64,000 bases of DNA. It comes from an uncultured Planctomycetia bacterium. Lineage in GTDB: Bacteria > Omnitrophota > Gorgyraeia > 1-14-0-20-64-10. Below the pieces are notes generated by a model that worked only from the letters and a program-made list of their open reading frames with translations, had not been told where the DNA came from and did not search any database. Both the position numbers and the translations under genes were made by a program. Of this stretch, positions 1 to 64,000 are shown one piece after another (position 1 is the stretch's first letter; each line of letters starts with the position of its first letter). The stretch is taken from contig CAYJWF010000001.1 in assembly GCA_964373805.1 (NCBI GenBank), positions 47,181-111,180 on the forward strand. The letters are read 5' to 3'.

Positions 1-978
1 TGGTCCGTAAAGGGTCAACCCCTCGACCTCTTTAAGCCGATGGAGCGCTTCCTGGGTTAAAGCCACCTCGTGCCGGCGAATCTCCGACATCCCGATCTCA
101 TCCAGGTAATCCACCGCCTCCCCAAAGGCGATGACGTCGGCGATATTGGGAGTGCCGGCCTCGAATTTCCAGGGAAGGTCGTTCCAGATGGCCCGGTCCA
201 GCCAGACGTCCCGGATCATGTCCCCTCCGCCTAAGAAGGGATCCATCTGCTCGAGGATTGCTTCTTTCGCGTAGAGAACCCCCACTCCCGTGGGTCCCAG
301 CATCTTATGCGAGGAGAAGGCCAGGAAATCGCAGTTTAACTCCAGGACATTCAACGGAAGGTGCGCCACCCCTTGGGCGCCATCCACCAACACCGGAATT
401 CCCTTGGCGTGCGCGGCCTCAACGATCTCCTTAACCGGGTTGATCGTTCCCAATACGTTGGACATCCAGGTCAAACTCACCAGTTTGGTCTTTCCCTCCA
501 AAAGTCGGGGAAGTCCTTCCAGGGCGAGTCGACCGTCCTGGGTGACCGGGATAAACTTTAAGGTGGCCCCTTTTTCCTGAGCCAACAGTTGCCAGGGAAC
601 CAGATTCGAGTGATGTTCCATCTCGGTCAGGAGAATCTCGTCCCCCTCTTCCAGATGTTTTCGGCCCCAGGCGTGCGCCACCAGATTGATCGCCTCGGTC
701 GTGTTGCGCGTGAAGATGACCGTCGTCGGCTTTGGCGCCCCGATGAAGCCGGCGATCCGTTCTCGGGCTCCCTCGTACTGGGCGGTCGCCTCCTCGCTTA
801 AGGCGTGGATTCCCCTGTGGATGTTGGCGTTGGTTTGGGTGTAATACTGAACCAACGCGTCGATCACTCTCTTCGGTTTCTGAGAGGTGGCGGCGTTATC
901 CAGGTAGACGAGCGGCTTACCGTGCACCCGTCGTTCCAGGATAGGGAAATCCTTTCTAATCCGGTGAACGTCAAGCAT
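1..978 (-). CDS. sufS: cysteine desulfurase SufS-like (3' end runs off window start)
   Basis: Minus-strand translation from ATG at 978: MLDVHRIRKDFPILERRVHGKPLVYLDNAAT..., class-V aminotransferase/SufS N-terminus; missing from ORF track because it is truncated by the window edge; last gene of the suf cluster. Confidence 0.8.
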   Translation of the reverse strand, partial: MLDVHRIRKDFPILERRVHGKPLVYLDNAATSQKPKRVIDALVQYYTQTNANIHRGIHALSEEATAQYEGARERIAGFIGAPKPTTVIFTRNTTEAINLVAHAWGRKHLEEGDEILLTEMEHHSNLVPWQLLAQEKGATLKFIPVTQDGRLALEGLPRLLEGKTKLVSLTWMSNVLGTINPVKEIVEAAHAKGIPVLVDGAQGVAHLPLNVLELNCDFLAFSSHKMLGPTGVGVLYAKEAILEQMDPFLGGGDMIRDVWLDRAIWNDLPWKFEAGTPNIADVIAFGEAVDYLDEIGMSEIRRHEVALTQEALHRLKEVEGLTLYGP

Positions 979-1000
979 GAACCCCCCTTGTCATGACACC

Positions 1001-1324
1001 CTAGACACTAAACGAGTGTCCGCAGCCGCAGGAACCCTTGGCGTTGGGATTCTGAATGGTAAAACCAGCCCCGGTCAAGCCATCGGCCCAGTCCACCTGA
1101 GCGTTATCGATCATCGGCAACGACTTTGGGTCGACGAACAGCTTCACTCCATGGTCCTCAAAAACGGAGTCGTCGGTCGTCGGCTCCTGGTCGAAATCCA
1201 TCTGGTAGGAGTAGCCGGAGCATCCCCCTCCCACGACGCGCAGGCGCAGGCCGTAGCCCGGCTTTCCCTCCTGCTGTTGCAGCAGACGCACCTTCTCAAC
1301 TGCCTTATCGGTTAACGTGATCAT
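1001..1324 (-). CDS. sufA: Fe-S cluster insertion protein, HesB/IscA/SufA family
   Basis: 107 aa, C-terminal CGCGHSF motif and GxxL core typical of A-type carriers. Confidence 0.8.
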   Translation of the reverse strand: MITLTDKAVEKVRLLQQQEGKPGYGLRLRVVGGGCSGYSYQMDFDQEPTTDDSVFEDHGVKLFVDPKSLPMIDNAQVDWADGLTGAGFTIQNPNAKGSCGCGHSFSV

Positions 1325-1342
1325 CTTTTCTGTTCCTCCTTT

Positions 1343-1651
1343 CTACAACTCGACGAATACCTCGCTACCGGTTACCTTCACCGGGAAGATCTTGACCGGC
1401 AACACCGCCGGCAACGTGAGGGCCTGCCCGGTTTTCACATCGAAACGAGCCCCATGACGGGGACACTCGATCTGTCCCCCCAACAGCTCCCCTTCCCCCA
1501 ACGGCCCATCGTCGTGGGTGCAGAGGTCCTGAATGGCGAAGAGATCTCCCTGGATGTTGGCCACGACCACCCTCTGGCCGCCGGCCTCTAGGGCCTTCAC
1601 CCGTCCTTGCGGGATCTCTCCAACCTCAGCGACCTTGACCCAATTCGACAT
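1343..1651 (-). CDS. Rieske [2Fe-2S] ferredoxin-like protein
   Basis: 102 aa with CTHDDGPL ... CPRHGARF Rieske motifs; embedded in suf operon. Confidence 0.75.
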   Translation of the reverse strand: MSNWVKVAEVGEIPQGRVKALEAGGQRVVVANIQGDLFAIQDLCTHDDGPLGEGELLGGQIECPRHGARFDVKTGQALTLPAVLPVKIFPVKVTGSEVFVEL

Positions 1652-1652
1652 C

Positions 1653-3095
1653 TCACGCCCTTCCGTTCAGACGATGGCTGACCTCTTTCATGAGCTGCTC
1701 CTGCAGATCTCCCAGGGGAACCCTTTTGAACACCTGCTCAAAGAATCCTTCCACGATGAGCCGTTCCGCCTCTGGCCGAGGGAGTCCTCGACTCATCAGG
1801 TAAAAGCTCTGCTCCTCATCCACAGGCCCGACGGCCACCCCATGGGTGCAGCGCACGTCGTCCGCCTCGATCTCCAACATAGGAACCGAGTCGGCTTTCG
1901 CTCCTTGGCTTAACAGGAGGTTCCGATTGGCCTGGTAGGCATCCGATTTCTGCGCCTCTTTTCGAATCCGAATCAGTCCCGTGTAGATCGATTGGGATCG
2001 ATCTTTGAGGGCGCTCTTGTACAGGAGGTCGCTTGTCGTGTGGGGGGCCCGATGGTCTTGAAGCGTGTGGAAGTCAAAATGTTGATCGGCTTGTTCAAAG
2101 AAGACTCCCAGCAGATCGGACCGACTCCCAGGTTCCGACAATTCCGTTTCCACCTGGGCTTTGGTCAGGCAACTTCCTAGGCCGACCAAGAGGTTGAAGA
2201 ATTGGGCATCCCGTTTCAAGACCGCCCGCTGGGTGTAAAGTTGCGTGGTGGCGAGGTTCCATCGTTGAAGGTGGAGGTACCGGAGGCTGGCCCCTTCTTG
2301 GATAACGATCTCCACCATCTCATCGGCAAAAAGCGGTTGTGCACCTACCCCTACGTTTTTGGCTGCGCCAGCGGCCAGTTCAGGGAAGTGCCGCACATCA
2401 GCGCGGCCTACCCCTACGTTTTTGGCTGCGCTGGGGCGCGTGGTGGCGCTTCCGACAGCGCCAGCCGCTGCGCTGGGGCGCGTGGTGGCGCTTCCGACAG
2501 CGCCAGCCGCCGCGCTAGCGGCCAATCTAGAAAAGTCCCGCGCATCAGCGCGGGGCTCCCCATCGGATCTCCTCTCATCGATCACGGTCACCTCAGCGCC
2601 GGCTCCCACGACCAAAAGGGTGTGGGGAAAGATCGGTCCGTTTCCCCCCTGGGCCTCCACCCAGCACCTGATAGGAAGTCTCACCCGGACTCCTTCCGGG
2701 ATGTAACAGAAGATCCCGGGATGGAAGAGGGCCTGATGCAGGGCGATGAATTTTGAGAGTCCCTGAGGGGTTCCGGTGCGAAAGAGATGCTCCTCGACCA
2801 GCTCCGGAAACTGTCGGAGGGCCGTGTCAAGGTCCGTTACGATGACCCCGTCCCGGACCGATTCCGAGGGGAGTTCCTCCCAGCCTGCCTGGAAGGCAGG
2901 AACGTCCTGCTCACCCTCGATCGAGGTTCTCGCTTTCGCGAGGATGGGTAAACTCCCGCGAGAATCAAACTCTCCCTCTGAGAGGTGAAGCTGGGCCGGG
3001 TCGGTCCGGCGCCACTCCTCGTCGGTCTTGGTCGGCCAGGGAAGGGCTTCGAACCGTTTCCAGGCCTCCTGCCGGAACTCCTTGACGTTAACCAA
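1653..3095 (-). CDS. sufD: Fe-S cluster assembly protein SufD carrying an in-frame repeat-element insertion
   Basis: SufD-like C-terminal half (LYTGLIRI..., SRGL...EAERLIVEGFF); ORF-track 5' extension to 3176 is Arg/Ser-rich and judged spurious, likely TTG start at 3095 overlapping sufB stop; contains ~70-aa Ala/Gly-rich insert encoded by palindromic repeat at 2345-2557. Confidence 0.7.
   Translation of the reverse strand: MVNVKEFRQEAWKRFEALPWPTKTDEEWRRTDPAQLHLSEGEFDSRGSLPILAKARTSIEGEQDVPAFQAGWEELPSESVRDGVIVTDLDTALRQFPELVEEHLFRTGTPQGLSKFIALHQALFHPGIFCYIPEGVRVRLPIRCWVEAQGGNGPIFPHTLLVVGAGAEVTVIDERRSDGEPRADARDFSRLAASAAAGAVGSATTRPSAAAGAVGSATTRPSAAKNVGVGRADVRHFPELAAGAAKNVGVGAQPLFADEMVEIVIQEGASLRYLHLQRWNLATTQLYTQRAVLKRDAQFFNLLVGLGSCLTKAQVETELSEPGSRSDLLGVFFEQADQHFDFHTLQDHRAPHTTSDLLYKSALKDRSQSIYTGLIRIRKEAQKSDAYQANRNLLLSQGAKADSVPMLEIEADDVRCTHGVAVGPVDEEQSFYLMSRGLPRPEAERLIVEGFFEQVFKRVPLGDLQEQLMKEVSHRLNGRA
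2345..2557. repeat. rearranged double copy of ~105-bp GC-rich palindromic element, in-frame inside sufD
   Basis: Units L (ctacccctacgtttttggctgcgc, x2), B (tggggcgcgtggtggcgcttccgacagcgccagccgc, perfect x2) and C (gcgctagcggccaatctagaaaagtcccgcgcatcagcgcggggctc); reverse complement of the copy at 28866-28972. Confidence 0.8.
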
Positions 3096-5574
3096 CCGAT
3101 CCCTCCATCTCCAATTGGATGAGCCGGTTGAGTTCCACCGCGTACTCGAGCGGCAGCTCCTTGGCGAATGCCTCAAAGAAGCCGTTCACAATCATCGTGG
3201 TCGCCTCCTGCTCTTTAAGTCCTCGGCTCATCAGGTAGAACAGCTGCTCCTCCCCCACCTTGCTCACCGTCGCCTCGTGTTCGATCCGCACCTGTTCGGC
3301 ATCAATCTCCATGGTGGGATAGGTATCCGATCGGGAGATTTCGTCCATCAGCAACGCATCGCAGCGAACCGAAGATTTCACATGCTCGGCCTGAGGATAG
3401 ACCTTCACCAACCCTCGGTAGCTGGTGCGGCCGCCGTCTTTGGAGATCGACTTTGACAGGATCGTGGAGCTGGTTTCTGAAGCGGCATGAACCATCTTGG
3501 CTCCGGCGTCTTGGTGCTGGCCCTTGCCAGAAAACGCCACCGAAACGACTTCCCCTCGGGCCTTGCGCCCCATCAAATAAACCCCGGGGTACTTCATGGT
3601 CAGCTTTGAGCCCAAATTTCCATCGAGCCATTCAACGATCGCATTCTCATAGGCGATGGCCCGTTTTGTGACCAGGTTGTACACGTTCTTTGACCAGTTC
3701 TGGATTGTCGTGTATCGGATGTGCGCGTGGGGCATGGCCACGAGCTCCACCACCGCCGAGTGAAGGCTGTCGGACGAATAGGTAGGAGCCGTGCAGTTGT
3801 GGACGGCAAAACCACGAGCCAGGTAAGCGTTCGGCGCACGGTCCATCTCGATGTTAAAGACCGGTCCTTCATAAGGAGCACGTCGAATTTCTTTCACCGG
3901 TACAAGGAAGGAATCTCCTTGGCGGCGGACTTCACCCATCTGCCTATTGGGGGAATAATAAATGATGTACTGATCCTGCCGAGTTATGGGTCGCCCCAGG
4001 ATCGTATCCTTTCCTCCTTTACGTAAGGAGATGGTTGCGTAATGGCCTTGACGTGCCAGAAGCTCCTGGAGCTGTCGAGCCAAGTTCAAAGAAACAGTCG
4101 AAGCGCGGAGCATGGTATGGGCTCGCCGATACCAACTCCCATCCCCCAGAAAGTACGTCTCCAACAGATGAGCCTGTTTCTCTGGTGGAAGCTCCATGAT
4201 CGTCTTGCTCAGCTGCTTCGTCGATGCCCCTTTGCCGCAGCTTTCAAGGCAAAGCTCCCTGAGAGGGCGGGAGTAGACTACCACGTTAATTCCATGTTTC
4301 TTGCGGTCTACGACTTCCATAGCCCGCTTGCCCGTCACCTCGCGAATAAGTTTCTTGGCCTCTTCCACCAGGGCCCGGTCTGTGGAGCCGAATGAGAGTG
4401 CGACAACCGGCATCCGCAGGGTCTTGTGGACAAACGTAGATCCTTCGGCCAGGTAGTAGCCTAGGAGGCGCAGAGCAGGTACGGTGTACCGAGGATCATC
4501 TTGGGTCTTCTTTGGGATTGGGAAGACGATGAAATCTCCTCGCTGAAGTTTGCCCGCTTCTATGAAATGGGGTTCCGTTGTAAGAAGCTTGGAGGTGCTC
4601 ACCTCTCCAAGCCAGTGGCCGCGCGCTTTCCGGGCGACGCGAACATCCTCTCGCTGGACACCCAGCACAGGGTGCTCCGGTGTGAGGCGAAAGCTGTTTC
4701 CAGAAGACAGTGGCTGGATCGTGATCAGCTCGCCACGGTAGGGACGCACGCGACTGGCCGCAACCTTTGCCTCCTCACCGTTACTGTTCAAAACGCTGTC
4801 GCCTGGCTGGATCGATTCGATGTTTACCCAGCGTTGGCCGGTAGAAACCTGTTCGCCTGCAGGCAGGCATCCCTCTATGTAATGCACGCTGGATCCCTCG
4901 TCGGCGATGATCAAGGTCCGTTCGAACTGGCCCATGTTCTCCGCGTTGATTCGGAAATAGGCCTGCAAGGGAATGGCTACCTTCACCCCTTTCGGAACGT
5001 AGATAAAGCTTCCTCCCGACCAGACCGCGGAGTTTAAAGCGGAAAACTTGTTGTCCGCTGAGGGGATCACCGTGCCAAAGTACTTTTTCACCAACTCCGG
5101 ATATTTCTTGAGGCCATCGTCCATCCCAAGGAAGATGACCCCTTGTTTCTCGAGATCTTCTCGAAGAGAGTGGTACACGACCTCAGACTCGTATTGGGCG
5201 GTGACCCCCGCGAGGAACTTCCGTTCCGCCTCTGGGATTCCCAATTTTTCAAAGGTGTTCTTGATATCCTCGGGAACCTCCTCCCAGCTTTTCTCCTGTT
5301 TATCCACCGGCTTCAGGTAGTAATGGATGTTGTCGAAGTGGATCTGGGAAAGGAGCGTCAAATCGGCCCAGGCCGGTAAGGGCTTCCGGTTGAAATGTTC
5401 CAGCGCCTTTAATCGAAGTTCCCGCATCCAATCCGGTTCCGACTTCATCCAGGAGATCTCCTCCACCACTTCCTTGGAGAGGCCCTTCTTGGCCTTGAAG
5501 AGGTAATGCTCCGGATCGTGGAATCCGTACTTCTCTTCGTAGTCTTTCCCGATATTGAGCGGTTTATCCGTCAT
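3088..5574 (-). CDS. sufB: Fe-S cluster assembly protein SufB interrupted by an intein (extein 470 aa + intein 358 aa)
   Basis: 828 aa instead of ~470; SufB N- and C-terminal halves; conserved EGC|TAP site split by insert beginning CLPAG and ending VHN followed by CTAPTYSS. Confidence 0.9.
3796..4869 (-). mobile_element. intein with LAGLIDADG homing-endonuclease domain inside sufB
   Basis: Insert residues 236-593: N-terminal Cys (codon 4867-4869), C-terminal His-Asn (3796-3801) followed by +1 Cys (3793-3795); two LAGLIDADG motifs [10 protein letters not shown] and [10 protein letters not shown]; exteins rejoin to canonical SufB ...[13 protein letters not shown]... Confidence 0.85.
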
Positions 5575-6332
5575 GGGGTAACCATCTCCTTTTTCGGTTC
5601 GTACGGCGCGTAGCCGTGTTTCTCCAGCTCGTGGGCCAGCTCCTTGCCGCCGGAACGGATGATCTGGCCGTTGATCAAAACGTGAACGAAATCCGGCTGC
5701 ACGTAATTTAAAATCCGCTGGTAATGGGTGATTACCAAAACTCCCAGCTCCGGCCCTTTCAGGCGATTGATTCCATCGGCCACGGTGCGCAGGGCATCGA
5801 TGTCGAGTCCGGAGTCGGTCTCATCCAGGATGGCCAGCTCCGGTTTGAGGAGCGCCATCTGGAGAATCTCGTGCCGCTTCTTCTCCCCTCCGGAGAAGCC
5901 GTCGTTGACGTATCGGGTGGCAAAGCTCTCATCGATCTCGAGATGGGCCATGGCCGCTTTAAGCTGCTTGCGAAACTCCTTTGACGCGAAGCCCTCCCCA
6001 AACCGGGCCTTCATTGCGGTCCGTAAGAAGTTGGCCACGCTCACCCCCGGGATGGCGGTGGGATACTGGAAGGCCAAGAAGATTCCAGCTCGGGCTCGCC
6101 CATCGATTTTGAGAGTCGTCAAGTCCCCTCCCTTGTAGAGGATCCGACCCTGGGTTACCTGGTACTTCGGGTGTCCCATTAAGGAATTGGAGAGGGTCGA
6201 CTTCCCAGAGCCGTTTGGGCCCATCAAGGCATGGACCTCCCCCTTCTGCACGGTAAGGGAAATCCCTTTCAGGATCTCCTTCCCATCGATCTCTGCGTGG
6301 AGATTCTCGATTTGAAGCAAAGGGGCGCTCAT
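5571..6332 (-). CDS. sufC: Fe-S cluster assembly ATPase SufC
   Basis: 253 aa ABC ATPase with Walker [10 protein letters not shown], signature FSGGEKKR, Walker [11 protein letters not shown]. Confidence 0.9.
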
Positions 6333-6338
6333 CGCGGA

Positions 6339-6815
6339 TCAGCTCTTTAAAGGCGGGGTGAGCCAGGTCATCCGTTGGCCTAAGGTCTGACGGATCTTGG
6401 CCTCCGACCCCATTAAATCCGACAGGAAAGTTCCATCCAGAAAGGCCTGAATGGCCATGGTCAGCGTCTCCCACGCGGATCGGATGCAGCACTCATCGAT
6501 GTGGATACAACTGGAACGATTTCCCGTGAACTGATGGCAGATCTCCTCGGTGTTGGGGACTTTTCCTAGGGCCCGAACCACGTTGCCCAGGCTGATCTCC
6601 TGGGCGTGGCGATTGAGGAGATACCCCCCTCTCATCCCTCGGACCGAGTGGATCAAGCCCGCTCGGCCGAGCAGGCGAAGCAGCTTCTCCACGTAGGCTG
6701 GGGAGAGGCCTTCCTTCAAGGCGATCGCCTTGACGGTTAACCCCCCCTTCTCCTCGGCCTGGGCCAGCTGCAACAAGCACCTTAAGCCATACTCTTCTTG
6801 CGCCGTGATCTTCAT
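6339..6815 (-). CDS. Rrf2-family transcriptional regulator (IscR/SufR-like)
   Basis: Rrf2 N-terminus MKITAQEEYGLRCLLQLA and three Cys in C-terminal half; start moved to ATG 6815 (ORF-track start 6941 reads through a palindromic repeat). Confidence 0.75.
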   Translation of the reverse strand: MKITAQEEYGLRCLLQLAQAEEKGGLTVKAIALKEGLSPAYVEKLLRLLGRAGLIHSVRGMRGGYLLNRHAQEISLGNVVRALGKVPNTEEICHQFTGNRSSCIHIDECCIRSAWETLTMAIQAFLDGTFLSDLMGSEAKIRQTLGQRMTWLTPPLKS

Positions 6816-6920
6816 CCTATAATCTAGGATACCAGGAAACATGACTCTTTTGTCAACTATTTTCATGGGGTCTGACCCCATGGGGTTGCAGGGCGTTTTA
6901 CAATTTGATACAGTACGTCT

Positions 6921-7454
6921 ATGATCCTTAAAGTAACCCAATTAGGACACCCAATTCTTCGCCTGAAGGCGAAACCAGTTCCAGTCGGGAGAATTACCAC
7001 TTCCCCCTTTCAGGCTTTCCTGGAGGATTTGGGTTCGACCCTGCACGAATACAATGGGGTAGGGATCGCTGCTCCTCAGGTTCATGTCTCCCTCCAGGTG
7101 GCGGTGATCGAGGTCGACCGGAACCCCCGATACCCGAAGGCCCCCAGGATCTCACGGACGATCCTCATCAATCCCCGCGTCAAACCGATCGGAAAACTCA
7201 AGGCATTCGACTGGGAAGGATGCCTTTCGGTCGACGGCTTTCGCGGACGCGTTCCACGCTGGCGTTCGGTAGAGGTTCAGGCGTATAATGCCCGCGGTGA
7301 ACCAATTCGGATCAAGGCGCACGGTTTTTTTGCCCGGGTGATTCAACACGAATGGGATCACCTGCAAGGAAAGGTGTATCTGGATCGGATGGAGGATCTT
7401 TTGACCCTGACGCATCTTACCGAATATACGCGCTATTGGCAGAGCCATGGTTAA
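6921..7454 (+). CDS. def: peptide deformylase
   Basis: GVGIAAPQV, EGCLS and HEWDHLQG motifs. Confidence 0.85.
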   Translation: MILKVTQLGHPILRLKAKPVPVGRITTSPFQAFLEDLGSTLHEYNGVGIAAPQVHVSLQVAVIEVDRNPRYPKAPRISRTILINPRVKPIGKLKAFDWEGCLSVDGFRGRVPRWRSVEVQAYNARGEPIRIKAHGFFARVIQHEWDHLQGKVYLDRMEDLLTLTHLTEYTRYWQSHG

Positions 7455-7845
7455 GGTAGAGAAGCAGCTTTCAATTTTTCTGGAGAATCGGCCCGGCGGA
7501 TTGGCCAAGATCTGCGGCACCTTGGCCGAGGCTGGGATCAACGTCTTGGCCTTGTCGATCCACGACACCGTGGACCATGCCATCATTCGGCTCCTGGCCG
7601 ATCGGCCGGTCAAAGCGCTGCTCATCCTGGAGCAGTTGGGGCTTTACATCCTGGAGTCGGATGTCGTCGTCGTGGAGTTGGACAACCGATCCGGGGCGTT
7701 GGCCGATGTGGCCCGGAAGCTGGCCCGGGCCGATATCAACATCGAGTACGCCTACTGCTCGGCCACCGAGCATCAACCCATGGGGAGCCTCATCCTCCGG
7801 ACCGATGAGGCGGACCGAACCCTGGAACTTTTGAGCGAGACGTAG
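7447..7845 (+). CDS. ACT-domain protein
   Basis: 132 aa, two ACT-like beta-alpha-beta-beta-alpha-beta units (LENRPGGLAKI..., VELDNRSGALADV...). Confidence 0.6.
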   Translation: MVKVEKQLSIFLENRPGGLAKICGTLAEAGINVLALSIHDTVDHAIIRLLADRPVKALLILEQLGLYILESDVVVVELDNRSGALADVARKLARADINIEYAYCSATEHQPMGSLILRTDEADRTLELLSET

Positions 7846-7851
7846 GTTTTA

Positions 7852-7890
7852 GGGTCAGACCCCGGCACTTGGGGGTCTGACCCTTTAGAT
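7852..7890 (+). terminator. rho-independent terminator-like hairpin built from two inverted GGGTCAGACCCC units
   Basis: gggtcagacccc ggcacttg ggggtctgaccc followed by tttagatttt, directly after the ACT gene stop. Confidence 0.6.
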
Positions 7891-7905
7891 TTTCAGGAGG
7901 AAACC

Positions 7906-8460
7906 ATGGCTCTTCAATTGATGGATGCGATTCCTTCCTTTAACCTGCCTGCCACCGATGGGAAGACCTATTCTCTGGACTCCTTTTCGTCCGCCAAACT
8001 CCTCGTGGTGATCTTCAGTTGCAACCACTGTCCCTATGTTCAGGCGTACGAGGATCGGATGATCGCCCTCCAACGGGATTACGGCCCCAAAGGGGTTCAG
8101 TTGGTGGCGATCAATTCCAATGAGACAGGGAACCATCCAGAGGATGATTTTCCTCACATGGTGGAGCGCTCCAAGGCGAAGGGATTTAACTTCCCGTATC
8201 TGCGGGACGAAACCCAGGAAGTGGCCCGTGCCTACGGGGCGGAGCGAACCCCGCACATCTTCCTCTTCGAAAAGGTGCCTGGCACCATTTCAGAAGGTGC
8301 CAGGCACCGACTCCGCTACACCGGCCGGATCGACGACAACTGGCAGAACCCATCCGCGGTCAAGTCCCATGATCTGAGAAACGCCCTCGATGCCCTCCTC
8401 GCCGGCAAGGAACCCCCCTCGAACACCCCCGCCATCGGCTGCACCGTCAAGTGGAAGTAG
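7906..8460 (+). CDS. thioredoxin-family thiol-disulfide oxidoreductase with 12-aa in-frame hairpin-encoded insert
   Basis: CNHCP active site, C-terminal GCTVKWK; insert VPGTISEGARHR encoded by palindrome 8274-8308. Confidence 0.7.
   Translation: MALQLMDAIPSFNLPATDGKTYSLDSFSSAKLLVVIFSCNHCPYVQAYEDRMIALQRDYGPKGVQLVAINSNETGNHPEDDFPHMVERSKAKGFNFPYLRDETQEVARAYGAERTPHIFLFEKVPGTISEGARHRLRYTGRIDDNWQNPSAVKSHDLRNALDALLAGKEPPSNTPAIGCTVKWK
8274..8308. repeat. hairpin of two 13-mers GGTGCCTGGCACC / GGTGCCAGGCACC inside CDS
   Basis: ggtgcctggcacc atttcagaa ggtgccaggcacc. Confidence 0.8.
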
Positions 8461-8615
8461 TCCATCGTGAGAGCAGTAGCGATAAGGGAGAAGGAAGAAC
8501 TCTTCCGATTGTTGGATAAATTTGAGCGTCGATCCAGAGCCCTTGGACTGACAGAGGCCGATGTTGCCCAAGGGGTGAAGGTCTATCGAAAGGAGCGGAA
8601 GCTTTCGCGGAAAAC

Positions 8616-8843
8616 CTGAAGTTCCTGGAATGCGCCGTCGCCGGCCACGCCCAATTTCCAGTTACCGATGGGCAGGTTCGTCAAACGGCGCTCTACCCTG
8701 AGCGAACCATGGCTGGGTATAGGGGTCGTAAGATTGCAGAAAAGGCGATGGATGCCGAGCATGCTTTGCGAGTAGTTTACGAAGAGCGACCAGGAGAACT
8801 TGAGGTGATCACTTTTTATCCGGTACGGAGGAAACGCTTATGA
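8616..8843 (+). pseudogene. DUF4258-like toxin gene remnant (no convincing start codon)
   Basis: Frame ending TGA 8841-8843 encodes ...HALRVVYEERPGELEVITFYPVRRKRL typical of DUF4258 C-termini; only in-frame ATG (8709) would give 44 aa; stop overlaps ATG of the DUF2283 gene. Confidence 0.3.
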
Positions 8844-9052
8844 GAATCGGCTATGATCGTGAAAAAGACATTCTTTTAATCGAAGTTTCCAGGAAGCCAA
8901 TTGATCATGCAGAGGAACTCGGGCCACTCATCGTCCACTTCTCTCGGCAGGGCCATCCGGTACTTCTTGAAGTCTTGGATGCGAGCGACTTTTTGTCGGC
9001 GGCAACCAAGGTGACGGCGAGAGCAAAGACGGAACAGCTTGTTCCTCTCTGA
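8840..9052 (+). CDS. DUF2283-family small protein (usual partner of DUF4258)
   Basis: MRIGYDREKDILLIEV...LLEVLDAS pattern of DUF2283. Confidence 0.6.
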   Translation: MRIGYDREKDILLIEVSRKPIDHAEELGPLIVHFSRQGHPVLLEVLDASDFLSAATKVTARAKTEQLVPL

Positions 9053-9118
9053 GATTTCTACGGGAAAGCTGCGTAATTTCGCCATCCCTTTCTACTGAGC
9101 GTGGTAAACTACTGCTCG

Positions 9119-9550
9119 ATGTTCACCCTCGAGAAATCTCTCGAAAAACTGGCCAAGGCGCACCGGGAGATCGTGGCCCTTTATCTGTTTGGATCTCAGG
9201 CCACGGCGAAGAAGGGGCCTTTGAGTGATGTAGACGTCGCTCTGTTACTGGATGAGGGACGGGTCCAGCCTCGGAAACGATTCGATCTTCAGCTTGAGCT
9301 GCTCGGCGAGGCGATGCACCGTTGTAGGCGATCCGATGTCGACCTGGTGTTGTTGAACGAGGCAACCCCCTTGTTGGCCTACGAAGTGATCCGATCCGGT
9401 CGGCTCCTTTACGAGCGGGACCACGATGCCCGCGTTTCCTTTGAGGCCAAGGCACTTCAACATTACCTGGATCTAGAGCCGTTCTACCGGGTTGGTCGCC
9501 AGTACCTCAGGCACCAGCTTCTTCATGCAAAGGGGCATGGTCAATCCTGA
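9119..9550 (+). CDS. nucleotidyltransferase (MntA-like antitoxin)
   Basis: LFGSQATAKKGPLSDVDVALL minimal NTase motif; start moved to ATG 9119. Confidence 0.7.
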   Translation: MFTLEKSLEKLAKAHREIVALYLFGSQATAKKGPLSDVDVALLLDEGRVQPRKRFDLQLELLGEAMHRCRRSDVDLVLLNEATPLLAYEVIRSGRLLYERDHDARVSFEAKALQHYLDLEPFYRVGRQYLRHQLLHAKGHGQS

Positions 9551-9950
9551 GGTCGTTGCCAATCGGCTGAGTAGACTTAAGGAGTACCTGGGCTATCTGC
9601 GCAGCCTCCGGCGCTATCCTTACAAGCGGTTTTCCAGTGATCCCTTTATTCGAGGCAGTGCCGAGCGGTACCTTCATTTGGCCATTGAGTGCTGCCTGGA
9701 CATGGGCAACCACCTGATCGCGGACCGGGAGCTTCGCAAGGCCCAGGATTACCGAGAGGTATTTCTCATCCTGGGGGAAGTCAAGATCCTTCCTCCCGCG
9801 TTTGCCAAGCGGATCGCTCCCATGGGAAGCTTCAGGAACATCCTCGTTCACGATTATCTGCGAGTAGATCCGAAGAAGGTGTACGAGTTCCTGCACAAGC
9901 ACCTTGCCGATTTCACCCGGTTCGCCACGGCCATGGCGAAGTTCCTTTAG
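9537..9950 (+). CDS. HEPN-domain toxin (HepT/DUF86)
   Basis: FRNILVHDY (Rx4-6H HEPN motif); overlaps upstream NTase gene; start moved to ATG 9537. Confidence 0.7.
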   Translation: MVNPEVVANRLSRLKEYLGYLRSLRRYPYKRFSSDPFIRGSAERYLHLAIECCLDMGNHLIADRELRKAQDYREVFLILGEVKILPPAFAKRIAPMGSFRNILVHDYLRVDPKKVYEFLHKHLADFTRFATAMAKFL

Positions 9951-10874
9951 GTGAAGGGTGGCCTTCTTTTCTTGCCGCGGTACCTAGAGCATGAGGCGGG
10001 CAAAGGGCATCCGGAGTCGCCGGAGCGGCTGAAGGCGGTCTGGGAACATCTCCAAGCGGTCGGCCTGACAAAGCAGCTTGAGCTTATCGAGCCGAGCCTC
10101 CACGATCTGAACTGGATCGAGACGATCCACGATCCTGCCTATATCCGAAGGGTAAAGGAATCCTGTGAACGAGGAGATTCCCATATCGATTCGCCGGATG
10201 TTGGAATTTGTCGGGCCTCCTTCGAGATCGCGAAACTGGCGGTGGATGGGGCCTTGACCTTGGTGGATTGGGTGACGGACGGAGAAGTTCGACGGGGGTT
10301 TGGGTTGATCCGGCCGCCGGGGCATCACGCGGAGAGGGATCGAGCCTTAGGGTTTTGCCTGTTCAACAACATCGCCATCGCGGCGCGGTACGCCCAGAAG
10401 CAGTACGGCCTCAAGAAGGTCCTGATCCTCGATTGGGACGTCCACCATGGCAACGGCACCCAACACGCCTTCGAGAAGGACCCTTCTGTTCTTTATGTCA
10501 GTACCCACCAGTGGCCCCTTTACCCAGGGACCGGCCGCCGCGAAGAGAAGGGAACGGGGAATATCCTGAACATTCCGTTACCACCGGAATCTGGGGATTC
10601 CGAGCATCTCAAGGCCTTTCAGGAAGAAATCCATCCGGCCGTCGAGGCGTTTCGGCCGGAGCTCATCTTGATCTCTGCCGGGTTTGACGCCCACGTCAAC
10701 GACCCTCTGGCCAACATGTCGGTAACCGAGATGGGATACCGCCGCATGACCGGGTTTGCGGTTCGGTGGGCCGAGGATTACGCGCAAGGACGGATCGTTT
10801 CTCTCCTCGAAGGGGGATACCATCTGCCCTCCTTGGCCCGTTCGGTCCAGGCTCACTTAGAGGCGATGTTTTGA
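9951..10874 (+). CDS. histone deacetylase-family protein (AcuC/HDAC-like)
   Basis: PPGHHA, DWDVHHGNGTQ, ISAGFDAH motifs; GTG start. Confidence 0.8.
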   Translation: MKGGLLFLPRYLEHEAGKGHPESPERLKAVWEHLQAVGLTKQLELIEPSLHDLNWIETIHDPAYIRRVKESCERGDSHIDSPDVGICRASFEIAKLAVDGALTLVDWVTDGEVRRGFGLIRPPGHHAERDRALGFCLFNNIAIAARYAQKQYGLKKVLILDWDVHHGNGTQHAFEKDPSVLYVSTHQWPLYPGTGRREEKGTGNILNIPLPPESGDSEHLKAFQEEIHPAVEAFRPELILISAGFDAHVNDPLANMSVTEMGYRRMTGFAVRWAEDYAQGRIVSLLEGGYHLPSLARSVQAHLEAMF

Positions 10875-10875
10875 C

Positions 10876-10947
10876 GGGGTCAGACCTGTACCAGGTACAA
10901 AATCGGCTCAACTTTTAAAAAGTTAGGCCCAAATTGTACCTGGTACC
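10876..10947. repeat. MITE-like palindromic element (GGGGTCAGACC + GTACCAGGTAC ... AACTTTTAAAAAGTT ... GTACCTGGTAC)
   Basis: Terminal inverted 12-13-mers around AT-rich central palindrome; near-identical copy at 48459-48521. Confidence 0.7.
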
Positions 10948-10963
10948 ATATAATGTCTCCTCG

Positions 10964-12634
10964 ATGTCGCTGACCCTCGTTGCGGGAATCGTTCTGATCC
11001 TCTTCGGACTGGCCTACTTGGGTTACAGCCGGCTGTTGGCCAGGAAAGTGGGCTTAGACGACGCCCAGCCGACCCCAGCCTGCACGATGACCGATGGAAT
11101 CGACTTTGTCCCGGCCAAGGCTCCCTTCCTGTTGGGCCAGCATTTCTCGGCCATCGCCGCGGCCGGCCCGATTGTGGGACCGATCCTGGCGGGGCTCTCC
11201 TTTGGATGGCTGCCCACCTTGCTCTGGATCGTTTTGGGGGCAATCTTTATCGGGGCGGTTCACGATTTCTCCAGTTTGATCGGATCGGTTCGTCATCAAG
11301 CACAGTCGGTGGCCGAGATCGTTCAGCGGCACATCGGCCAGCGGGCCTACCTTTTGTTCCTCGGCTTCATCTGGCTCTCCTTGGTCTACGTGATCACCGC
11401 GTTCGCGGATCTCACCTCCAGCTCCTTCGCCGAACCGGTCTACGGGGGCGGGGTAGCCACCTCTTCGGTCCTCTATCTCGGATTAGCGATTTTAATGGGA
11501 ATCCTCGTCACTCGACTCGGAATGCCGTTAAGAATCGCCACCTTGATCTTTATCCCGGTTCTGGCCGTGGTGATCTGGATGGGGCAGGCGGTTCCGATCC
11601 GATTGCCGGCCCTACCCGGGATCCGACCGGTTCTGGTCTGGGATGGGATTCTGTTGGGATACTGTTTCTTGGCCTCGGTGCTGCCGGTTTGGCTGCTCCT
11701 TCAGCCCCGAGGCTATTTGGGTGGAGTCTTCCTCTATACAGCGCTGGGTGCTGGTTTGGTGGGGTTGGCCTTAGGCGGGATGCGGGTCAACTACCCGGCC
11801 TTTATCGGGTGGTCGGGATCAAGCGGTTGGCCCTTGTTTCCAATGCTGTTCGTCACCGTGGCCTGTGGAGCCTGTTCCGGTTTCCATGGATTGGTCTCCT
11901 CGGGGACCACCTCCAAGCAGATCGCCAGGGAGAGCGATTGCCGGTCGATCGGTTACGGAGGAATGTTGCTGGAAGGGTTGGTGGCCCTCATTGCTCTGGC
12001 CACGGTGATGATGTTGGCCCCAGCCGATGCCGCGACCAAACTTTCGCCCGACCGGATCTACGCGCAAGGGTTGGCCACCTTCGTGGAGCAGTTTGGGATC
12101 AATCCCCAATTCGCGATGGCCTTTGTCCTGCTCGGCTTTGCCACCTTTATCTTCGACACCCTGGATGTGGCCACCCGTCTAGGAAGGTACATCCTTCAGG
12201 AGCTGTTTGGATGGAAAGGTTCCTGGGGTCGGATCTGGGCGACTCTGGTGACGCTCGCCCTTCCGGCCTGGTGCGTCACCGCTACCGTGACCGACGCCAG
12301 CGGGAAGCTCCTCCCGGCCTGGAAGGTATACTGGACGGTGTTCGGGACCTCGAATCAGTTGCTGGCCGCCCTTACCCTGCTGGGGTTGACAGCGTGGTTG
12401 AAGAAAAGTGGAAAGCCATGGGGATTCGCTGCGGTCCCATGCGCCTTCATGATGGGAATGACCGTCTGGGCATTGGGGATTCTGATTCAAAGTTGGTGGA
12501 CCAAAGGGATGGCCGGCCAAGGGGCCCTTTTGGATCCGGTGGGGATGGCTTGTCTGCTGCTTATGGCGCTGGCTCTCATTCTCTTTAAGGAAGGGATCGA
12601 GGCCCTTCGAAAAAGCGGATGCGTAAAGCCGTAA
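10964..12634 (+). CDS. cstA: carbon starvation protein A
   Basis: Polytopic membrane protein with CstA N-terminal signature; start moved to ATG 10964 downstream of the repeat element. Confidence 0.8.
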   Translation: MSLTLVAGIVLILFGLAYLGYSRLLARKVGLDDAQPTPACTMTDGIDFVPAKAPFLLGQHFSAIAAAGPIVGPILAGLSFGWLPTLLWIVLGAIFIGAVHDFSSLIGSVRHQAQSVAEIVQRHIGQRAYLLFLGFIWLSLVYVITAFADLTSSSFAEPVYGGGVATSSVLYLGLAILMGILVTRLGMPLRIATLIFIPVLAVVIWMGQAVPIRLPALPGIRPVLVWDGILLGYCFLASVLPVWLLLQPRGYLGGVFLYTALGAGLVGLALGGMRVNYPAFIGWSGSSGWPLFPMLFVTVACGACSGFHGLVSSGTTSKQIARESDCRSIGYGGMLLEGLVALIALATVMMLAPADAATKLSPDRIYAQGLATFVEQFGINPQFAMAFVLLGFATFIFDTLDVATRLGRYILQELFGWKGSWGRIWATLVTLALPAWCVTATVTDASGKLLPAWKVYWTVFGTSNQLLAALTLLGLTAWLKKSGKPWGFAAVPCAFMMGMTVWALGILIQSWWTKGMAGQGALLDPVGMACLLLMALALILFKEGIEALRKSGCVKP

Positions 12635-13950
12635 GCGTCAAGAGAACCGCGAGATACCGTTACGCGGTAGATCTCGTCAAGAGCTTAAGGGCCGCTGGCG
12701 AAGAGGCGTTCCTCGTTGGGGGATGCGTCCGGGACCTGTTGATGAGGCGCATCCCAAAGGATTACGACATCGCCACCTCGGCCCGGCCCGAGAAGGTGGC
12801 GAAGCTTTTCCCCAAGACGATCCCCGTGGGAGTCCAATTTGGGGTGCTCTTGGTGCTCAAAGGGGGTTACCCCTACGAGGTGGCCACCTTTCGGACCGAC
12901 CAAGGTTACCGCGACGGCCGGCATCCGGTCGGGGTGGTCTTTTCCTCTGCCAAAGAGGACGCCTTGCGCCGCGACTTCACCATCAATGGTCTCTTCCTGG
13001 ACCCCCTGAAGAACCGCGTGATCGATTACGTCGGTGGAGAGAGGGACCTAAAGTCCAAGGTCATCCGGGCCATTGGAGATCCGGCCCAGCGATTTGAAGA
13101 GGACAAGTTGCGGGTGCTTCGGGCGGTCCGCTTCGCGGCGAACCTGACGTTTCCCATTGATCCCACCACCTTTCAGGCGATTCAAAAAGCGGCTCCCCAG
13201 ATCCTTCAGGTCAGCGCCGAGCGGATTCGGGACGAGCTGGTCAAACTGTTCACCGGTCCCCACCCAGGAAAAGGACTGGCTCTATTAGAGGAAAGCGGAT
13301 TGTTAAAGGTGATCCTTCCCGAGGTGGACCGGATGAAAGGGGTCCTGCAGCCGCCGGAGTTTCACCCGGAAGGGGACGTTTTCACGCACACCCAGTTGGT
13401 GTTGGATCGTCTTAAAAATTCCTCCACCGTCCTGGGTTTCGGCGCCCTTTTGCACGACGTCGGCAAGCCCCCCACCTTTAAGGTAGCCGATCGGATCCGA
13501 TTCGACGGCCACGATAGGGTCGGCGCCGACATGGCCCGAACCATCTTAAGGCGCCTTCGTTTCTCCAATGTGGAGACGGACGTCATCGTGACCCTGGTGA
13601 GGAACCACATGAAGTTCAAGGATGTCCGCAAGATGCGGTTGTCCACCTTAAAGAGGTTCGTCCGGACCGCCACCTTTTCGGAGGAGCTCAAACTCCATCG
13701 GGCCGACTGCCTCGCCTCCCATGGGGATCTCTCCAACTGGCGCTTTTTGAAGCGGAAGCTTAAAACGCTGCCGCCGGATGAGCTGAAACCGAAACGGTTA
13801 ATCACCGGGCACGATCTGTTGAAGCTCGGCTACACTCAGGGGCCCTTGATCGGCACCATCTTGAAGGCCCTCGAGGAAAGGCAACTGGAGGGAGAGTTGA
13901 CCTCTAAGGCCCAGGCCTTGACCTGGGTGAAAGAGTCGTTCCCCCAGTGA
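12619..13950 (+). CDS. cca: CCA-adding tRNA nucleotidyltransferase with HD domain
   Basis: FLVGGCVRDLL...DYDIAT head domain, HD motif LHDVGKP. Confidence 0.8.
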   Translation: MRKAVSVKRTARYRYAVDLVKSLRAAGEEAFLVGGCVRDLLMRRIPKDYDIATSARPEKVAKLFPKTIPVGVQFGVLLVLKGGYPYEVATFRTDQGYRDGRHPVGVVFSSAKEDALRRDFTINGLFLDPLKNRVIDYVGGERDLKSKVIRAIGDPAQRFEEDKLRVLRAVRFAANLTFPIDPTTFQAIQKAAPQILQVSAERIRDELVKLFTGPHPGKGLALLEESGLLKVILPEVDRMKGVLQPPEFHPEGDVFTHTQLVLDRLKNSSTVLGFGALLHDVGKPPTFKVADRIRFDGHDRVGADMARTILRRLRFSNVETDVIVTLVRNHMKFKDVRKMRLSTLKRFVRTATFSEELKLHRADCLASHGDLSNWRFLKRKLKTLPPDELKPKRLITGHDLLKLGYTQGPLIGTILKALEERQLEGELTSKAQALTWVKESFPQ

Positions 13951-14705
13951 TTCAGGCTCCCTTTTCCATACTGGCCTGGACGATGGTGGGGATCCTGACA
14001 ATCTTCTCGACCTCACTGATCGCGTTGACCTACCTGATCCACCCGTTGGTCGACCCTCTCTTGCGGATGGCCCATCGAATCGCCTCCTGGTGGGGACGCA
14101 GTCTCGTCGCCCTGGCCCCCGGTTGTCGGGTGCGGGTTTTTGGGGAGGAGCATCTTCCCGACAAAAAGCCGGTGGTTTTTGTGGCAAACCACCAGAGCTA
14201 CGTCGATATCCCGGTTCTCTTTTTTATCCGCCGTCCCTTCAAGTGGGTGGCCGATCAGGATCTTTTTCGGATCCCTTTTTTAGGTTGGGCCATGCGGATG
14301 GCCGGATACATCTCGGTGGATCGAGGCGACCGCCACAGCAGTGCGTCGACCTTAAAGCGGGCTACCCGATGGTTGAGTCGAGGGGTTTCGGTCTTTATTT
14401 TTCCCGAAGGGACCCGCAGCCATACCGGGGCCTTCGGCCGGTTTCATCTGGGAGCCTTTCAATTGGCGGCGCTGACCAAGACCCCCCTCATGCCGATTGT
14501 GGTGGTGGGAACCCGACAACTGCTGCCTCGGGGATCTTGGATTTTACGTTGGGGGGTAAGCCTTGAGATTCACATCTTGCCTCCTGTGGCGCCTTCCTCA
14601 TCGGGATTGAAGGCGATTTATCAACGGGCGGCCCAAGTGCGGGGCGAGATGCGCCAGGTCTATTCTAGGAGACTCCGAGAGTTTCGGAGATCTGGTCGTC
14701 CGTGA
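13947..14705 (+). CDS. plsC: 1-acyl-sn-glycerol-3-phosphate acyltransferase
   Basis: NHQSYVD and FPEGTRS acyltransferase motifs, N-terminal TM helix. Confidence 0.8.
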   Translation: MIQAPFSILAWTMVGILTIFSTSLIALTYLIHPLVDPLLRMAHRIASWWGRSLVALAPGCRVRVFGEEHLPDKKPVVFVANHQSYVDIPVLFFIRRPFKWVADQDLFRIPFLGWAMRMAGYISVDRGDRHSSASTLKRATRWLSRGVSVFIFPEGTRSHTGAFGRFHLGAFQLAALTKTPLMPIVVVGTRQLLPRGSWILRWGVSLEIHILPPVAPSSSGLKAIYQRAAQVRGEMRQVYSRRLREFRRSGRP

Positions 14706-15286
14706 AGGGACGTGCTACACTGAAAACTGTGTCGACCGCAGTGGTACTGATCGGCCACGGCGCTCCAGCCACCGATTGCCCGCCTCAATGGGTTGGAGAG
14801 CTGATGGGCTTACAGTGGCAGGCGGAGGGCCATTCGCATGGGGGTGGTGCGGCCGAAGGCCGAATCGCTGAGTTGGACGCCAAGATCCGGAATTGGCCAC
14901 GGCATGCCGAGAACGATCCTTACAAGGTAGGTCTAGAGCAGTTGGCCGCCGAATTGAAGGCCCTTTTGCCGAACCAGTTATCCGCCGTCGGTTACAACGA
15001 ATTTTGCCGACCGTCCATTCCCGAGGCGGTGGAGCAGGTGATCCGCCAGGGCGCCCAGCGGGTCTTGGTGGTCCCCTCCATGTTGACCCCTGGCGGGGTT
15101 CACTCCGAGGTGGATATCCCAAAGGCCCTGGAAGCGTTACGCCGGAAATATCCAGAAGTTTCGATCGAGTATCTCTGGCCTTTCGATGTGAAAGAGGTCG
15201 CGGGGCTGCTGGCTTCTCAGGTTAAGGCGAAGGGCGCTTTTTTAGACGTCCCCCGACCCACTGGCCAAGAACGGCTGCCCCGATGA
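14702..15286 (+). CDS. cbiX: sirohydrochlorin chelatase CbiX-like
   Basis: VVLIGHGAP ... VVPSMLTPGGVH pattern of short CbiX. Confidence 0.6.
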   Translation: MKGRATLKTVSTAVVLIGHGAPATDCPPQWVGELMGLQWQAEGHSHGGGAAEGRIAELDAKIRNWPRHAENDPYKVGLEQLAAELKALLPNQLSAVGYNEFCRPSIPEAVEQVIRQGAQRVLVVPSMLTPGGVHSEVDIPKALEALRRKYPEVSIEYLWPFDVKEVAGLLASQVKAKGAFLDVPRPTGQERLPR

Positions 15287-15467
15287 CCAGTGGAACGGTG
15301 GCGTAGGGAATTCCGAGGCCGATTCGAAAGGCGATGACCAATGGAATGGGAAGATGGATGGCCAGCCACCAGGGCAGGGAAAACTTCCGGAACCCCTGGC
15401 GCCAAGCCCCGAAGGGGAGATTGAGTACGAAGGTGACGAGTAAAACCAAAAACAGTTTGGTCAGCAT
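15222..15467 (-). CDS. small membrane protein
   Basis: Two hydrophobic helices; start moved to ATG 15467 (ORF-track extension reads into hairpin repeat). Confidence 0.4.
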   Translation of the reverse strand: MLTKLFLVLLVTFVLNLPFGAWRQGFRKFSLPWWLAIHLPIPLVIAFRIGLGIPYATVPLVIGAAVLGQWVGGRLKKRPSP

Positions 15468-15491
15468 CTTGAAGCCGTATGATACCACATT

Positions 15492-15526
15492 GGGTGCCAG
15501 GCACCATTTTCGGATGCCTGGCACCC
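15492..15526. repeat. GGTGCCAGGCACC-type hairpin (12-bp stem) in divergent intergenic region
   Basis: gggtgccaggca ccattttcgga tgcctggcaccc. Confidence 0.7.
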
Positions 15527-15547
15527 AACAGAGGGCCATCTAAAGAA

Positions 15548-16024
15548 ATGGATCTTGAGGCCAAGAAGAAGGCGCTGAGAAAAATCGTCCACGGCGTCTA
15601 CGTGGTCGGGGTCCAGCAGGACGGAAGATTAAACGCCTTTACCGCCACTTGGGTGACGCAGGTCTCCTTTAAGCCGCCGCTCGTGGTGGTGGGGATGGCG
15701 AAGGATTCTCTCTCCTATGCGATGGCGGCGGCGAGCCGGGTGTTTGTCATCAATTTCTTAGGACAGGACCAGAAAATGTTGGCGCAGCATTTCTTGAAAC
15801 CGGCCCACTTAGGCAGCGACAAGCTTGCCGGGATTCTGTATCGACTGGGAAAGGTTGGAGCTCCCATCTTGGAAGAGGCGGCCGCTTTTGTCGAGTGCGA
15901 GGTCCGGGACATTCATCCGGGCGGCGACCACGCCATCGTCATCGGGGAGGTTGTGGAGGCCGGGGTCCATCGGGACGTGGACCCATTGAATTTGAGCCAG
16001 ACCGGTTGGCAATACGGTGGATAA
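15548..16024 (+). CDS. flavin reductase-like FMN-binding protein
   Basis: HGVYVVGV...FTATWVTQVSFKPPLVVVG split-barrel pattern; start moved to ATG 15548. Confidence 0.65.
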   Translation: MDLEAKKKALRKIVHGVYVVGVQQDGRLNAFTATWVTQVSFKPPLVVVGMAKDSLSYAMAAASRVFVINFLGQDQKMLAQHFLKPAHLGSDKLAGILYRLGKVGAPILEEAAAFVECEVRDIHPGGDHAIVIGEVVEAGVHRDVDPLNLSQTGWQYGG

Positions 16025-17144
16025 AACGGCACTTTTAATTGTGGCGGCGAGTGAGCAGGATGCCAACCTCTATTACGCGACCCGATTCTGGGCGCCGGAT
16101 CCGTTCATCTTCGCTCAAATCGATGGCCGCAAGATCCTGGTGATGAGCGATCTCGAGATCGATCGGGCGAAGGCCCAGTCCCAGGTGGAGGAGGTGCTCT
16201 CCTTTTCCAAGCTGCAGCTTAAGGCCAAGAAAAGAAAAGGTTCCACCGGTGGAACCACCGATATCGTGGATCTTCTCTTTAAGGAGCGAAAGGTCGCCCG
16301 CGTTCGTGTGCCGAGCAACTTTTCCGTAGCCTTAGCCGACCGTTTGCGTAAGAAAGGGTACACCTTAGAAGTGGTCCCGGACCCGTTCTTTCCGGAAAGG
16401 ACCGTCAAGCGTAGAGAAGAGGTGGCCGCGATCCAGGAAACTCAGCGTTTAACCGAGGAGGCGGTTCGGTCGGCCATGGATGTGATCCGAGAGTCAGAGA
16501 TCAAAAACGGGGAACTTTGGCTTAAAGGAAAACCGCTCACCTCGGAGCTCATCCGGAAAGTCCTCCACTTGACGTTGATGGGTTCCGACTGTTTGGGCCG
16601 CGAGACGATCGTCGCGGGAGGCACTCAGGCGTGCGATCCCCATTGCATTGGAAGCGGCCCCTTGAAAGCCCATTGGCCGATCGTCTTGGATGTGTTTCCG
16701 GTTTCCTTGAAAACCCGTTACTTTGCCGACATGACCCGGACCGTCGTTAAGGGTAAGCCCTCCAAGAAAGTTAAAAAGATGTACCAGGTGGTTGAGCATG
16801 CCCAAGAGATCGCCTTTGAAAAGCTGAAAGCCGGAGTCGATGGGAAAAGCGTTCACACCGCGATCCTGAAATATTTCCAAGGCCAAGGCTTTCACACCGG
16901 CTGGATCAAAGGCCGGATGCAAGGCTTCTTCCACGGAACCGGCCATGGGGTGGGGCTCGAGATCCACGAGCCTCCTCGGATCAGTTCCACCTCAGACCTT
17001 CTCAAGGAAGGGCAGGTGGTGACCGTGGAACCAGGTCTCTACTACCTCGATGCCGGCGGCATCCGCCTGGAGGACATGGTGGTCATCACCAAAACCGGCT
17101 GTAAAAACCTCACCCCCTTCCCCAAACTCCTCGAACTGAGCTGA
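16017..17144 (+). CDS. M24-family Xaa-Pro aminopeptidase
   Basis: HGTGHGVGLEIHEPP and creatinase-like N-domain. Confidence 0.8.
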   Translation: MDKTALLIVAASEQDANLYYATRFWAPDPFIFAQIDGRKILVMSDLEIDRAKAQSQVEEVLSFSKLQLKAKKRKGSTGGTTDIVDLLFKERKVARVRVPSNFSVALADRLRKKGYTLEVVPDPFFPERTVKRREEVAAIQETQRLTEEAVRSAMDVIRESEIKNGELWLKGKPLTSELIRKVLHLTLMGSDCLGRETIVAGGTQACDPHCIGSGPLKAHWPIVLDVFPVSLKTRYFADMTRTVVKGKPSKKVKKMYQVVEHAQEIAFEKLKAGVDGKSVHTAILKYFQGQGFHTGWIKGRMQGFFHGTGHGVGLEIHEPPRISSTSDLLKEGQVVTVEPGLYYLDAGGIRLEDMVVITKTGCKNLTPFPKLLELS

Positions 17145-17171
17145 AGGTGTCCCATCGCAGGATAACTTATC

Positions 17172-17200
17172 TTGAACATTGGTAATACTTATGTTATACT
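17172..17200 (+). promoter_or_regulatory. sigma70-like promoter TTGAAC-N17-TATACT with overlapping operator palindrome ATACTATAGTAT
   Basis: -35 17172-17177, -10 17195-17200, palindrome 17196-17207, RBS aaaggggg then ATG 17225. Confidence 0.5.
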
Positions 17201-17224
17201 ATAGTATGAAAGGGGGAATACTGA

Positions 17225-17482
17225 ATGGCATCTCAAACAGCGAAGGTAGCGATCAGCATGCCGAAAGAGGTGTTTCGCTCGGTAGAGCAGACCAGGCGGA
17301 AATTGAAGATGGACAGAAGCGAGGCCGTGGTGGAGGCCCTGCAGGCCTGGCTGAAGGAACACGAGGAAAGGGAGCTGGTTCGGCAATACGTAGAAGGGTA
17401 CCGGAAGCACCCCGAATCCAAGAGGGAGGCCAAGGCTTGGACCCATTTGGCCACCGAGGTGTTTCGTAGGAATCCTTGGTGA
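17225..17482 (+). CDS. MazE-like antitoxin
   Basis: 85 aa upstream of and overlapping the mazF-like gene. Confidence 0.55.
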   Translation: MASQTAKVAISMPKEVFRSVEQTRRKLKMDRSEAVVEALQAWLKEHEERELVRQYVEGYRKHPESKREAKAWTHLATEVFRRNPW

Positions 17483-17796
17483 TGAAGAAGGGAGAGGTCT
17501 GGTGGGCTCGTTTGTCTAAGCCTGTGGGAGCACGCCCGGTCTTATTGCTTTCGCGGGATGAAGCCTATCTGATCCGAGAAAGTATCACCATTGCGCCCGT
17601 GACGACACGAAGGCGTGGTTTGTTCACAGAGGTACCTTTGAGCGCCAAGGATGGAATGCCAAGGGAGTGCGTGGTTAATTTGGATTCCATGGCGACGATA
17701 GAGAAAGTTTCTCTCATCGATCGGATTTGCGAGTTGAGTCCTGAGAAGATGAACCAGGTGCACGGGGCGATTCAGTTTGCCCTGGACCTTCCCTGA
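17476..17796 (+). CDS. mazF: MazF/PemK-family mRNA interferase toxin
   Basis: GEVWWARL...RPVLLLSRD PemK signature. Confidence 0.75.
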   Translation: MVMKKGEVWWARLSKPVGARPVLLLSRDEAYLIRESITIAPVTTRRRGLFTEVPLSAKDGMPRECVVNLDSMATIEKVSLIDRICELSPEKMNQVHGAIQFALDLP

Positions 17797-18433
17797 ACAA
17801 TTGTGGATCATGCTGAGCCTCGAACGCAGCGATCTGTCTTTCGTGCTGGAGGGTGAGCCCGATCTCATCCAGGCCGCGGATCAGGTGGTCCTTGATGGAA
17901 GGGTCGACCTCAAAATGGAACGAGATCTCCTCGGGAAGGTGCAAGGTGATCCGCTGCTCTTCTAAGTTGACCGTTGCTTCCAGTCCTTTGTAGCGGCCGA
18001 CCATCTGAAAGATCTCCTCGACCTCCGGTTCCTCCAACTCGACTGTCAACAGCCCATTCTTCGTGGCATTGTTTCGGAGGATGTCGGCAAAGGCCGGAAC
18101 CATGGTGTCTCCTCTTTTTTGTCGAGGGGCGATCACCACCTTGAATCCATACTGCTGAATAGCCCAGACGGCATGTTCCCTGGAAGAGCCGCACCCAAAG
18201 TTGTTCCGAGTCACCAGAATGGAAGCTCCTTTGAATCGCGGCGCATTTAATTCGAACTCTGGGTTCGGACGACCATCGGAGAGATGCCGCCAGTCAAAGA
18301 ATAGGTTCTCCCCAAATCCGGTTCGACCGATCGCCTTCAAAAACTGTTTGGGGATGATCTGGTCGGTATCCACATTCGCCCGATCCAGCGTGGCGATTAA
18401 TCCTCGGTGGTTTTTAAATGGAGTCAGGCCCAT
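17714..18433 (-). CDS. leuD: 3-isopropylmalate dehydratase small subunit
   Basis: [34 protein letters not shown]; start at ATG 18433; carries ~30-aa C-terminal extension overlapping mazF 3' end. Confidence 0.8.
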
Positions 18434-19824
18434 GTTCGGATATCCACAAAGTGACCCGTAACGGCTGCCGCCGCAGCCATCTCGGGGCTGACCAAGTGGG
18501 TGCGGCCTCCTTTTCCTTGACGACCCTCGAAGTTTCTGTTGGAGGTGGAGGCACAGCGTTGACCGGACTTGAGTTGGTCCGGATTCATCCCGAGGCACAT
18601 GCTGCAGCCGGAGTAGCGCCAGTCGCAGCCGGCTTCTTTGAAAACCCGGTCCAATCCCTCGGCGATTGCCTGGGTGCGCACCTGTTCCGACCCTGGGACG
18701 ACGAGCGCCTTAACCCCGGCTGCCACCTTTCGTCCTTTCAAGATTTGGGCGGCGGCCCGGAGATCCTCGATCCGGGCGTTGGTGCAGCTTCCGATAAAAA
18801 CGACATCGATCGGGATCTCAGGTATCGGTGTTCCGGTCTCAAGTCCCATGTAGGCGAGAGCCTGTTCCACATCCCGCCGGCTGTAACCGGGAACCTGATC
18901 GGGTTCAGGGACTTTTCCCGTGACCTCCACCACCATCCCGGGGTTCGTTCCCCAGGTGACCTGCGGGGCGATCTGCGAGGCATCGATCGTGATCGAGCGA
19001 TCGAAGGGGGCGTCCGGGTCGGAGGGCAGAGTTTTCCAGAAGGCGATCGATCGATCCAGATCGCTTCCTTTCGGAGCAAACGGTCGATGGCCGGTGGCGA
19101 TGTACTGGAACGTGGTATCGTCGGGTGCGATCATACCGGCCCGCGCCCCGGCCTCGATCGACATGTTGCAGATCGTCATCCGAGCCTCCAGGGAGAGGGA
19201 TTTCACTGCCGATCCGGTATACTCAAACACGTGTCCGGTCCCACCGGCGGTCCCGATGGTTCCGATTAACTTCAGGATCATGTCCTTGGAGGTGACGTGG
19301 GGTTTGAGCTGTCCCGTAAACTCCACCTGAAACGTTTTTGGCCTCTTCTGGGTGAGACACTGGGTGGCCAGGACATGTTCCAGCTCCGAGGTTCCGATCC
19401 CAAAGGCCAGCGTCCCAAAGGCGCCGTGGGTGGAGGTGTGGGAATCTCCGCAGACGATCGTGGTTCCGGGCAAGGTGAGGCCCAACTCCGGCCCGATGAT
19501 GTGAACGATCCCTTGATGGTCGCTTTTCAAATCGTACAGGGTGATGCCGAACTCAGCGCAGTTCTTCGACAGAGCCTCGATCTGGGCTCGGGAGATCGGA
19601 TCCTGGATGGTCGTCCGGTTATCGGTCGGGACGTTGTGGTCCATGGTGGCGATGGTCAACTCCGGCCGCCGGACCGCTCGAGCCCTCAGGCGCAGCCCCT
19701 CAAAGGCCTGGGGAGAGGTCACTTCATGGATGAGATGCCGGTCGATGTAGAGAAGGGCTGTCCCATCCGGGAACGTGGTGACCAGGTGCCGGTCCCAGAT
19801 CTTCTCAAACAGCGTTTTTCCCAT
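18424..19824 (-). CDS. leuC: 3-isopropylmalate dehydratase large subunit
   Basis: Aconitase-family motifs; alternative upstream ATG at 19851 lies within the GGGGTCAGACCCC repeat (MGSDPSGLA). Confidence 0.85.
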
Positions 19825-19826
19825 AG

Positions 19827-20339
19827 CTAAACCTGAGGGGTCTGACCCCATTTGGTTTTCTTTTCGAGGGTTATAAAACTGAAGGGGTATGGGTTCTCTT
19901 GATCCGGGGAAAAATCCTCCCGAGAGGCTTCCTGCCAGACCGAGCGATCCAAAGAGAATAGAGGTGTATCCCCCGGAAAATCATGGTGGATCAAGGTGAG
20001 GTAGATGCGATTCGCGAACGGCAAGGCCTGCTCAAAGATCTGGCCACCGCCAATGACAAAGACCTCCTCGTCTCTCTCACAGAGGCGAAGCGCTTCCTCC
20101 AAGGAGTGGGCCACCAAGCCGTCTTGAGCTCTGAAATCGCTCTGTCGGGTGACGACCACGTTGGTTCTACCGGGCAAGGCCTTTCCGATCGATTCGTATG
20201 TTTTTCGTCCCACGATGATGGGGTGGTTCATGGTGAGTTGCTTAAAGTGCTTCAGATCCGCGGGCAAGTGCCACGGGAGCCGATTCTTGTTTCCGATGAC
20301 CCCGTTTTGGGAAGCTGCACAAAGGATGGAGATCATCAC
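19827..20339 (-). CDS. folA: dihydrofolate reductase
   Basis: [14 protein letters not shown]...[13 protein letters not shown] signature; last 8 codons plus stop supplied by the 13-mer repeat. Confidence 0.8.
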
Positions 20340-20350
20340 GTCGCACCGAT

Positions 20351-21145
20351 TTAAACTGCCACCTCGGCCCGGATCGGTGGGTGGTGCTGGTAATTCTCCA
20401 GTTGGAAATCCTCATAGGTGAAATCGAAGATCGATCGGACGTTGGGATTTAGTTTCATCCGAGATAAGGGGAATGGCTCTCGGGTGAGCTGCAGCCTGGC
20501 GAGCTCGAGATGACTTAAGTAGAGGTGAACGTCCCCCAAGGTGTGGACGAACTCCCCAGGTTTAAGATCGCACACGGAAGCGACCATGAGCGTCAGAAGC
20601 GCGTAGGAGGCGATGTTGAAGGGGACCCCCAGGAAAAGGTCGGCGCTTCGTTGGTACAACTGGCACGACAGTTTCCCATCGGCTACGTAAAATTGAAACA
20701 AACAGTGACAAGGAGGCAGCCTCATCTTATCGAGATCCGCCACGTTCCAGGCGGAGACGACCAGCCGTCGGGAGTCCGGGTCTTTCTGGATTGCCTCGAC
20801 CAACCGGCTCACCTGATCGATGGCGCCGCCGTCGGGGCAGGGCCAGCTTCGCCACTGATGGCCGTAGACCGGCCCTAAGTCACCTTTGGAATCGGCCCAC
20901 TCATCCCAGATGGTGACCCCGTGGTCCTTGAGGTACTTGACGTTGGTGTCCCCTTTCAGAAACCAGAGCAGTTCATAGATCGCCGATTTCAGGTGAACCT
21001 TCTTCGTGGTGACCAAGGGGAACCCCTGGGCCAGATCGAACCGCATCTGGTAGCCGAAGAGGCTGAGCGTCCCGGTCCCCGTTCGATCCGGTCGCTTCAC
21101 CCCATGGTCCAGGATGCGCTGCATCAGTTCAAGATACTGTTTCAT
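20351..21145 (-). CDS. thyA: thymidylate synthase
   Basis: [16 protein letters not shown]...DRTGTGT ThyA N-terminus, 264 aa. Confidence 0.9.
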
Positions 21146-21194
21146 CGACGGAAAGCCCCCAGATTTTCCTGAGCCCTATTATAGCCATGTTATA

Positions 21195-21566
21195 ATGAAA
21201 GTTCTATCGATGGTTGAGTACGCAGGGATTTTGATTACCTTCCTTCTGGCTGCCTTGGTGGCCGGTGGGTTTCTGATGCTGGCGAGCCTGTTGGGGCCGA
21301 AGAGGCCGTCGCCGGCGAAATTGGAGCCGTTTGAGTGCGGATCAGAACCGTTTCAGCTGCCGGCCGGTCGGTTTTCGATCAAGTTCTATCTCGTGGCGAT
21401 GCTGTTTATCCTGTTCGATGTGGAGTTGGTCTTCCTATTCCCTTGGGCGGTGGTCTACCGGGAGTTGGGGTTTCCGGGATTTCTCGAGATGGCGGTCTTC
21501 CTCGGCATTGTCCTAGTGGGTTTTGTCTACGCTTGGAAGAAAGGGGCCTTGGAGTGGGCGGATTGA
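21195..21566 (+). CDS. nuoA: NADH-quinone oxidoreductase subunit A
   Basis: Three TM helices, ...FLFPWAV motif; start ATG 21195. Confidence 0.8.
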   Translation: MKVLSMVEYAGILITFLLAALVAGGFLMLASLLGPKRPSPAKLEPFECGSEPFQLPAGRFSIKFYLVAMLFILFDVELVFLFPWAVVYRELGFPGFLEMAVFLGIVLVGFVYAWKKGALEWAD

Positions 21567-22057
21567 ATTTCTTTACCAGTAGGTTAGAGGCGGCGGTCGG
21601 GTGGGCGAGGAAGTTCTCCATCTTTCAGTATCCGTTCGTCACCGCCTGCTGTGGGATGGAGTACATGGCCACTGCCTGCTCCCATTACGATGTGGATCGC
21701 TTCGGCGCCGGGTTCCCCCGCTTCTCCCCCCGCCAGGCGGATGTGTTGTTCGTCGTGGGCACGATCAGCCACAAGATGGCCCCCGTCTTAAAGAAGATCT
21801 ACGATCAGATGACGGAACCGAAGTGGGTCGTGGCTTTTGGGGTCTGCACCTGTACCGGAGGATTTTACGACAACTACGCCACGGTGATGGGAATCGACAC
21901 CTTCATTCCGGTGGACATCTACATCCCCGGTTGCCCCCCTCGGCCTGAGAACGTGCTCGATGGGCTGATGAAACTTCAGGAGAAGATCCAGGCGCAGCAC
22001 TCTGGAAAACCGTATCCCCCGGCGCAACAGTACCATGGAGCCTCCTTTACTGTGTGA
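21553..22057 (+). CDS. nuoB: NADH-quinone oxidoreductase subunit B
   Basis: [32 protein letters not shown] motifs; GTG start overlapping nuoA end. Confidence 0.8.
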
Positions 22058-22619
22058 ACAGTTGGCCCGCCGATTTCCCGAGGCGGTATTGGCCACCCAT
22101 ACCTACCGAGGGGAGGCCACCGCGACGATCCGCCGGGAGCGGCTTCTGGAGGTGGCCCGATTCTTGAAAGAGGATCCCCTTTTTAAGATGAACTTCCTCG
22201 TGGATCTGACAGCGGTGGATTACCTGACTTTTGGAAAGCAGCCGCCCGCTCAAGGGGCCTTTGTCAACAGCGGGATAGCCGTTCGGCCCGCGTCAGAGAT
22301 TCCGGATCCGAATCCTTGGCCCGGTCGCGCGACCTCGGATCGGTTTGAGGTGGTTTACCATTTCTTCTCGCTTGCCTTAAGGCATCGGATCCGGATCAAG
22401 GTCCCGGTTTCGGAGGCCGATCCGCAGGTGCAGTCGCTCACCTCTCTTTGGGCAGGAGCCGACTGGTTTGAGCGGGAGATCTGGGACATGTTTGGGATTC
22501 GATTCCGAGGGCATCCCAACTTGAAACGGATCCTGATGTACGAGGAGTTTGTGGGCCATCCGTTGCGGAAGGATTATCCGGTGAATAAACGACAGCCTCT
22601 GATCGGGCCGGTAAATTGA
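22035..22619 (+). CDS. nuoC: NADH-quinone oxidoreductase subunit C
   Basis: 30-kDa subunit family. Confidence 0.75.
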
Positions 22620-22637
22620 CGCGGACCGAAGGACCGC

Positions 22638-22672
22638 GTCATTGCGAGGAACGATGGTGACGAAGCAATCTC
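22638..22672. repeat. REP-like repeat family copy (GTCATTGCGAGGAACGATGGTGACGAAGCAATCTC)
   Basis: Family consensus GTCATTGCGAGGARCGAAGTGACGAAGCAATC; other copies 27483-27560, 44254-44322, 45811-45860, 49228-49263. Confidence 0.75.
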
Positions 22673-24051
22673 CTACAAGCGAGATCGCCACGCCCCCGCT
22701 TAAAGCGGGGGCTCGCGATGACGTACGGTTAGAAACGCGGGAGATGCTCCTTAACGTGGGGCCGGCCCATCCGGCGATGCACGGGATCATCCGGATCGTC
22801 TTGAAACTGGATGGGGAGACGATTCGCTCGAGCGATGTGGAGATCGGGTACCTCCATCGGGGTTTCGAAAAGATGTCGGAAGTGGTCACCTATAACGGGG
22901 TGATCCCTTACGCCGATCGGTTAAACTACGTCTCACCCCTCATCAACAACGTAGGCTACTGCATGGCCGTCGAGAAGCTGCTCGGGATCGAAACCCCGGA
23001 GCGATGCCAATACATCCGGGTGATCGTATCGGAAATCTCTCGGGTCACCGACCATTTGACCTGCATTGGGGCCTCGGCCATGGAACTCGGGGCCTTCACC
23101 GTGTTCCTCTACATGATCAAGGCCCGGGAGTTTCTCTGGGAGTTGGTGGAGGTGGTGACCGGGGCGAGGCTCACCGTTTCCTATTGCCGAGTGGGGGGAA
23201 TCAAGGCCGACCTGCCGGAGGGATTTTCCGATCGGTGCCGGAAGGCGATCGCCGAGACTCGGAAGGTGCTGGTGGAGGTGGACAAGCTCTTGACCCGGAA
23301 TCGGATCTTTGTCGACCGGATGAAAGGGACCGGTCGGATCTCCCAGGAGGAAGCGATCTCCTACGGGATCACCGGTCCTTTCTTAAGAGCGACCGGGGTG
23401 AACTACGACGTTCGCAAGGTTTCACCCTATTTGGTGTACGACCGGCTGCAGTTTGACGTGCCGCTCGGTTCCCATGGGGACAATTTGGACCGATATTACG
23501 TCCGGATGGAGGAGATGGAGCAGTCGATGCGGATCATCGAGATCTGCCTGAAGGGGATTCCCGCCGGGCCTATTGGAGTTGAGCCGGAGACCGGCAAGCC
23601 CATCTCTGCGGCTGAGATGGTTGATAAAGGAAAGATGGGCCGGATCCATGAGATTGCCGACAAGGTGGCGGTGACCGACCCTACTTTGGAAGGAGCCTCC
23701 AAACCGGTTTACGGAGGGATCGCTGCCGGGCAGAAGCGGGTTTTCCTGCCGCCCAAAGAGGATACCTACGGGAACATCGAGGGCCTCATGCAGCATTTCA
23801 AGCTGGTCATGTTTGGGCATGGTATCCGGCCCCCTCAGGGAGAGGTTTATTTCCCGGTCGAAGGGGCCAACGGCGAGTTGGGATTCTACGTGGTGAGCGA
23901 CGGTTCGGACAAGGCGTACCGGGTTCGGGTGCGGCCGCCCTGCTTTACCATTATGTCGGCGTTACCGAGGCTGCTGACAGGCGATATGGTGGCCGATCTG
24001 GTCCCGACCTTTGGGTCGGTCAACATGATCGGCGGTGAGCTCGACCGATGA
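22654..24051 (+). CDS. nuoD: NADH-quinone oxidoreductase subunit D
   Basis: LNVGPAHPAMHG 49-kDa subunit signature; ATG 22654 lies inside REP-like repeat (ATGGTGACGAAGCAATCTCC). Confidence 0.85.
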   Translation: MVTKQSPTSEIATPPLKAGARDDVRLETREMLLNVGPAHPAMHGIIRIVLKLDGETIRSSDVEIGYLHRGFEKMSEVVTYNGVIPYADRLNYVSPLINNVGYCMAVEKLLGIETPERCQYIRVIVSEISRVTDHLTCIGASAMELGAFTVFLYMIKAREFLWELVEVVTGARLTVSYCRVGGIKADLPEGFSDRCRKAIAETRKVLVEVDKLLTRNRIFVDRMKGTGRISQEEAISYGITGPFLRATGVNYDVRKVSPYLVYDRLQFDVPLGSHGDNLDRYYVRMEEMEQSMRIIEICLKGIPAGPIGVEPETGKPISAAEMVDKGKMGRIHEIADKVAVTDPTLEGASKPVYGGIAAGQKRVFLPPKEDTYGNIEGLMQHFKLVMFGHGIRPPQGEVYFPVEGANGELGFYVVSDGSDKAYRVRVRPPCFTIMSALPRLLTGDMVADLVPTFGSVNMIGGELDR

Positions 24052-24077
24052 CTTCTTGAAGAGGATGACGGTTTGAA

Positions 24078-25886
24078 ATGGATTTTAAGCAGCTAGAACC
24101 GAAGGCGGCCGAGATCATCGCGCGGTACGAGCAGAAACAGGCGGCGATGCTGCCACTTTTGTGGCTCCTCCAGGAGAGGATCGGCTACATTCCCGTGGAG
24201 GGGGAGGCCTGGGTTTCGGAGAAGTTGGGCGTCAGCATCGCCCATGTGGATGAGGTTGTCTCCTTCTATACCCTGTTCCATCGAAAGCCGGTTGGTAAAC
24301 ACCACATCCAGGTTTGCACGACGCTCCCCTGCCTCTTAAACGGGGCCAAACAGGTTTTGGCCCAATTGGAGGAACGGCTAGGAATCGGGGTAGGGAAGAC
24401 TTCTTCCGATGGGAAGGTGACCCTTTCCACGGTTGAGTGCCTCTGCGCCTGCGAAGTGGCGCCGGTGGCCCAGGTCAACGACCGATACGTAGGGCCGTTG
24501 ACCCCGGAGTCGGTCCCGTCCTTCCTAAAAACGGTGTCTGACACCTCGCAGTTGCGAGAAGCGGTGTCAGACACCACCTACGTTTCCACCGATGGGCCGG
24601 TTCTCTCCAGGCGATTCAGGAACGCCGAGGGGAACTGGTTTGATGCCTATGTCGCCGATGGAGGGTATCAAGCGGCGAAGAAGGCGCTGACCTCCATGAC
24701 GCCTCAACAGGTGATCGACGTCGTCTCCCGGTCGAACCTTCGTGGACTGGGAGGGGCAGGCTTTCCGACTGGAAAGAAATGGGGGTTTGTCCCCAAGAAC
24801 AGCGCGAAGCCGGTCTATTTGGTGGTCAACGCCGATGAAGGGGAACCAGGCACTTTCAAGGATCGGTACATTCTGGAGCGGGACCCCCATGCCCTGATGG
24901 AAGGGATGATCATCGCTGCTTACGCCATTGGGGCGCACAAGGCGTACGTCTACGTTCGGGGGGAGTACGTCCGGCCGTTCCACCGGTTCTCGCAAGCGGT
25001 CCAAGAAGCTACCCAACACGGATGGCTGGGGAAGAAGATCCAGGGAACCAGTTTTGACCTGGAGGTGGTGGTTCATCGAGGGGCTGGGGCCTACATCTGT
25101 GGGGAAGAGACGGCCCTGTTGACCTCTCTCGAAGGAGGCAAAGGTTTCCCCAAATTAAAGCCGCCGTTTCCGGCGATCTCTGGGCTTTTCAAGTGTCCCA
25201 CCATGGTGAACAACGTGGAGACCCTGGCCTGTGTTCCACCGATCGTTCGAAACGGTCCCGAGTGGTTTGCGAAGCTGGGAACCCTTAAGCAGGGAGGGAC
25301 CCGCCTGTTCAGCCTCTGTGGGCATGTCAACCGTCCTGGCCTATACGAGGCCCCGGTGGGGGTAAGCTTAAGGGAGCTCATCTATCATCATGCCGAAGGG
25401 ATTCGAGGAGGCCGCGAGCTTAAGGCGGTTGTCCCCGGCGGAATCTCGGCCAAGATCTTGACCGCCCAGGAGATCGATGTGGGCATGGACTTCGATTCGC
25501 TTTCGGCGGCCGGGACGATGGCCGGATCGGCCGGGGTGATTGTGATGGATGAGACGACCTGCATGGTGGAGGCCCTGGTGAGCGCGGCCCGCTTTTTTGC
25601 CGATGAGTCCTGCGGGCAATGTTCCCCTTGCCGGGAAGGGACCGGCTGGATCCTGAAGATCCTGACTCGGATGAAGGAGGGCCAGGGCCGTCCGCAAGAT
25701 TTGGAGAGTCTCCTTTCCATTGCGGGGAACATGGAGGGCAAGACGATCTGCGTCTTTGCCGATGCGGCCGCTTGGCCGGTGCAGAGCTACATCACGAAGT
25801 TCCGGGAAGAGTTTGAATACCACGTCCGAGAGGGGCGGTGCGATTTAGAGGATCACCCGTTCGTCCTTAAGCATGTCGAAGGATAA
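24078..25886 (+). CDS. nuoEF: fused NADH-quinone oxidoreductase subunits E and F
   Basis: N-terminal 24-kDa NuoE (CTTLPC...CLCACEVAP) and C-terminal NuoF (GLGGAGFPTG, CGQCSPCREG) in one 602-aa ORF; junction carries a palindromic repeat. Confidence 0.8.
   Translation: MDFKQLEPKAAEIIARYEQKQAAMLPLLWLLQERIGYIPVEGEAWVSEKLGVSIAHVDEVVSFYTLFHRKPVGKHHIQVCTTLPCLLNGAKQVLAQLEERLGIGVGKTSSDGKVTLSTVECLCACEVAPVAQVNDRYVGPLTPESVPSFLKTVSDTSQLREAVSDTTYVSTDGPVLSRRFRNAEGNWFDAYVADGGYQAAKKALTSMTPQQVIDVVSRSNLRGLGGAGFPTGKKWGFVPKNSAKPVYLVVNADEGEPGTFKDRYILERDPHALMEGMIIAAYAIGAHKAYVYVRGEYVRPFHRFSQAVQEATQHGWLGKKIQGTSFDLEVVVHRGAGAYICGEETALLTSLEGGKGFPKLKPPFPAISGLFKCPTMVNNVETLACVPPIVRNGPEWFAKLGTLKQGGTRLFSLCGHVNRPGLYEAPVGVSLRELIYHHAEGIRGGRELKAVVPGGISAKILTAQEIDVGMDFDSLSAAGTMAGSAGVIVMDETTCMVEALVSAARFFADESCGQCSPCREGTGWILKILTRMKEGQGRPQDLESLLSIAGNMEGKTICVFADAAAWPVQSYITKFREEFEYHVREGRCDLEDHPFVLKHVEG
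24533..24575. repeat. hairpin of two 13-mers GGTGTCTGACACC / GGTGTCAGACACC with inner palindrome, at nuoE-nuoF junction
   Basis: ggtgtctgacacc tcgcagttgcgagaagc ggtgtcagacacc; codes KTVSDTSQLREAVSDTT. Confidence 0.75.
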
Positions 25887-25889
25887 CCG

Positions 25890-27503
25890 ATGCCGACACT
25901 AACCATTGACGGCAAGTCGATCACCGTGCCGGAGGGGACGACCGTCATTCAGGCGGCCGAAAGCCAAGGGATCTTCATCCCTCGGTACTGCTACCATCCG
26001 GGGCTTTCCATCGCGGGGAACTGCCGAATCTGTCTCGTGGAGATCGAGAAGAACCCCAAGCTGCAGATCGCCTGCAACACCCCGGTCGTCGAGGGAATGG
26101 TGGTCCGCACAAACTCCCCTCGGGTTTCGCAGGGCCAACAGTCGGTGCTCGAGTTTCTCCTCATCAACCACCCGTTGGACTGCCCGGTCTGCGACCAGTC
26201 CGGCGAGTGCGACCTTCAGAACTTCTACCTCAAGTACGGGCTGTACGATGCTCGGTTTAGGGAGCAAAAGGTCAAGAAGCCGAAGGTCGTTCCCATTGGC
26301 CCGACGGTGATGTTGGACGCCGAGCGTTGCATCCTCTGCTCCCGATGTGTCCGGTTTACCGATGAGATCACGAAGACCGGGGAGCTCGGGATTTTTAACC
26401 GCGGTGATCAGGCCGAGATCGGGCTGGGGCCGGGCAAGGTTCTGGACAACCGATATTCCGGCAACGTGGTGGACATCTGCCCGGTCGGGGCCTTGACCGA
26501 CCGGGATTTCCGGTTCAAGGCACGGGTCTGGTATCTTTCCACCTCGCCATCGATCTGCAACGGTTGTTCCCAAGGATGCAACATCGAACTCCATGATGTG
26601 CTCGATCGGCCGCATTTGAGCGGGGGCGCCCGGGTGATGCGGATAAAACCGCGGTATAACGCCGAGGTCAATCAATGGTGGATCTGCGATGAGGGCCGCT
26701 ACGGTTATAAATTCATCGACCAGGACCGCCTGCGGAAGGTACTTCGCCATGGAGTGGAGAGTTCCTGGGAAAAGGCGTTGTCGGAGTTGGCCGAGGGCTT
26801 AAGACAGGTCCATCTGGAGGCCGCACCGCATCGATTAGGGGTACTTCCATCGGCCCAACTGACCCTGGAGGAGCTGTTCCTCATCCGAAAGCTGTTCAAG
26901 GATCTTCTCGGGGTGCCGTATTGCACAGCGGATGTCCCAGCCCGGCCAGGGTATGCGGACGATTTTCTCATCAAGGCGGATAAGAACCCCAACACCCGAG
27001 GGGCGACTCTTCTGGGTTTAGCGGGCGAGGGGGTTCCTCCGGCTGCCCAGGTGATCGAGGAGATTCAAGCCGGTCGAATCAGAGCCCTCTGGGTCTTTGG
27101 CCACGATCTCGTGGAGCTGTTCGGGGAGGCCCTGGTTAAGGATTTGGCAAAAAGGCTATGCGTATTTATCTTTCAGGGTTCCAACGTGAACGGAACCGCT
27201 CGCTACGCCCATTGGGTCCTGCCCAGCGCCGTGTATGCCGAGAAGGAGGGGACCTTTGTGAACGTCCACGGGCGCCTCCAGCGGATCTTTCAGGCCTTTG
27301 AACCCCTTCCAGAGGCTCGATCCGATAGCGAGATTCTTCTGGATCTGTTCGATCACCTGAACCTGCCGGTTCCGGGCCGGACGGCAGAAGAGATCTTCCA
27401 CGCGGTGGGGGAGGCGGTACCCATCTTCTCGGGGCTCACCTACGAGAAGATCGGATTGCAGGGAACACAACTGGTGAACTCGTCATTGCGAGGAGCGAAG
27501 TGA
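25890..27503 (+). CDS. nuoG: NADH-quinone oxidoreductase subunit G (short form)
   Basis: N-terminal 2Fe-2S and 4Fe-4S Cys clusters (CYHPGLSIAGNCRICLVE, CPVCDQSGEC, CILCSRCVRF). Confidence 0.8.
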   Translation: MPTLTIDGKSITVPEGTTVIQAAESQGIFIPRYCYHPGLSIAGNCRICLVEIEKNPKLQIACNTPVVEGMVVRTNSPRVSQGQQSVLEFLLINHPLDCPVCDQSGECDLQNFYLKYGLYDARFREQKVKKPKVVPIGPTVMLDAERCILCSRCVRFTDEITKTGELGIFNRGDQAEIGLGPGKVLDNRYSGNVVDICPVGALTDRDFRFKARVWYLSTSPSICNGCSQGCNIELHDVLDRPHLSGGARVMRIKPRYNAEVNQWWICDEGRYGYKFIDQDRLRKVLRHGVESSWEKALSELAEGLRQVHLEAAPHRLGVLPSAQLTLEELFLIRKLFKDLLGVPYCTADVPARPGYADDFLIKADKNPNTRGATLLGLAGEGVPPAAQVIEEIQAGRIRALWVFGHDLVELFGEALVKDLAKRLCVFIFQGSNVNGTARYAHWVLPSAVYAEKEGTFVNVHGRLQRIFQAFEPLPEARSDSEILLDLFDHLNLPVPGRTAEEIFHAVGEAVPIFSGLTYEKIGLQGTQLVNSSLRGAK

Positions 27504-27560
27504 CGAAGCAATCCCGTTTTAAGGACGAGATTGCTTCGCCCCTGCGGGGCTCGCAATGAC
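27483..27560. repeat. REP-like repeat, inverted pair between nuoG and nuoH
   Basis: gtcattgcgaggagcgaagtgacgaagcaatc ... gagattgcttcgcccctgcggggctcgcaatgac; supplies nuoG TGA and nuoH ATG. Confidence 0.8.
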
Positions 27561-28638
27561 CGGAATCGACCTTTGCATTAAACTGGCCTTGGCGGGGCTC
27601 GTCTTCTTTGGGGTCCTCAACCTGGCCGGTCTCCACACCTGGGTGGAGCGCAAGCAATCGGCCATCATGCAGGACCGGATCGGCGCGAACCGGGCCTCGA
27701 TCTTTGGCCTGCGCCTCTTTGGCCTGTTTCATCCTTTGGCCGACGCGATCAAGATGTTCACCAAGGAAGATTTTATTCCGGCCCACGCGGATCGGCTTCT
27801 TCACACCCTGGCTCCATTTCTCTCGGTCTTCTTTGCCCTCGTCGCTTTTGCCGGCATCCCGTTTGGAGATCGGCTCTTTCTGGGGGATCGGGTGATTGAT
27901 CTCCAAGTGGCCAAGATCGACGTCGCCCTCCTCTACATCTTTGCCATGCTCTCCTTGGGGGTTTATGGAGTGATCTTGGCCGGTTTCGCCTCCCGGAACA
28001 ACTACGCCCTGTTGGGATCTTTGAGGGCCTCGGCCCAGATGCTCTCCTACGAGGTCACCTTGGGGATCGCCATCGTCGGGGTGGTGATGAGTTTTGGAAC
28101 GCTGGACCTCCAGGAGATGGTCCGAGCTCAGGGGAGATACCTCTTCGGGTGGATTCCGATGTGGGGGATCCTGTTGCAGCCGGTCGCCTTTTTCATCTTC
28201 TTGACCGCCGCCTTGGCGGAGACGAAACGGGTCCCGTTCGATCTGCCGGAAGGGGAGTCGGAGATCATCGGCTACTTTGTCGAGTACAGCGGCATGAAGT
28301 TTGGGATGTTCTTCTTAACCGATTTCATCGAAACGGTGATGGTGGCTTGTCTGGCCACCACCTTATTTTTGGGAGGGTGGCAGGTTCCGTTTCTTTCTCC
28401 GGACGGCTTCCACTTTCCGTGGGGCGGGCTTCTCTCGGTTAAGCCTTTGGGGTACACCCTCTTAGGGGTAGCGAGCTTCACGGTGAAGGTGTTGGTCTTC
28501 TGCTGGCTGTTCATGGCGATTCGCTGGACGCTGCCTCGGTTTCGGTACGATCAGCTGATGCACCTCGGGTGGAAGATCTTGTTCCCCATCTCGGTAGCCA
28601 ACGTGTTGGTGACCGGATTGCTCTTACTGGTGGTGTGA
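27556..28638 (+). CDS. nuoH: NADH-quinone oxidoreductase subunit H
   Basis: Polytopic membrane protein, QDRIGANR motif; ATG within REP-like repeat. Confidence 0.85.
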   Translation: MTGIDLCIKLALAGLVFFGVLNLAGLHTWVERKQSAIMQDRIGANRASIFGLRLFGLFHPLADAIKMFTKEDFIPAHADRLLHTLAPFLSVFFALVAFAGIPFGDRLFLGDRVIDLQVAKIDVALLYIFAMLSLGVYGVILAGFASRNNYALLGSLRASAQMLSYEVTLGIAIVGVVMSFGTLDLQEMVRAQGRYLFGWIPMWGILLQPVAFFIFLTAALAETKRVPFDLPEGESEIIGYFVEYSGMKFGMFFLTDFIETVMVACLATTLFLGGWQVPFLSPDGFHFPWGGLLSVKPLGYTLLGVASFTVKVLVFCWLFMAIRWTLPRFRYDQLMHLGWKILFPISVANVLVTGLLLLVV

Positions 28639-29382
28639 ATGCCGCGTAAACGGGAACTGACGTTCTGGGAACGAATTTACCTACCGGAGATTGTCCGGGG
28701 GGTGTGGATTACCTCTCGTCACTTCTTCGTTAATCTCTTTCTCCACACGGCACATCTCTTTGGGCTGTTCAAGGACCGCGCGGCCTCGGTCACCTTTCAG
28801 TATCCGGAGCAGCCCCGACCGTTGGCTCCCCGTTTAAGGACTCGGCATCGGTTAACGGTTCGGCCAGAGCCCCGCGCTGACGCGCGGGACTTTTCTGGAT
28901 TGGCCGCTGACGCAGCGGCTGGCGCTGTCGGAAGCGCCACCACGCGCTCCGGCGCAGCCAGAAACATAGAGGAAGGGACTCCCCGGTGTGTGGCCTGCAT
29001 GCTCTGCGAGACGGTCTGCCCGGCCAAATGCATCACGATCGTCGCTGGAGAGCACCCGGATCCGAACGTGGAGAAATATCCGATTCGGTTCGACATTGAT
29101 TTAGGGGTCTGCGTCTACTGCGGCTACTGTGTCGAGGCCTGTCCGGAGGATGCCATTCGGATGGACACCGAGATCCTGGACATCGCCGCCTATTCTAGGG
29201 CCCAGATGAAGCTGGACATCCATGAGCTCATGGATCCCAAGCTGCGCAAGCCGGTGAACCAGTGTGAACTAAGGTTTCCACACCAATGCGCCCTGCACGG
29301 TGGTCAGATGAAAGGGAACTGGCAAGACGTCTATGGGAAAACGGAACAGGGACTGTCCCCGCAGGGGACTGTCCCTGGCTAA
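28639..29382 (+). CDS. nuoI: NADH-quinone oxidoreductase subunit I with in-frame ~35-aa repeat-encoded insert and C-terminal extension
   Basis: Two 4Fe-4S motifs CVACMLCETVCP and CVYCGYCVEACP; insert PRADARDFSGLAADAAAGAVGSATTRSGAARN between N-terminal segment and first ferredoxin motif. Confidence 0.8.
   Translation: MPRKRELTFWERIYLPEIVRGVWITSRHFFVNLFLHTAHLFGLFKDRAASVTFQYPEQPRPLAPRLRTRHRLTVRPEPRADARDFSGLAADAAAGAVGSATTRSGAARNIEEGTPRCVACMLCETVCPAKCITIVAGEHPDPNVEKYPIRFDIDLGVCVYCGYCVEACPEDAIRMDTEILDIAAYSRAQMKLDIHELMDPKLRKPVNQCELRFPHQCALHGGQMKGNWQDVYGKTEQGLSPQGTVPG
28866..28972. repeat. single copy of the same ~105-bp palindromic element, in-frame inside nuoI
   Basis: gagccccgcgctgacgcgcgggacttttctggattggccgctgacgcagcggctggcgctgtcggaagcgccaccacgcgctccggcgcagccagaaacatagagg. 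Confidence 0.8.
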
Positions 29383-29385
29383 AAT

Positions 29386-30387
29386 ATGCGTTATCGAGAA
29401 CTTGCCAAGAGTGGTTTAAAACTTTCCGAGATCGGGTTCGGGGTCTGGACCGTCTCCACCACCTGGTGGGGAGTCAAGGAGGAGTCGGTCGGCGTCGATC
29501 TGCTGCGGAAGGCTTTCGATCTGGGGATCACCTTTTTTGATACCGCCGATACCTACGGTAACGGGCTGGGGGAGACGATCCTAGCGAAGGCGCTGGGAGA
29601 CAAAAGAGATCAATTCGTGATCGGCACCAAGGTCGGCTACGATTTCTATCACCACACCGGCCGAAGAGGGCAGGAGGAACTCCCCCAAGATTTCTCGTCC
29701 AACTATCTCGAGTTTGCTTTAGGGGAATCGCTCAAGAGATTGGGGACAGATTGCGTCGACCTGTATCAGCTCCACAACCCGCGGATCGATGTGATTGAGC
29801 GCGACGAGGTGTTCCAGACCCTTGAGCGTTTCAAGCGGGAAGGGAAGATCCGAGCCTATGGGGCCGCCTTGGGGCCGGCCATCGCTCCTCGGCAGATCGA
29901 AGAAGGAAAGGCCGCCATTGCCCGAGGATTCAATTCGGTCCAGATCATCTACAACCTCTTGGAACAGATGTTGGGGGAGGCCTTGTTTCCGGCGGCCCAA
30001 GGGAGGGATTCCAGTTTCTTGGTACGGGTGCCCCATGCCTCCGGCCTTCTCGATGGGACGGTGACGCGCGAGACCACCTTCTCCGAGACCGATCACCGGT
30101 ATCATCGGGTCTCGACCGACGATCGAAAGCGGCTCTGGCAGGAAGAGGGGTTAAAGAAGGTGGAGCAACTGTCATTCCTCACCGAGGGAACCAGCCGGAC
30201 CTTAGGCCAAGCAGCCTTGAGATTCATCTTAAGCGAACCGACCGTGGCTTCGGTCTTGCCCAACCTCTACAACGAACAACTCCTCACCGAATTCGCCGCT
30301 GCAAGCGACGTTGCCGATCTTTCTTCAGAGGAGCTGGCCCGAGCCGTGGCTGCGGCTAGAGGAAGCCGCACCACTTGTAAGCTCTGA
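29386..30387 (+). CDS. aldo/keto reductase family oxidoreductase
   Basis: [11 protein letters not shown], ...GASGLL AKR motifs. Confidence 0.75.
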
Positions 30388-30448
30388 GTCGCCCAGCTTC
30401 AGGCCTCCTAAGCTCGGAGCGGCCACCTCGAAGATTTGTAGAGAAGTA

Positions 30449-30476
30449 TTGACAATTTAAAGTACCACTTTAGAAT
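30449..30476 (+). promoter_or_regulatory. sigma70-like promoter TTGACA-N16-TAGAAT giving a leaderless transcript of the ATPase gene
   Basis: -35 30449-30454, -10 30471-30476, ATG at 30484; AT-rich context unlike surrounding DNA. Confidence 0.5.
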
Positions 30477-30483
30477 AGCATAT

Positions 30484-31704
30484 ATGTATATCCATCGTTT
30501 ACTGGAGAAAACCTTAAAAGAGGCCCTCGCGTCATTTCCTGTCGTCTTCATAGGCGGTCCGCGGCGTTCAGGGAAGACCACGCTGGTGAAGCAGCTTGTC
30601 CCACGGTCCAGGTATGTGCTTTTGGATGAGATGGATGTTCGTGCCTTTGCTTCAGAAGACCCGAAAGGGTTCTTGGACGCGAATCCGCCGCCGGTCATCA
30701 TGGATGAGATTCAAAACGTTCCACAACTCTTGCCCTATATCAAAGCGCGGGCAGACAAAGACAAAAAGCCCGGGCAGTGGGTATTGACCGGCTCACAGCA
30801 GTGGGCGCCTATGAAAGGCATCGGCGAAACTCTGGCCGGTCGAGTCGCTGTGCTGCACCTTTATCCATTCTCTTTGACGGAAATACAGAAAAGAGCCGCG
30901 ACTCAGCCTGAAGGAATTGAAAAGCTCATGGAATATTTTGAGCGGGCGGTGCCTCGGCCGCAAAAAGCGGTTGCGCTGGGTGATTGGATCTTAAAGGGTG
31001 GATATCCGGAAGTCGTGCTTGGCAAAAGTACCTCCCGTAAATTGTGGTTTTCAAGTTACATGCAGACCTACATTGACCGGGATGTTCGCGGAAACATCAA
31101 GGAAATCAACCTCAGGGACTTCGAGCGGTTTGTCCGGCTTCTTGCGGCCAGATCCGCGCAGCAACTTAACGCCTCAACTCTTGCCGGGGACGTCGGAGTA
31201 ACCGTCCCCACCATCAAGGCATGGTTGACTCTTTTGGAGGCCGGCGGCTTGATTTTCTTTTTGATGCCTTATCATAGGAATTTTGGCAAGAGAGTGATCA
31301 AGGCGCCAAAGTGTTATTTCATGGATACCGGTCTTATCTGTTATCTTGTCGGGATCAAAGATGGGCTATCCGCCCTACGGGGTCCGATGGGAGGCGCTCT
31401 TTTTGAGACTGCGTGCGTCTCTCAAATGTATAAACGCCTTGCCGCGATGGGGGAGGAGAGGGCGCTTTATTATTTCCGGAGCCATGACGGTCTGGAGATC
31501 GATATGCTGATTGAACGGCCACAGCGCTGTTATCCCATTGAAATCAAGCTATCTTCGACTATCAGCAGTCAGCAGGCGTGGGGTATCAGGAGATGGATGG
31601 AATTGAGCGGAGACAAAAAACAAACCGGGTTCGTTGTGTCAACGGCTAAGGAATTGGGCATAGTGGCATCAGGGATACGCAATATCCATTACAACCTCTT
31701 ATAA
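30484..31704 (+). CDS. AAA+ ATPase with DUF4143 domain
   Basis: Walker A GGPRRSGKTT, Walker B VIMDEIQ; architecture of the ATPase/DUF4143 family. Confidence 0.65.
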   Translation: MYIHRLLEKTLKEALASFPVVFIGGPRRSGKTTLVKQLVPRSRYVLLDEMDVRAFASEDPKGFLDANPPPVIMDEIQNVPQLLPYIKARADKDKKPGQWVLTGSQQWAPMKGIGETLAGRVAVLHLYPFSLTEIQKRAATQPEGIEKLMEYFERAVPRPQKAVALGDWILKGGYPEVVLGKSTSRKLWFSSYMQTYIDRDVRGNIKEINLRDFERFVRLLAARSAQQLNASTLAGDVGVTVPTIKAWLTLLEAGGLIFFLMPYHRNFGKRVIKAPKCYFMDTGLICYLVGIKDGLSALRGPMGGALFETACVSQMYKRLAAMGEERALYYFRSHDGLEIDMLIERPQRCYPIEIKLSSTISSQQAWGIRRWMELSGDKKQTGFVVSTAKELGIVASGIRNIHYNLL

Positions 31705-31708
31705 GAAT

Positions 31709-31748
31709 CAGGGGGACGCTCCATTTGGGGACACTCTACTGTGGAAAG
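31709..31748. repeat. 40-bp direct repeat copy 1 flanking the AbiE cassette
   Basis: cagggggacgctccatttggggacactctactgtggaaag; ~92% identical to 33075-33115. Confidence 0.7.
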
Positions 31749-31836
31749 AGCCTGCATTTTCCACAAGGGTCTGTCCCTTTTTGATTGAGTTATTTATCAT
31801 ATCAGTATACAATATTGTATACCACTGGTTTAATTT

Positions 31837-32394
31837 ATGAACAATTCAGAGCGGTTAAAAATACTCATGGAATCCGGAAGGTCGATATTTACGCCTCTGG
31901 ACATGCGCCTGTTGTGGCAGATGAATGCCTTGAGCGCCAAGATCAGCGCTGTGCGGATGGTGGAAAATGGGCTCATGATGAGGTTGGCCAATGGCTATTA
32001 TGCTCTGAATGATCGGTATAACCCGTATGAACTCGCCAACCGCCTGGTCTCGCCTTCCTACGTCTCGTTTCAGGCCTCTCTTTTTCACGCGGGGATCAAT
32101 TTTCAAGCGCGTCGGGAGATCGGATCCGTGGCGACTCGAGACCGCCAAAGGAAAGTGGGGGACGTCCTTTATACCTATGCCGCCATGAAGAAGGAGTTGT
32201 TTTTCGGCATGGAAGGTGTGGTGACTCGCGAAGGCGTGTCGATAGCGAGCCCTGAGCGCGCGATCCTGGACAGTTTTTACTTCGGGTATTTACCGGATAT
32301 CGACGATGCCGGAAAATTAAATAAAACCACTTTGGCGAAATTAAGCGCTGGGTACCCTAAGACCGTTCAAAAGAAGGTGAAAAATCTTTTATGA
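31837..32394 (+). CDS. AbiEi-family antitoxin (type IV TA transcriptional regulator)
   Basis: 185 aa, precedes and overlaps an AbiEii-like NTase gene; AbiEi-like N-terminal wHTH region. Confidence 0.5.
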   Translation: MNNSERLKILMESGRSIFTPLDMRLLWQMNALSAKISAVRMVENGLMMRLANGYYALNDRYNPYELANRLVSPSYVSFQASLFHAGINFQARREIGSVATRDRQRKVGDVLYTYAAMKKELFFGMEGVVTREGVSIASPERAILDSFYFGYLPDIDDAGKLNKTTLAKLSAGYPKTVQKKVKNLL

Positions 32395-33140
32395 GCCGCT
32401 TGTTTGAACGGGACACGCATAAAAGGTATCTTGCGCTTTTACTGACAGAGATGGCAAAGGCATTTCCTGAGAAGATCGCGTTTAAAGGCGGCACCTGCGC
32501 TCATTTTTTTTACAACCTTCCGCGATTCTCATTTGATCTGGATTTCGATATGGTCCGAGCCTTTAAGGCCGTCGATGTCGATCGATTCCGTGAGCTTGTG
32601 GAAAAACATGGACAAGCGAAGGATTTTTATGACAAGGCAAACACCTTATTTTGCCTTTTTGATTACGGGAAAGGCTATCCCAATATCAAAATCGAGCTGA
32701 ATAAGCGTGTGTGGACCCATAATGTTTATAAACCCGTCTGGTTGATGGGGGTGCCGATTTCTATTGCGGATGAAACCACGGTTCTTACGAATAAGCTGGT
32801 CGCGCTCACGGATCGAAAGACCGCGGTCGCGAGAGACTTATACGATATCTGGTACTTTTTAAAGGCGGGGTTTCCGGTCCACGATGCCCTTGTCCTCGAG
32901 CGCACCGGCAAGGATGCCCGAACCTATTTGGCATCCATCACCGCGTTTATCAAGAAAACCTATACGCCCCGTAACGTGTTGCACGGGCTGGGTGATGCGC
33001 TCGATGAAAAACAGAAGGCTTGGGCAAAGGATCATCTTGTTTCAGAAACCATACAGGAGATCAATCGGCGTGAGTCGGGGGGACGCTCCATTTTGGGACA
33101 CTCTACTGCGGAAAGAACCGCGTCCCCATCGCCACCCTAA
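32391..33140 (+). CDS. AbiEii/AbiGii-family nucleotidyltransferase toxin (DUF1814)
   Basis: FKGGTCAHFFYNLPRFSFDLDFD NTase core; C-terminal 20 codons read through direct repeat copy 2. Confidence 0.6.
   Translation: MSRLFERDTHKRYLALLLTEMAKAFPEKIAFKGGTCAHFFYNLPRFSFDLDFDMVRAFKAVDVDRFRELVEKHGQAKDFYDKANTLFCLFDYGKGYPNIKIELNKRVWTHNVYKPVWLMGVPISIADETTVLTNKLVALTDRKTAVARDLYDIWYFLKAGFPVHDALVLERTGKDARTYLASITAFIKKTYTPRNVLHGLGDALDEKQKAWAKDHLVSETIQEINRRESGGRSILGHSTAERTASPSPP
33075..33115. repeat. 40-bp direct repeat copy 2
   Basis: tcggggggacgctccattttgggacactctactgcggaaag. Confidence 0.7.
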
Positions 33141-33249
33141 CGACTCCCCCAGCGGCTGCGGCTGAAGGAGGCCGCACCACGGCCCTCGGGCCGGTGGCTT
33201 ATGCGGTTAAGGTGAAAGGGGTCGGGACGACCTGGCACCTTAAGGCGCC

Positions 33250-34692
33250 TTAAAACAGTCCCTTGACGGCGGCGTAGGAAAGCCGGAGGAACGGTTCTTG
33301 CCAGATGCCGATCCCCAACATACCCAGGAGACAGACGTAAAGGGCGATGCGGACCGGTATCGCTACTGGAATCGGGGTAGGATCGTCGGGCGGATCCACG
33401 TACATCCTCTTGACCAACACCAGGTAGTAGTAAAGGGAGATCACCACCGCCGCGGCTCCCACGACCGCTAACCAGAAATACCCTTCTCCCACCGCGCTTA
33501 AAAGGAGCAGGAATTTCCCAAAGAATCCGGAAAGGGGCGGCACCCCGGCCAGGGAAAGCAGCGCCACAAAGAGAGTCGCTGCCAAGAAGGGGGATCGCCG
33601 GGAGAGACCGGCGTAGGAGCGCATCTCGTCGGATCCCACCTGCTTCGAGAAGGCGGCCACGACCAGGAAGACGGCCAGGTTCGTGACCAGGTAGCTTACG
33701 AGATAAAAGACAACCGCGGTGGCGCCGAGACTCGAAGGAGAGGCGATCCCGATCAACAGGTATCCGGCATGCCCGATCGAGGAGTACCCCAAGAACCGCT
33801 TGATGTTCGTCTGAGGGATCGCTCCTAAGTTCCCGTAGAGGATCGTCAAACCGGCCAGCCACGCGATCAGGATCGACCAGTGGCCGCTTGCGGGAAGAAA
33901 CAGCTCATGGAGGACCCGAATGGCGACCAAGAATCCGGCCGCTTTGGAACCGACCGAGAGGAAGGCGGTGACCGGCGTGGGAGCCCCTTCGTAAACGTCC
34001 GGCACCCAGAGATGAAACGGAACCGCCGCCGCCTTGAACGTAATCCCCCCTAAGATCATGAGGAGCCCCAAGAGCATCCCGGCTGGAAGCTGCTCTCGAT
34101 CTCGCAGAACCGCTTGGATTTCGGAGAACCTCGTTGACCCGGTGGCGCCGTACAGATAGGCGATCCCATAGAGGAAAAATGCCGAGGCGATAGAGCCTAA
34201 GATGAGGTACTTAAGACCCGCCTCCAGGGAGCGGGCGTCGGTTTTGAGATAGGCCGTCATCACGTAAAAGGAGATCGTGATCAGCTCCAGAGAGATAAAC
34301 AGCGTCAGGAAATCGCCTGCCGAAGCCACGAACAACATCCCTAAGGTGGCCGCTAAGAGGAGGAGATAAAACTCCGAATGATTCTGCTCCAGGGTGTGGA
34401 CAAGCTCGCGGGTCATGAGGACGACGAGAAGCGCAGTTAAAGCGAAGATCCCTTTGAAGAGGGTCGATAATGGATCGATTCGATACATCCCACCGAGGAG
34501 ATCTTGGACGCCCAACGAACCTTGCCATAGGAGGATCGGTAGTAAAGGAGTGAGCCCCAGCGCCGTGATCGTACCAAGGGTTCGATGGCGCGTAGCCCCA
34601 CGCCACTTAAGGTCGAGCGCCAGGAGCAATCCCATCAGGCCGGCCAGCCAAAATTCTGGCAGCAGAAAACTCCAGCCCGATGGGATGCTCAT
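33250..34692 (-). CDS. nuoN: NADH-quinone oxidoreductase subunit N
   Basis: Complex I antiporter-like subunit; start MSIPSGW overlapping nuoM stop; ORF-track extension to 35550 judged spurious. Confidence 0.8.
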   Translation of the reverse strand: MSIPSGWSFLLPEFWLAGLMGLLLALDLKWRGATRHRTLGTITALGLTPLLPILLWQGSLGVQDLLGGMYRIDPLSTLFKGIFALTALLVVLMTRELVHTLEQNHSEFYLLLLAATLGMLFVASAGDFLTLFISLELITISFYVMTAYLKTDARSLEAGLKYLILGSIASAFFLYGIAYLYGATGSTRFSEIQAVLRDREQLPAGMLLGLLMILGGITFKAAAVPFHLWVPDVYEGAPTPVTAFLSVGSKAAGFLVAIRVLHELFLPASGHWSILIAWLAGLTILYGNLGAIPQTNIKRFLGYSSIGHAGYLLIGIASPSSLGATAVVFYLVSYLVTNLAVFLVVAAFSKQVGSDEMRSYAGLSRRSPFLAATLFVALLSLAGVPPLSGFFGKFLLLLSAVGEGYFWLAVVGAAAVVISLYYYLVLVKRMYVDPPDDPTPIPVAIPVRIALYVCLLGMLGIGIWQEPFLRLSYAAVKGLF

Positions 34693-36182
34693 AATTGGGC
34701 CAGCATCCGTAAGGGGTTCAGGGCCTCCAGGACCGATCCGGTGGAAACCGAGATGAGATCGGTGAGTGTTCTCGGCCAGCAGCCGACGATGAGAAGGCCA
34801 GCAATCAAGATGAGGTACGGGAGCCGTTCGAAAGGGGTGGCGTCCTGCAGGTGGACCCATCGGGGGTTGAGCGGGCCAAAGAAGGCGGTCCGGACGATCC
34901 TCAGCATGTAGAAGGCGGTGATCACAATCCCCAACACCGCGGCCAAGGCGGACCACCGATAGGTTTCCCAGGCGCCGAAGAAGATGAGGAGCTCCGAGGC
35001 AAAATTGGCAAAGCCTGGCAAACCGGCCGAGGCCAACGCGGCCATGATGAACAGAACCGCGATGAAAGGGACCTGCCGAGCCAATCCTCCCCACTCCGAG
35101 AAGATCCGGGTGTGGGTCTGATCGTAGATGTGGCCGACCGCGGCGAAGGCCAGGGCGGTCATGAGGCCGTGGCCAAACATAAGGAGCACCGCTCCGTTTA
35201 ACCCGATCGGATTTAAGCAGGCGATTCCCAACAGCACGTATCCCATGTGGCTGGAGGAGGAGTAGCCGATCAAGAACTTGGCGTCCCGCTGGGCCATGGC
35301 CACCCATCCGCCGTAGAGGATGTTCATCACCACAATCCCTGCCACCCAGGGGAGCCACGTGATCGCCCCTTGGGGGAGGAGTGGAACGGCGATCCGAAGG
35401 ATCGCGTACGACCCCAGCTTCATGAGCACCCCGGCATGCAGCATGCTCACCGCCGAGGGAGCCGCCGCGTGCCCAATGGGGGACCAGGAATGAAACGGCC
35501 ACATCGGGGCAATCACCCCAAACCCAATCAGGAGAAAAGGGAAAAGCCAACGCTGCAAGGGGCCGGGGATCGGATTCTGGGCCAGGTACCGTTTCAGAAA
35601 AAGGAGATCAAAGGTTGGCACTCCACTGACCACGTAGAGGATGAGAAGCCCCACGAGAGCCAAGACCGCCCCGGCAGTCAAGTAGAGGGTGAGCTTCATC
35701 GTGGCGTACTCTTTGTCCCCGGATCCCCAGATCCCAATCAAGGGGAACATCGGGATCGCCGCCATCTCGTAGAAGAAATAGAAGAAGAACAGATCGAGCG
35801 ACGTGAAAACCCCGTACACCCCGCCGATCAACAAGAGATAGAAGAGGTAATACTCCTTGACCCGCTCCCGGATTCGGTAAGAGATGAGCACCCCGGTAAA
35901 GCTGCAGAGGGCGTTGAGCAAGGTCAGCGTGAGACTGATGCCGTCCAGTCCAACCTGATAATGGATCCCTAAATAGGGGATCCACGGGATCCGGTCGACC
36001 CATTGGTAATCCCCAGCGGCCCGGTCGTAACAGGCCACTAAAATCAGAGTGATGATCAAAGGCAGACCGGTGGCCGCTGCCGAAATCCGGCGCACCCAGC
36101 GGACTCGGTCGTTGGGGATAACCAAAAGCAACAAGGCGCCGATCAAGGGGCTCAGGAGAATGACGCTTACCGGTCCCATCAT
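34689..36182 (-). CDS. nuoM: NADH-quinone oxidoreductase subunit M
   Basis: 497-aa antiporter-like subunit. Confidence 0.85.
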   Translation of the reverse strand: MMGPVSVILLSPLIGALLLLVIPNDRVRWVRRISAAATGLPLIITLILVACYDRAAGDYQWVDRIPWIPYLGIHYQVGLDGISLTLTLLNALCSFTGVLISYRIRERVKEYYLFYLLLIGGVYGVFTSLDLFFFYFFYEMAAIPMFPLIGIWGSGDKEYATMKLTLYLTAGAVLALVGLLILYVVSGVPTFDLLFLKRYLAQNPIPGPLQRWLFPFLLIGFGVIAPMWPFHSWSPIGHAAAPSAVSMLHAGVLMKLGSYAILRIAVPLLPQGAITWLPWVAGIVVMNILYGGWVAMAQRDAKFLIGYSSSSHMGYVLLGIACLNPIGLNGAVLLMFGHGLMTALAFAAVGHIYDQTHTRIFSEWGGLARQVPFIAVLFIMAALASAGLPGFANFASELLIFFGAWETYRWSALAAVLGIVITAFYMLRIVRTAFFGPLNPRWVHLQDATPFERLPYLILIAGLLIVGCWPRTLTDLISVSTGSVLEALNPLRMLAQL

Positions 36183-38029
36183 CTGAGGCTGAAGTACAGG
36201 AGAATCGTTAAGCCGCCCAAGAGGGTCAGGGCGTACGCCTGGACCTTACCGGTCTGCGCCCGGCGTACCAAAGATCCGGTTAAGCCGGTGACCTTGGCTA
36301 TGCCGTTGGCCCAGAGCCCGATGATCACGTACCGTTCGAAGAGGCTTAAAAGGATGGCCCATCGCTGCTGGACGTTCTGGTTCAACCAGCGGTACAGATC
36401 GTCCACGAAATATTTTCGACGAAGAACATACGCCATCCAATCGACGGCCGGGACACCGAGCTTGACCGGCCGCCAGTTTCCTCGATACAAGCCGTACGCC
36501 AGACCCAGCCCGCTCAAGGCGACCAGAGTCGAGACCAATGCCACAAAGGGATTAAACTCCGCGTGAGCGCTTTCCATCTCATGGAGTAACCCGGGGATTC
36601 CGTAACCTCCCACGACCGAAAGGACTGCCAGCACGATGAGAGGCCCAGTCATGATCCGGGGAGCTTCATGGTGATGCGCGTGGATCTTAGGTTCGCCCCC
36701 AAAGGCGAGACACCAAACCCGTCCCATGTAGAAGGCGGTCATCCCAGCGGTGATCGTCGCGACGATCCAGAGGAATTGATTCTGGGTAAAAGCCAGGGTC
36801 AGGATCTCATCCTTACTCCAGAACCCGCTTAACGGAAAGATTCCACAGAGGGCCAACGAGGCGATAAAGAAGGTAGCGCTGGTCACCGGCATCGACTTCG
36901 TGAGTCCTCCCATCTGTTTCAAGTCGTTGGTATGGAGGGCATGAATGACGCAGCCGGCTCCGAGGAAGAGGAGCGCTTTAAAAAAGGCGTGGGTCGTTAA
37001 ATGGTACATCCCAACGACTGGACTGCCCAGCCCCAGGGCCATCACCATGTATCCCAGTTGACTCAAGGTGGAGTAGGCGAGTACCCTCTTCAAGTCGTTT
37101 TCCACTATGGCGAGGCTGGCGGCAAAGAAGGCGGTGAAGACCCCTAGGATGGCAATCCCTTGAAGCAGGAAAGGGTTCAAGGAGAAGAGGAAAAAGAGGC
37201 GGGCCATGAGATACACGCCGGCCGCTACCATGGTGGCGGCATGGATTAAAGCGGAAACAGGGGTGGGACCTTCCATCGCATCCGGCAGCCAGACGTGCAG
37301 CGGGAATTGAGCCGATTTGCCGACCACTCCGCAGAAGAGGAGCGCTCCGATCAGACCCAAGAGGCCGACGGAGACGTTGCCATGGAGGACGAATAGATCC
37401 AGACGTTCCTCCAATTTAAGGAAATTGAGCGTCTTGGGCTCCGCCCCCACACCGGATAAGCTCCAGAGCATCAAAATCCCGATTAGGAATCCGAAGTCAG
37501 CGATCCGGTTGACGAGGAACGCTTTCTTCCCGGCCTCGGCCGCTTGCGGCCGCTCAAACCAGTGGCCGATCAAGAGATAGGAGCTCGCCCCCACAAGTTC
37601 CCAGAAGATGAATAAGGTCACAAAGTTGTTGGCGAGGACGATTCCCAACATGGAGAAGGCAAACCCGGCCAGACCAGCGAAGTAGCGGGAGAAGCCGGTA
37701 TCGTCGGCCATGTAGCCGACCGAGTAGATGAAGATCATGAGCCCCACACCGGTGACGACGAGGCTCATGAGGATGGATAGCGGCGTCAGGAGCAGCCCGA
37801 ACTCCAGGTGCAAACCGGGCAGGTTAATCCAGGGGACCGATACCTCGAGCGGCAGTTGGATTTTCCATAGGGTGAAATCCAGGAAGGCCTTGAGCGATGC
37901 GAGGAAACTTACCCCTAAGCCGGCGATCGATAGAATCGCGGCCCACCTTTTGGAGGACCGATTTCCCAACACGATTCCTAAACAGGCCAACGCCGGCGCA
38001 AAGAGGATGATCCAGGGCAAGGCTACCAT
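36179..38029 (-). CDS. nuoL: NADH-quinone oxidoreductase subunit L
   Basis: 616-aa antiporter-like subunit with long C-terminal helix. Confidence 0.85.
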   Translation of the reverse strand: MVALPWIILFAPALACLGIVLGNRSSKRWAAILSIAGLGVSFLASLKAFLDFTLWKIQLPLEVSVPWINLPGLHLEFGLLLTPLSILMSLVVTGVGLMIFIYSVGYMADDTGFSRYFAGLAGFAFSMLGIVLANNFVTLFIFWELVGASSYLLIGHWFERPQAAEAGKKAFLVNRIADFGFLIGILMLWSLSGVGAEPKTLNFLKLEERLDLFVLHGNVSVGLLGLIGALLFCGVVGKSAQFPLHVWLPDAMEGPTPVSALIHAATMVAAGVYLMARLFFLFSLNPFLLQGIAILGVFTAFFAASLAIVENDLKRVLAYSTLSQLGYMVMALGLGSPVVGMYHLTTHAFFKALLFLGAGCVIHALHTNDLKQMGGLTKSMPVTSATFFIASLALCGIFPLSGFWSKDEILTLAFTQNQFLWIVATITAGMTAFYMGRVWCLAFGGEPKIHAHHHEAPRIMTGPLIVLAVLSVVGGYGIPGLLHEMESAHAEFNPFVALVSTLVALSGLGLAYGLYRGNWRPVKLGVPAVDWMAYVLRRKYFVDDLYRWLNQNVQQRWAILLSLFERYVIIGLWANGIAKVTGLTGSLVRRAQTGKVQAYALTLLGGLTILLYFSLR

Positions 38030-38325
38030 TTCAGCTCCCGCATTTCATCGGCATCACCCTTGCCGGTGGTTCGGACCAAAACCACAGCGATGGCGAGCCC
38101 AACGGTCACCTCAGCCGCCGCCACGAGGATCACGAAGAAGACCATGAGCTGTCCGTTTAAGTTTCCCAATGCCCGGGAGAAGGCTACAAAGGTGAGATTC
38201 ACCGCGTTGAGCAGGATCTCCAGGCTGAGCAGAATCATGATGACGTTTCGGCGGGTGATGACTCCTACCAGCCCAATGGTAAATAGGATCCCGCTTAAGA
38301 TGAGGTAATGCGTCAGGGTGACCAT
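38023..38325 (-). CDS. nuoK: NADH-quinone oxidoreductase subunit K
   Basis: ~100 aa MVTLTHYLILSGILFTIGL...; ORF-track 5' extension reads through repeat. Confidence 0.8.
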   Translation of the reverse strand: MVTLTHYLILSGILFTIGLVGVITRRNVIMILLSLEILLNAVNLTFVAFSRALGNLNGQLMVFFVILVAAAEVTVGLAIAVVLVRTTGKGDADEMRELKW

Positions 38326-38326
38326 T

Positions 38327-38848
38327 TTAAAGGGGTCGGGTCGACCTGGTACCTTTGGCCAGCACGATTGCCCCGATGATCCCAACGAGGAGGAGCCCGG
38401 AGGCCACCTCAAACGGCAGTGCGTAGGTGGTAAACAGCAGCTTCCCAACCGCCGCGGTGGTTCCAGGAACTGGAGGACCTTGACCAGTCCACGGCACAAG
38501 CGGGATCCAGCCCATCTTGGCGACGAGGATCAGCTCTCCGAGGAAGAGGAGTCCTACCAAGGTTCCGGTCCCCCTCAAGGTTCCCCCTTTCATCCGGAAC
38601 ACCCTTTCCGGGGCCAGGTCGAGCAGCATCACGACAAAGAGGAACAGGACCAGGATTGCCCCCGCATACACCAGGATCTGGACGATCGCCACGAAGTAAG
38701 CCTGAAGCAGAACGAAGAGACCGGAGAGGGCCAGAAAGGTCCCCACCAGGCTCAACACCCCATAGACCGGGTGCCGGGCCAAGATCACCCCCAAGGCACT
38801 GGCCACCATCACGGTGGCTAGACCGTAGAACACAGTAGGATGCCCCAT
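38327..38848 (-). CDS. nuoJ: NADH-quinone oxidoreductase subunit J
   Basis: NuoJ-like TM helices (…LVYAGAILVLFLFVVML); start moved to ATG 38848. Confidence 0.75.
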   Translation of the reverse strand: MGHPTVFYGLATVMVASALGVILARHPVYGVLSLVGTFLALSGLFVLLQAYFVAIVQILVYAGAILVLFLFVVMLLDLAPERVFRMKGGTLRGTGTLVGLLFLGELILVAKMGWIPLVPWTGQGPPVPGTTAAVGKLLFTTYALPFEVASGLLLVGIIGAIVLAKGTRSTRPL

Positions 38849-38905
38849 CGGACAAAACCGAAGAATCCGCATTATATCATCAAATCCCCTGACCACTCGG
38901 AGAAC

Positions 38906-38935
38906 TTGACAAACCGTTAAAAGGTAAGGTAAATT
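38906..38935 (+). promoter_or_regulatory. sigma70-like promoter TTGACA-N17-GTAAAT for the small secreted AGLEE protein genes
   Basis: -35 38906-38911, -10 38929-38935, RBS aaggaga 38944-38950, GTG 38961. Confidence 0.5.
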
Positions 38936-38960
38936 GCTCTTAAAAGGAGACCCCATCCCG

Positions 38961-39443
38961 GTGAAAAACCGAACTCCCCGATTCGTCGCTATTTTTCTTA
39001 TCTATGCCCTGCTTCTGCCAAGCCCTGCCTTTGCCATGAGGACACAGAGTGCCGATTCCAAAACAGTCGAATCCGGCCTGGAAGAAGCCCTTCGATCCGG
39101 AAAGCCGGATGCCCTTTTCAAATTCGGCACCGCCCGCCTCGCCGGCGCCCTGGGGATATCTCCGGCTGTTCCCTCTTCGAGAGCACCTGCCGTCGTTCCT
39201 CCGCGCTCCTCGACTGTCGCCGCCGGCCTGGAGGAGAGGGCTGTGGTGCAGGAGCGGGTGCGCCGGTTCTTAGCGGGGTTGGAGGAGCAAGCCCCGCAGG
39301 GGATGACCCCTATTCTGATTGGCCGGGCTCTACAAGGGCAGGATGCCCGGTTCCGAGCCTTAGCTGGGTTGGAGCAATTCAGCATTTATCTGGATCCTGG
39401 AGCCAGGGACAGAGACTCTCTCTTTTTACTCAATTTGTCATGA
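38961..39443 (+). CDS. small secreted protein with four [AS]GLE[EQ] motifs
   Basis: GTG start after good RBS; signal peptide (M)KNRTPRFVAIFLIYALLLPSPAFA|MRTQ; mature ~135 aa Ala/Arg/Leu-rich with SGLEE, AAGLEE, LAGLEE, LAGLEQ. Confidence 0.55.
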   Translation: MKNRTPRFVAIFLIYALLLPSPAFAMRTQSADSKTVESGLEEALRSGKPDALFKFGTARLAGALGISPAVPSSRAPAVVPPRSSTVAAGLEERAVVQERVRRFLAGLEEQAPQGMTPILIGRALQGQDARFRALAGLEQFSIYLDPGARDRDSLFLLNLS

Positions 39444-39673
39444 AAGGCTACCGGCATTTCCTTTTTGCCGGTTTGGAGGAGGCACAGGCTCTGCGTCCCT
39501 TAGCGGGTCTAGCCGGTATGACCCTTGACGTGGTTCCTCCGCAGCGATTCGAGGAGCTCATGCCATCCCTTTTGGCCAAGGCCACTGGATTGGAACAGGA
39601 GGCCCTTCGGGCCTGGGAAGGCTTCGGCCAGGTCATGGCCGGTTTGGAAGAGCTCGCCGCCCTCGGCGTGTAA
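39440..39673 (+). CDS. small protein with three xGLE[EQ] motifs, translationally coupled (ATGA) to upstream gene
   Basis: 77 aa MKGYRHFLFAGLEEAQ...ATGLEQEA...MAGLEELAALGV. Confidence 0.5.
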   Translation: MKGYRHFLFAGLEEAQALRPLAGLAGMTLDVVPPQRFEELMPSLLAKATGLEQEALRAWEGFGQVMAGLEELAALGV

Positions 39674-39736
39674 GCCTGCTCGAAGAGGTACCGGGACTGT
39701 ACAGTTTAGGTCAAAGGCGTTGACCCACCTCGTATC

Positions 39737-40084
39737 TTGCGTTATTCTAGCTGCACGGTGACTCCTGTGGGACTTCATAGAGAGCTTAATCGTGTAGTCG
39801 ATCTGATTAAGAAGCGGTACCATCCGAAGGAGATTATTCTCTTTGGATCTCTGGCAAGAGGACGCAGTCGTTCCGGCAGCGATATTGATCTCGTTGTGAT
39901 CAAATCTACTCGAAAATCCTTTGTAGATCGCTTGCGGGAAGTGGCCTTGCTCCACCACGCCCGTGTCGGGGTCGACATTCTAGTCTACACGCCTAAAGAG
40001 TGGGAACGATTGCAGCACGAGAAGCGTTGGTTTATCCTGGACGAGGTCTTAAAGAAGGGGCGAATCCTCTATCGTGCCGCCTGA
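39737..40084 (+). CDS. nucleotidyltransferase (MNT antitoxin-like)
   Basis: LFGSLARGRSRSGSDIDLVV minimal NTase motif. Confidence 0.7.
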   Translation: MRYSSCTVTPVGLHRELNRVVDLIKKRYHPKEIILFGSLARGRSRSGSDIDLVVIKSTRKSFVDRLREVALLHHARVGVDILVYTPKEWERLQHEKRWFILDEVLKKGRILYRAA

Positions 40085-40499
40085 TACAGGAGCCGTTGGC
40101 CACTGGTTACGATTTGCGGCAGATGATTTAAAAGCTGCTCGGTCGGTCCTGCGAGAAGGTCTTTACCACGTGACCTGTTTCCACGCCCAGCAAGCGGTTG
40201 AAAAAGGTCTAAAGGCGTATCTGGTGGCGAGAGGGAAAGCGTTGCCGCGTGAGCATCACCTGATTAACCTTTTACAGCACTGTGTCCGTTCAAAACTAAG
40301 CGGTAGTAGAGGAGTAGAGCATGCTTGTAAGATCTTGGATCAGTACTATCTACCTACTCGGTATCCAGATGCCCTAGTGGGAAGCCTCCCTCAAGGATTA
40401 CCCACTCGTTCCCACGCAACAGAGGCCATCGACCTGGCCGAGACGGCTTTGCGAGCCGTTCGGCGATCCATCAGAAGAAAATCTGTTTTCCCCGGGTAA
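40074..40499 (+). CDS. HEPN-domain protein
   Basis: FHAQQAVEKGLKAYL and YYLPTRYPD HEPN features; overlaps NTase gene. Confidence 0.7.
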   Translation: MPPDTGAVGHWLRFAADDLKAARSVLREGLYHVTCFHAQQAVEKGLKAYLVARGKALPREHHLINLLQHCVRSKLSGSRGVEHACKILDQYYLPTRYPDALVGSLPQGLPTRSHATEAIDLAETALRAVRRSIRRKSVFPG

Positions 40500-40544
40500 G
40501 CTCCTATGGTTCCCATGGGGCCGGCGTGCTATGCTTAAAGTGAG

Positions 40545-40866
40545 ATGGATGGCCGGATAAGAATTTTGCTGGCGGAGTTGAAAAAAAGAACTCCAGGCGA
40601 TTTACGGAGGCCGTTTGATAAGGGTCCACCTGTACGGTTCCTATGCCAGAGGCGAGGCGGATCCGGAGTCGGATGTCGATGTGTTGGTCGTGTTGGACGA
40701 ATACGACCGGTATTCTGTAGAGATAAGGCGGACCAGTCAACGGATCTCCTCCCTATGCCTCAAGTACAGTGTCAGCGTTAGTCGTGTGTTCATTTCTGAA
40801 GAGAAATGGTTAAGGGACGATTCGCCCTTTCTCCGGAACACGCGATCTGAAGCCATTGCCGCATGA
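40545..40866 (+). pseudogene. nucleotidyltransferase gene disrupted by +1 frameshift in an A7 tract (40581-40587)
   Basis: ATG 40545 frame gives MDGRIRILLAELKK then, with A6, would continue ELQAIYGGRLIRVHLYGSYARGEADPESDVDVLVV (the 40615..40866 ORF). Confidence 0.6.
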
Positions 40867-40991
40867 AGCCAGAGACTGAGAAACTGCTGGAGAAGGCGGC
40901 ACCTGGCAGGCCAACAGTAAGATTCCCTGTTCCGCAAGATGTCCGGCATTTCCTTTTTGCCGGTCTGGAACAGCTCGGCTCCAGCGCGTAG
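40863..40991 (+). CDS. 42-aa peptide ending RHFLFAGLEQLGSSA
   Basis: ATG overlaps NTase stop (ATGA); shares 30-nt identity (ccggcatttcctttttgccggt...tgga) with start of gene 39440..39673; below ORF-track size cutoff. Confidence 0.3.
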   Translation: MKPETEKLLEKAAPGRPTVRFPVPQDVRHFLFAGLEQLGSSA

Positions 40992-41136
40992 GCCCATCCC
41001 AACTTCCTCTGCGGGTGCATCCCAAGTTTGTCGGTAAAGGGTTAAAATAAGAGGAACTCCCCGAAGAAAGGAGTTCCTCTACCGTCGGGTTGATTCTCCC
41101 TTTTCGCTGTGGTAAAGTCGTTTTAAGGAGATACCC

Positions 41137-41358
41137 ATGCGGCTCAGTGAGGCAAAAAGGAAATATCGAGGCCAGTGGTTGGCGTTCTCTATCCGACGGG
41201 AGAAAGACGCAGATCCGGAAGGGACTCTGGTGGCCCACGCGAAGAGTCGCCATGAGCTGCATCGAAGGCTTCAAAAGCGACACATCTGGCGCGTGTATCT
41301 AACCTTTGCAGGTCCTCCTGTAAGGCCAGGCTACGCCGTCGTTTTTGTTCTGACTTAA
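41137..41358 (+). CDS. DUF5678-like small protein
   Basis: 73 aa; recollection of DUF5678 pattern, low certainty. Confidence 0.35.
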   Translation: MRLSEAKRKYRGQWLAFSIRREKDADPEGTLVAHAKSRHELHRRLQKRHIWRVYLTFAGPPVRPGYAVVFVLT

Positions 41359-41751
41359 GTGGAGCTTCCCCTCGTATTTGGAAAACCAATCCTCGTTCCG
41401 AGAGTCCGCGTCACTGGGCCAAAGGCCATCCGCGAGGTGGACCTATTCCTCGATACGGGGGCCCTTTATACCCTCCTCGCCGTTGATGTGTTACGTGAAG
41501 TTGGATGTGACCCGCTGGCTGCTCGTCGTCGCATTCCTATGGTGACTGCCAAGGGCGTCCTTACGGTTCCTGTTGTTCGAGTCCCATCCGTAGAGGTTGC
41601 CGGCTTTCGACTGAGGAACGTTTCTGTGCTTTGTCACGATATCCCTGAACTGGCCGAAGCGGCCGGATTACTTGGGCTTAACGTGTTGGAGTCGTTCATC
41701 ACTACGTTGGATTATGAGAAAAGGAAACTTCTCTTCCAGTTGTGGCGCTAA
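41359..41751 (+). CDS. retropepsin-like (clan AA) aspartic protease
   Basis: FLDTGALYT catalytic DTG motif in ~130-aa protein, GTG start abutting upstream gene. Confidence 0.6.
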   Translation: MELPLVFGKPILVPRVRVTGPKAIREVDLFLDTGALYTLLAVDVLREVGCDPLAARRRIPMVTAKGVLTVPVVRVPSVEVAGFRLRNVSVLCHDIPELAEAAGLLGLNVLESFITTLDYEKRKLLFQLWR

Positions 41752-42623
41752 AGATCCCTCTTTCTGAACTTCCCGCCGTTGCCAGAGAGATTCGTAAAGA
41801 AGTGGTCCGGATGCTGGGGGTGGCCGGTTCCGGGCATCCCGGCGGCTCTCTATCGGCGGCGGATATCGTGGCCACCCTGTTTTTCCACGTGATGCGGTAC
41901 GATCCGAAGAATCCCGATTGGGAAGACCGGGACCGGTTCGTCTTGAGTAAGGGGCACGGTTGTCCGGTCGTTTACGCGGCCATGGCGTTGGCCGGGTATT
42001 TTCCGCGAGAGCAGTTGATGACCTTACGAAAACTCGGCTCCCCGTTACAGGGGCATCCGGATCGGAAGCGCCTACCCGGTCTGGAGGCCTCTACCGGCTC
42101 CTTGGGGCAGGGGCTCTCCATTGCCAATGGGATCGCCTTGAGCGGCGCCATGGACCGAAAGGATTATTGGACCTTTTGCCTGATGAGCGACGGGGAGCTC
42201 CAGGAGGGGCAGAGCTGGGAAGCGGCCGCTTTCGCCGGGTTCCATCGGTTGGAGCGGCTCATCGCCATCGTCGATTACAATAAGTTCCAGTTGGATGGAG
42301 CGGTGGCCCAGATCAACGATCCGGAGCCCCTGCGGGCGAAGTGGGAAGCCTTCCGGTGGCACGTGCAGGAGATCGATGGGCACGATATCCCAAGGATCGT
42401 TCAGGCGATCGAGGCGGCGAAAGCGGTCAAGAAACAACCTCATATGATCATCGCCCATACGATCAAGGGAAAGGGGGTATCCTTCATGGAGAACAACAAC
42501 TATTTCCATGGGGTGGCTCCGAACGCCGAGGAGGCGCAAGCGGCTCTGAAAGAGCTGGAGGGTGACCCCTCTCTTTCGCAGGCGCTCATCGCCGCCGGCA
42601 AGGTGAAGACGGGCAACAAGTGA
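41742..42623 (+). CDS. transketolase, N-terminal (thiamine diphosphate-binding) subunit
   Basis: GHPGGSLS, GSLGQGLS TPP-binding motifs; split-transketolase arrangement. Confidence 0.8.
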   Translation: MALKIPLSELPAVAREIRKEVVRMLGVAGSGHPGGSLSAADIVATLFFHVMRYDPKNPDWEDRDRFVLSKGHGCPVVYAAMALAGYFPREQLMTLRKLGSPLQGHPDRKRLPGLEASTGSLGQGLSIANGIALSGAMDRKDYWTFCLMSDGELQEGQSWEAAAFAGFHRLERLIAIVDYNKFQLDGAVAQINDPEPLRAKWEAFRWHVQEIDGHDIPRIVQAIEAAKAVKKQPHMIIAHTIKGKGVSFMENNNYFHGVAPNAEEAQAALKELEGDPSLSQALIAAGKVKTGNK

Positions 42624-43609
42624 CGGTTATAGAAACCATGGAACGAAAACTGGGATGTGCCACCCGAGACGCGTACGGCCAGACCCTGGTCGAGTTGGGA
42701 AGAAACAATCCCCAGATCGTGGTGTTGGACGCGGATCTCGCCTCCTCCACGAGAACCCGGCTATTTGCCAAGGAGTTCCCGGACCGATTCTTTAATGTGG
42801 GGATCTCAGAGGCCAACATGGTGGGGATGGCCGGTGGGTTAGCTTCCTCTGGGAAAATCCCCTTTATCTCCAGCTTTGCCTGCTTCATGACCTGCAAGGC
42901 GTACGATCAGCTCCGGATGGCGGTGGCGTATCCCCATTTGAACGTCAAGGTGGTCGTTTCCCATGGTGGGATCAGCGTAGGAGAAGATGGAGTCTCCCAG
43001 CAGTCGATCGAAGACGTGGCCCTGATGACGTCGCTTGCCCATTTTACCGTGATCGTCCCGGCCGATGAGCATGCCACGCGGGCGCTGGTGAAGGAGGCCG
43101 CGTCAACGGTGGGGCCCATCTACCTTCGAACCGGAAGGCCCAAGGCCCCTTTGATCTATCAACAGTCGTCGGCCTTTTCCATGGGGAAAGGGAATCTGCT
43201 TCGCCAGGGAAAGGATGTCACCGTGATGGCCAACGGCCTATTGGTCTTTGAAGCGCTGGTGGCGGCCGAGGAGTTGGAGAAGGCAGGGATTTCCGCCGCC
43301 GTGGCGGATCTCCACACGGTTAAGCCGCTGGATGAGTCGCTGATTCTCTCTCAGGCGAAGGCCACCGGGGCGATTGTCACCGCCGAGGAGCACCAGATCT
43401 GGGGCGGCTTAGGTTCGGCGGTAGCCCGCATGGTAGCCCGGACGCATCCCGTTCCGATGGAGTTCGTGGCCATCCAAGACACCTATGCCGAATCGGGCAA
43501 GCCGGAAGAGCTGTTCGAAAAGTACGGGCTTACCTCCCAGCACGTCGTCGAGGCGGTCCGGCGGGTGTTGGAGAGAAAATCTAAAGGGGTCAGACCCCAT
43601 CAGCAATGA
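42620..43609 (+). CDS. transketolase, C-terminal (pyrimidine-binding) subunit
   Basis: Transketolase Pyr and C-terminal domains; last codons KGVRPHQQ encoded by GGGGTCAGACCCC repeat. Confidence 0.8.
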   Translation: MTVIETMERKLGCATRDAYGQTLVELGRNNPQIVVLDADLASSTRTRLFAKEFPDRFFNVGISEANMVGMAGGLASSGKIPFISSFACFMTCKAYDQLRMAVAYPHLNVKVVVSHGGISVGEDGVSQQSIEDVALMTSLAHFTVIVPADEHATRALVKEAASTVGPIYLRTGRPKAPLIYQQSSAFSMGKGNLLRQGKDVTVMANGLLVFEALVAAEELEKAGISAAVADLHTVKPLDESLILSQAKATGAIVTAEEHQIWGGLGSAVARMVARTHPVPMEFVAIQDTYAESGKPEELFEKYGLTSQHVVEAVRRVLERKSKGVRPHQQ

Positions 43610-44250
43610 AACTTTATCTTAAATCTCTCGAGTTAGGGCCCCTTCAAAACCTTGTCTATTTAATCGGCTGCCTCGAGACCCGAGAATCGGCCGTGGTCGA
43701 TCCGGCCTGGAATGTTCCCAAAATCTTGGAGACCGCCGTCCAGGATGAGATGCGGGTGACGACCGCGATCATCACCCACACCCATTTCGATCATGTGAAT
43801 GGCCTGTCGGATCTCTTGAAAGCGGTGGATCCCAAAGTGATCGTCCATAAAAAGGAGGCGGCTCAGCTTGCCATCGAGCGATCCAGCGTCCAGGCCGTCG
43901 AGGGAGGGCAAGAGATCCCCCTAGGAAACTTAAAGCTCTCATTCCTCCATACCCCAGGGCATACGCCCGGCTCTCAGTGCATCACCGTGGCCGATCGGTT
44001 GATCGCCGGGGATACCCTCTTCGTTGGGGGCTGCGGTCGTTGCGACCTTGCCGGCGGGGACCCCGAGGCGCTGTACCAGAGTTTGGTTCGATTGAACCAA
44101 CTCGACGATCGAACGATTCTCCACCCCGGCCATAACTACGCCGCTTCCCCTACCTCGACCTTGAGGGAGGAGAAGTCGTACAATCCGTTCTTGAAGGCCC
44201 CGAGCGTGGAGGGCTTCCTTCAGCTCGTTGGCGCCGTCCGAAAGCGGTAA
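43606..44250 (+). CDS. MBL-fold metallo-hydrolase
   Basis: THTHFDHVNG HxHxDH motif. Confidence 0.75.
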   Translation: MKLYLKSLELGPLQNLVYLIGCLETRESAVVDPAWNVPKILETAVQDEMRVTTAIITHTHFDHVNGLSDLLKAVDPKVIVHKKEAAQLAIERSSVQAVEGGQEIPLGNLKLSFLHTPGHTPGSQCITVADRLIAGDTLFVGGCGRCDLAGGDPEALYQSLVRLNQLDDRTILHPGHNYAASPTSTLREEKSYNPFLKAPSVEGFLQLVGAVRKR

Positions 44251-44253
44251 GGC

Positions 44254-44322
44254 GAGATTGCTTCGTTCCCATTGCGGAGTTTACCCTGAGAGCCATCGAA
44301 GGGCTCTGGGTCCTCGCAATGA
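44254..44322. repeat. REP-like repeat, degenerate inverted pair between MBL-hydrolase gene and folB
   Basis: gagattgcttcgttcccattgcggag ... gggtcctcgcaatgac. Confidence 0.6.
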
Positions 44323-44335
44323 CGGTGGTGGATGA

Positions 44336-44734
44336 ATGGACCGGATCCTGATGGAAGGGCTCAAAGCCGATGCCCATGTCGGGGTTCTCTTAAAGGAACG
44401 AGAGAAACGCCAGCGGATCTTGATCGATCTGGAGTTGGGGTTGGATTTAAAGCTGGCCGGTGAGAGGGACCGCGTGCAGGCGACGATCGATTACGTCGCG
44501 GTGGCTAAGGAAGTGAAGGATCTTGTGGAGGGCCGGTCTTTCCACTTGGTGGAGGCGATGGCCGAGGCGGTCGGAAAGCTGGTTTTAGAGCGGTTCAAAC
44601 CGGCTCAGGTTCGGGTCAGGATCCGGAAGTTTTCGGTTCCGGCAACGAGCTGGGTGGGTGTAGAGATGATCCGGCCTACGAGTTCCGGTAACTCGCGAAA
44701 GAGGTCGACGTCTCCCAGAGTCGGACCTCGGTGA
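44336..44734 (+). CDS. folB: dihydroneopterin aldolase
   Basis: FolB-like core ...TIDYVAVAKEV...VGVEMIRP; C-terminal tail overlaps queD on opposite strand. Confidence 0.6.
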   Translation: MDRILMEGLKADAHVGVLLKEREKRQRILIDLELGLDLKLAGERDRVQATIDYVAVAKEVKDLVEGRSFHLVEAMAEAVGKLVLERFKPAQVRVRIRKFSVPATSWVGVEMIRPTSSGNSRKRSTSPRVGPR

Positions 44735-45080
44735 CCGGAAAGCCTTTGGATTGGGCGTAGGTGAAGATCATCCGAGCCAGCGCCTCGGCGGTGGGATTCT
44801 CCTCGATTATGACGATGGGTTCCTTCAGGCTGTTTAAGTGCGGGATGATGAGATCCGCTCGGTTCAGGATCATCTTGTGATCCAGGGCGGTGTCGATCCA
44901 AGCCTGGATGCCCTGTTTAATCTCCTCGAAATCCATCACCATCCCCCGGTGGTCCAGTGTATTGCGGCTGAGCTCAATCTCCACCTTGGCGTTGTGCCCG
45001 TGGAGGAACCGACACTTCCCCTCGTAGTTCAACAGCCGATGGCCGTAGCAGAAATGAATCTCTTTGGTCACCTTGTACAA
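44676..45080 (-). CDS. queD: 6-carboxy-5,6,7,8-tetrahydropterin synthase
   Basis: CYGHRLLNYEGKCRFLHGHN motif. Confidence 0.8.
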   Translation of the reverse strand: MYKVTKEIHFCYGHRLLNYEGKCRFLHGHNAKVEIELSRNTLDHRGMVMDFEEIKQGIQAWIDTALDHKMILNRADLIIPHLNSLKEPIVIIEENPTAEALARMIFTYAQSKGFPVTEVRLWETSTSFASYRNS

Positions 45081-45142
45081 GAACGCTTCTCCTAGGGACA
45101 GTTCTCTTAAAGAGAACCGTCCCTGACTCGCCCCATGATACG

Positions 45143-45859
45143 ATGAAGCGACCGAAGGATCAAGCCACGGCCGTGGGCGTTTTGACCAGCGGCGGGGTGG
45201 AGTCGGCGGCTCTCTTGACCGAGGCCGTTCAACGATACGAGCGGGTTTACCCGATCTATGTCCAGAAGGGGTTCCAGTGGGAAAGGGTAGAGCTTTCCTA
45301 TTTAAAGAGACTTCTCAGTACCTTGGCCTGCGACGGGATGGCCCGGTTGACGATTCTCCGTCTGCCGGTAAAATCGATCTACGGATCTCATTGGAGCTTA
45401 GGGAGATTGAGGACGCCCGGTTCTAGAGCGCCGGATCAGGCGGTCTATCTGCCGGGGCGGAACCTCTTGTTGTTAAGCGGCGCGGCCCTTTTCTGTTGTT
45501 TGAGGAAGATCCCGGTGCTTTGGATCGGGATCTTGAGGGGAAACCCCTTCCGCGACGCCCGATACAACTTCTTGGAGGGGATCGGGAGATTAATTCAGGA
45601 GGCGCTGGAGGAGCCGATTCGGATTGTGGCTCCTTTGAGAGAGTTGAATAAGGCTGAGGTCATTCGGCGTTGGTCTGAGGTTCCATGGGGAAAGACCTTT
45701 TCCTGTCTCAATCCTTTCGGGCAGATCCACTGCGGCCGGTGTCAGAAGTGCGCGGAGCGAAAGGGCGGCTTCCGAGCGGTCGGGATTCCGGATCCAACCA
45801 CCTACGCACGCGCGTCATTACTTCGCTCCTCTCGCCTTCGCTCGGGGTCCTCGCAATGA
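45143..45859 (+). CDS. queC: 7-cyano-7-deazaguanine synthase-like PP-loop ATPase
   Basis: VGVLTSGGVESAAL PP-loop, C-terminal CLNPFGQIHCGRCQKC zinc site. Confidence 0.65.
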   Translation: MKRPKDQATAVGVLTSGGVESAALLTEAVQRYERVYPIYVQKGFQWERVELSYLKRLLSTLACDGMARLTILRLPVKSIYGSHWSLGRLRTPGSRAPDQAVYLPGRNLLLLSGAALFCCLRKIPVLWIGILRGNPFRDARYNFLEGIGRLIQEALEEPIRIVAPLRELNKAEVIRRWSEVPWGKTFSCLNPFGQIHCGRCQKCAERKGGFRAVGIPDPTTYARASLLRSSRLRSGSSQ

Positions 45860-45860
45860 C
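45811..45860. repeat. REP-like repeat, degenerate copy between queC and sdhC
   Basis: gcgtcattacttcgctcctctcgccttcgctcggggtcctcgcaatgac; contains queC stop. Confidence 0.6.
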
Positions 45861-45881
45861 GATGATAGGAGAATTTACACC

Positions 45882-46244
45882 ATGATTTACCGCGGCGGTA
45901 TCGGCCAGTGGTCTTGGGCTCTGCACCGCGTGACCGGCATCGGGGTGCTCCTGTTCCTTTTTACCCACATCTTGGATACGGCCCTCATCATGCTGGGTCC
46001 CCAATGGTACAACCGGGTGATCGGGATCTATCGGATGCCGATCTTTGGGCTCCTGGAGATCGGCCTATTTGCCGCGGTCCTGTACCACGCCTTAAACGGT
46101 GTGCGGATCGTTCTGTTCGATTTCTGGCCGGGGCTGACGGTCCATTACAAAACGATGTTCATGATTCAGATGGTCTTGTTCATGGTCGTCTTCCTTCCGG
46201 TCGCCTGGATCATGCTGGGGCACATCCTTCCTGGGGGGGCCTAA
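45882..46244 (+). CDS. sdhC: succinate dehydrogenase cytochrome b subunit
   Basis: 120 aa, three TM helices with His ligand. Confidence 0.7.
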   Translation: MIYRGGIGQWSWALHRVTGIGVLLFLFTHILDTALIMLGPQWYNRVIGIYRMPIFGLLEIGLFAAVLYHALNGVRIVLFDFWPGLTVHYKTMFMIQMVLFMVVFLPVAWIMLGHILPGGA

Positions 46245-46679
46245 ATGACCCGCCCTCCGGTGTTCATGAAAGGAAATCCTGATCTTGGGTATGGACATCC
46301 TAGGCCCTCCGGTGGGACGGAGTTGTACGCCTGGCTCTTCATGCGGCTCTCCGGGATTCTGCTGTTGGTGTTGGCCCTCGGGCATTTCTTCATCATGCAT
46401 CTTTTTAACAGCGTTCACACCATCGACTACGATTTTGTCGCGGCCCGGTACCTGGGACTTTTCTGGCGTGGCTATGATCTCGCCCTGCTGTGGCTGGCGA
46501 TGATCCACGGGATCAATGGAGCCCGCATGCTGGCCGACGATTACCTGCGTCCACCGGTTCGAGGGTGGGTGGTGAAGGGGCTGTATCTCGTGGGAATTTT
46601 GTTTCTGGTGTTGGGCACTTGGGTGATTGTAGCGTTCCAACCGATGGTGCCAGGCACCAAAACCCTGAAACTTTTATAA
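46245..46679 (+). CDS. sdhD: succinate dehydrogenase membrane anchor subunit
   Basis: 144 aa hydrophobic; position between sdhC and sdhA; last codons read into repeat. Confidence 0.65.
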   Translation: MTRPPVFMKGNPDLGYGHPRPSGGTELYAWLFMRLSGILLLVLALGHFFIMHLFNSVHTIDYDFVAARYLGLFWRGYDLALLWLAMIHGINGARMLADDYLRPPVRGWVVKGLYLVGILFLVLGTWVIVAFQPMVPGTKTLKLL

Positions 46680-46691
46680 AGTTAAGCCAAA

Positions 46692-46705
<14 letters not shown>
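46646..46705. repeat. MITE-like element: GGTGCCAGGCACC ... AACTTTTATAAAGTT ... GGTGCCAGGCAC
   Basis: Spans sdhD stop and sdhA start; supplies ATGGTGCCAGGCAC = MVPGT. Confidence 0.7.
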
Positions 46706-48458
<1,753 letters not shown>

Positions 48459-48521
48459 ATGGTACCAGGTACAATTTCGGCTCAACTTTTTAAAAGTTAT
48501 ACCGATTTTGTACCTGGTACC
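48459..48521. repeat. MITE-like element (GGTACCAGGTACA ... AACTTTTTAAAAGTT ... TGTACCTGGTACC)
   Basis: Between sdhA stop and sdhB; near-identical to 10887-10947. Confidence 0.75.
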
Positions 48522-48540
48522 GTTTTCGTACCGTTTTCCG

Positions 48541-49239
48541 ATGCAAGTAACCTTTAAGATTCTACGGTTCAATCCCGAGCAGGACCCCAAGCCGCACTGG
48601 GAGACCTACCCGGTGGAGTTGGAGCCGACCGATCGGGTGTTGGACGGCCTGGAGGCGATCAAGGGACGGCTGGATGGGACCTTGGCCTTGCGGCGCTCCT
48701 GCGCCCACGGGATCTGCGGCTCCGATGCCATGCTGGTGAATGGCCGGAATCGGTTGGCCTGCAAGGTATTGGTTAAAAATTTAAAGCAGCCGATCGCCAT
48801 TGAACCGATGCGGGGTTTTAAGGTTTTGAAGGACCTGATCGTTGACATGGAAGGTTTCTTTGCCAAGTACCGATCGATGAAGCCGTATCTGATCGAGGCC
48901 GGCCCAGCCCCAGAAAAGGAACGGCTTCAGTCGCCGGCCGAACGGGAACGGTTCGACGACACCACCAAGTGTATCCTCTGTGGGGCCTGCACGACCAGTT
49001 GCCCCTCTTTCTGGTCCAATCCGGATTATGTGGGACCGGCGGCGATCGTCCAGGCCCATCGGTTTCTTTTCGACAGCCGTGACGAGGGGAAGGAAGAGCG
49101 CCTGAAGGTTTTAAATACCTCGGATGGCGTCTGGCGCTGCCGAACGGTCTTTAATTGTGTGGAAGCCTGCCCGCGCGGCATCAACGTGACCCGCGCCATC
49201 GGCGAAGTGAAACTCGCGCTCATGAGTGCGTCATTGTGA
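48541..49239 (+). CDS. sdhB: succinate dehydrogenase iron-sulfur subunit
   Basis: CAHGICGSDAMLVNG, CILCGACTTSCP, CVEACP clusters; start ATG 48541; stop inside REP-like repeat. Confidence 0.85.
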   Translation: MQVTFKILRFNPEQDPKPHWETYPVELEPTDRVLDGLEAIKGRLDGTLALRRSCAHGICGSDAMLVNGRNRLACKVLVKNLKQPIAIEPMRGFKVLKDLIVDMEGFFAKYRSMKPYLIEAGPAPEKERLQSPAERERFDDTTKCILCGACTTSCPSFWSNPDYVGPAAIVQAHRFLFDSRDEGKEERLKVLNTSDGVWRCRTVFNCVEACPRGINVTRAIGEVKLALMSASL

Positions 49240-49263
49240 GGAACGAAGTGACGAAGCAATCTC
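49228..49263. repeat. REP-like repeat copy at sdhB stop
   Basis: gcgtcattgtgaggaacgaagtgacgaagcaatctc. Confidence 0.75.
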
Positions 49264-49478
49264 GGTTTAAGGGATCGCCCGCCCCGGCCCCTGGTTCCCA
49301 AGCCGGGCCGGGGAGTCGGCCTGGCACCTTTGGGCCAGAGGCCTTCCCTCCGGCGTCTCCCCCCGACAACACGCAGCGTCACCTCTACTGCCCCACGTGC
49401 GGCCAGCGTCTCACCAATCGCTCGTGCAAATGGTGGTGCCCGACCTGCGGCTACCACGAATCCTGCGCCGATGGCTAA
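49249..49478 (+). CDS. small zinc-ribbon protein (uncertain)
   Basis: C-terminal CPTCGQRLTNRSCKWWCPTCGYHESC; possible GTG start inside repeat; mostly low-complexity. Confidence 0.3.
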
Positions 49479-49486
49479 TCGGCCGG

Positions 49487-49564
49487 CCCCCCACGTTTTG
49501 TTTTGTTTCGTTTGCCCTGAGGAATCGCGCGAAGCAAAACGAAACTTAGGGGGGCTGGGCAACG
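49487..49564 (+). terminator. long GC-clamped imperfect stem-loop after sdh operon
   Basis: cccccc acgttttgttttgtttcgtttgc ... gcgaagcaaaacgaaac ttagggggg; no U-tract. Confidence 0.3.
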
Positions 49565-49596
49565 GTGAAGTAAAAATTAGATAAACCCAGTTATCC

Positions 49597-49625
49597 TTGA
49601 CAATTTCCGGCCGATCGGCCATACT
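49597..49625 (+). promoter_or_regulatory. candidate promoter of giant gene: TTGACA, 12-bp palindrome GGCCGATCGGCC in spacer, weak -10, near-leaderless
   Basis: TTGACA 49597-49602; CATACT/ATACTT 49620-49626; ATG 49638 with no Shine-Dalgarno. Confidence 0.35.
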
Positions 49626-49637
49626 TAATACATCCCT

Positions 49638-52600
49638 ATGCGAAATCGAATCGTAGCTGGTTTAACCGTTCTAGCATTCCTGCTTGGCCAAACGCCCGCC
49701 TACCCCTTTGACCACGGGGAAGGAGGGAAGCGTCCCGGCTTTGGGTCAGCCGTTCTTCGCCCTCTCAGCCCGGATCAGTCGGATTGGATGAGGCAGGCCA
49801 TTGAAGCCGGTTTGGAGGAGCCCGCCGGAGAAGAAACGCGCTCGTTTGAGGAGCTGCTTTTAGAGATTCTGGACGAGGAGAAAGCCAGAAACCGCTCCAG
49901 CCGGGATTCAAAGAGACTGTTGAATCGGTTTGTGGAGTTTTTTGAAGAGGATGCAAGGAGCGGTTCTTCGGTGCCCGAGACTGTGACTGTGGAGGCAAGG
50001 GCCAGGAGGATCTTATTAAGGCAGACCCCCGGAGTAACCGTGGCTAAATTACGCCAAGAGACAGACAACCCCAGTAAGAGGTTTTCCCTTCGGAACCTTC
50101 CGGGAAGGAAAGGGGAAATGGCCTTGCCTAACGTATGGGTCTTGCGGGAACAGGTAGCAAGGACTGCTCGGATTCTCGAGGGGTTAAAGATTACCCAAGA
50201 CAAGGGGCCTATCTCCGAGCCTCCTACTTTAGAATCAACCCTGACACCTACAGAGTACTTAGCTAGGTTAAGAACGCACCTGTTCTATTCCAACCAACAG
50301 CAACAGTACCTTTCGGTCCCGACGTACGGGGTCGTTGGTTTTTTTGATCCGGAGGAATACCGCCGCGCGGGAGAAGAAACACCCTATGCGGTTTTACCTG
50401 TCTTGGCCGTCCGACAAATCGGCCTTCAGCCTTCCCTCCGAGCCTTTGACTTGGCCATCGGAATGGTGGACAACGGGCTCAAGAAGGTCGAAATGCGAGA
50501 ATCGGGAACCGACCATCCGCCTTTTCTTCTTCTCCACTTTGCAAGGCCACTGATCGATGCCGAAAGCGGCCGGAGAGGTCTGGACCGGCTGGCCGTTTTT
50601 CTGCTCAAGACACCCTGGCCTGAGCTTCCCAAGTTGGCGGGGGATAGACCGCTTGAGACTCTTCCCGATGAGGAATTTCTTAACGCGGTTCTGCAATCTT
50701 TACTGGCGGAGAGAGAACATCTCGAGCAGGACGCGGGACGGCTTCGGCAGATTGCCTTTGAGGAAGGGGAACCGGTTTCTATTCAGATAGAGAAACGGGA
50801 ATCCCTTCTCCGGTTAGCCCTAGCGGAGAGGCTTGTTCCTCGGTCAGGCTATCAACCTTACACGGCAGCCAGCGCCGTGAGACTCGCTCGGTGGATGGGC
50901 CGAACCGTGAGGGAGAGGCAGTTCATCCGACAGCATATGGAGTTGTTGATAGAGGAGGCGAACCTGATCGAGGCCTCCGGAGCTGTGACGTGGAGTCGTT
51001 CGTCTAAAACGGAGAAAGCCATAGAGGCACTTTGGGAGAGGTTTCACCGGTGGAAGAGGCGCACAGGGATTTTGCAAGAGCTTGGGACCTTGGATCTGGC
51101 TGAGATCCCGGGGGCTGCAGAAAGGGTTGAGCAGCTCGACAAGAAGCTTCTGATTCCTAAAAAGGACGTTTCGATGGAAGCTTGGCGGCTGTATCTGCCG
51201 TTGCTTCGGCTGGTTCTTGCCAGAGATTCCCTGGGCCAATGGGTGCTCAACGACCAGGAGGCTACCTACCTGCTCAATCGCATGGAAAAATTCCGTCAGG
51301 AGTTGCTGAATGGGGTTCTCGTGATGGAGAGAACGTTAGCCTCGATGACCCCGGGAGAGGCTCAGGCGATCCTATCTTTTGAACTTAACCAGGCACTTCT
51401 TGACCCGCTGATTCAGAAACCGCTGAAAACCCCTCGGGTGACGCTGCAAAAGGCCCTGCTGAAGGAATGTGAGCGGTTGTTCCAGGTTTCTTTGGGCAGG
51501 TCCCCCACGGCTTTGGCCCTGTTAAGAGACGAGCGAGAGGCTTTATTCAAAGAGGTTCGCCAGGTTCAGGGCAGATTCTGGGCCAGCCTTCTGGGGAACT
51601 TGTCGGAAGCAGAGAAGGCTCTGACGGAGTTCGAGCGACTGGATGAGCGTTTGAGGGCGTTCGGTCCGCGGCTTGCAGGCAGGGACGTAGGGGTGGCTTC
51701 GGAGGGCGGCGGCGTGCCACCCCTACCACTGTCTCAAGAAGGAATTTTGTCTTTCCTAGACAGGATGAAGGAAAAGATAACAACACCAGCGAATTTGGGA
51801 CGACTGGAAAATCCTTCTGGGCTTGATCTGTACCGATCCCTTTTGGATATCGCCCGGCTCGTCCCAGAAGGCCGTGTGAGAGAGGCTTTCGAAAGGAGCC
51901 GGTTGGATGCAGCGATCTCGCTGGAGGAATGGGAGCGGCCCTTTTTGGGTTCGTTCCGGCGGAGACTGGCTGAGCGGATTGCCCAAGAGGTCCTGGAGGA
52001 TGCCCAGACCGCTCCGCCAACACAGCAGAAGGCAGCCGAACAGCGGATCTTAGAGGCAGCGGAACTGGTAGGGGAGTTTCCACAGATCGCAGGGAAACTT
52101 TTAACCACCGATCGGGCCAAGGCGAAGGCTTTACTCTCGGCTTTTACCACGGAATTGTCGGATAAGGGAAACCGGCTCCTTCGAGAATTTGTAGTGGCTA
52201 AGGCCAGCCGGGAACCTTTCCCAGAAGCCAAGGAGGATAAGCTCAGAAAACGTTACCGCAGTCTCCATTCCGGTAGAGGAGTCCCAACGCTGTACGAACG
52301 GGTAGCCTTGGATCTGGATCCCTCCCTTCTTCCCAACCGACCCATTCCTTCCGGATCGGTTTCGCCAACGATTGTAAGGAAGGAAGATTCCACCGCCGGC
52401 CTGGAGGAGAAAAAGGGCGGTTCCATTTTGGATAGGGAAGGGGAGAAGCAGATCCGCGAGGCCACTCAGGCATTAGACGGAGCCCTCCACCCCATTGGGA
52501 ACCCGGTCGTTTTTTTCTCCAAGGTCGAAGCTGCGGTCGTTTTTTTCTCCAAGGTCGAAGCTGCGCTGAAGGCCATTGGAGAAGTGCCTTCTTCTCGATG

Positions 52601-55600
52601 GCCTAACCTTTTTCAAGAGGAGTTTAAACGACTTAGGGATCAATTGAGAATTGCCGAGAGGCATCCTGACCAGAAGGAGTTTGCCCAGAGGATGCGGCAC
52701 TCCCTCTCTGATTTTCGGGACCGGTGGAACAGGTCTCTTGCCCAAGAGGGAATTTCGTCTGGCCGGGAACAAAAGCCCGCCAGTGAGAAAAAGGTCGATG
52801 GGGGAATTATCCCTCAACAGAGGCCTTTGCCTAAGCGACCATCGAAACGGCAGCGGATCATTGAGGAGCTGTCGCGGTTGCCGGATGAGAGAAAACGTCT
52901 CAAATCCCTTCGCCTGGCGGCTGGATTTCGGTCTCCCCATGAGTTAGAAAAAGCAGCCGGGGTGGCCTGGGCGACGGTATCCCGAATGGAATCCGGCAAG
53001 CGAGGAATCGGTCCCCACGTCAGGCGAAAGGTGAAAGGGCTATTGGAAAAGGAGTTGGGTCTACGACTGACGTTTCACTTCCGTTTGATAGAGTTTCCTT
53101 TAGAGCGCAGTGTCAATGTCTTGCCGACGACCGAGGATCGGTTTACTTTCCTCAAGGACGAACTTCTGGGATGGACCAAGCAAGAACTCGCTCAGCGAGC
53201 GAACGCCATCAGGAGTCTCCCTTCTCCTGCTTTGGACACGCGCTACCGCCATGCGCCGATGGATCAAACCCATTTCTGGATTCGGCGTTCCATCCGGGAT
53301 GCTCTGGAACGTGGTTTATCGGAGGAGTTTCAACGCCCTGTACGGCTTGACGGACGTCTTCGGATTGTTACGAATTCGGTTGCCGGGCATCTCAGAGCTT
53401 TGCCCAATGCCGAGGCGCGTCTGACCTGGTTGTTGGAGGAGGAACTTGTCTGGTATCGGAGCGAATTTCTTAGAGAAGCGGGGTTCAAAGAGCATGGGAA
53501 GGTACAGCCCCCTCCGAATCAGCAATCCCAGGCGTTGCAGAGGTGGGAGAAACTCCGTCGCGCGCTCGAGCGAGGTTTGGCCAAGCGGGGAGAGCAGATT
53601 TCTCTTGATGCCAACTTGCTCCCTCAGACCGGCCTGGAGGAACGGAACCAGAGCAGACCCAGTGGGTTGGACCTAGGGCAACAGGTGAGGCGGCTGGTGG
53701 ATACGGCGAAGGGGTTAGCCTCCTCCGGACAGGAAGGGGATGCCCTAGGGGTGCTGGATGAGGCGCTTCGGTTAGATCCTGAGAATGCCCATACCTTGGT
53801 GGAGAAGGCGAGCCTGTTGGACCGACGGCGGAGCTTAAGAAAAGCCCTTCAGGCCATTAATCGAGCCCTCTTGATCGATCGCCGTCGCATCCGTGAACTT
53901 GGGATCGGCCCGATTCGTGGTCGAGATAAATCTGGACGTATTTATCTGGTCATCCGAACGATTCGGGCAAGGATCCTGTTTCACTTAAGTCAACAAGAAA
54001 GGGATCCGACGCAGCGTCTTCATTTCCATCGAGGAGCAGAGAATTCGGTTAAGCAGGCCCTCCAGTGGGATCCGACGGATCCTTGGGCGGTGAAACAAGC
54101 GGTTCAGATCATTCATAGGCGTCCAGTGGAGCACGAGAGCTATGAACAAAGGTGGGAGGATGCCCAGGAAGTGGCGGCTCCCCTCTTGGCCAGAGTGGGC
54201 AGAGGGGAGTTTCGAGAGGAAGATGACCGACTTTCTATTGCACAGATACTTCATGATCTCAAGTGGACCGAGAGAATGGTTACGTTTCTTGAGGAAACGG
54301 TGTTACCCCAGAACCCCGGGTGGCCTCCAGCGTTAAAACTCTTGAGTGAGGGAAAGCGCGATTTAAATAAACCCACCGCTGGTTTGGAGGAGCGGTGGGT
54401 GCGTGTGATTGCCGACGATGCCACGGGTGGCGCGGAGTTGGTGTTGGAGCTCGCCAAGAGAGGTAAGAGGGCCCTTCTCGTCTCTCTGGACACCCCGGAT
54501 AAGCTTCTCAAGCGGTATCGGGTTATTGTGTACAACACCCTGGCTCGGAATCTGTCTCCCCGAGAGACGCGCCTTCGCACAGGCCAGGTCAAGGGTTCCA
54601 TTCTTCAACCGGGAGAGTGGGCCTACCTTAAGATCGATTCGACCCTCCGTGGGAATTGGCTGGATGGGATCATCGCCTGGACCAAGAGGCTTCAACCGGA
54701 GGTGATCTTGGTGGCGCCGGCCATTGTTTCACAGGGAAGAGCGACCCGACAGGGAGTCCATGAACTCCTCGAGGGAGGGAGTTGGATCCCCCTGCATCAA
54801 ACCATGTACCGTGACCTGATTGATCCGGGACTGGTTCAATCAGAATCCAATCTTCAGGAATATCTGCGGCAGCGGGTCTCGGCGAAGGTGGAGCTCCTCA
54901 ACCGAGAGGTCATTGAGCAAGGGTCTGAAGAGGTTCGCAAACGGCTCGCCGGTGTGGAAAAAGGGACTTACCTCGTGGCGGATGCCACCGAGAGCCGACA
55001 CCTTGAATCCATAGCTGAAGCTGTCCATGAGCTTCCCCGACCGATCCTTTGTTCCGGTTCTGCCGGCCTCTTCGGCACCCTGGTCAAGGAAGAGAAATCG
55101 GTTGAATTAGTGCCCTGGGTGGAACAGCTCATCAAAAAGACTTCACGGGGCAGAGGGAAGGTGTTGGTACTGGCCGGCTCTCGTCACCCAAGATCAGACG
55201 AACAGGTCAGAAGAGCTCTCGAGAGTCTTCCGGGTCGCGTGGCCCTGCTGAAGATTTCCACGGAAGGCTTCCAAAGAAGGCAGACTCGAGCTGCTGGGAT
55301 TCGGCGTGCCCAGCGGAAGATCCATCGAGCTTGGCAGCAGGCCCAAGGTGTCATCCTCCAGTTCGAGCCGCCGCGTCTTAAGAAACGGAGCCACCAAACA
55401 CAGCGTGCCATGGCGGAATTTTACCGTGAACTGTTCGGCACAAGGGAGATTCAAGGTCAGCTCGGCCTTCTCGTTGTTTTTGGGGGAGACACCTTGGGTA
55501 CAGTTCTAACGGGCTTCCAAGCCGGGTTTACCGCTACAGGAGAAGTGGCTCCTCAGATCTCTTACGGGCAGCTCATCACCATGGATCGACCGCCTTTGCC

Positions 55601-58145
55601 TCTCATCAGCAAAGCCGGCGGATTTGGGGATCGGGACTTGCTCGTCGATATCCTGACCCAAGCGCGTGCCATCGCCCCTGCCCGCCTGGGGATTACCATG
55701 GGGGATCCGGCGGGGAGCGGGCCGGAGCTGCTCCTTCGGGCTCTCGTCCAAGAACCCACCTTCCTGGAAAAGGCGGAGCTTCTCGTCATTGGCGATGCCA
55801 AGGTCCTCAGGCAAGCGCGGGATTACTTTAAAATTCGAGGGGCTCCTCAAATTCGGGCGATTGCTCGGGTGGAAGAGGCCCGATTTGTTCCAGGGGTTCT
55901 CAATGTGATGGATCTTGAGAATGTCAATTCGGAGATCCTCAAGAAAAGTTTTGGCCCGGTCGGTGTGGATTTGGACGAGGAAACCCGCCGTCATTTTGGC
56001 CAAGCAGCCCTGCAGTCTATCGATGGGGGAATGGAGTTGGCTTCGGCAGGGAAGGTGGATGGCCTGGTCACCCTGCCGGTTACCAAGGAGGATATCGATC
56101 TGGTTTCTCCAGGTTTCCGAGGCCATACCGACCATCTGGCCAAGGGGTTAGGCACCCTCACCGGCTCTGGGGTGGTCACCATCGCCTTGATTTACGGAAA
56201 GCTCCGGGTCCTTCACGTGACGACGCACCTGTCGCTTAAAAAGGTGGTGGAGGAGTTCCAGAAGCCGGAGATTACCGATAAGATTCTAGAGCTCATTCGG
56301 ATAGCAGACCAGATGGGACGTCGCTACTTCGGTTTTAGCCTGGCGAAACGACCTCGCATTGGGGTATTGGGACTCAACCCTCATGCCGGAGAAGGGGGAC
56401 TGCTGGGCACGGAGGATCAAGAACGGATTCAGCCGGCTATTGATCAGGCTTTGGAAGAAGGATTGAACGTTGCGCCACACCCGGTCCCTGCCGACACGGC
56501 CTTTACCAGAGAGGTCCGCAATGGCTACGATTTCATCATCGCCATGTCCCACGATCAGGGCCACGGACCCTTTAAGGCGCTGGCCGGGTTTGAGGGGGTG
56601 AACGTAACCGGGAATCTACCGATTGTTCGTACCAGCCCAGACCACGGAACCGCTCGGCAGGAGGCCTGGAACAGAGATCGGGATGTCTCCCTTACCACGA
56701 GAGGGCTCATCGCCTCCATCCGCTCCGCCATCAAGATGGTCCACGCCGCCCCCCGCTCTGCCTTGATGTCGAAGGAGACTACCGCCGGCCTGGAGGAGAC
56801 CGCCAAGGAAAAAGCGAAAAGGGTCAAGGGGTTGCTAGAGGTGGCTTCCCACTTGGCTTCTGCAGAGAGATTTGAGGATGCCTTGGAGAAAGCTCGGGAG
56901 GCTTTTCGGTTGGATTCCGGCAACACGGCGGTCGTAGTGCAGTTAGCAAGTCACTTGGATCGGATCGGATATCGGGATCAGGATTCTGAGAAAGTCCATA
57001 ATGCGCTAAGCGCTATTGAGGTGGTTCTTGGGAAACTCCCGAAGAATCCGGGCGCGCTAACGGTCAAAGCCAGAATTCTGTTTCATCTCAGTAAACTGGA
57101 GAAGGACGAGAAGAGCCCAGAACGCCACATCGAGGCAGAGAGAATCCTTTGGCGCGTTCTCAGGGAAAATTTCCCAGACCACCGGGCAACGCTTACGCTC
57201 GTCCACGTTATCCATGGTCGTTCTCACGAAGACGCCCGGTTTCAAGGTAAGCATGTCGATGCCCTGCGGGTTGCGTTGCGAATTTTGGAAAGAGGTGAGC
57301 CCCGTCGAATGAAATACCGAGAATGGTTTGCCCAGCTCTTATTCGACTTAGGAGACCTGGGATGGGCAGACCATGTTGCCAGTAAAATGGTTCAACAGGG
57401 TCGTAAGGGACCCCCTTCTTTCCGCCGCCTTGTTGAGAATATCCCAGCCAGGCGCAAGGAGTTCGGTGATATGAAACTCATGTTGCGTGCGGCCTTGAAG
57501 GGGCTCAGCGATTGGGACAGAACGGTTTTCTACCGGGCGCGGAATCGCAGTTTGGGATCCCTCGCTGGCCCTTCGGTTCGTGCTCCGGACTCGCTCGGAG
57601 CCGGTTTGGAGGAGTTGCCGGAGCCGGTGGCGGAGGCGTTGAGGGCGGAGCCGGAGGCGGCGGTGACGAGGGCGGTGGTACTGGATGCGGATGGGATTCC
57701 GCAGGTGGTGGTGACACTTCGGGTACCGGTTGATGTTCCGTCGGCTCCCAAGATTTTGGTGAAGCCGGTGGTGTTGGCGCAGTTGGGGTTGTTGCCAGAT
57801 CAGGTCGTGGGACGATTCCAATCCTGGGGATGGTCGGTGACGTTCATGCCGGCCGATTTAACGGGGAAACGGCTTCTGGGGGAAGTCGACGCTGGCCTTG
57901 AAGAATGGGAGGGCCCCCTTTTCGTGATCGTCGATGAAAAGTGGGAGGAAACGGTTAAGCAACTACCGGCCTACTCCCGTGTGACGGCGGTTGCCTTGGA
58001 TCGATCGTTGGCGCATGCCCTGGATCCTGACCTGCTGGTTTTGTCTCTCTTGCAGGCTTTCAAGAACCTTCCCGGCCGGTTCCTCAGGCCGGAATATTTC
58101 CTTCAGACCGGCTTGGAAGAGATCGTCGTCGCTACCCAGTTGTAG
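49638..58145 (+). CDS. giant (2835-aa) signal-peptide helical/TPR protein with embedded DUF1537 kinase-PdxA dehydrogenase module
   Basis: Single stop-free ORF; N-terminal hydrophobic signal/anchor; Leu/Glu/Arg-rich helical and TPR-like sequence; residues ~1588-2375 carry IADDATGG, VVFGGDTLG (four-carbon acid sugar kinase) and ITMGDPAGSGPEL, NPHAGEGG, MSHDQGHGP (PdxA family); eight xGLEE motifs. Confidence 0.7.
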   Translation: MRNRIVAGLTVLAFLLGQTPAYPFDHGEGGKRPGFGSAVLRPLSPDQSDWMRQAIEAGLEEPAGEETRSFEELLLEILDEEKARNRSSRDSKRLLNRFVEFFEEDARSGSSVPETVTVEARARRILLRQTPGVTVAKLRQETDNPSKRFSLRNLPGRKGEMALPNVWVLREQVARTARILEGLKITQDKGPISEPPTLESTLTPTEYLARLRTHLFYSNQQQQYLSVPTYGVVGFFDPEEYRRAGEETPYAVLPVLAVRQIGLQPSLRAFDLAIGMVDNGLKKVEMRESGTDHPPFLLLHFARPLIDAESGRRGLDRLAVFLLKTPWPELPKLAGDRPLETLPDEEFLNAVLQSLLAEREHLEQDAGRLRQIAFEEGEPVSIQIEKRESLLRLALAERLVPRSGYQPYTAASAVRLARWMGRTVRERQFIRQHMELLIEEANLIEASGAVTWSRSSKTEKAIEALWERFHRWKRRTGILQELGTLDLAEIPGAAERVEQLDKKLLIPKKDVSMEAWRLYLPLLRLVLARDSLGQWVLNDQEATYLLNRMEKFRQELLNGVLVMERTLASMTPGEAQAILSFELNQALLDPLIQKPLKTPRVTLQKALLKECERLFQVSLGRSPTALALLRDEREALFKEVRQVQGRFWASLLGNLSEAEKALTEFERLDERLRAFGPRLAGRDVGVASEGGGVPPLPLSQEGILSFLDRMKEKITTPANLGRLENPSGLDLYRSLLDIARLVPEGRVREAFERSRLDAAISLEEWERPFLGSFRRRLAERIAQEVLEDAQTAPPTQQKAAEQRILEAAELVGEFPQIAGKLLTTDRAKAKALLSAFTTELSDKGNRLLREFVVAKASREPFPEAKEDKLRKRYRSLHSGRGVPTLYERVALDLDPSLLPNRPIPSGSVSPTIVRKEDSTAGLEEKKGGSILDREGEKQIREATQALDGALHPIGNPVVFFSKVEAAVVFFSKVEAALKAIGEVPSSRWPNLFQEEFKRLRDQLRIAERHPDQKEFAQRMRHSLSDFRDRWNRSLAQEGISSGREQKPASEKKVDGGIIPQQRPLPKRPSKRQRIIEELSRLPDERKRLKSLRLAAGFRSPHELEKAAGVAWATVSRMESGKRGIGPHVRRKVKGLLEKELGLRLTFHFRLIEFPLERSVNVLPTTEDRFTFLKDELLGWTKQELAQRANAIRSLPSPALDTRYRHAPMDQTHFWIRRSIRDALERGLSEEFQRPVRLDGRLRIVTNSVAGHLRALPNAEARLTWLLEEELVWYRSEFLREAGFKEHGKVQPPPNQQSQALQRWEKLRRALERGLAKRGEQISLDANLLPQTGLEERNQSRPSGLDLGQQVRRLVDTAKGLASSGQEGDALGVLDEALRLDPENAHTLVEKASLLDRRRSLRKALQAINRALLIDRRRIRELGIGPIRGRDKSGRIYLVIRTIRARILFHLSQQERDPTQRLHFHRGAENSVKQALQWDPTDPWAVKQAVQIIHRRPVEHESYEQRWEDAQEVAAPLLARVGRGEFREEDDRLSIAQILHDLKWTERMVTFLEETVLPQNPGWPPALKLLSEGKRDLNKPTAGLEERWVRVIADDATGGAELVLELAKRGKRALLVSLDTPDKLLKRYRVIVYNTLARNLSPRETRLRTGQVKGSILQPGEWAYLKIDSTLRGNWLDGIIAWTKRLQPEVILVAPAIVSQGRATRQGVHELLEGGSWIPLHQTMYRDLIDPGLVQSESNLQEYLRQRVSAKVELLNREVIEQGSEEVRKRLAGVEKGTYLVADATESRHLESIAEAVHELPRPILCSGSAGLFGTLVKEEKSVELVPWVEQLIKKTSRGRGKVLVLAGSRHPRSDEQVRRALESLPGRVALLKISTEGFQRRQTRAAGIRRAQRKIHRAWQQAQGVILQFEPPRLKKRSHQTQRAMAEFYRELFGTREIQGQLGLLVVFGGDTLGTVLTGFQAGFTATGEVAPQISYGQLITMDRPPLPLISKAGGFGDRDLLVDILTQARAIAPARLGITMGDPAGSGPELLLRALVQEPTFLEKAELLVIGDAKVLRQARDYFKIRGAPQIRAIARVEEARFVPGVLNVMDLENVNSEILKKSFGPVGVDLDEETRRHFGQAALQSIDGGMELASAGKVDGLVTLPVTKEDIDLVSPGFRGHTDHLAKGLGTLTGSGVVTIALIYGKLRVLHVTTHLSLKKVVEEFQKPEITDKILELIRIADQMGRRYFGFSLAKRPRIGVLGLNPHAGEGGLLGTEDQERIQPAIDQALEEGLNVAPHPVPADTAFTREVRNGYDFIIAMSHDQGHGPFKALAGFEGVNVTGNLPIVRTSPDHGTARQEAWNRDRDVSLTTRGLIASIRSAIKMVHAAPRSALMSKETTAGLEETAKEKAKRVKGLLEVASHLASAERFEDALEKAREAFRLDSGNTAVVVQLASHLDRIGYRDQDSEKVHNALSAIEVVLGKLPKNPGALTVKARILFHLSKLEKDEKSPERHIEAERILWRVLRENFPDHRATLTLVHVIHGRSHEDARFQGKHVDALRVALRILERGEPRRMKYREWFAQLLFDLGDLGWADHVASKMVQQGRKGPPSFRRLVENIPARRKEFGDMKLMLRAALKGLSDWDRTVFYRARNRSLGSLAGPSVRAPDSLGAGLEELPEPVAEALRAEPEAAVTRAVVLDADGIPQVVVTLRVPVDVPSAPKILVKPVVLAQLGLLPDQVVGRFQSWGWSVTFMPADLTGKRLLGEVDAGLEEWEGPLFVIVDEKWEETVKQLPAYSRVTAVALDRSLAHALDPDLLVLSLLQAFKNLPGRFLRPEYFLQTGLEEIVVATQL
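52505..52564 (+). repeat. perfect 30-bp in-frame tandem duplication (2 x ggtcgtttttttctccaaggtcgaagctgc) inside giant ORF
   Basis: Encodes VVFFSKVEAA twice; each unit contains a T7 homopolymer (52510-52516, 52540-52546). Confidence 0.9.
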
Positions 58146-58256
58146 TACAATTCACACCGGTATTTCGACTGCTCTGCTATTGAAGGAACGGCGAAAGGGA
58201 AGGCTTCTCGAAGAACGCAAGATAAAGAGACCATTTAGGGCTGACCCTATGATAGT

Positions 58257-58613
58257 ATGCATGGGGTAATTGTTATGGAAATTTCATGGGCGGTTACTCG
58301 AGAAAAGATTGAGCAGGCTGTTAAGAGGATCATCCGTTTTGAGCAGCCAAGGAGGGTTGTTTTGTTTGGTTCCGCGGCGCATGGCAATGCCACACTTCAC
58401 AGCGACGCGGATATTCTCGTGGTAACCAAGAAGGAAGTGGACAGCTCTCGTAAGGAGAGTGTTCGGATCCGTCGGCAACTACGTGGTATTTCCATGCCAA
58501 TGGACATCCTGGTGATTTCAGAAAATCGCCTAAAGGCATTGGCCGACCATCCCGGACTCATCTATCGGGAGGCCCTGCGGCATGGAAAAGTCCTCTATGA
58601 GGCCGCAGCCTGA
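58257..58613 (+). CDS. nucleotidyltransferase (MNT antitoxin-like)
   Basis: LFGSAAHGNATLHSDADILVV. Confidence 0.7.
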   Translation: MHGVIVMEISWAVTREKIEQAVKRIIRFEQPRRVVLFGSAAHGNATLHSDADILVVTKKEVDSSRKESVRIRRQLRGISMPMDILVISENRLKALADHPGLIYREALRHGKVLYEAAA

Positions 58614-59007
58614 AAAGGGGATTCCGGGATCGCCAAGAGAATGGCTGATCCACGCTGAAAGTGATCTAAAACTGGCCTGCTTGGCCAGAGATTCCGAAGG
58701 TGTTTTACCGGAACAGAGCTGTTTTCACTCCCAGCAGACGGCTGAGAAAGCCTTGAAAGCTGTTCTCCTTTTCAATAAGATCGATTTCCCCCTTACCCAT
58801 GATATCGAAGAGCTACTTGAACTCGGTAAACAAGGAGGTTTAACGCTGCCCTCCCAGATAGAGGAGGTAGGTAGCCTTACTCCCGATGCCGTGGAGGCCC
58901 GCTACCCTGGTCATTTTGAAGAAATTACATCTCCCGACGTTGATGAGGCAATCCGCGTAGCTGAAGTAGTTCTTCAGTGGGCTAGGGAGATCGTTGGAGA
59001 GTCGTAA
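58582..59007 (+). CDS. HEPN-domain protein
   Basis: FHSQQTAEKALKAVL, EARYPGHF HEPN features; overlaps NTase gene. Confidence 0.7.
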   Translation: MEKSSMRPQPEKGIPGSPREWLIHAESDLKLACLARDSEGVLPEQSCFHSQQTAEKALKAVLLFNKIDFPLTHDIEELLELGKQGGLTLPSQIEEVGSLTPDAVEARYPGHFEEITSPDVDEAIRVAEVVLQWAREIVGES

Positions 59008-59025
59008 CCCCGTTAAATCTAAGCT

Positions 59026-60000
59026 ATGGTTTCCAGCCGGTCGCCGTACATCAGGCATCTGTTTGTCTGCGTGAATCAGCGGGATCCCGGTGTGACCTGC
59101 TGTTCTCACACTGGCGGGGAGGCGATCCTGGAGGAGCTTAAAGGCTACGTGAAGGCCAACGGATTACAGGGAAAGGTGCGGGTGAGCAAGTCCGGCTGCA
59201 TGGACCTTTGCGCGCAGGGGCCGAACGTGATGGTGGAGCCGGACCACCGGTGGTACCGCCATGTGATGCTGGAGGATGTGGAGAAGATTATTGAGAAAGA
59301 GCTTAAACCGCTCATGCAAAAGGGGTCAGACCCCTTCTGGTCTCTATCGGTGCCAGGTCTTAGACCTGGCACCGATTTCCCATCTGCCCAGCCGATCCGC
59401 GCCTTTCTCTTTGATCTGGGCAACGTCTTGGTTCAGTTTGACCACCTGCGGGCGGCCGAGCGGATCGCGGCCAACGCGAAGGTAACCCCAGAAGAGCTGT
59501 ACCGGCTGTTCTTTGAGTCTCCCCTGATCATCGAGCACGATGAAGGCAAGATCTCGACCGCCACCTTTTTCGAACGGTTGAAGGCCCAGATTGGGTTATC
59601 CCTGTCTTTTGGAGAATTCTTGGAAATCTGGAATGGGATCTTCACCGAGAATCGGCCGGTCGCCCAATTGGTCCGACGGTTGCTCGCCCAGTACCCCTGT
59701 TATCTCATCTCGAATACCAACCGGCCCCATTTCGAACATTGCGTTGAACGTTATCCGGTGCTCAAGGAGCTCACCGGGCGGATCTTATCCTATGAAGTGG
59801 GGGTGTTGAAGCCGCATCCGAAGATTTATCGCCGGGCATTGGAGCTGGCCCAGATACCGCCTTCCCAGATCTTCTACGTGGACGATCGAGCCGATCTCAT
59901 TGAGGCCGGTCGGTCGATCGGGTTCCAGGTGCATCGGTTTACCGACACCGAGGGACTTCTTTCCGAGTTGAAGGCCAAGGGGATCAACCACGGAGTTTAG
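59026..60000 (+). CDS. fusion ORF: thioredoxin-like [2Fe-2S] ferredoxin domain + HAD-family hydrolase, joined through palindromic repeats
   Basis: N-terminal CxxC...C...C ferredoxin-like (CCSHTGGE...SGCMDLCAQGPNV); C-terminal FLFDLGNVLV...DD HAD motifs; linker KGSDPFWSLSVPGLRPGT encoded by GGGGTCAGACCCC and GGTGCCAGGTC-tta-GACCTGGCACC; possible internal GTG start at 59350. Confidence 0.55.
   Translation: MVSSRSPYIRHLFVCVNQRDPGVTCCSHTGGEAILEELKGYVKANGLQGKVRVSKSGCMDLCAQGPNVMVEPDHRWYRHVMLEDVEKIIEKELKPLMQKGSDPFWSLSVPGLRPGTDFPSAQPIRAFLFDLGNVLVQFDHLRAAERIAANAKVTPEELYRLFFESPLIIEHDEGKISTATFFERLKAQIGLSLSFGEFLEIWNGIFTENRPVAQLVRRLLAQYPCYLISNTNRPHFEHCVERYPVLKELTGRILSYEVGVLKPHPKIYRRALELAQIPPSQIFYVDDRADLIEAGRSIGFQVHRFTDTEGLLSELKAKGINHGV
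59322..59373. repeat. GGGGTCAGACCCC 13-mer plus GGTGCCAGGTC-tta-GACCTGGCACC hairpin inside fusion ORF linker
   Basis: Seen directly at 59322-59334 and 59349-59373. Confidence 0.75.
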
Positions 60001-60009
60001 AGCCGGCTC

Positions 60010-60921
60010 TTAGTACCGTTCGATCTGGTTGAGCAGGATGTAGCTTAGGTAATCCTTTTGGGCGATCAAGCGTAAGGCCCCCTTGCGCCGGCGCCAAAAG
60101 GCGTACAGGCTGATCCGCAGGTTCAAGGCGGCCGCCTCCTCCTTGTAAAAGCGGAGGTAGTAAAGTTCCACCGCCTGACGCTGGGAAGGCGGCAACCCCT
60201 TCACCGTTCCATGGACCCGTTCGTGATGGTAAGGGTTGAGGAACTGGTACGGGACGCATCGAAGATACGAGTAGCCGGTGAGCTTGCGCTGAGCGGGATC
60301 CGGAGGATTCTCCAGGGTCCGGTAGTTTTTCAAAAGGGTGGGCCAAAAGGTCTGCTTGAAAACCCAGCGGAATCCGGTGGTCTCGAAGGGAGGGATCGCG
60401 GCGTAGTTCAAGCCCCGCCGATGCGGGACTCTTCTCGACGGGCCGCTATCGCAGCCAGAAACGTAGAGGAAGAGGCACTCTTTAAAGGTTCGGTAAACAA
60501 TTCTCTGAAAATCGTTCTGGGAGAAGGCGCGGTAGTCTCCTCGGCAGTAAAGCTTCTCCTCCATGGACCGCAGGACAAAACGGCATCCCTCGGTCGAAAG
60601 GAGAAATTCCCAACAGGAAAGGGCCCATTGGATGGCCGGCTGAAACTCGGCCAGCAGCTCTCCATAGGCCTGGCCGAAGCCGGAGCTGTCTTGGGATTGA
60701 TGGGCTTTCGCGGCCTGGGCGACCAGTTTTTGAATGGGGGCTTTTCCCCGCTGAAAGCAGGGAGCCTTCGGCCGCCGAAAGAGCTGAGGCAACCATAGGT
60801 CTAGAGGGGGCGCTTCCTCCTCGACAAAGGAAAAAGGATCCTTCAACAGAATCATTGGACGCCTCGGCGATAACCGCGCATCTTGAAGTAAGTATAGCAC
60901 AGGACCTCCCCTCGTTGACAA
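60010..60921 (-). CDS. protein with sigma-70 region-4-like C-terminal HTH
   Basis: LPPSQRQAVELYYLRFYKEEAAALNLRISLYAFWRRRKGALRL resembles sigma70 r4. Confidence 0.35.
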   Translation of the reverse strand: MSTRGGPVLYLLQDARLSPRRPMILLKDPFSFVEEEAPPLDLWLPQLFRRPKAPCFQRGKAPIQKLVAQAAKAHQSQDSSGFGQAYGELLAEFQPAIQWALSCWEFLLSTEGCRFVLRSMEEKLYCRGDYRAFSQNDFQRIVYRTFKECLFLYVSGCDSGPSRRVPHRRGLNYAAIPPFETTGFRWVFKQTFWPTLLKNYRTLENPPDPAQRKLTGYSYLRCVPYQFLNPYHHERVHGTVKGLPPSQRQAVELYYLRFYKEEAAALNLRISLYAFWRRRKGALRLIAQKDYLSYILLNQIERY

Positions 60922-60958
60922 AAGGCCCGGACCTTCGATAAGCTAGTGAAAACAACCC

Positions 60959-61828
60959 ATGTCGTTGACGAATCCCAATTGGTTTGCCCTCATTAAACTT
61001 CTGGGAGACGACCATCCCCAGGTGGTGGAGACGGTCCACGCCAAGCTTCAGGAGCTGGCCCCCGCCGTGGTTCCCCTTCTGAAACAGGCGGCCGAGTCGA
61101 ACGAGGATCCGAAGGTCCGGTTAGGAGCTCGGGCGGTCTTGGAGAGGATTCGTCTGGCCCAGATCCACCGGGAGTGGGATCGGTTCTCCGGTCTGCCGGA
61201 TGCCCAGCTCAATTTGGAAAAAGGGGTCTTCCTTCTCGCCGGGATTTCCTATCCGGATCTCGACCCGAAGCCTTACCAACTTCGGCTGGACGAGTTGGCC
61301 GATCGGATCCGCCCGGCTTTGAAGGCGGTGATCAAACCGCTGGATCGGCTGAAGGTGATGAACCGCGCCCTGTTCAAAACCGAGAAGTTTCGAGGGAATT
61401 GGGCCGACTATTTTGATCCGGAGAATTGTTATCTTCATCGCGTGCTTGAGCGGAAACTCGGAATTCCGATCAGCCTTTCGGTCCTGTACCTGTTGGTGGC
61501 GGGGAGGCTGGATCTGCCGATCGAGGGGGCCGGCATCCCGGGCCACTTCATGGTGAAGTACAGGGACGGCGAGACCGAGTGTTACGTGGACGTCTTTAAC
61601 GAAGGAAGATTCCTCTCCCGATCGGAATGCGTCCAGTTTATTGTTGAGGCGGGGTATCCGTATCAGGTGGCTTTCCTAGAGGGGATCAACGCCCGGGAGA
61701 TCTTAGCCCGCATGATTCGTAACCTCATCCTGATTTACATGGATCGCCAGGAGAAGTCGTTGGAGCAGACCTTCACTGGATTTCTGAGGATCCTCTATCC
61801 TATCTACAGAACCGAAGCGGAGTCGTAA
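60959..61828 (+). CDS. transglutaminase-like/SirB1 (UPF0162) family protein
   Basis: DYFDPENCYLHRVLERKLGIPISLSVLYLLVAGRLDLPIEGAGIPGHFMV matches SirB1-family core. Confidence 0.6.
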   Translation: MSLTNPNWFALIKLLGDDHPQVVETVHAKLQELAPAVVPLLKQAAESNEDPKVRLGARAVLERIRLAQIHREWDRFSGLPDAQLNLEKGVFLLAGISYPDLDPKPYQLRLDELADRIRPALKAVIKPLDRLKVMNRALFKTEKFRGNWADYFDPENCYLHRVLERKLGIPISLSVLYLLVAGRLDLPIEGAGIPGHFMVKYRDGETECYVDVFNEGRFLSRSECVQFIVEAGYPYQVAFLEGINAREILARMIRNLILIYMDRQEKSLEQTFTGFLRILYPIYRTEAES

Positions 61829-61837
61829 AGGGTAACC

Positions 61838-62671
61838 TTGGGCGCCATCCCCATTCGCATTGGGCATAGCCCGGATCCGGACGATGCCTTTCTCTTTTAC
61901 GCCCTGACCCACGGAAAGCTGGACCTGCCCGGTTTTAGGATGACTCACCTGCTGGAAGGGATCGAGCAACTCAACCAACGGGCCTTGAGTGGGGAACTGG
62001 AGATGACGGCCATCTCCTTGGCCGCCTACCCGTATTGTGCCGATCGGTATCTGCTTCTGACGACCGGAGCCAGCGTCGGGGACCGGGTGGGCCCGATGGT
62101 GGTGGCGAAGGAGGAGCTCTCCCTCGAGACTCTTCAAAAGGTTCCGGTCGCGGTGCCGGGTCGGTTGACCACCGCGACCCTCCTGCTCCAGTTGGCCGTG
62201 GGGCAAATTCAACAGGAAGTTCTCCCTTTCGATCAAATCCTCCCGGCGGTCAAAGAAGGCCGCGCGGCCGCCGGGGTCCTCATCCATGAAGGACAACTGA
62301 CGTACCCCGAGTGGGGATTAAAGAAGGTTCTGGATTTAGGCCAGTGGTGGTGGCAGAAGACCGGGCTTCCGGTTCCTTTAGGGGTGAACGTGATCCGGCG
62401 GGATCTGGGAGCCGCGGTCATCGATCGGCTGAACCGAGCCTTTCGAGAGAGCCTCGGGTACGCCTTCGCCCATCGCGAGGAGGCTTTTTCATACGCCTTG
62501 AAATTTGGACGGGGGCTCGATCGGGATCGAGCCAACTTATTTATCGGGAGGTACGTCAACCGCTTCAGCCTCGATGCCCGATCGGAGGCGGCGGCCGCCA
62601 TGCAGCGGCTCTTGGATTGGGGTGCCGAGGCCGGATTCGTTCCCCATCGGGTCCCGATCGAATTCGTTTGA
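61838..62671 (+). CDS. mqnD: 1,4-dihydroxy-6-naphthoate synthase (futalosine pathway)
   Basis: IGHSPDPDDAFLFYAL N-terminus and overall MqnA/MqnD-family pattern. Confidence 0.6.
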   Translation: MGAIPIRIGHSPDPDDAFLFYALTHGKLDLPGFRMTHLLEGIEQLNQRALSGELEMTAISLAAYPYCADRYLLLTTGASVGDRVGPMVVAKEELSLETLQKVPVAVPGRLTTATLLLQLAVGQIQQEVLPFDQILPAVKEGRAAAGVLIHEGQLTYPEWGLKKVLDLGQWWWQKTGLPVPLGVNVIRRDLGAAVIDRLNRAFRESLGYAFAHREEAFSYALKFGRGLDRDRANLFIGRYVNRFSLDARSEAAAAMQRLLDWGAEAGFVPHRVPIEFV

Positions 62672-62686
62672 AACGGATATCACGCC

Positions 62687-63421
62687 ATGAGACTTAAAGG
62701 AAAGGTGGCGCTGGTCACTGGCGGGGCGAAGCGGGTCGGTCGAGCCATTGCCCTGGGGTTGGCTGGTCGGGGTTGCCGGGTCGCCATCACCTATCGGACG
62801 TCCGAAAAGGAGGCCTGGGCCACGGTCCGGTCGATCCGCCGTCATGGGGCAAAGGGACTGGCCCTCCCGGTCGATCAGCGGGAACCTTTGCAGGTCCGGG
62901 CCGCGGTGAAACAGGTTCTGAAAACCTGGGGGCGAATCGACGTCTTGATCAACAACGCCTCCTCCTTTTATCCGACCCCTTGGGCCGAGGTGACTGAGAC
63001 CCAATGGGAGGATCTGGTATCGACGAATCTCACCGGTCCCTGGCGTTTTGCACAGGCGGTGGCTCCGTTGATGATCCGTGAGCGGGCAGGCAAGATCGTC
63101 AACATCGTGGATACCGCTGCCTTCTCTCCATGGACCGACTATCTTCCCTATTGTGCGGCGAAAGGGGGTCTTGTGACTCTGACGAAAGGATTGGCCAAGG
63201 CGTTGGCGCCGCATGTGCAGGTCAACGCGATCGCCCCTGGGCCCATCCTATTTCCTCCAAAGATGACCAGCCAGGAGAGAGAGCGGGCGATCCGTCGAAC
63301 GCTGCTCAAACGGGTGGGCCATCCAGAGGACATCGTCCAGGCGGTTCTTTTCTTTTTGGAAGGTTCCGATTTCGTGACCGGGACGATCCTCCCCGTGGAC
63401 GGTGGGAGGCTCCTTGCCTGA
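62687..63421 (+). CDS. SDR-family NAD(P)-dependent oxidoreductase
   Basis: [16 protein letters not shown] Rossmann motif, YCAAKGG catalytic YxxxK. Confidence 0.8.
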
Positions 63422-63812
63422 TCCGATTCCTCTCGATGTGGTTGTTGCTGTCATTGAGCGGGAGAGCCGCTACCTCATCACCCAACGTCTGGAAAATGAC
63501 TCCTTCGGTGGATGGTGGGAATTCCCGGGAGGAAAGGTGAATCCTGGAGAATCCCTGGAGGCCGCTGTGGTGCGTGAGATCCAGGAAGAGTTGGGATTAA
63601 CGATTGAAGTGGGTATCCTGTTTCAGGTGATTGAGCACCGCTATCCCGAACGGTTCCTTCGACTCCACTGTTTCGCCTGTCGGATCACGGCAGGAGAGCC
63701 GAAAGCGGTGGAGTGCGCCGCCTGGCGATGGGTGAATCCCGATGAGTTTCGCCAATTCAAATTTCCGCCGGCCAGTGAATCGCTCCTGCGAAAGTTGGAA
63801 AACGGCCGGTGA
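63402..63812 (+). CDS. NUDIX hydrolase (MutT-like)
   Basis: [24 protein letters not shown] Nudix box. Confidence 0.8.
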
Positions 63813-64000
63813 CGAAGCGCAAAGGTTCTTCTCGGGATTCGGAGCGCTATCTTAAAGTAGCGATACGGGCCGCCAGGAAGGCGGGCAAAATTCTCCTGGG
63901 GTCTTTGGGCCGGCTCAAGCGGTCCGATGTGAGCCGAAAGGGAGAATCCGATTGGGTGACCACCATCGATCGCTCCTCGGAAGAGGCGATCATCCGTGTT
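63809..64000 (+). CDS. inositol monophosphatase-family protein (5' part; continues beyond window)
   Basis: GTG start overlapping NUDIX stop; ...[10 protein letters not shown]...[16 protein letters not shown]-terminal IMPase pattern. Confidence 0.6.

Follow-up and report, generated by a model that had tools for sequence, protein, structure and literature searches.

In the HEPN-MNT toxin-antitoxin systems that have been characterised, the toxin is the HEPN protein, an RNase, which its partner, a minimal nucleotidyltransferase (MNT), neutralises by adenylylation (PMC7641770, PMC11586414). The genes of the type VII HepT/MntA modules are arranged with MNT first, followed by HEPN, whose start codon overlaps the MNT stop codon (PMC7641770, PMC11586414, PMC2701414). 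The locus described here shares this order. Its traits in common with the type VII modules are a minimal nucleotidyltransferase with a G-S...D-x-D motif (once its frame is restored), a PF05168 partner in the relatives and a setting of tandem toxin-antitoxin cassettes.

Here, we report an analysis of this locus within a 64-kb window, by which we mean the whole stretch of 64,000 nucleotides under study. The initial annotation of the window had read the locus as a nucleotidyltransferase gene broken by a tract of seven A (A7), either a pseudogene or a slippage-prone (phase-variable) gene, with a 42-residue peptide in place of its expected HEPN partner. Our results indicate that the region 40545-40994 is very probably a dead MNT-HEPN cassette, produced by ordinary decay, and neither a switch nor the home of a new toxin partner. 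The features on which the argument draws are collected in Table 1.

Table 1. Features of the decayed cassette and of related loci in the window.
Feature	Coordinates	Strand	Remarks
AGLEE-family gene A, broken into two ORFs ('160-aa' and '77-aa')	38961..39673	+	two extra T's
Motif (c) in gene A, upstream copy of the 27-nt repeat	39451..39477	+	repeat comparison
MNT1, intact antitoxin-type nucleotidyltransferase of the neighbouring cassette	39767..40084	+	PF01909, PF18765
HEPN1, intact	40074..40499	+	GTG 40074 overlaps MNT1 stop; PF05168 E 4e-28, profile 3-116/117
Extended -10-like element TGCTATGCT	40527..40535	+	9 nt upstream of ATG 40545; candidate promoter
MNT2' pseudogene, antitoxin-type minimal nucleotidyltransferase	40545..40866	+	interrupted by a +1 frameshift
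A7 tract, site of the one-base insertion	40581..40587	+	ancestral AAA AAA GAA = K K E
83-aa ORF, TTG start, GGAGG 4 nt upstream	40615..40866	+	in-frame 3' three-quarters of MNT2'
HEPN2' stub, codons 1-13 of the cognate HEPN toxin gene	40863..40901	+	matches L002 and L003
42-aa ORF, chimera of stub, spacer and relic	40863..40991	+	ends in DVRHFLFAGLEQLGSSA and a stop
Spacer of ~40 nt, PGRPTVRFPVPQDV	40902..40942	+	no match found
Relic of AGLEE-family C-terminal module	40943..40994	+	motif (c) joined directly to motif (e)
MntA/HepT pair, bona fide type VII	9101-9950		NCBIfam scores of 92.8 and 123.4 bits (cut-offs 60)
2835-aa ORF with AGLEE motifs	49638-58145		HTH, TPR, four-carbon acid sugar kinase (SBD_N/NBD_C) and PdxA fused
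Intact MNT-HEPN pair (118 and 141 aa)	58257-59007		112 nt past the stop of the 2835-aa AGLEE ORF

The frameshifted nucleotidyltransferase gene

The frame opened by the ATG at 40545 encodes MDGRIRILLAELKK ahead of the A7 run. Removal of one A from the tract yields a 106-aa protein, MDGRIRILLAELKKELQAIYGGRLIRVHLYGSYARGEADPESDVDVLVV..., which scores 48.6 bits on the Pfam family NTP_transf_2 (PF01909), above the gathering score of 21, and has a further match to Polbeta; the proposal that A7 breaks the gene and that A6 restores a complete MNT is thus upheld. The original frame had been said to run out after the tract. It is indeed broken there, but it does not end at once: it goes on out of register and gives an ORF of 78 aa, which stops at 40781. 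In the restored protein the catalytic G-S-x(9-10)-D-x-D motif reads YGSYARGEADPESDVDV, and G31, S32, D43 and D45 are invariant in the MNT protein alignment. A search of 5.8 billion proteins gave 485 relatives, the best intact ones being P0001 (112 aa) and P0003 (106 aa), with 77-79% identity across the full restored length, the 14 residues preceding the A tract included. Since the score of the restored protein against the NCBIfam model MntA_antitoxin (NF047752) is 31.6 bits, below the cut-off of 60, MNT2' is best classed from its sequence as an MNT in the broad sense, which belongs to a subfamily other than that of the characterised MntA and is not an equivalog.

Upstream of the MNT start, an alignment shows GTGCTATGCTTAAA to be common to the window and the relative L003. 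The element TGCTATGCT is the probable promoter of the cassette, from which the mRNA would be nearly leaderless. A transcript from this old promoter would yield, at most, the 78-aa product and perhaps a little of an 83-aa nucleotidyltransferase. The 83-aa ORF lacks the N-terminal helix of MNT2' and by itself still carries the PF01909 domain; because GGAGG precedes its TTG and the GS...DxD residues are kept, some residual activity is possible. On three identical contigs this ORF has been called as a gene on one and omitted on two.

Gene callers also report an 86-aa ORF on the minus strand at 40737-40997 (NCBI and Logan records). It is probably spurious, because it runs antisense to conserved MNT coding sequence.

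Nature of the A7 frameshift

Homopolymers are classic sites of sequencing error, and an intact MNT gene with a true A6 tract is the alternative that the initial annotation itself had named. We consider it extremely improbable. A7 is present in all three run-level Logan assemblies (ERR4904391, ERR4904390 and ERR3478686), whose contigs are otherwise also 100% identical to the window across 4.1-5.2 kb; these assemblies may derive from one clonal or enriched population, and the tract length was read at the consensus level. The tract is the sole A run of at least seven within the 64-kb window. Other homopolymers of at least this length, namely a T8 (32504), a G8 (47938) and three T7 runs, lie in frame within long intact ORFs, so the assembly is without systematic homopolymer error, and no further frameshift was found at homopolymers of at least seven in the window. 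Moreover, the 106-aa product of an A6 allele has no record among ~15 billion proteins, and the partner toxin gene has been destroyed independently of the tract. The 78-aa out-of-frame product was likewise not found in the same collection.

A different reading accepts the tract length and gives it a function: DNA slippage, RNA polymerase slippage or a +1 ribosomal shift would toggle the nucleotidyltransferase on and off. Runs of A can slip during replication or transcription, and on A7 the tRNA-Lys could re-pair perfectly one base forward (AAA to AAA). However, the tract is absent from every aligned relative. At its site the two closest relatives, L002 and L003, have the codons CTT AGG GTA GAA and CTG AAG CGA GGC; the window is exactly one base longer than both in the DNA alignment, and the site falls within a non-conserved stretch of the MNT. 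Seven bases are also short for a contingency tract, a single length (OFF) was observed in the three assemblies and among the ~15 billion proteins, and a product in the ON state would find no toxin partner. Recoding would need a +1 shift and not the common -1 shift, at a site that is not conserved and offers no rare codon in the 0 frame: AGA, the codon next after the tract, accounts for 48 of 421 Arg codons (11%), and the rare-codon case for +1 frameshifting was rejected for this reason. A phase-variable or recoded gene is thus highly unlikely. No stimulatory structure was seen in the region downstream of the tract, as the RNA fold of 40860-41180 was not more stable than those of shuffled sequences (z -0.22).

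At the consensus level we read A7 as a fixed frameshift mutation, and neither as an assembly error nor as a tract that serves phase variation or recoding. With one extra A relative to L002 and L003, the same tract in three assemblies and the toxin gene cut short, the pseudogene put forward by the initial annotation is supported, and the slippage-prone tract offered beside it is not.

The HEPN2' stub

In both L002 and L003 the MNT gene is followed by a gene for a 127-aa PF05168 HEPN protein, which starts in an ATGA overlap identical to that of the window; the two proteins open with MKPETEKLLQKASRSIRAAE... and MKSATEKLLKKAFRSIRAAE.... The 42-codon ORF was located as described earlier, at 40863-40991, where it starts inside the ATGA that closes the MNT frame. 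Its first residues, MKPETEKLLEKAA, correspond to MKPETEKLLQKAS in L002 and MKSATEKLLKKAF in L003, with 11 of the 13 identical to the L002 partner. Nucleotide similarity to both relatives ends at ~40901, from which point the stub codons run in frame into unrelated DNA, and a tblastn search for HEPN2 detected no other remnant anywhere in the window. Given the 13-codon match and the lack of a remnant elsewhere, the toxin gene is truncated after codon 13. The earlier view that the peptide had replaced the HEPN partner was therefore right in that the HEPN protein is missing and wrong in that codons 1-13 persist. The broad HEPN-MNT arrangement, MNT then HEPN with overlapping stop and start, is present here by a remnant only; of an intact adjacent toxin gene, 13 codons are left.

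Gene A and the AGLEE family

The 27-nt repeat discussed below links the 3' part of the 42-codon ORF to gene A, which lies upstream. The closest family member to gene A, P0131 (contig L087, 65% identical), holds both the '160-aa' and the '77-aa' parts in one frame and reads ...FRALAGLEEFGIYLDPGARERGSLFTQFVVGGYRHFLFAGLEEEGKALRPL...GFGQFMAGLEQLGSRA before its stop. Because of this single frame, the ORFs 38961-39443 and 39440-39673 are one broken gene, and the latter, treated as a whole gene in the initial annotation, is its 3' fragment, split off by a frameshift of its own. The window has CTCTTTTTACT where L087 has CTCTTTACT, that is, T5 at 39423-39427 against T3 in the orthologue. Reading through the split would require a -1 shift at CTC TTT TTA, and the T5 is identical in all three run assemblies.

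A HMMER search with the 160-aa ORF against 1.84 billion representatives gave 32 relatives, from which we defined the AGLEE C-terminal module. This module, found in many members, is ~150 aa long, contains 4-5 GLEE motifs and ends in [AT]GLE[EQA]L[GAS]S[RG]A and a stop. The family is further marked by a signal-like leader ending in LPxPAFALR and by [SAT]GLEE motifs located at domain junctions, and its members P0130-P0161 have varied enzyme bodies (Peptidase_S8, PfkB, GNAT, HEAT, and a DUF1537 kinase with PdxA). The 2835-aa ORF of the window shows the same layout, with GLEE motifs just ahead of domain starts; its 3033-aa homologue P0130, 71% identical, keeps these motifs and adds more. A word-indexed homology search with the 77-aa ORF retrieved the query itself only, alignment of the C-terminal module against metagenome contigs gave only two loci, and exact look-ups of P0129 and P0144 found neither on record. 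There is no Pfam or NCBIfam model of the family, and a literature search for the motif or the family found nothing relevant. AGLEE thus appears to be a real protein family that is undescribed. It is more noteworthy than the decay of the cassette, but it is a separate finding that merits a study of its own.

Composition of the 42-codon ORF

The repeat shared by gene A and the 42-codon ORF, previously given as a 30-nt near-identical stretch, is real and beyond chance, with a length of 27 nt. The copies at 39451-39477 and 40943-40969 are identical at 26 of 27 positions, with sharp edges; 100 shuffles gave zero matches, and the local alignment score of 49 compares with a shuffle maximum of 26. For comparison, gene A and L087 agree at 23 of 27 positions of this motif. 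The repeat encodes motif (c), RHFLFAGLE, which in the ORF is joined to the terminal motif (e), GLEQLGSSA and a stop (40959-40994). The segment 40959-40994 matches the 3' end of the L087 orthologue gene at 32 of 36 nt (E 2e-7), and AGLEQLGSSA followed by a stop (40959-40991) agrees with the terminal pattern [AT]GLE[EQAS]L[GAS]S[RGS]A. The family C-termini compared with this tail include ...FMAGLEQLGSRA in P0131 and AGLEELASRA in P0133, each before the stop. The tail RHFLFAGLEQLGSSA can thus be recognised by sequence similarity as a scrap of an AGLEE-family gene end. It is far from a complete ~150-aa module with 4-5 GLEE motifs: the relic measures 52 nt, and the ~170 nt that normally separate motifs (c) and (e) are absent from it. 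Its junction sits within the shared GCCGGTYTGGA, and the fusion of (c) to (e) bears what we take to be the signature of a deletion between these short direct repeats.

Between stub and relic lies the spacer of ~40 nt. It does not significantly resemble the sequence that precedes motif (c) in gene A or L087, and longer repeats of it occur nowhere else in the window. A 13-mer across the breakpoint, which recurs at 32485, was dismissed as a chance match.

Could the ORF nevertheless encode a genuine small protein, either as a new partner of the nucleotidyltransferase or as one of a family of 'AGLEE peptides'? The ATGA would allow translational coupling, and the product has the RHFLFAGLE motif and a family-like C-terminus. 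Nevertheless, it is a three-part chimera, in which residues 1-13 are a HEPN N-terminus and just 52 nt of a ~150-aa module are kept, and the upstream frame to which it would be coupled is itself broken. The exact 42-aa sequence is absent from the ~15-billion-protein collection, and it has no Pfam or NCBIfam match. Nor is the arrangement found in any relative in the data searched; a comparison of orthologous loci, which the initial annotation had suggested as a check, shows that the short ORF is not conserved and that L002 and L003 have the HEPN gene at this overlap. The chance of a functional small protein is therefore very slim, and we infer that the ORF is an accidental by-product without a function of its own.

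Two further observations concern the DNA to the right of the relic. The core of the 27-nt repeat recurs at 41151-41164 (minus strand) as a perfect inverted copy of 14 nt, GGCAAAAAGGAAAT. This copy lies inside the start of the ORF 41137-41358, at a distance of 189 nt downstream from the relic; it may be due to chance, since the HFLFA codons give AKRK when read as their reverse complement, or could be a trace of rearrangement. A strong 13-bp hairpin at 41050-41080 has its T run on the minus strand, although there is no gene on that strand to the right of it; the hairpin could be left over from rearranged DNA or be a plus-strand terminator without a U tract.

Neighbouring cassettes and the link with AGLEE genes

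The dead cassette sits in tandem behind the intact MNT1-HEPN1 cassette (39767-40499), which is of a different subfamily and has a promoter-like site ahead of it at 39720-39748. With a G+C content of ~51-54%, the cassette block lies slightly below its flanks (57-60%), a difference compatible with an origin as acquired DNA. Scans for Rfam families and for tRNAs gave no hit in the locus. Among the matches listed in a scan of genome contigs with NuoJ, the best was 48% identical, and none came from a close relative. In public gene calls HEPN1 begins at 40170 and is 109 aa long, too short for the Pfam HEPN match, which requires the GTG start at 40074 (141 aa). At 41137-41751 a 73-aa ORF without a family match and a 130-aa retropepsin-like aspartyl protease (PF13975/PF13650) show translational coupling, and the pair looks like another small two-gene cassette. 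Elsewhere in the window, a 70-aa ORF at 8840-9052 precedes the MntA/HepT pair, and a 249-aa ORF (32391-33140, with the T8 at 32504-32511 in frame) follows a 185-aa ORF (31837-32394) and looks like a putative AbiEii-type nucleotidyltransferase toxin.

Each of the two AGLEE loci of the window has an MNT-HEPN pair (39767-40499 or 58257-59007) within ~60-110 nt downstream of it. The initial annotation had proposed a physical link between AGLEE peptides and nucleotidyltransferase/HEPN modules, and the adjacency is real in this genome. It does not extend to the two examined relatives, in which RsmD/CoaD (L088) and GatC (L089), and not an MNT-HEPN module, lie downstream of the AGLEE-family gene. One explanation of the adjacency would be that the GLEE-coding repeats are recombination substrates, by which toxin-antitoxin cassettes behind AGLEE genes, at their 3' ends, would be captured, displaced or deleted time and again. 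The close succession of AGLEE gene and cassette at both loci and the motif-to-motif junction of the relic fit this idea. Set against it are the housekeeping genes downstream in L088 and L089, the absence of a recombinase gene nearby and the presence of four MNT-HEPN modules in the 64-kb window (9101-9950, 39767-40499, the dead 40545-40994 and 58257-59007), which makes some adjacency expected. In addition, synonymous and third-codon positions of the GLEE motif vary freely, so the motif is conserved as a peptide and not as a DNA site. A specific recombinational link between AGLEE genes and MNT-HEPN modules is possible but unlikely, and repeated cassette exchange at these repeats is improbable to the same degree. 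The same holds for the proposal that the relic at 40943-40994 is the displaced original gene end: its tail is nearer to the orthologue gene end (32/36) than the present tail of gene A is (~28/36 plus a 3-nt indel), but 32/36 and 28/36 do not differ significantly. If the idea were true, the relic and the MNT-HEPN pairs behind both AGLEE loci would be traces of one process.

A proposed path of decay

Ordinary decay of an MNT-HEPN cassette, the reading that we favour, could have proceeded as follows. A rearrangement would first have deleted HEPN2' beyond its stub and, in the same event, the greater part of a second AGLEE-family copy. By analogy with the characterised systems, loss of the toxin would make the antitoxin dispensable, and MNT2' would then have been free to gain a homopolymer slip; that this MNT acted by AMPylation is extrapolated from the same systems. 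A deletion between short direct repeats would have fused an internal GLEE motif to the terminal one. The HEPN stub now runs in frame through 40 nt into the 52-nt AGLEE scrap, giving the 42-aa chimera. Neither the pre-deletion allele nor the A6 allele was found in the data searched, and the order of these events is inferred.

The main value of this analysis lies in annotation: an antitoxin gene with a frameshift, the remnant of a toxin and an ORF of chimeric origin should not be misread as a switch or as a new peptide partner, and the neighbouring 'genes' 38961-39443 and 39440-39673 can be treated as one broken gene. The locus is also a clean, small example of toxin-antitoxin decay, in which the toxin is lost and the antitoxin degenerates, and it illustrates a deletion that runs between two short coding repeats.

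Comparison with known systems

The resemblance to known frameshifted genes is limited. Like homopolymer contingency loci, MNT2' has a frameshift in a mononucleotide run close to the 5' end of the gene; unlike theirs, its tract is short (7), not conserved and of a single length in the data searched, and its functional context has been lost. Programmed frameshift sites (the -1 site of dnaX, A AAA AAG, and the +1 site of prfB) share with A7 an A-rich slippery run, whereas A7 would need a +1 shift and has neither a hungry codon nor conservation. Compared with the type VII HepT/MntA modules, the MNT here is frameshifted, the HEPN gene is down to 13 codons and the MntA score of 31.6 lies below 60. 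The closest parallel is found in decayed toxin-antitoxin remnants and deletion-junction ORFs, in which the toxin has likewise been deleted, the antitoxin is degenerating and a spurious small ORF arises by read-through. Nothing essential differs from these, although the junction here includes a recognisable scrap of a lineage-specific repeat-motif family; the locus belongs, in decayed form, to a toxin-antitoxin class that is very common, and has an accidental ORF besides.

Follow-up and report, generated by a model that had tools for sequence, protein, structure and literature searches.

REP-like palindromic repeats in the linker of an old ferredoxin-HAD hydrolase fusion from an Omnitrophota-type bacterium: probable secondary fixation and translation as flexible peptide

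DUS in Neisseria, USS in Pasteurellaceae and HIP1 in cyanobacteria are short over-represented motifs that are found between as well as within genes. At gene ends they occur as terminator-like inverted pairs, and their coding copies lie in poorly constrained segments, where they use preferred reading frames. Among repeats that form stem-loops, REPs are dispersed elements of 20-40 bp that are mostly intergenic (Di Nocera et al., 2013; PMC3733652). They are found between unidirectional or convergent ORFs, often as inverted pairs, and are defined by a GTAG or CGTC tetranucleotide at one end (PMC3733652). A minority of REPs lies in frame inside ORFs and adds about 10-30 residues to the product ('REP-decorated proteins'); in some cases orthologues share the site (PMC3733652). 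Similarly, the RPEs are palindromic repeats that lie in frame in unrelated housekeeping genes at fold-compatible sites, with a conserved peptide per family (PMC10969869). SPRITE of S. pneumoniae is a terminator-like dispersed repeat (PMC10969869). Our literature search on palindromic repeats of Omnitrophota found nothing relevant. We show here that two palindromes within a ferredoxin-HAD hydrolase gene belong to dispersed repeat families, that the fusion of the two domains is older than these repeats, and that long linkers of this protein family are generally built of such elements. The gene was studied in a 64-kb stretch of DNA, which as a whole is termed the window (Table 1).

Table 1. Positions in the window of the fusion gene, its parts and the palindromic repeats
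Feature	Coordinates	Strand	Basis or remark
CATGGGGTCTGACCCCATG, copy of the GGNGTCWGACNCC family between divergent Rrf2-regulator and peptide deformylase genes	6864..6882	.	
Inverted pair AGGGTCAGACCCC-ggcacttg-GGGGTCTGACCCT, between ACT-domain and peroxiredoxin genes	7851..7884	.	
GGNGTCWGACNCC family copy that overlaps both the DHFR 3' tail and the start annotated for an aconitase-family gene (both genes -)	19837..19849	.	
Pair GGTGTCTGACACC-(17 nt)-GGTGTCAGACACC; encodes the NuoE-NuoF linker, KTVSDTSQLREAVSDTT, of ORF 24078..25886	24533..24575	.	
GGNGTCWGACNCC family copy forming the C-terminal tail of a transketolase-type gene, before the ATGA-overlapping start of a metallo-beta-lactamase-fold gene	43586..43598	.	
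Ferredoxin-HAD fusion ORF, 324 aa	59026..60000	+	ORF list, Pfam and NCBIfam domains, >80 fused homologues
Thioredoxin-like [2Fe-2S] ferredoxin domain, aa 10-93; Cys15, Cys25/26, Cys58, Cys62	59053..59304	+	NCBIfam NF041613/NF041612
Inter-domain linker, 27 aa, MQKGSDPFWSLSVPGLRPGTDFPSAQP	59314..59394	+	bounded by conserved PL and IRAFLFDLGNV anchors; hypervariable in the family
Palindrome 1, AAGGGGTC-A-GACCCCTT, GGNGTCWGACNCC family, read as K-G-S-D-P-F	59320..59336	.	sequence inspection, repeat counts
Palindrome 2, perfect hairpin (arms 15 nt, centre 1 nt) with core GGTGCCAGG...CCTGGCACC, translated as (S)VPGLRPGT(D)	59346..59376	.	sequence, folding, further copies
HAD-IA hydrolase domain, YihX-like, motif I FDLGNV	59395..59955	+	PF00702 aa 124-299; NCBIfam PRK09456 aa 127-309

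Domain profiles agree with the initial annotation of the ORF as a fusion of a thioredoxin-like [2Fe-2S] ferredoxin with a HAD hydrolase, and they mark the hydrolase as YihX-like. In the NCBIfam profile search the ferredoxin domain reached 48.7 bits for NF041613, under the equivalog cut-off, and the Pfam match to PF01257 was sub-threshold (22.4 bits, cut-off 24.8). In an alignment of 26 relatives the cysteine ligands C15, C58 and C62 are invariant and C25 is nearly so. Judged by its four cysteines, two of them N-terminal and followed later by a CxxxC motif, and by a confident domain model, the domain falls into the Trx-like ferredoxin class and is predicted to bind a cluster. The HAD domain scored above the cut-offs of PF00702 (49.6 bits, cut-off 26.4) and TIGR01509 (42.1 bits, cut-off 29.4), and PF00702/PF13419 span aa 124-302. 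Its best NCBIfam model is the YihX-type glucose-1-phosphatase PRK09456; this match of 93 bits lies under the equivalog cut-off of 295, and hence no substrate is assigned. The family-level HMM matches nevertheless assign the domain to the YihX (glucose-1-phosphatase)-like HAD-IA hydrolases, a group characterized by motifs I-IV and a cap domain. AlphaFold2 predicted the ferredoxin domain mostly with pLDDT values of 78-94 and the HAD domain with values above 90. A stop codon at the domain boundary, hidden by an assembly error, is ruled out because the ORF is open and the same gene, both palindromes included, is identical in three more assemblies (runs ERR4904390, ERR4904391 and ERR4904392).

Both palindromic elements that had been proposed for the linker are present, and both are larger than first described. 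The element GGGGTCAGACCCC at 59322-59334 extends to a palindrome with arms of 8 nt, and the hairpin GGTGCCAGGTC-TTA-GACCTGGCACC at 59349-59373 continues into perfect arms of 15 nt, ATCGGTGCCAGGTCT (59346-59360) and AGACCTGGCACCGAT (59362-59376). The two lie inside the ORF, and their translation as part of the linker is supported; within the stretch KGSDPFWSLSVPGLRPGTDF they account for K99-F104 and S108-D117. The hairpin had no match in 100 shuffles, and the fold of the 91-nt linker RNA is exceptionally stable, with -41.1 kcal/mol compared to -23.8 +/- 3.0 kcal/mol for shuffled sequences (z = -5.7). The palindrome-encoded residues 101-118 have pLDDT values below 50 in the AlphaFold2 model, and the Gly/Pro/Ser-rich stretch (KGSDPF ... 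SVPGLRPGTD) is predicted to be disordered and flexible. Several other identities of the hairpin were considered and rejected. It was absent from the output of a terminator scan and is followed by GATTTCCCATC and no T-tract; with neither a T-run nor a promoter-like site nearby, it is not an intrinsic (Rho-independent) terminator or a promoter. The stem sequence CTGGCAC resembles the -24 box of a sigma-54 promoter, but a TTGC -12 element is found neither in the window copy nor in any other. The sole match to a known RNA family, mir-3158 with E = 0.48, is sub-threshold and due to chance. The two palindromes are not one composite element, as the hairpin occurs elsewhere without the adjoining 13-mer.

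Within the hairpin lies a GTG codon at 59350 that was put forward as an alternative start of the HAD protein, and this codon is indeed in frame with the ORF ((59350-59026)/3 = 108). The gene could comprise two functional cistrons, with translation of the HAD part beginning at this GTG or elsewhere inside the ORF, under control of the hairpin. A protein starting at the GTG would carry 15 aa before IRAFLFDLGNV, within the 1-25 aa that stand-alone and split HADs carry, and the split orthologues described below speak for halves that are able to work as separate proteins. However, the ferredoxin half has no stop codon, the 20 nt upstream of the GTG contain no Shine-Dalgarno-like sequence, the codon itself is base-paired within the perfect 15-bp stem, and elsewhere the same hairpin is plainly internal to single-domain proteins. 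An arrangement of two cistrons is thus very improbable, and we infer that the full-length fusion is the translated product.

Palindrome 1 belongs to a family that is strongly enriched in the window. Perfect GGNGTCWGACNCC palindromes occur six times against 0.07 expected, or eight times if the imperfect pair at 7851/7872 is counted, and the 13-mer with at most one mismatch gave 10 strand-matches against 0.25 expected. These eight copies at six loci in 64 kb correspond to about one copy per 8 kb, and they lie between genes or at gene ends, mostly at junctions. The initial annotation saw the same pattern at nuoEF, with elements at a former gene boundary that read through as peptide. Elements of the same type do fill the NuoE-NuoF linker and are read there, in this genome as in relatives, in the same frame (GSDP or VSDT) as palindrome 1. 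The idea of a former boundary is not supported, since NuoE and NuoF are fused in 120 of 120 listed relatives, with conserved linker length. Because the palindromes fill a linker of conserved length, 13-mers may come by substitution or conversion and not by insertion; the 13-mer of the ferredoxin-HAD linker may have arrived by insertion or recombination or else by point mutation.

From this it could be argued that the palindromes are sequence-specific signals, uptake-like or protein-binding, that accrued by mutation and biased fixation where constraint is low and were not inserted as mobile elements. The NuoEF linker keeps its length though VSDT or GSDP palindromes occupy it in several relatives, the 13-mer is found as inverted pairs at gene ends, coding copies show a reading-frame bias and one copy maps to the divergent Rrf2/def promoter region, which together resembles the behavior of USS/DUS and HIP1. 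We consider this explanation unlikely, because the hairpin of 25-35 nt adds length, both in a RibF loop and in the linker studied here, which is 11 aa longer than that of the sister gene, and because the density of the elements is well under that of classical uptake sequences.

The hairpin of palindrome 2 is likewise a dispersed repeat. Its core was found in 17 stretches of a species-representative genome collection, 15 of which are in Omnitrophota-type MAGs. These 15 loci, which are additional to the one copy in the window, come from at least eight MAGs, with up to four exact-core copies per incomplete MAG; the numbers refer to the 64-kb window and to 8-kb loci. The family measures 25-35 nt with a stem of 9-15 bp and has the consensus AAAGGTGCCAGGTC-TWA-GACCTGGCACCTTT, in which the outer stem is conserved while the inner stem and the flanks covary. 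The usual genomic form consists of an A-tract, a GC-rich stem-loop and a T-tract (AAAGGTGCCAGGTCTWAGACCTGGCACCTTT). In other MAGs the copies are mostly intercistronic, several of them 4-21 nt upstream of a Shine-Dalgarno motif and an ATG, and the hairpin and GGNGTCWGACNCC families co-occur in the same MAGs. It is therefore correct that both palindromes of the linker belong to repeat families whose other copies sit mainly at gene boundaries. Target-site duplications were not visible around 18 hairpin copies, the flanks of which are mutually complementary and not direct repeats. Neither a transposase nor any other function for mobilization was identified. REPs are associated with a RAYT, an IS200/IS605-type Y1 transposase with the repeats on both sides; here, the only bracketed genes that we saw are two ORF6N-domain paralogues at locus L005.

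Some hairpin copies are translated in other proteins. The RibF flavokinase domain carries an in-frame hairpin (L009; also P0280 and P0293), and in L009 a single Pfam stretch extends across the insert. Further in-frame copies lie in L017, in an adaptor of the HlyD type, and in L006, in a DDAH-like enzyme. Together with the ferredoxin-HAD linkers of the window and of P0087, all seven copies in real proteins use the VPGLRPGT frame and none uses another. The P0087 protein (47% identity) belongs to a deep clade, and its linker contains the same hairpin family as the compensatory variant GGTGCCAGGCC-TCA-GGCCTGGCACC. Its neighbors in the tree lack this hairpin family, which indicates an independent acquisition in P0087. 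It is likely that the hairpin, with its 31 nt, arrived by insertion or recombination and not by point mutation.

The history of the fusion can be read from its relatives, of which more than 80 are fused (46-84% identity). The closest one, P0002/L001 with 83% identity, is syntenic and fused, and neither palindrome is present. The linker of this sister has 16 aa compared to 27 aa in the window and holds a different palindrome; as this is not an empty site, the locus provides no clean before-and-after pair. Among 84 relatives the linker length ranges from 4 to 42 aa. Linkers of up to 13 aa (4-13 aa) are found in 37 of the 84, and only three of these 37 contain palindrome-type motifs, compared to 26 of the 37 relatives with linkers of at least 16 aa. 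Every examined linker of at least 45 nt forms one or more strong hairpins of differing sequence (-24 to -52 kcal/mol); no strong hairpin was found in the examined linkers of 18-39 nt, including the 18-nt linkers of L022 and L023. Long ferredoxin-HAD linkers are thus generally assembled from the palindromic repeats of the respective genome. In the tree, the outgroup consists of stand-alone HADs, and split as well as HAD-only forms turn up at scattered positions within the clade of fused proteins. Split loci show an ATGA stop/start overlap, in L033 without an element and in L102/L103 inside palindrome-derived sequence. Two further candidates for translated repeats were dismissed. The peptide GEDPRWSLPS of P0012 resembles palindrome 1, but its DNA forms other hairpins (CATCCTCAC/GTGAGGATC and CCCTCGA/TCGAGGG) and homology is unproven, and the AGLEE repeats of the upstream 2835-aa ORF are a peptide-level motif, as their codons vary synonymously.

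These relatives speak against the origin of the fusion that was initially suggested, in which ferredoxin and HAD were separate adjacent genes, the palindromes at their boundary lost the stop and were read through, and the linker is a fossil intergenic spacer. Such an origin would fit the location of most elements at gene boundaries, the existence of split orthologous loci with ATGA overlap (L033, L102/L103) and the NuoE-NuoF linker filled by the same type of element. Against this stand the large number of fused relatives, many with linkers of 4-13 aa that are nearly free of palindromes, the nesting of split forms in fused clades, the fusion of NuoEF in all listed relatives, and the hairpins inside single domains such as that of RibF, where there never was a gene boundary. 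Relatives with the same fusion and no such repeats had been named in advance as evidence that would overturn the proposal, and the sister L001, fused without either element, is such a case. We thus regard read-through of a former boundary as highly unlikely.

The recurrence of strong hairpins in the linker also raises the question whether they are selected as RNA or DNA structures, for example because they make ribosomes pause until the Fe-S domain has folded or taken up its cluster, ahead of the HAD domain, or because they tune the two halves through RNase processing or mRNA stability. The very stable local fold (-41 kcal/mol), the unrelated strong hairpins in the same linker of many relatives and the compensatory changes that keep the stems among copies would be in line with such selection. 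However, 37 of 84 relatives have short, hairpin-free linkers and the family thus requires no structure; moreover, the hairpins are genome-wide repeats that also occur between genes and in loops of unrelated enzymes, and REP-type repeats are equally expected to covary. Selection for structure seems quite unlikely to us.

We consider it likely that REP-like repeats were fixed secondarily in the permissive linker of an ancestral fusion and are translated as a flexible peptide. The ferredoxin-HAD gene would be an old fusion inherited by an Omnitrophota-type lineage, and its linker would be under almost no constraint in sequence or length. This lineage carries REP-like palindromes of several families, short and dispersed, that are normally intercistronic or at gene ends, and intragenic copies would survive only where the frame is kept and the encoded peptide is harmless. 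Two copies, the 13-17 nt palindrome around GGGGTCAGACCCC and the 31-nt hairpin GGTGCCAGG...CCTGGCACC, would have become fixed in the linker, lengthening it without creating the fusion. The palindromes are assumed to be near-neutral for the protein.

For an uncultured phylum that has been little studied, the locus is a concrete case of how proteins are shaped by dispersed palindromic repeats. Most of the variation in linker length (4-42 aa, 84 orthologues) is traceable to in-frame palindromic repeats, and unrelated enzymes share one hairpin, which is invariably read in the single frame that yields a Pro/Gly-rich peptide. For annotation this means that odd low-complexity peptides in MAG proteins, among them GSDP, VSDT, VPGLRPGT, PSTSSGRT and ARNDG, are repeat-derived, and that gene splits or fusions at repeat sites may be real polymorphisms and not errors. 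A more far-reaching reading, which we hold to be unlikely, sees the REP-like palindromes of Omnitrophota as an active engine of protein-architecture change that sets linker length and flips fusions into coupled cistrons, with hairpins possibly co-opted. Palindromes would then repeatedly enter permissive sites, namely the ferredoxin-HAD linker, where two lineages have the same hairpin family, a loop of RibF and the linker between NuoE and NuoF. A fused gene could become a pair of cistrons with coupled translation, for example in L102/L103, where the ATGA lies in palindrome-derived sequence, and mRNA hairpins at domain boundaries could pause translation or decouple the expression of the two halves.

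Compared with the known systems, the elements described here resemble REPs without being identical to them. The hairpin, with 25-35 nt, is a short palindromic stem-loop in the REP size range, and the copies of the 13-mer family in the window lie mostly at gene junctions, two of the loci (7851-7884 and 24533-24575) being inverted pairs. In contrast, the palindrome of 13-17 nt is shorter than any described REP, and neither the hairpin consensus nor GGNGTCWGACNCC carries a GTAG or CGTC tag. Omnitrophota were not among the phyla surveyed for REPs (PMC3733652). With RPEs the locus shares the in-frame insertion and the conserved peptide, VPGLRPGT; however, RPEs are much larger (about 100-150 bp and 30-50 aa, compared to 13-35 bp and 4-11 aa), belong to another phylum and are mainly intragenic, while the elements here are mainly intercistronic. 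MITEs, with 50-500 bp, terminal inverted repeats and target-site duplications, differ from these simple hairpins of less than 40 bp. The core GTCTGA incidentally looks like that of DUS, but unlike DUS, USS and HIP1 each motif here is in itself a perfect palindrome, the larger hairpin acts like an indel, and about one copy per 8 kb is a roughly tenfold lower density than that of uptake sequences (about one per kb). Typical genomic copies of the hairpin resemble a bidirectional intrinsic terminator and lie at gene junctions, as terminator-like repeats do; yet no T-tract follows the window copy, which the scan did not report as terminator-like, and many copies lie directly upstream of a ribosome-binding site in apparent operons. 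The translated palindromes of the ferredoxin-HAD gene thus are no new mechanism but a known type of event, for which intragenic REPs and the RPEs of Rickettsia are the precedent, now found in another phylum.

The ferredoxin-HAD hydrolase fusion (Fd-HAD) is encoded by a forward-strand ORF (59026..60000) that runs through 324 aa without an internal stop. For the HAD domain, the top specific model is a YihX-type glucose-1-phosphatase, with a score far under the equivalog cut-off. As the initial annotation had described, two palindromes lie inside the ORF in the linker between the domains (see table), with arms longer than stated there, and the 91-nt linker region has an RNA fold of -41.1 kcal/mol (z = -5.7 versus dinucleotide shuffles). 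An assembly artefact is ruled out, because the same gene including both palindromes is found identically in three further assemblies (ERR4904390-92). An AlphaFold2 model built with a 26-sequence alignment has a mean pLDDT of 86.9 and two confident domains, and pLDDT falls below 50 at residues 101-118, exactly those encoded by the palindromes. The model is consistent with a flexible tether. The GTG at 59350, proposed as an alternative HAD start, is in frame, but production of the HAD protein from it is unlikely, since the stem encloses this codon and a Shine-Dalgarno motif is lacking. The Fd domain has a variable insertion site of its own, flanked by CC(S/A)x and GGGE (aa 26-31 in the window) and adjoining a cluster-ligand cysteine; in four homologs (P0011, P0016, P0018, P0021) it holds Gly/Ser/Ala-rich inserts, 13-31 aa long, e.g. 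GGASGAASASGSHAAEGRSGFASSGESHAH. Directly 5' of the gene, the toxin-antitoxin pair differs from relative to relative, and on the 3' side synteny is kept (hypothetical gene, Transglut_core2, VitK2_biosynth, SDR).

Features of the window and of relatives' loci (L handles), with linker folds
Feature	Position	Remark
13-mer family copy, 19-nt perfect palindrome CATGGGGTCTGACCCCATG	6864-6882	divergent spacer, Rrf2-family regulator gene / def
13-mer inverted pair	7851-7884	between ACT-domain gene and peroxiredoxin gene
13-mer copy	19837-19849	spans DHFR 3' tail and start of aconitase-family gene
13-mer copy	43586-43598	C-terminal tail of transketolase-type gene, directly 5' of ATGA-coupled start
Thioredoxin-like [2Fe-2S] ferredoxin domain	aa 10-93	NCBIfam ferredoxin models; PF01257 slightly under cut-off
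HAD-IA hydrolase domain	aa 124-310	PF00702 and TIGR01509, both over cut-off
Fd-HAD inter-domain linker	59314-59394	81 nt; bounded by conserved anchors ...KPL / IRAFLFDLGNV
Palindrome 1 in linker	59320-59336	AAGGGGTC-A-GACCCCTT
Palindrome 2 in linker	59346-59376	perfect hairpin, 15-nt arms, ATCGGTGCCAGGTCT-T-AGACCTGGCACCGAT
Upstream toxin-antitoxin slot, window	58257-59007	nucleotidyltransferase and HEPN
Upstream slot, L001	209-610	PIN-domain gene
Upstream slot, L106	3298-4004	PhdYeFM and PIN
Linker fold, L001		-29.4 kcal/mol
Linker fold, L026		-37.7 kcal/mol
Linker fold, L027		-42.2 kcal/mol
Linker fold, L028		-50.4 kcal/mol
Linker fold, L031		-24.8 kcal/mol
Linker fold, L034		-24.3 kcal/mol
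Linker fold, L106		-45.1 kcal/mol
Linker fold, L107		-41.8 kcal/mol
Linker fold, L108		-52.0 kcal/mol

About 100 full-length Fd-HAD proteins (304-355 aa, 46-84% identity) were returned by a database search, and the few matches with a source name are labelled Candidatus Omnitrophica or Omnitrophota. Both domains are conserved in the alignment; the linker, by contrast, is hypervariable, both in its sequence and in its length. The closest relative, P0002 (locus L001; 83% identity, shared downstream gene order), is a fusion as well, yet both palindromes are missing from it; the flanking coding DNA aligns well, but the linker, 48 nt long, is unrelated and contains a different imperfect hairpin. In a distance-based neighbour-joining tree of the HAD domain, which is without support values, stand-alone HADs (36-46% identity) fall outside the fused clade. 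This clade holds more than 80 proteins in two deep branches, both fused, with split and HAD-only forms scattered inside. Parsimony overwhelmingly favours an ancestral fusion, and the fusion is older than the palindromes. The idea that boundary elements had created it is refuted on its own terms, relatives being fused without the repeats. The split and HAD-only states are derived, not ancestral. At L033 the end of the Fd ORF and the start of the HAD ORF overlap as ATGA without an element. At L102 (1400-1580) and L103, from two assemblies, two ORFs, Fd of 112 aa and HAD of 220 aa, take the place of the fused gene, and the ATGA overlap lies within palindrome-derived sequence (...PSTGSG-stop / MSGVSKGE...) that fused relatives read through as PSTGSGRT. 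L104 has no ferredoxin at all. These states indicate that the junction can toggle, with a stop and start that repeat-derived sequence is able to provide; L102/L103 possibly represent repeat-mediated gene fission with translational coupling.

Linker length ranges from 4 to 42 aa among 84 fused relatives and correlates with repeat content. Peptide signatures of palindromic repeats (GSDP/VSDT, VPG..PGT, PELVEG/PSTSSGRT, EIAS...ARND, SPxGGEGxGEG) were scored in 3 of 37 linkers of 13 aa or less and in 26 of 37 linkers of at least 16 aa. All linkers of at least 45 nt examined as DNA contain one hairpin or more, with sequences unrelated to one another, and no hairpin was seen in the DNA of the 18-39 nt linkers (L022-L025, L029, L030). 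Most of the linker-length variation among the relatives is traceable to repeats. The hairpin family of the window recurs in the linker of P0087, a homolog from the deep clade (47% identity), at a different position and as a compensatory variant (GGTGCCAGGCC-TCA-GGCCTGGCACC) that still encodes VPGLRPGT. The tree neighbours of P0087 are without the hairpin, and the simplest reading is an independent gain.

Each palindrome belongs to a dispersed repeat family whose usual site is the gene junction: most 13-mer copies of the window lie at junctions or gene ends and the hairpins are largely intercistronic. The large hairpin is present once in the window. A search for its exact core, covering one genome per species, gave 17 stretches, 15 of them in Omnitrophota-type MAGs, and the two matches in Pseudomonas and Gaiellales are probably chance. 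Three of these Omnitrophota-type MAGs are labelled Candidatus Omnitrophota; the other five come from project ERP125453, four under the label 'uncultured Planctomycetia' and one as 'uncultured bacterium'. The 13-mer family is present in the same MAGs. In the typical copy, AAAGGTGCCAGGTC-TWA-GACCTGGCACCTTT, the outer stem (GGTGCCAGG/CCTGGCACC) is invariant, and the inner stem and flanks vary among copies yet stay complementary. Many copies are intercistronic, several of them 4-21 nt 5' of a Shine-Dalgarno motif and ATG. At locus L005 (2258-5331), four variants within 3 kb (inner stems TC-TGA-GA, TC-TTA-GA, TTTAAA, ATTAAT) flank a ComM-like gene and a pair of ORF6N-domain paralogues. This layout is REPtron-like, but the protein there is no known transposase.

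Other proteins carry the hairpin in frame as well. At L009 it lies within the flavokinase domain of RibF (4374-4398), where the Pfam alignment runs unbroken over the insert (132 residues versus a 124-position profile). The loop between RPTF and LEVHLF is strongly length-variable among 120 RibF relatives (P0241-P0360), with aligned segments of 38-87 residues. A second lineage (P0280, locus L110) has the VPGLRPGT insert in this loop, confirmed in the DNA (2052-2076), and further lineages have other palindrome-type peptides there; the inserts include VPGLRPGT, GVSDT, GGVRPLL..KRGLTP and SPxGGEDKGEGGEG. In Omnitrophota this loop is a second hot spot where palindromic repeats are taken up in frame. 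VPGLRPGT occurs at another RibF site in P0293, and hairpins are found in an HlyD-type adaptor (L017), following its membrane anchor, and inside a DDAH/amidinotransferase-like enzyme (L006). All seven hairpin copies in real proteins, including the two Fd-HAD linkers (window, P0087), use the VPGLRPGT frame; the alternative frames GARSxTWH and CQVxDLAP have no occurrence among the 360 proteins collected. Selection on translated insertions would produce such a single-frame bias.

The 13-mer is strongly enriched in the window, with 10 strand-matches to GGGGTCWGACCCC at one mismatch or less (0.25 expected) and eight copies of the covarying family GGNGTCWGACNCC at six loci (0.07 expected). Genes beside the copies were identified by Pfam annotation of the neighbouring ORFs. 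The palindrome at 6864-6882 is flanked by CAT/ATG, a candidate start codon for each strand. In a relative (L108, 3047-3073; MAG CAYJSX01), the Fd-HAD gene ends in a 27-nt perfect palindrome with the same 13-mer core, AACAATTGGGGTCTGACCCCAATTGTT, and the core provides its TGA stop (...TIGV-stop). Other, unclassified perfect palindromes with stems of at least 9 nt lie in or at the starts of ORFs (22692-22712, 26480-26505, 62514-62533, 16239-16256, 29218-29235), among them a NuoD-like ORF, the ORF downstream of nuoEF and VitK2_biosynth. The peptide (T/A)AGLEE was rejected as a DNA repeat and is a peptide-level motif, because its codons vary synonymously; it occurs eight times in a 2835-aa multi-module ORF (49638-58145; modules include HTH, TPR, DUF1537-like kinase and PdxA-like domains), at apparent module boundaries, with at least four further occurrences in small ORFs at ~39.2-39.7 kb (39040-39700) that seem to be frameshifted.

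The same pattern had been claimed for the NuoE-NuoF fusion ORF (24078-25886, 602 aa). Here an inverted 13-mer pair, GGTGTCTGACACC...GGTGTCAGACACC (GGTGTCWGACACC palindromes), does encode nearly the whole linker (24533-24575, KTVSDTSQLREAVSDTT), but all 120 relatives listed (67-79% identity) are fused anyway. The length of this linker is conserved, and in some relatives it contains VSDT..VSDT (P0124) or GSDP units, two to three of them (P0132, P0150, P0152), which suggests substitution or conversion instead of insertion. An origin by insertion or recombination is well supported for the 25-35 nt hairpin by length differences, seen among RibF proteins and on comparison of the window with its sister; the 13-mer, which occupies this length-conserved linker, may have arisen in the same way, with accumulation in the manner of uptake sequences or HIP as a rival.

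Copies would arise by insertion or recombination and may survive only where the segment is unconstrained and the frame benign, those of the window probably being close to neutral. The observation itself is real and statistically robust. It clearly exemplifies a known phenomenon in a phylum new to it, and the tracing of most linker-length variation to repeats and the recurrence of the same hairpin in one fixed reading frame add modest interest. The closest precedents are the Rickettsia palindromic elements (PMC10969869) and intragenic REPs, the latter known from several phyla as 'REP-decorated proteins', with the PVC bacterium Opitutus terrae among the hosts (PMC3733652). Formal membership in the GTAG/CGTC REP superfamilies fails, as the repeats are without the GTAG/CGTC tags of classical REPs, and RPE and MITE membership fails on size and architecture. 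Common to the precedents and the repeats described here is a dispersed, mostly intergenic distribution with occasional in-frame copies that encode short conserved peptides at permissive sites.
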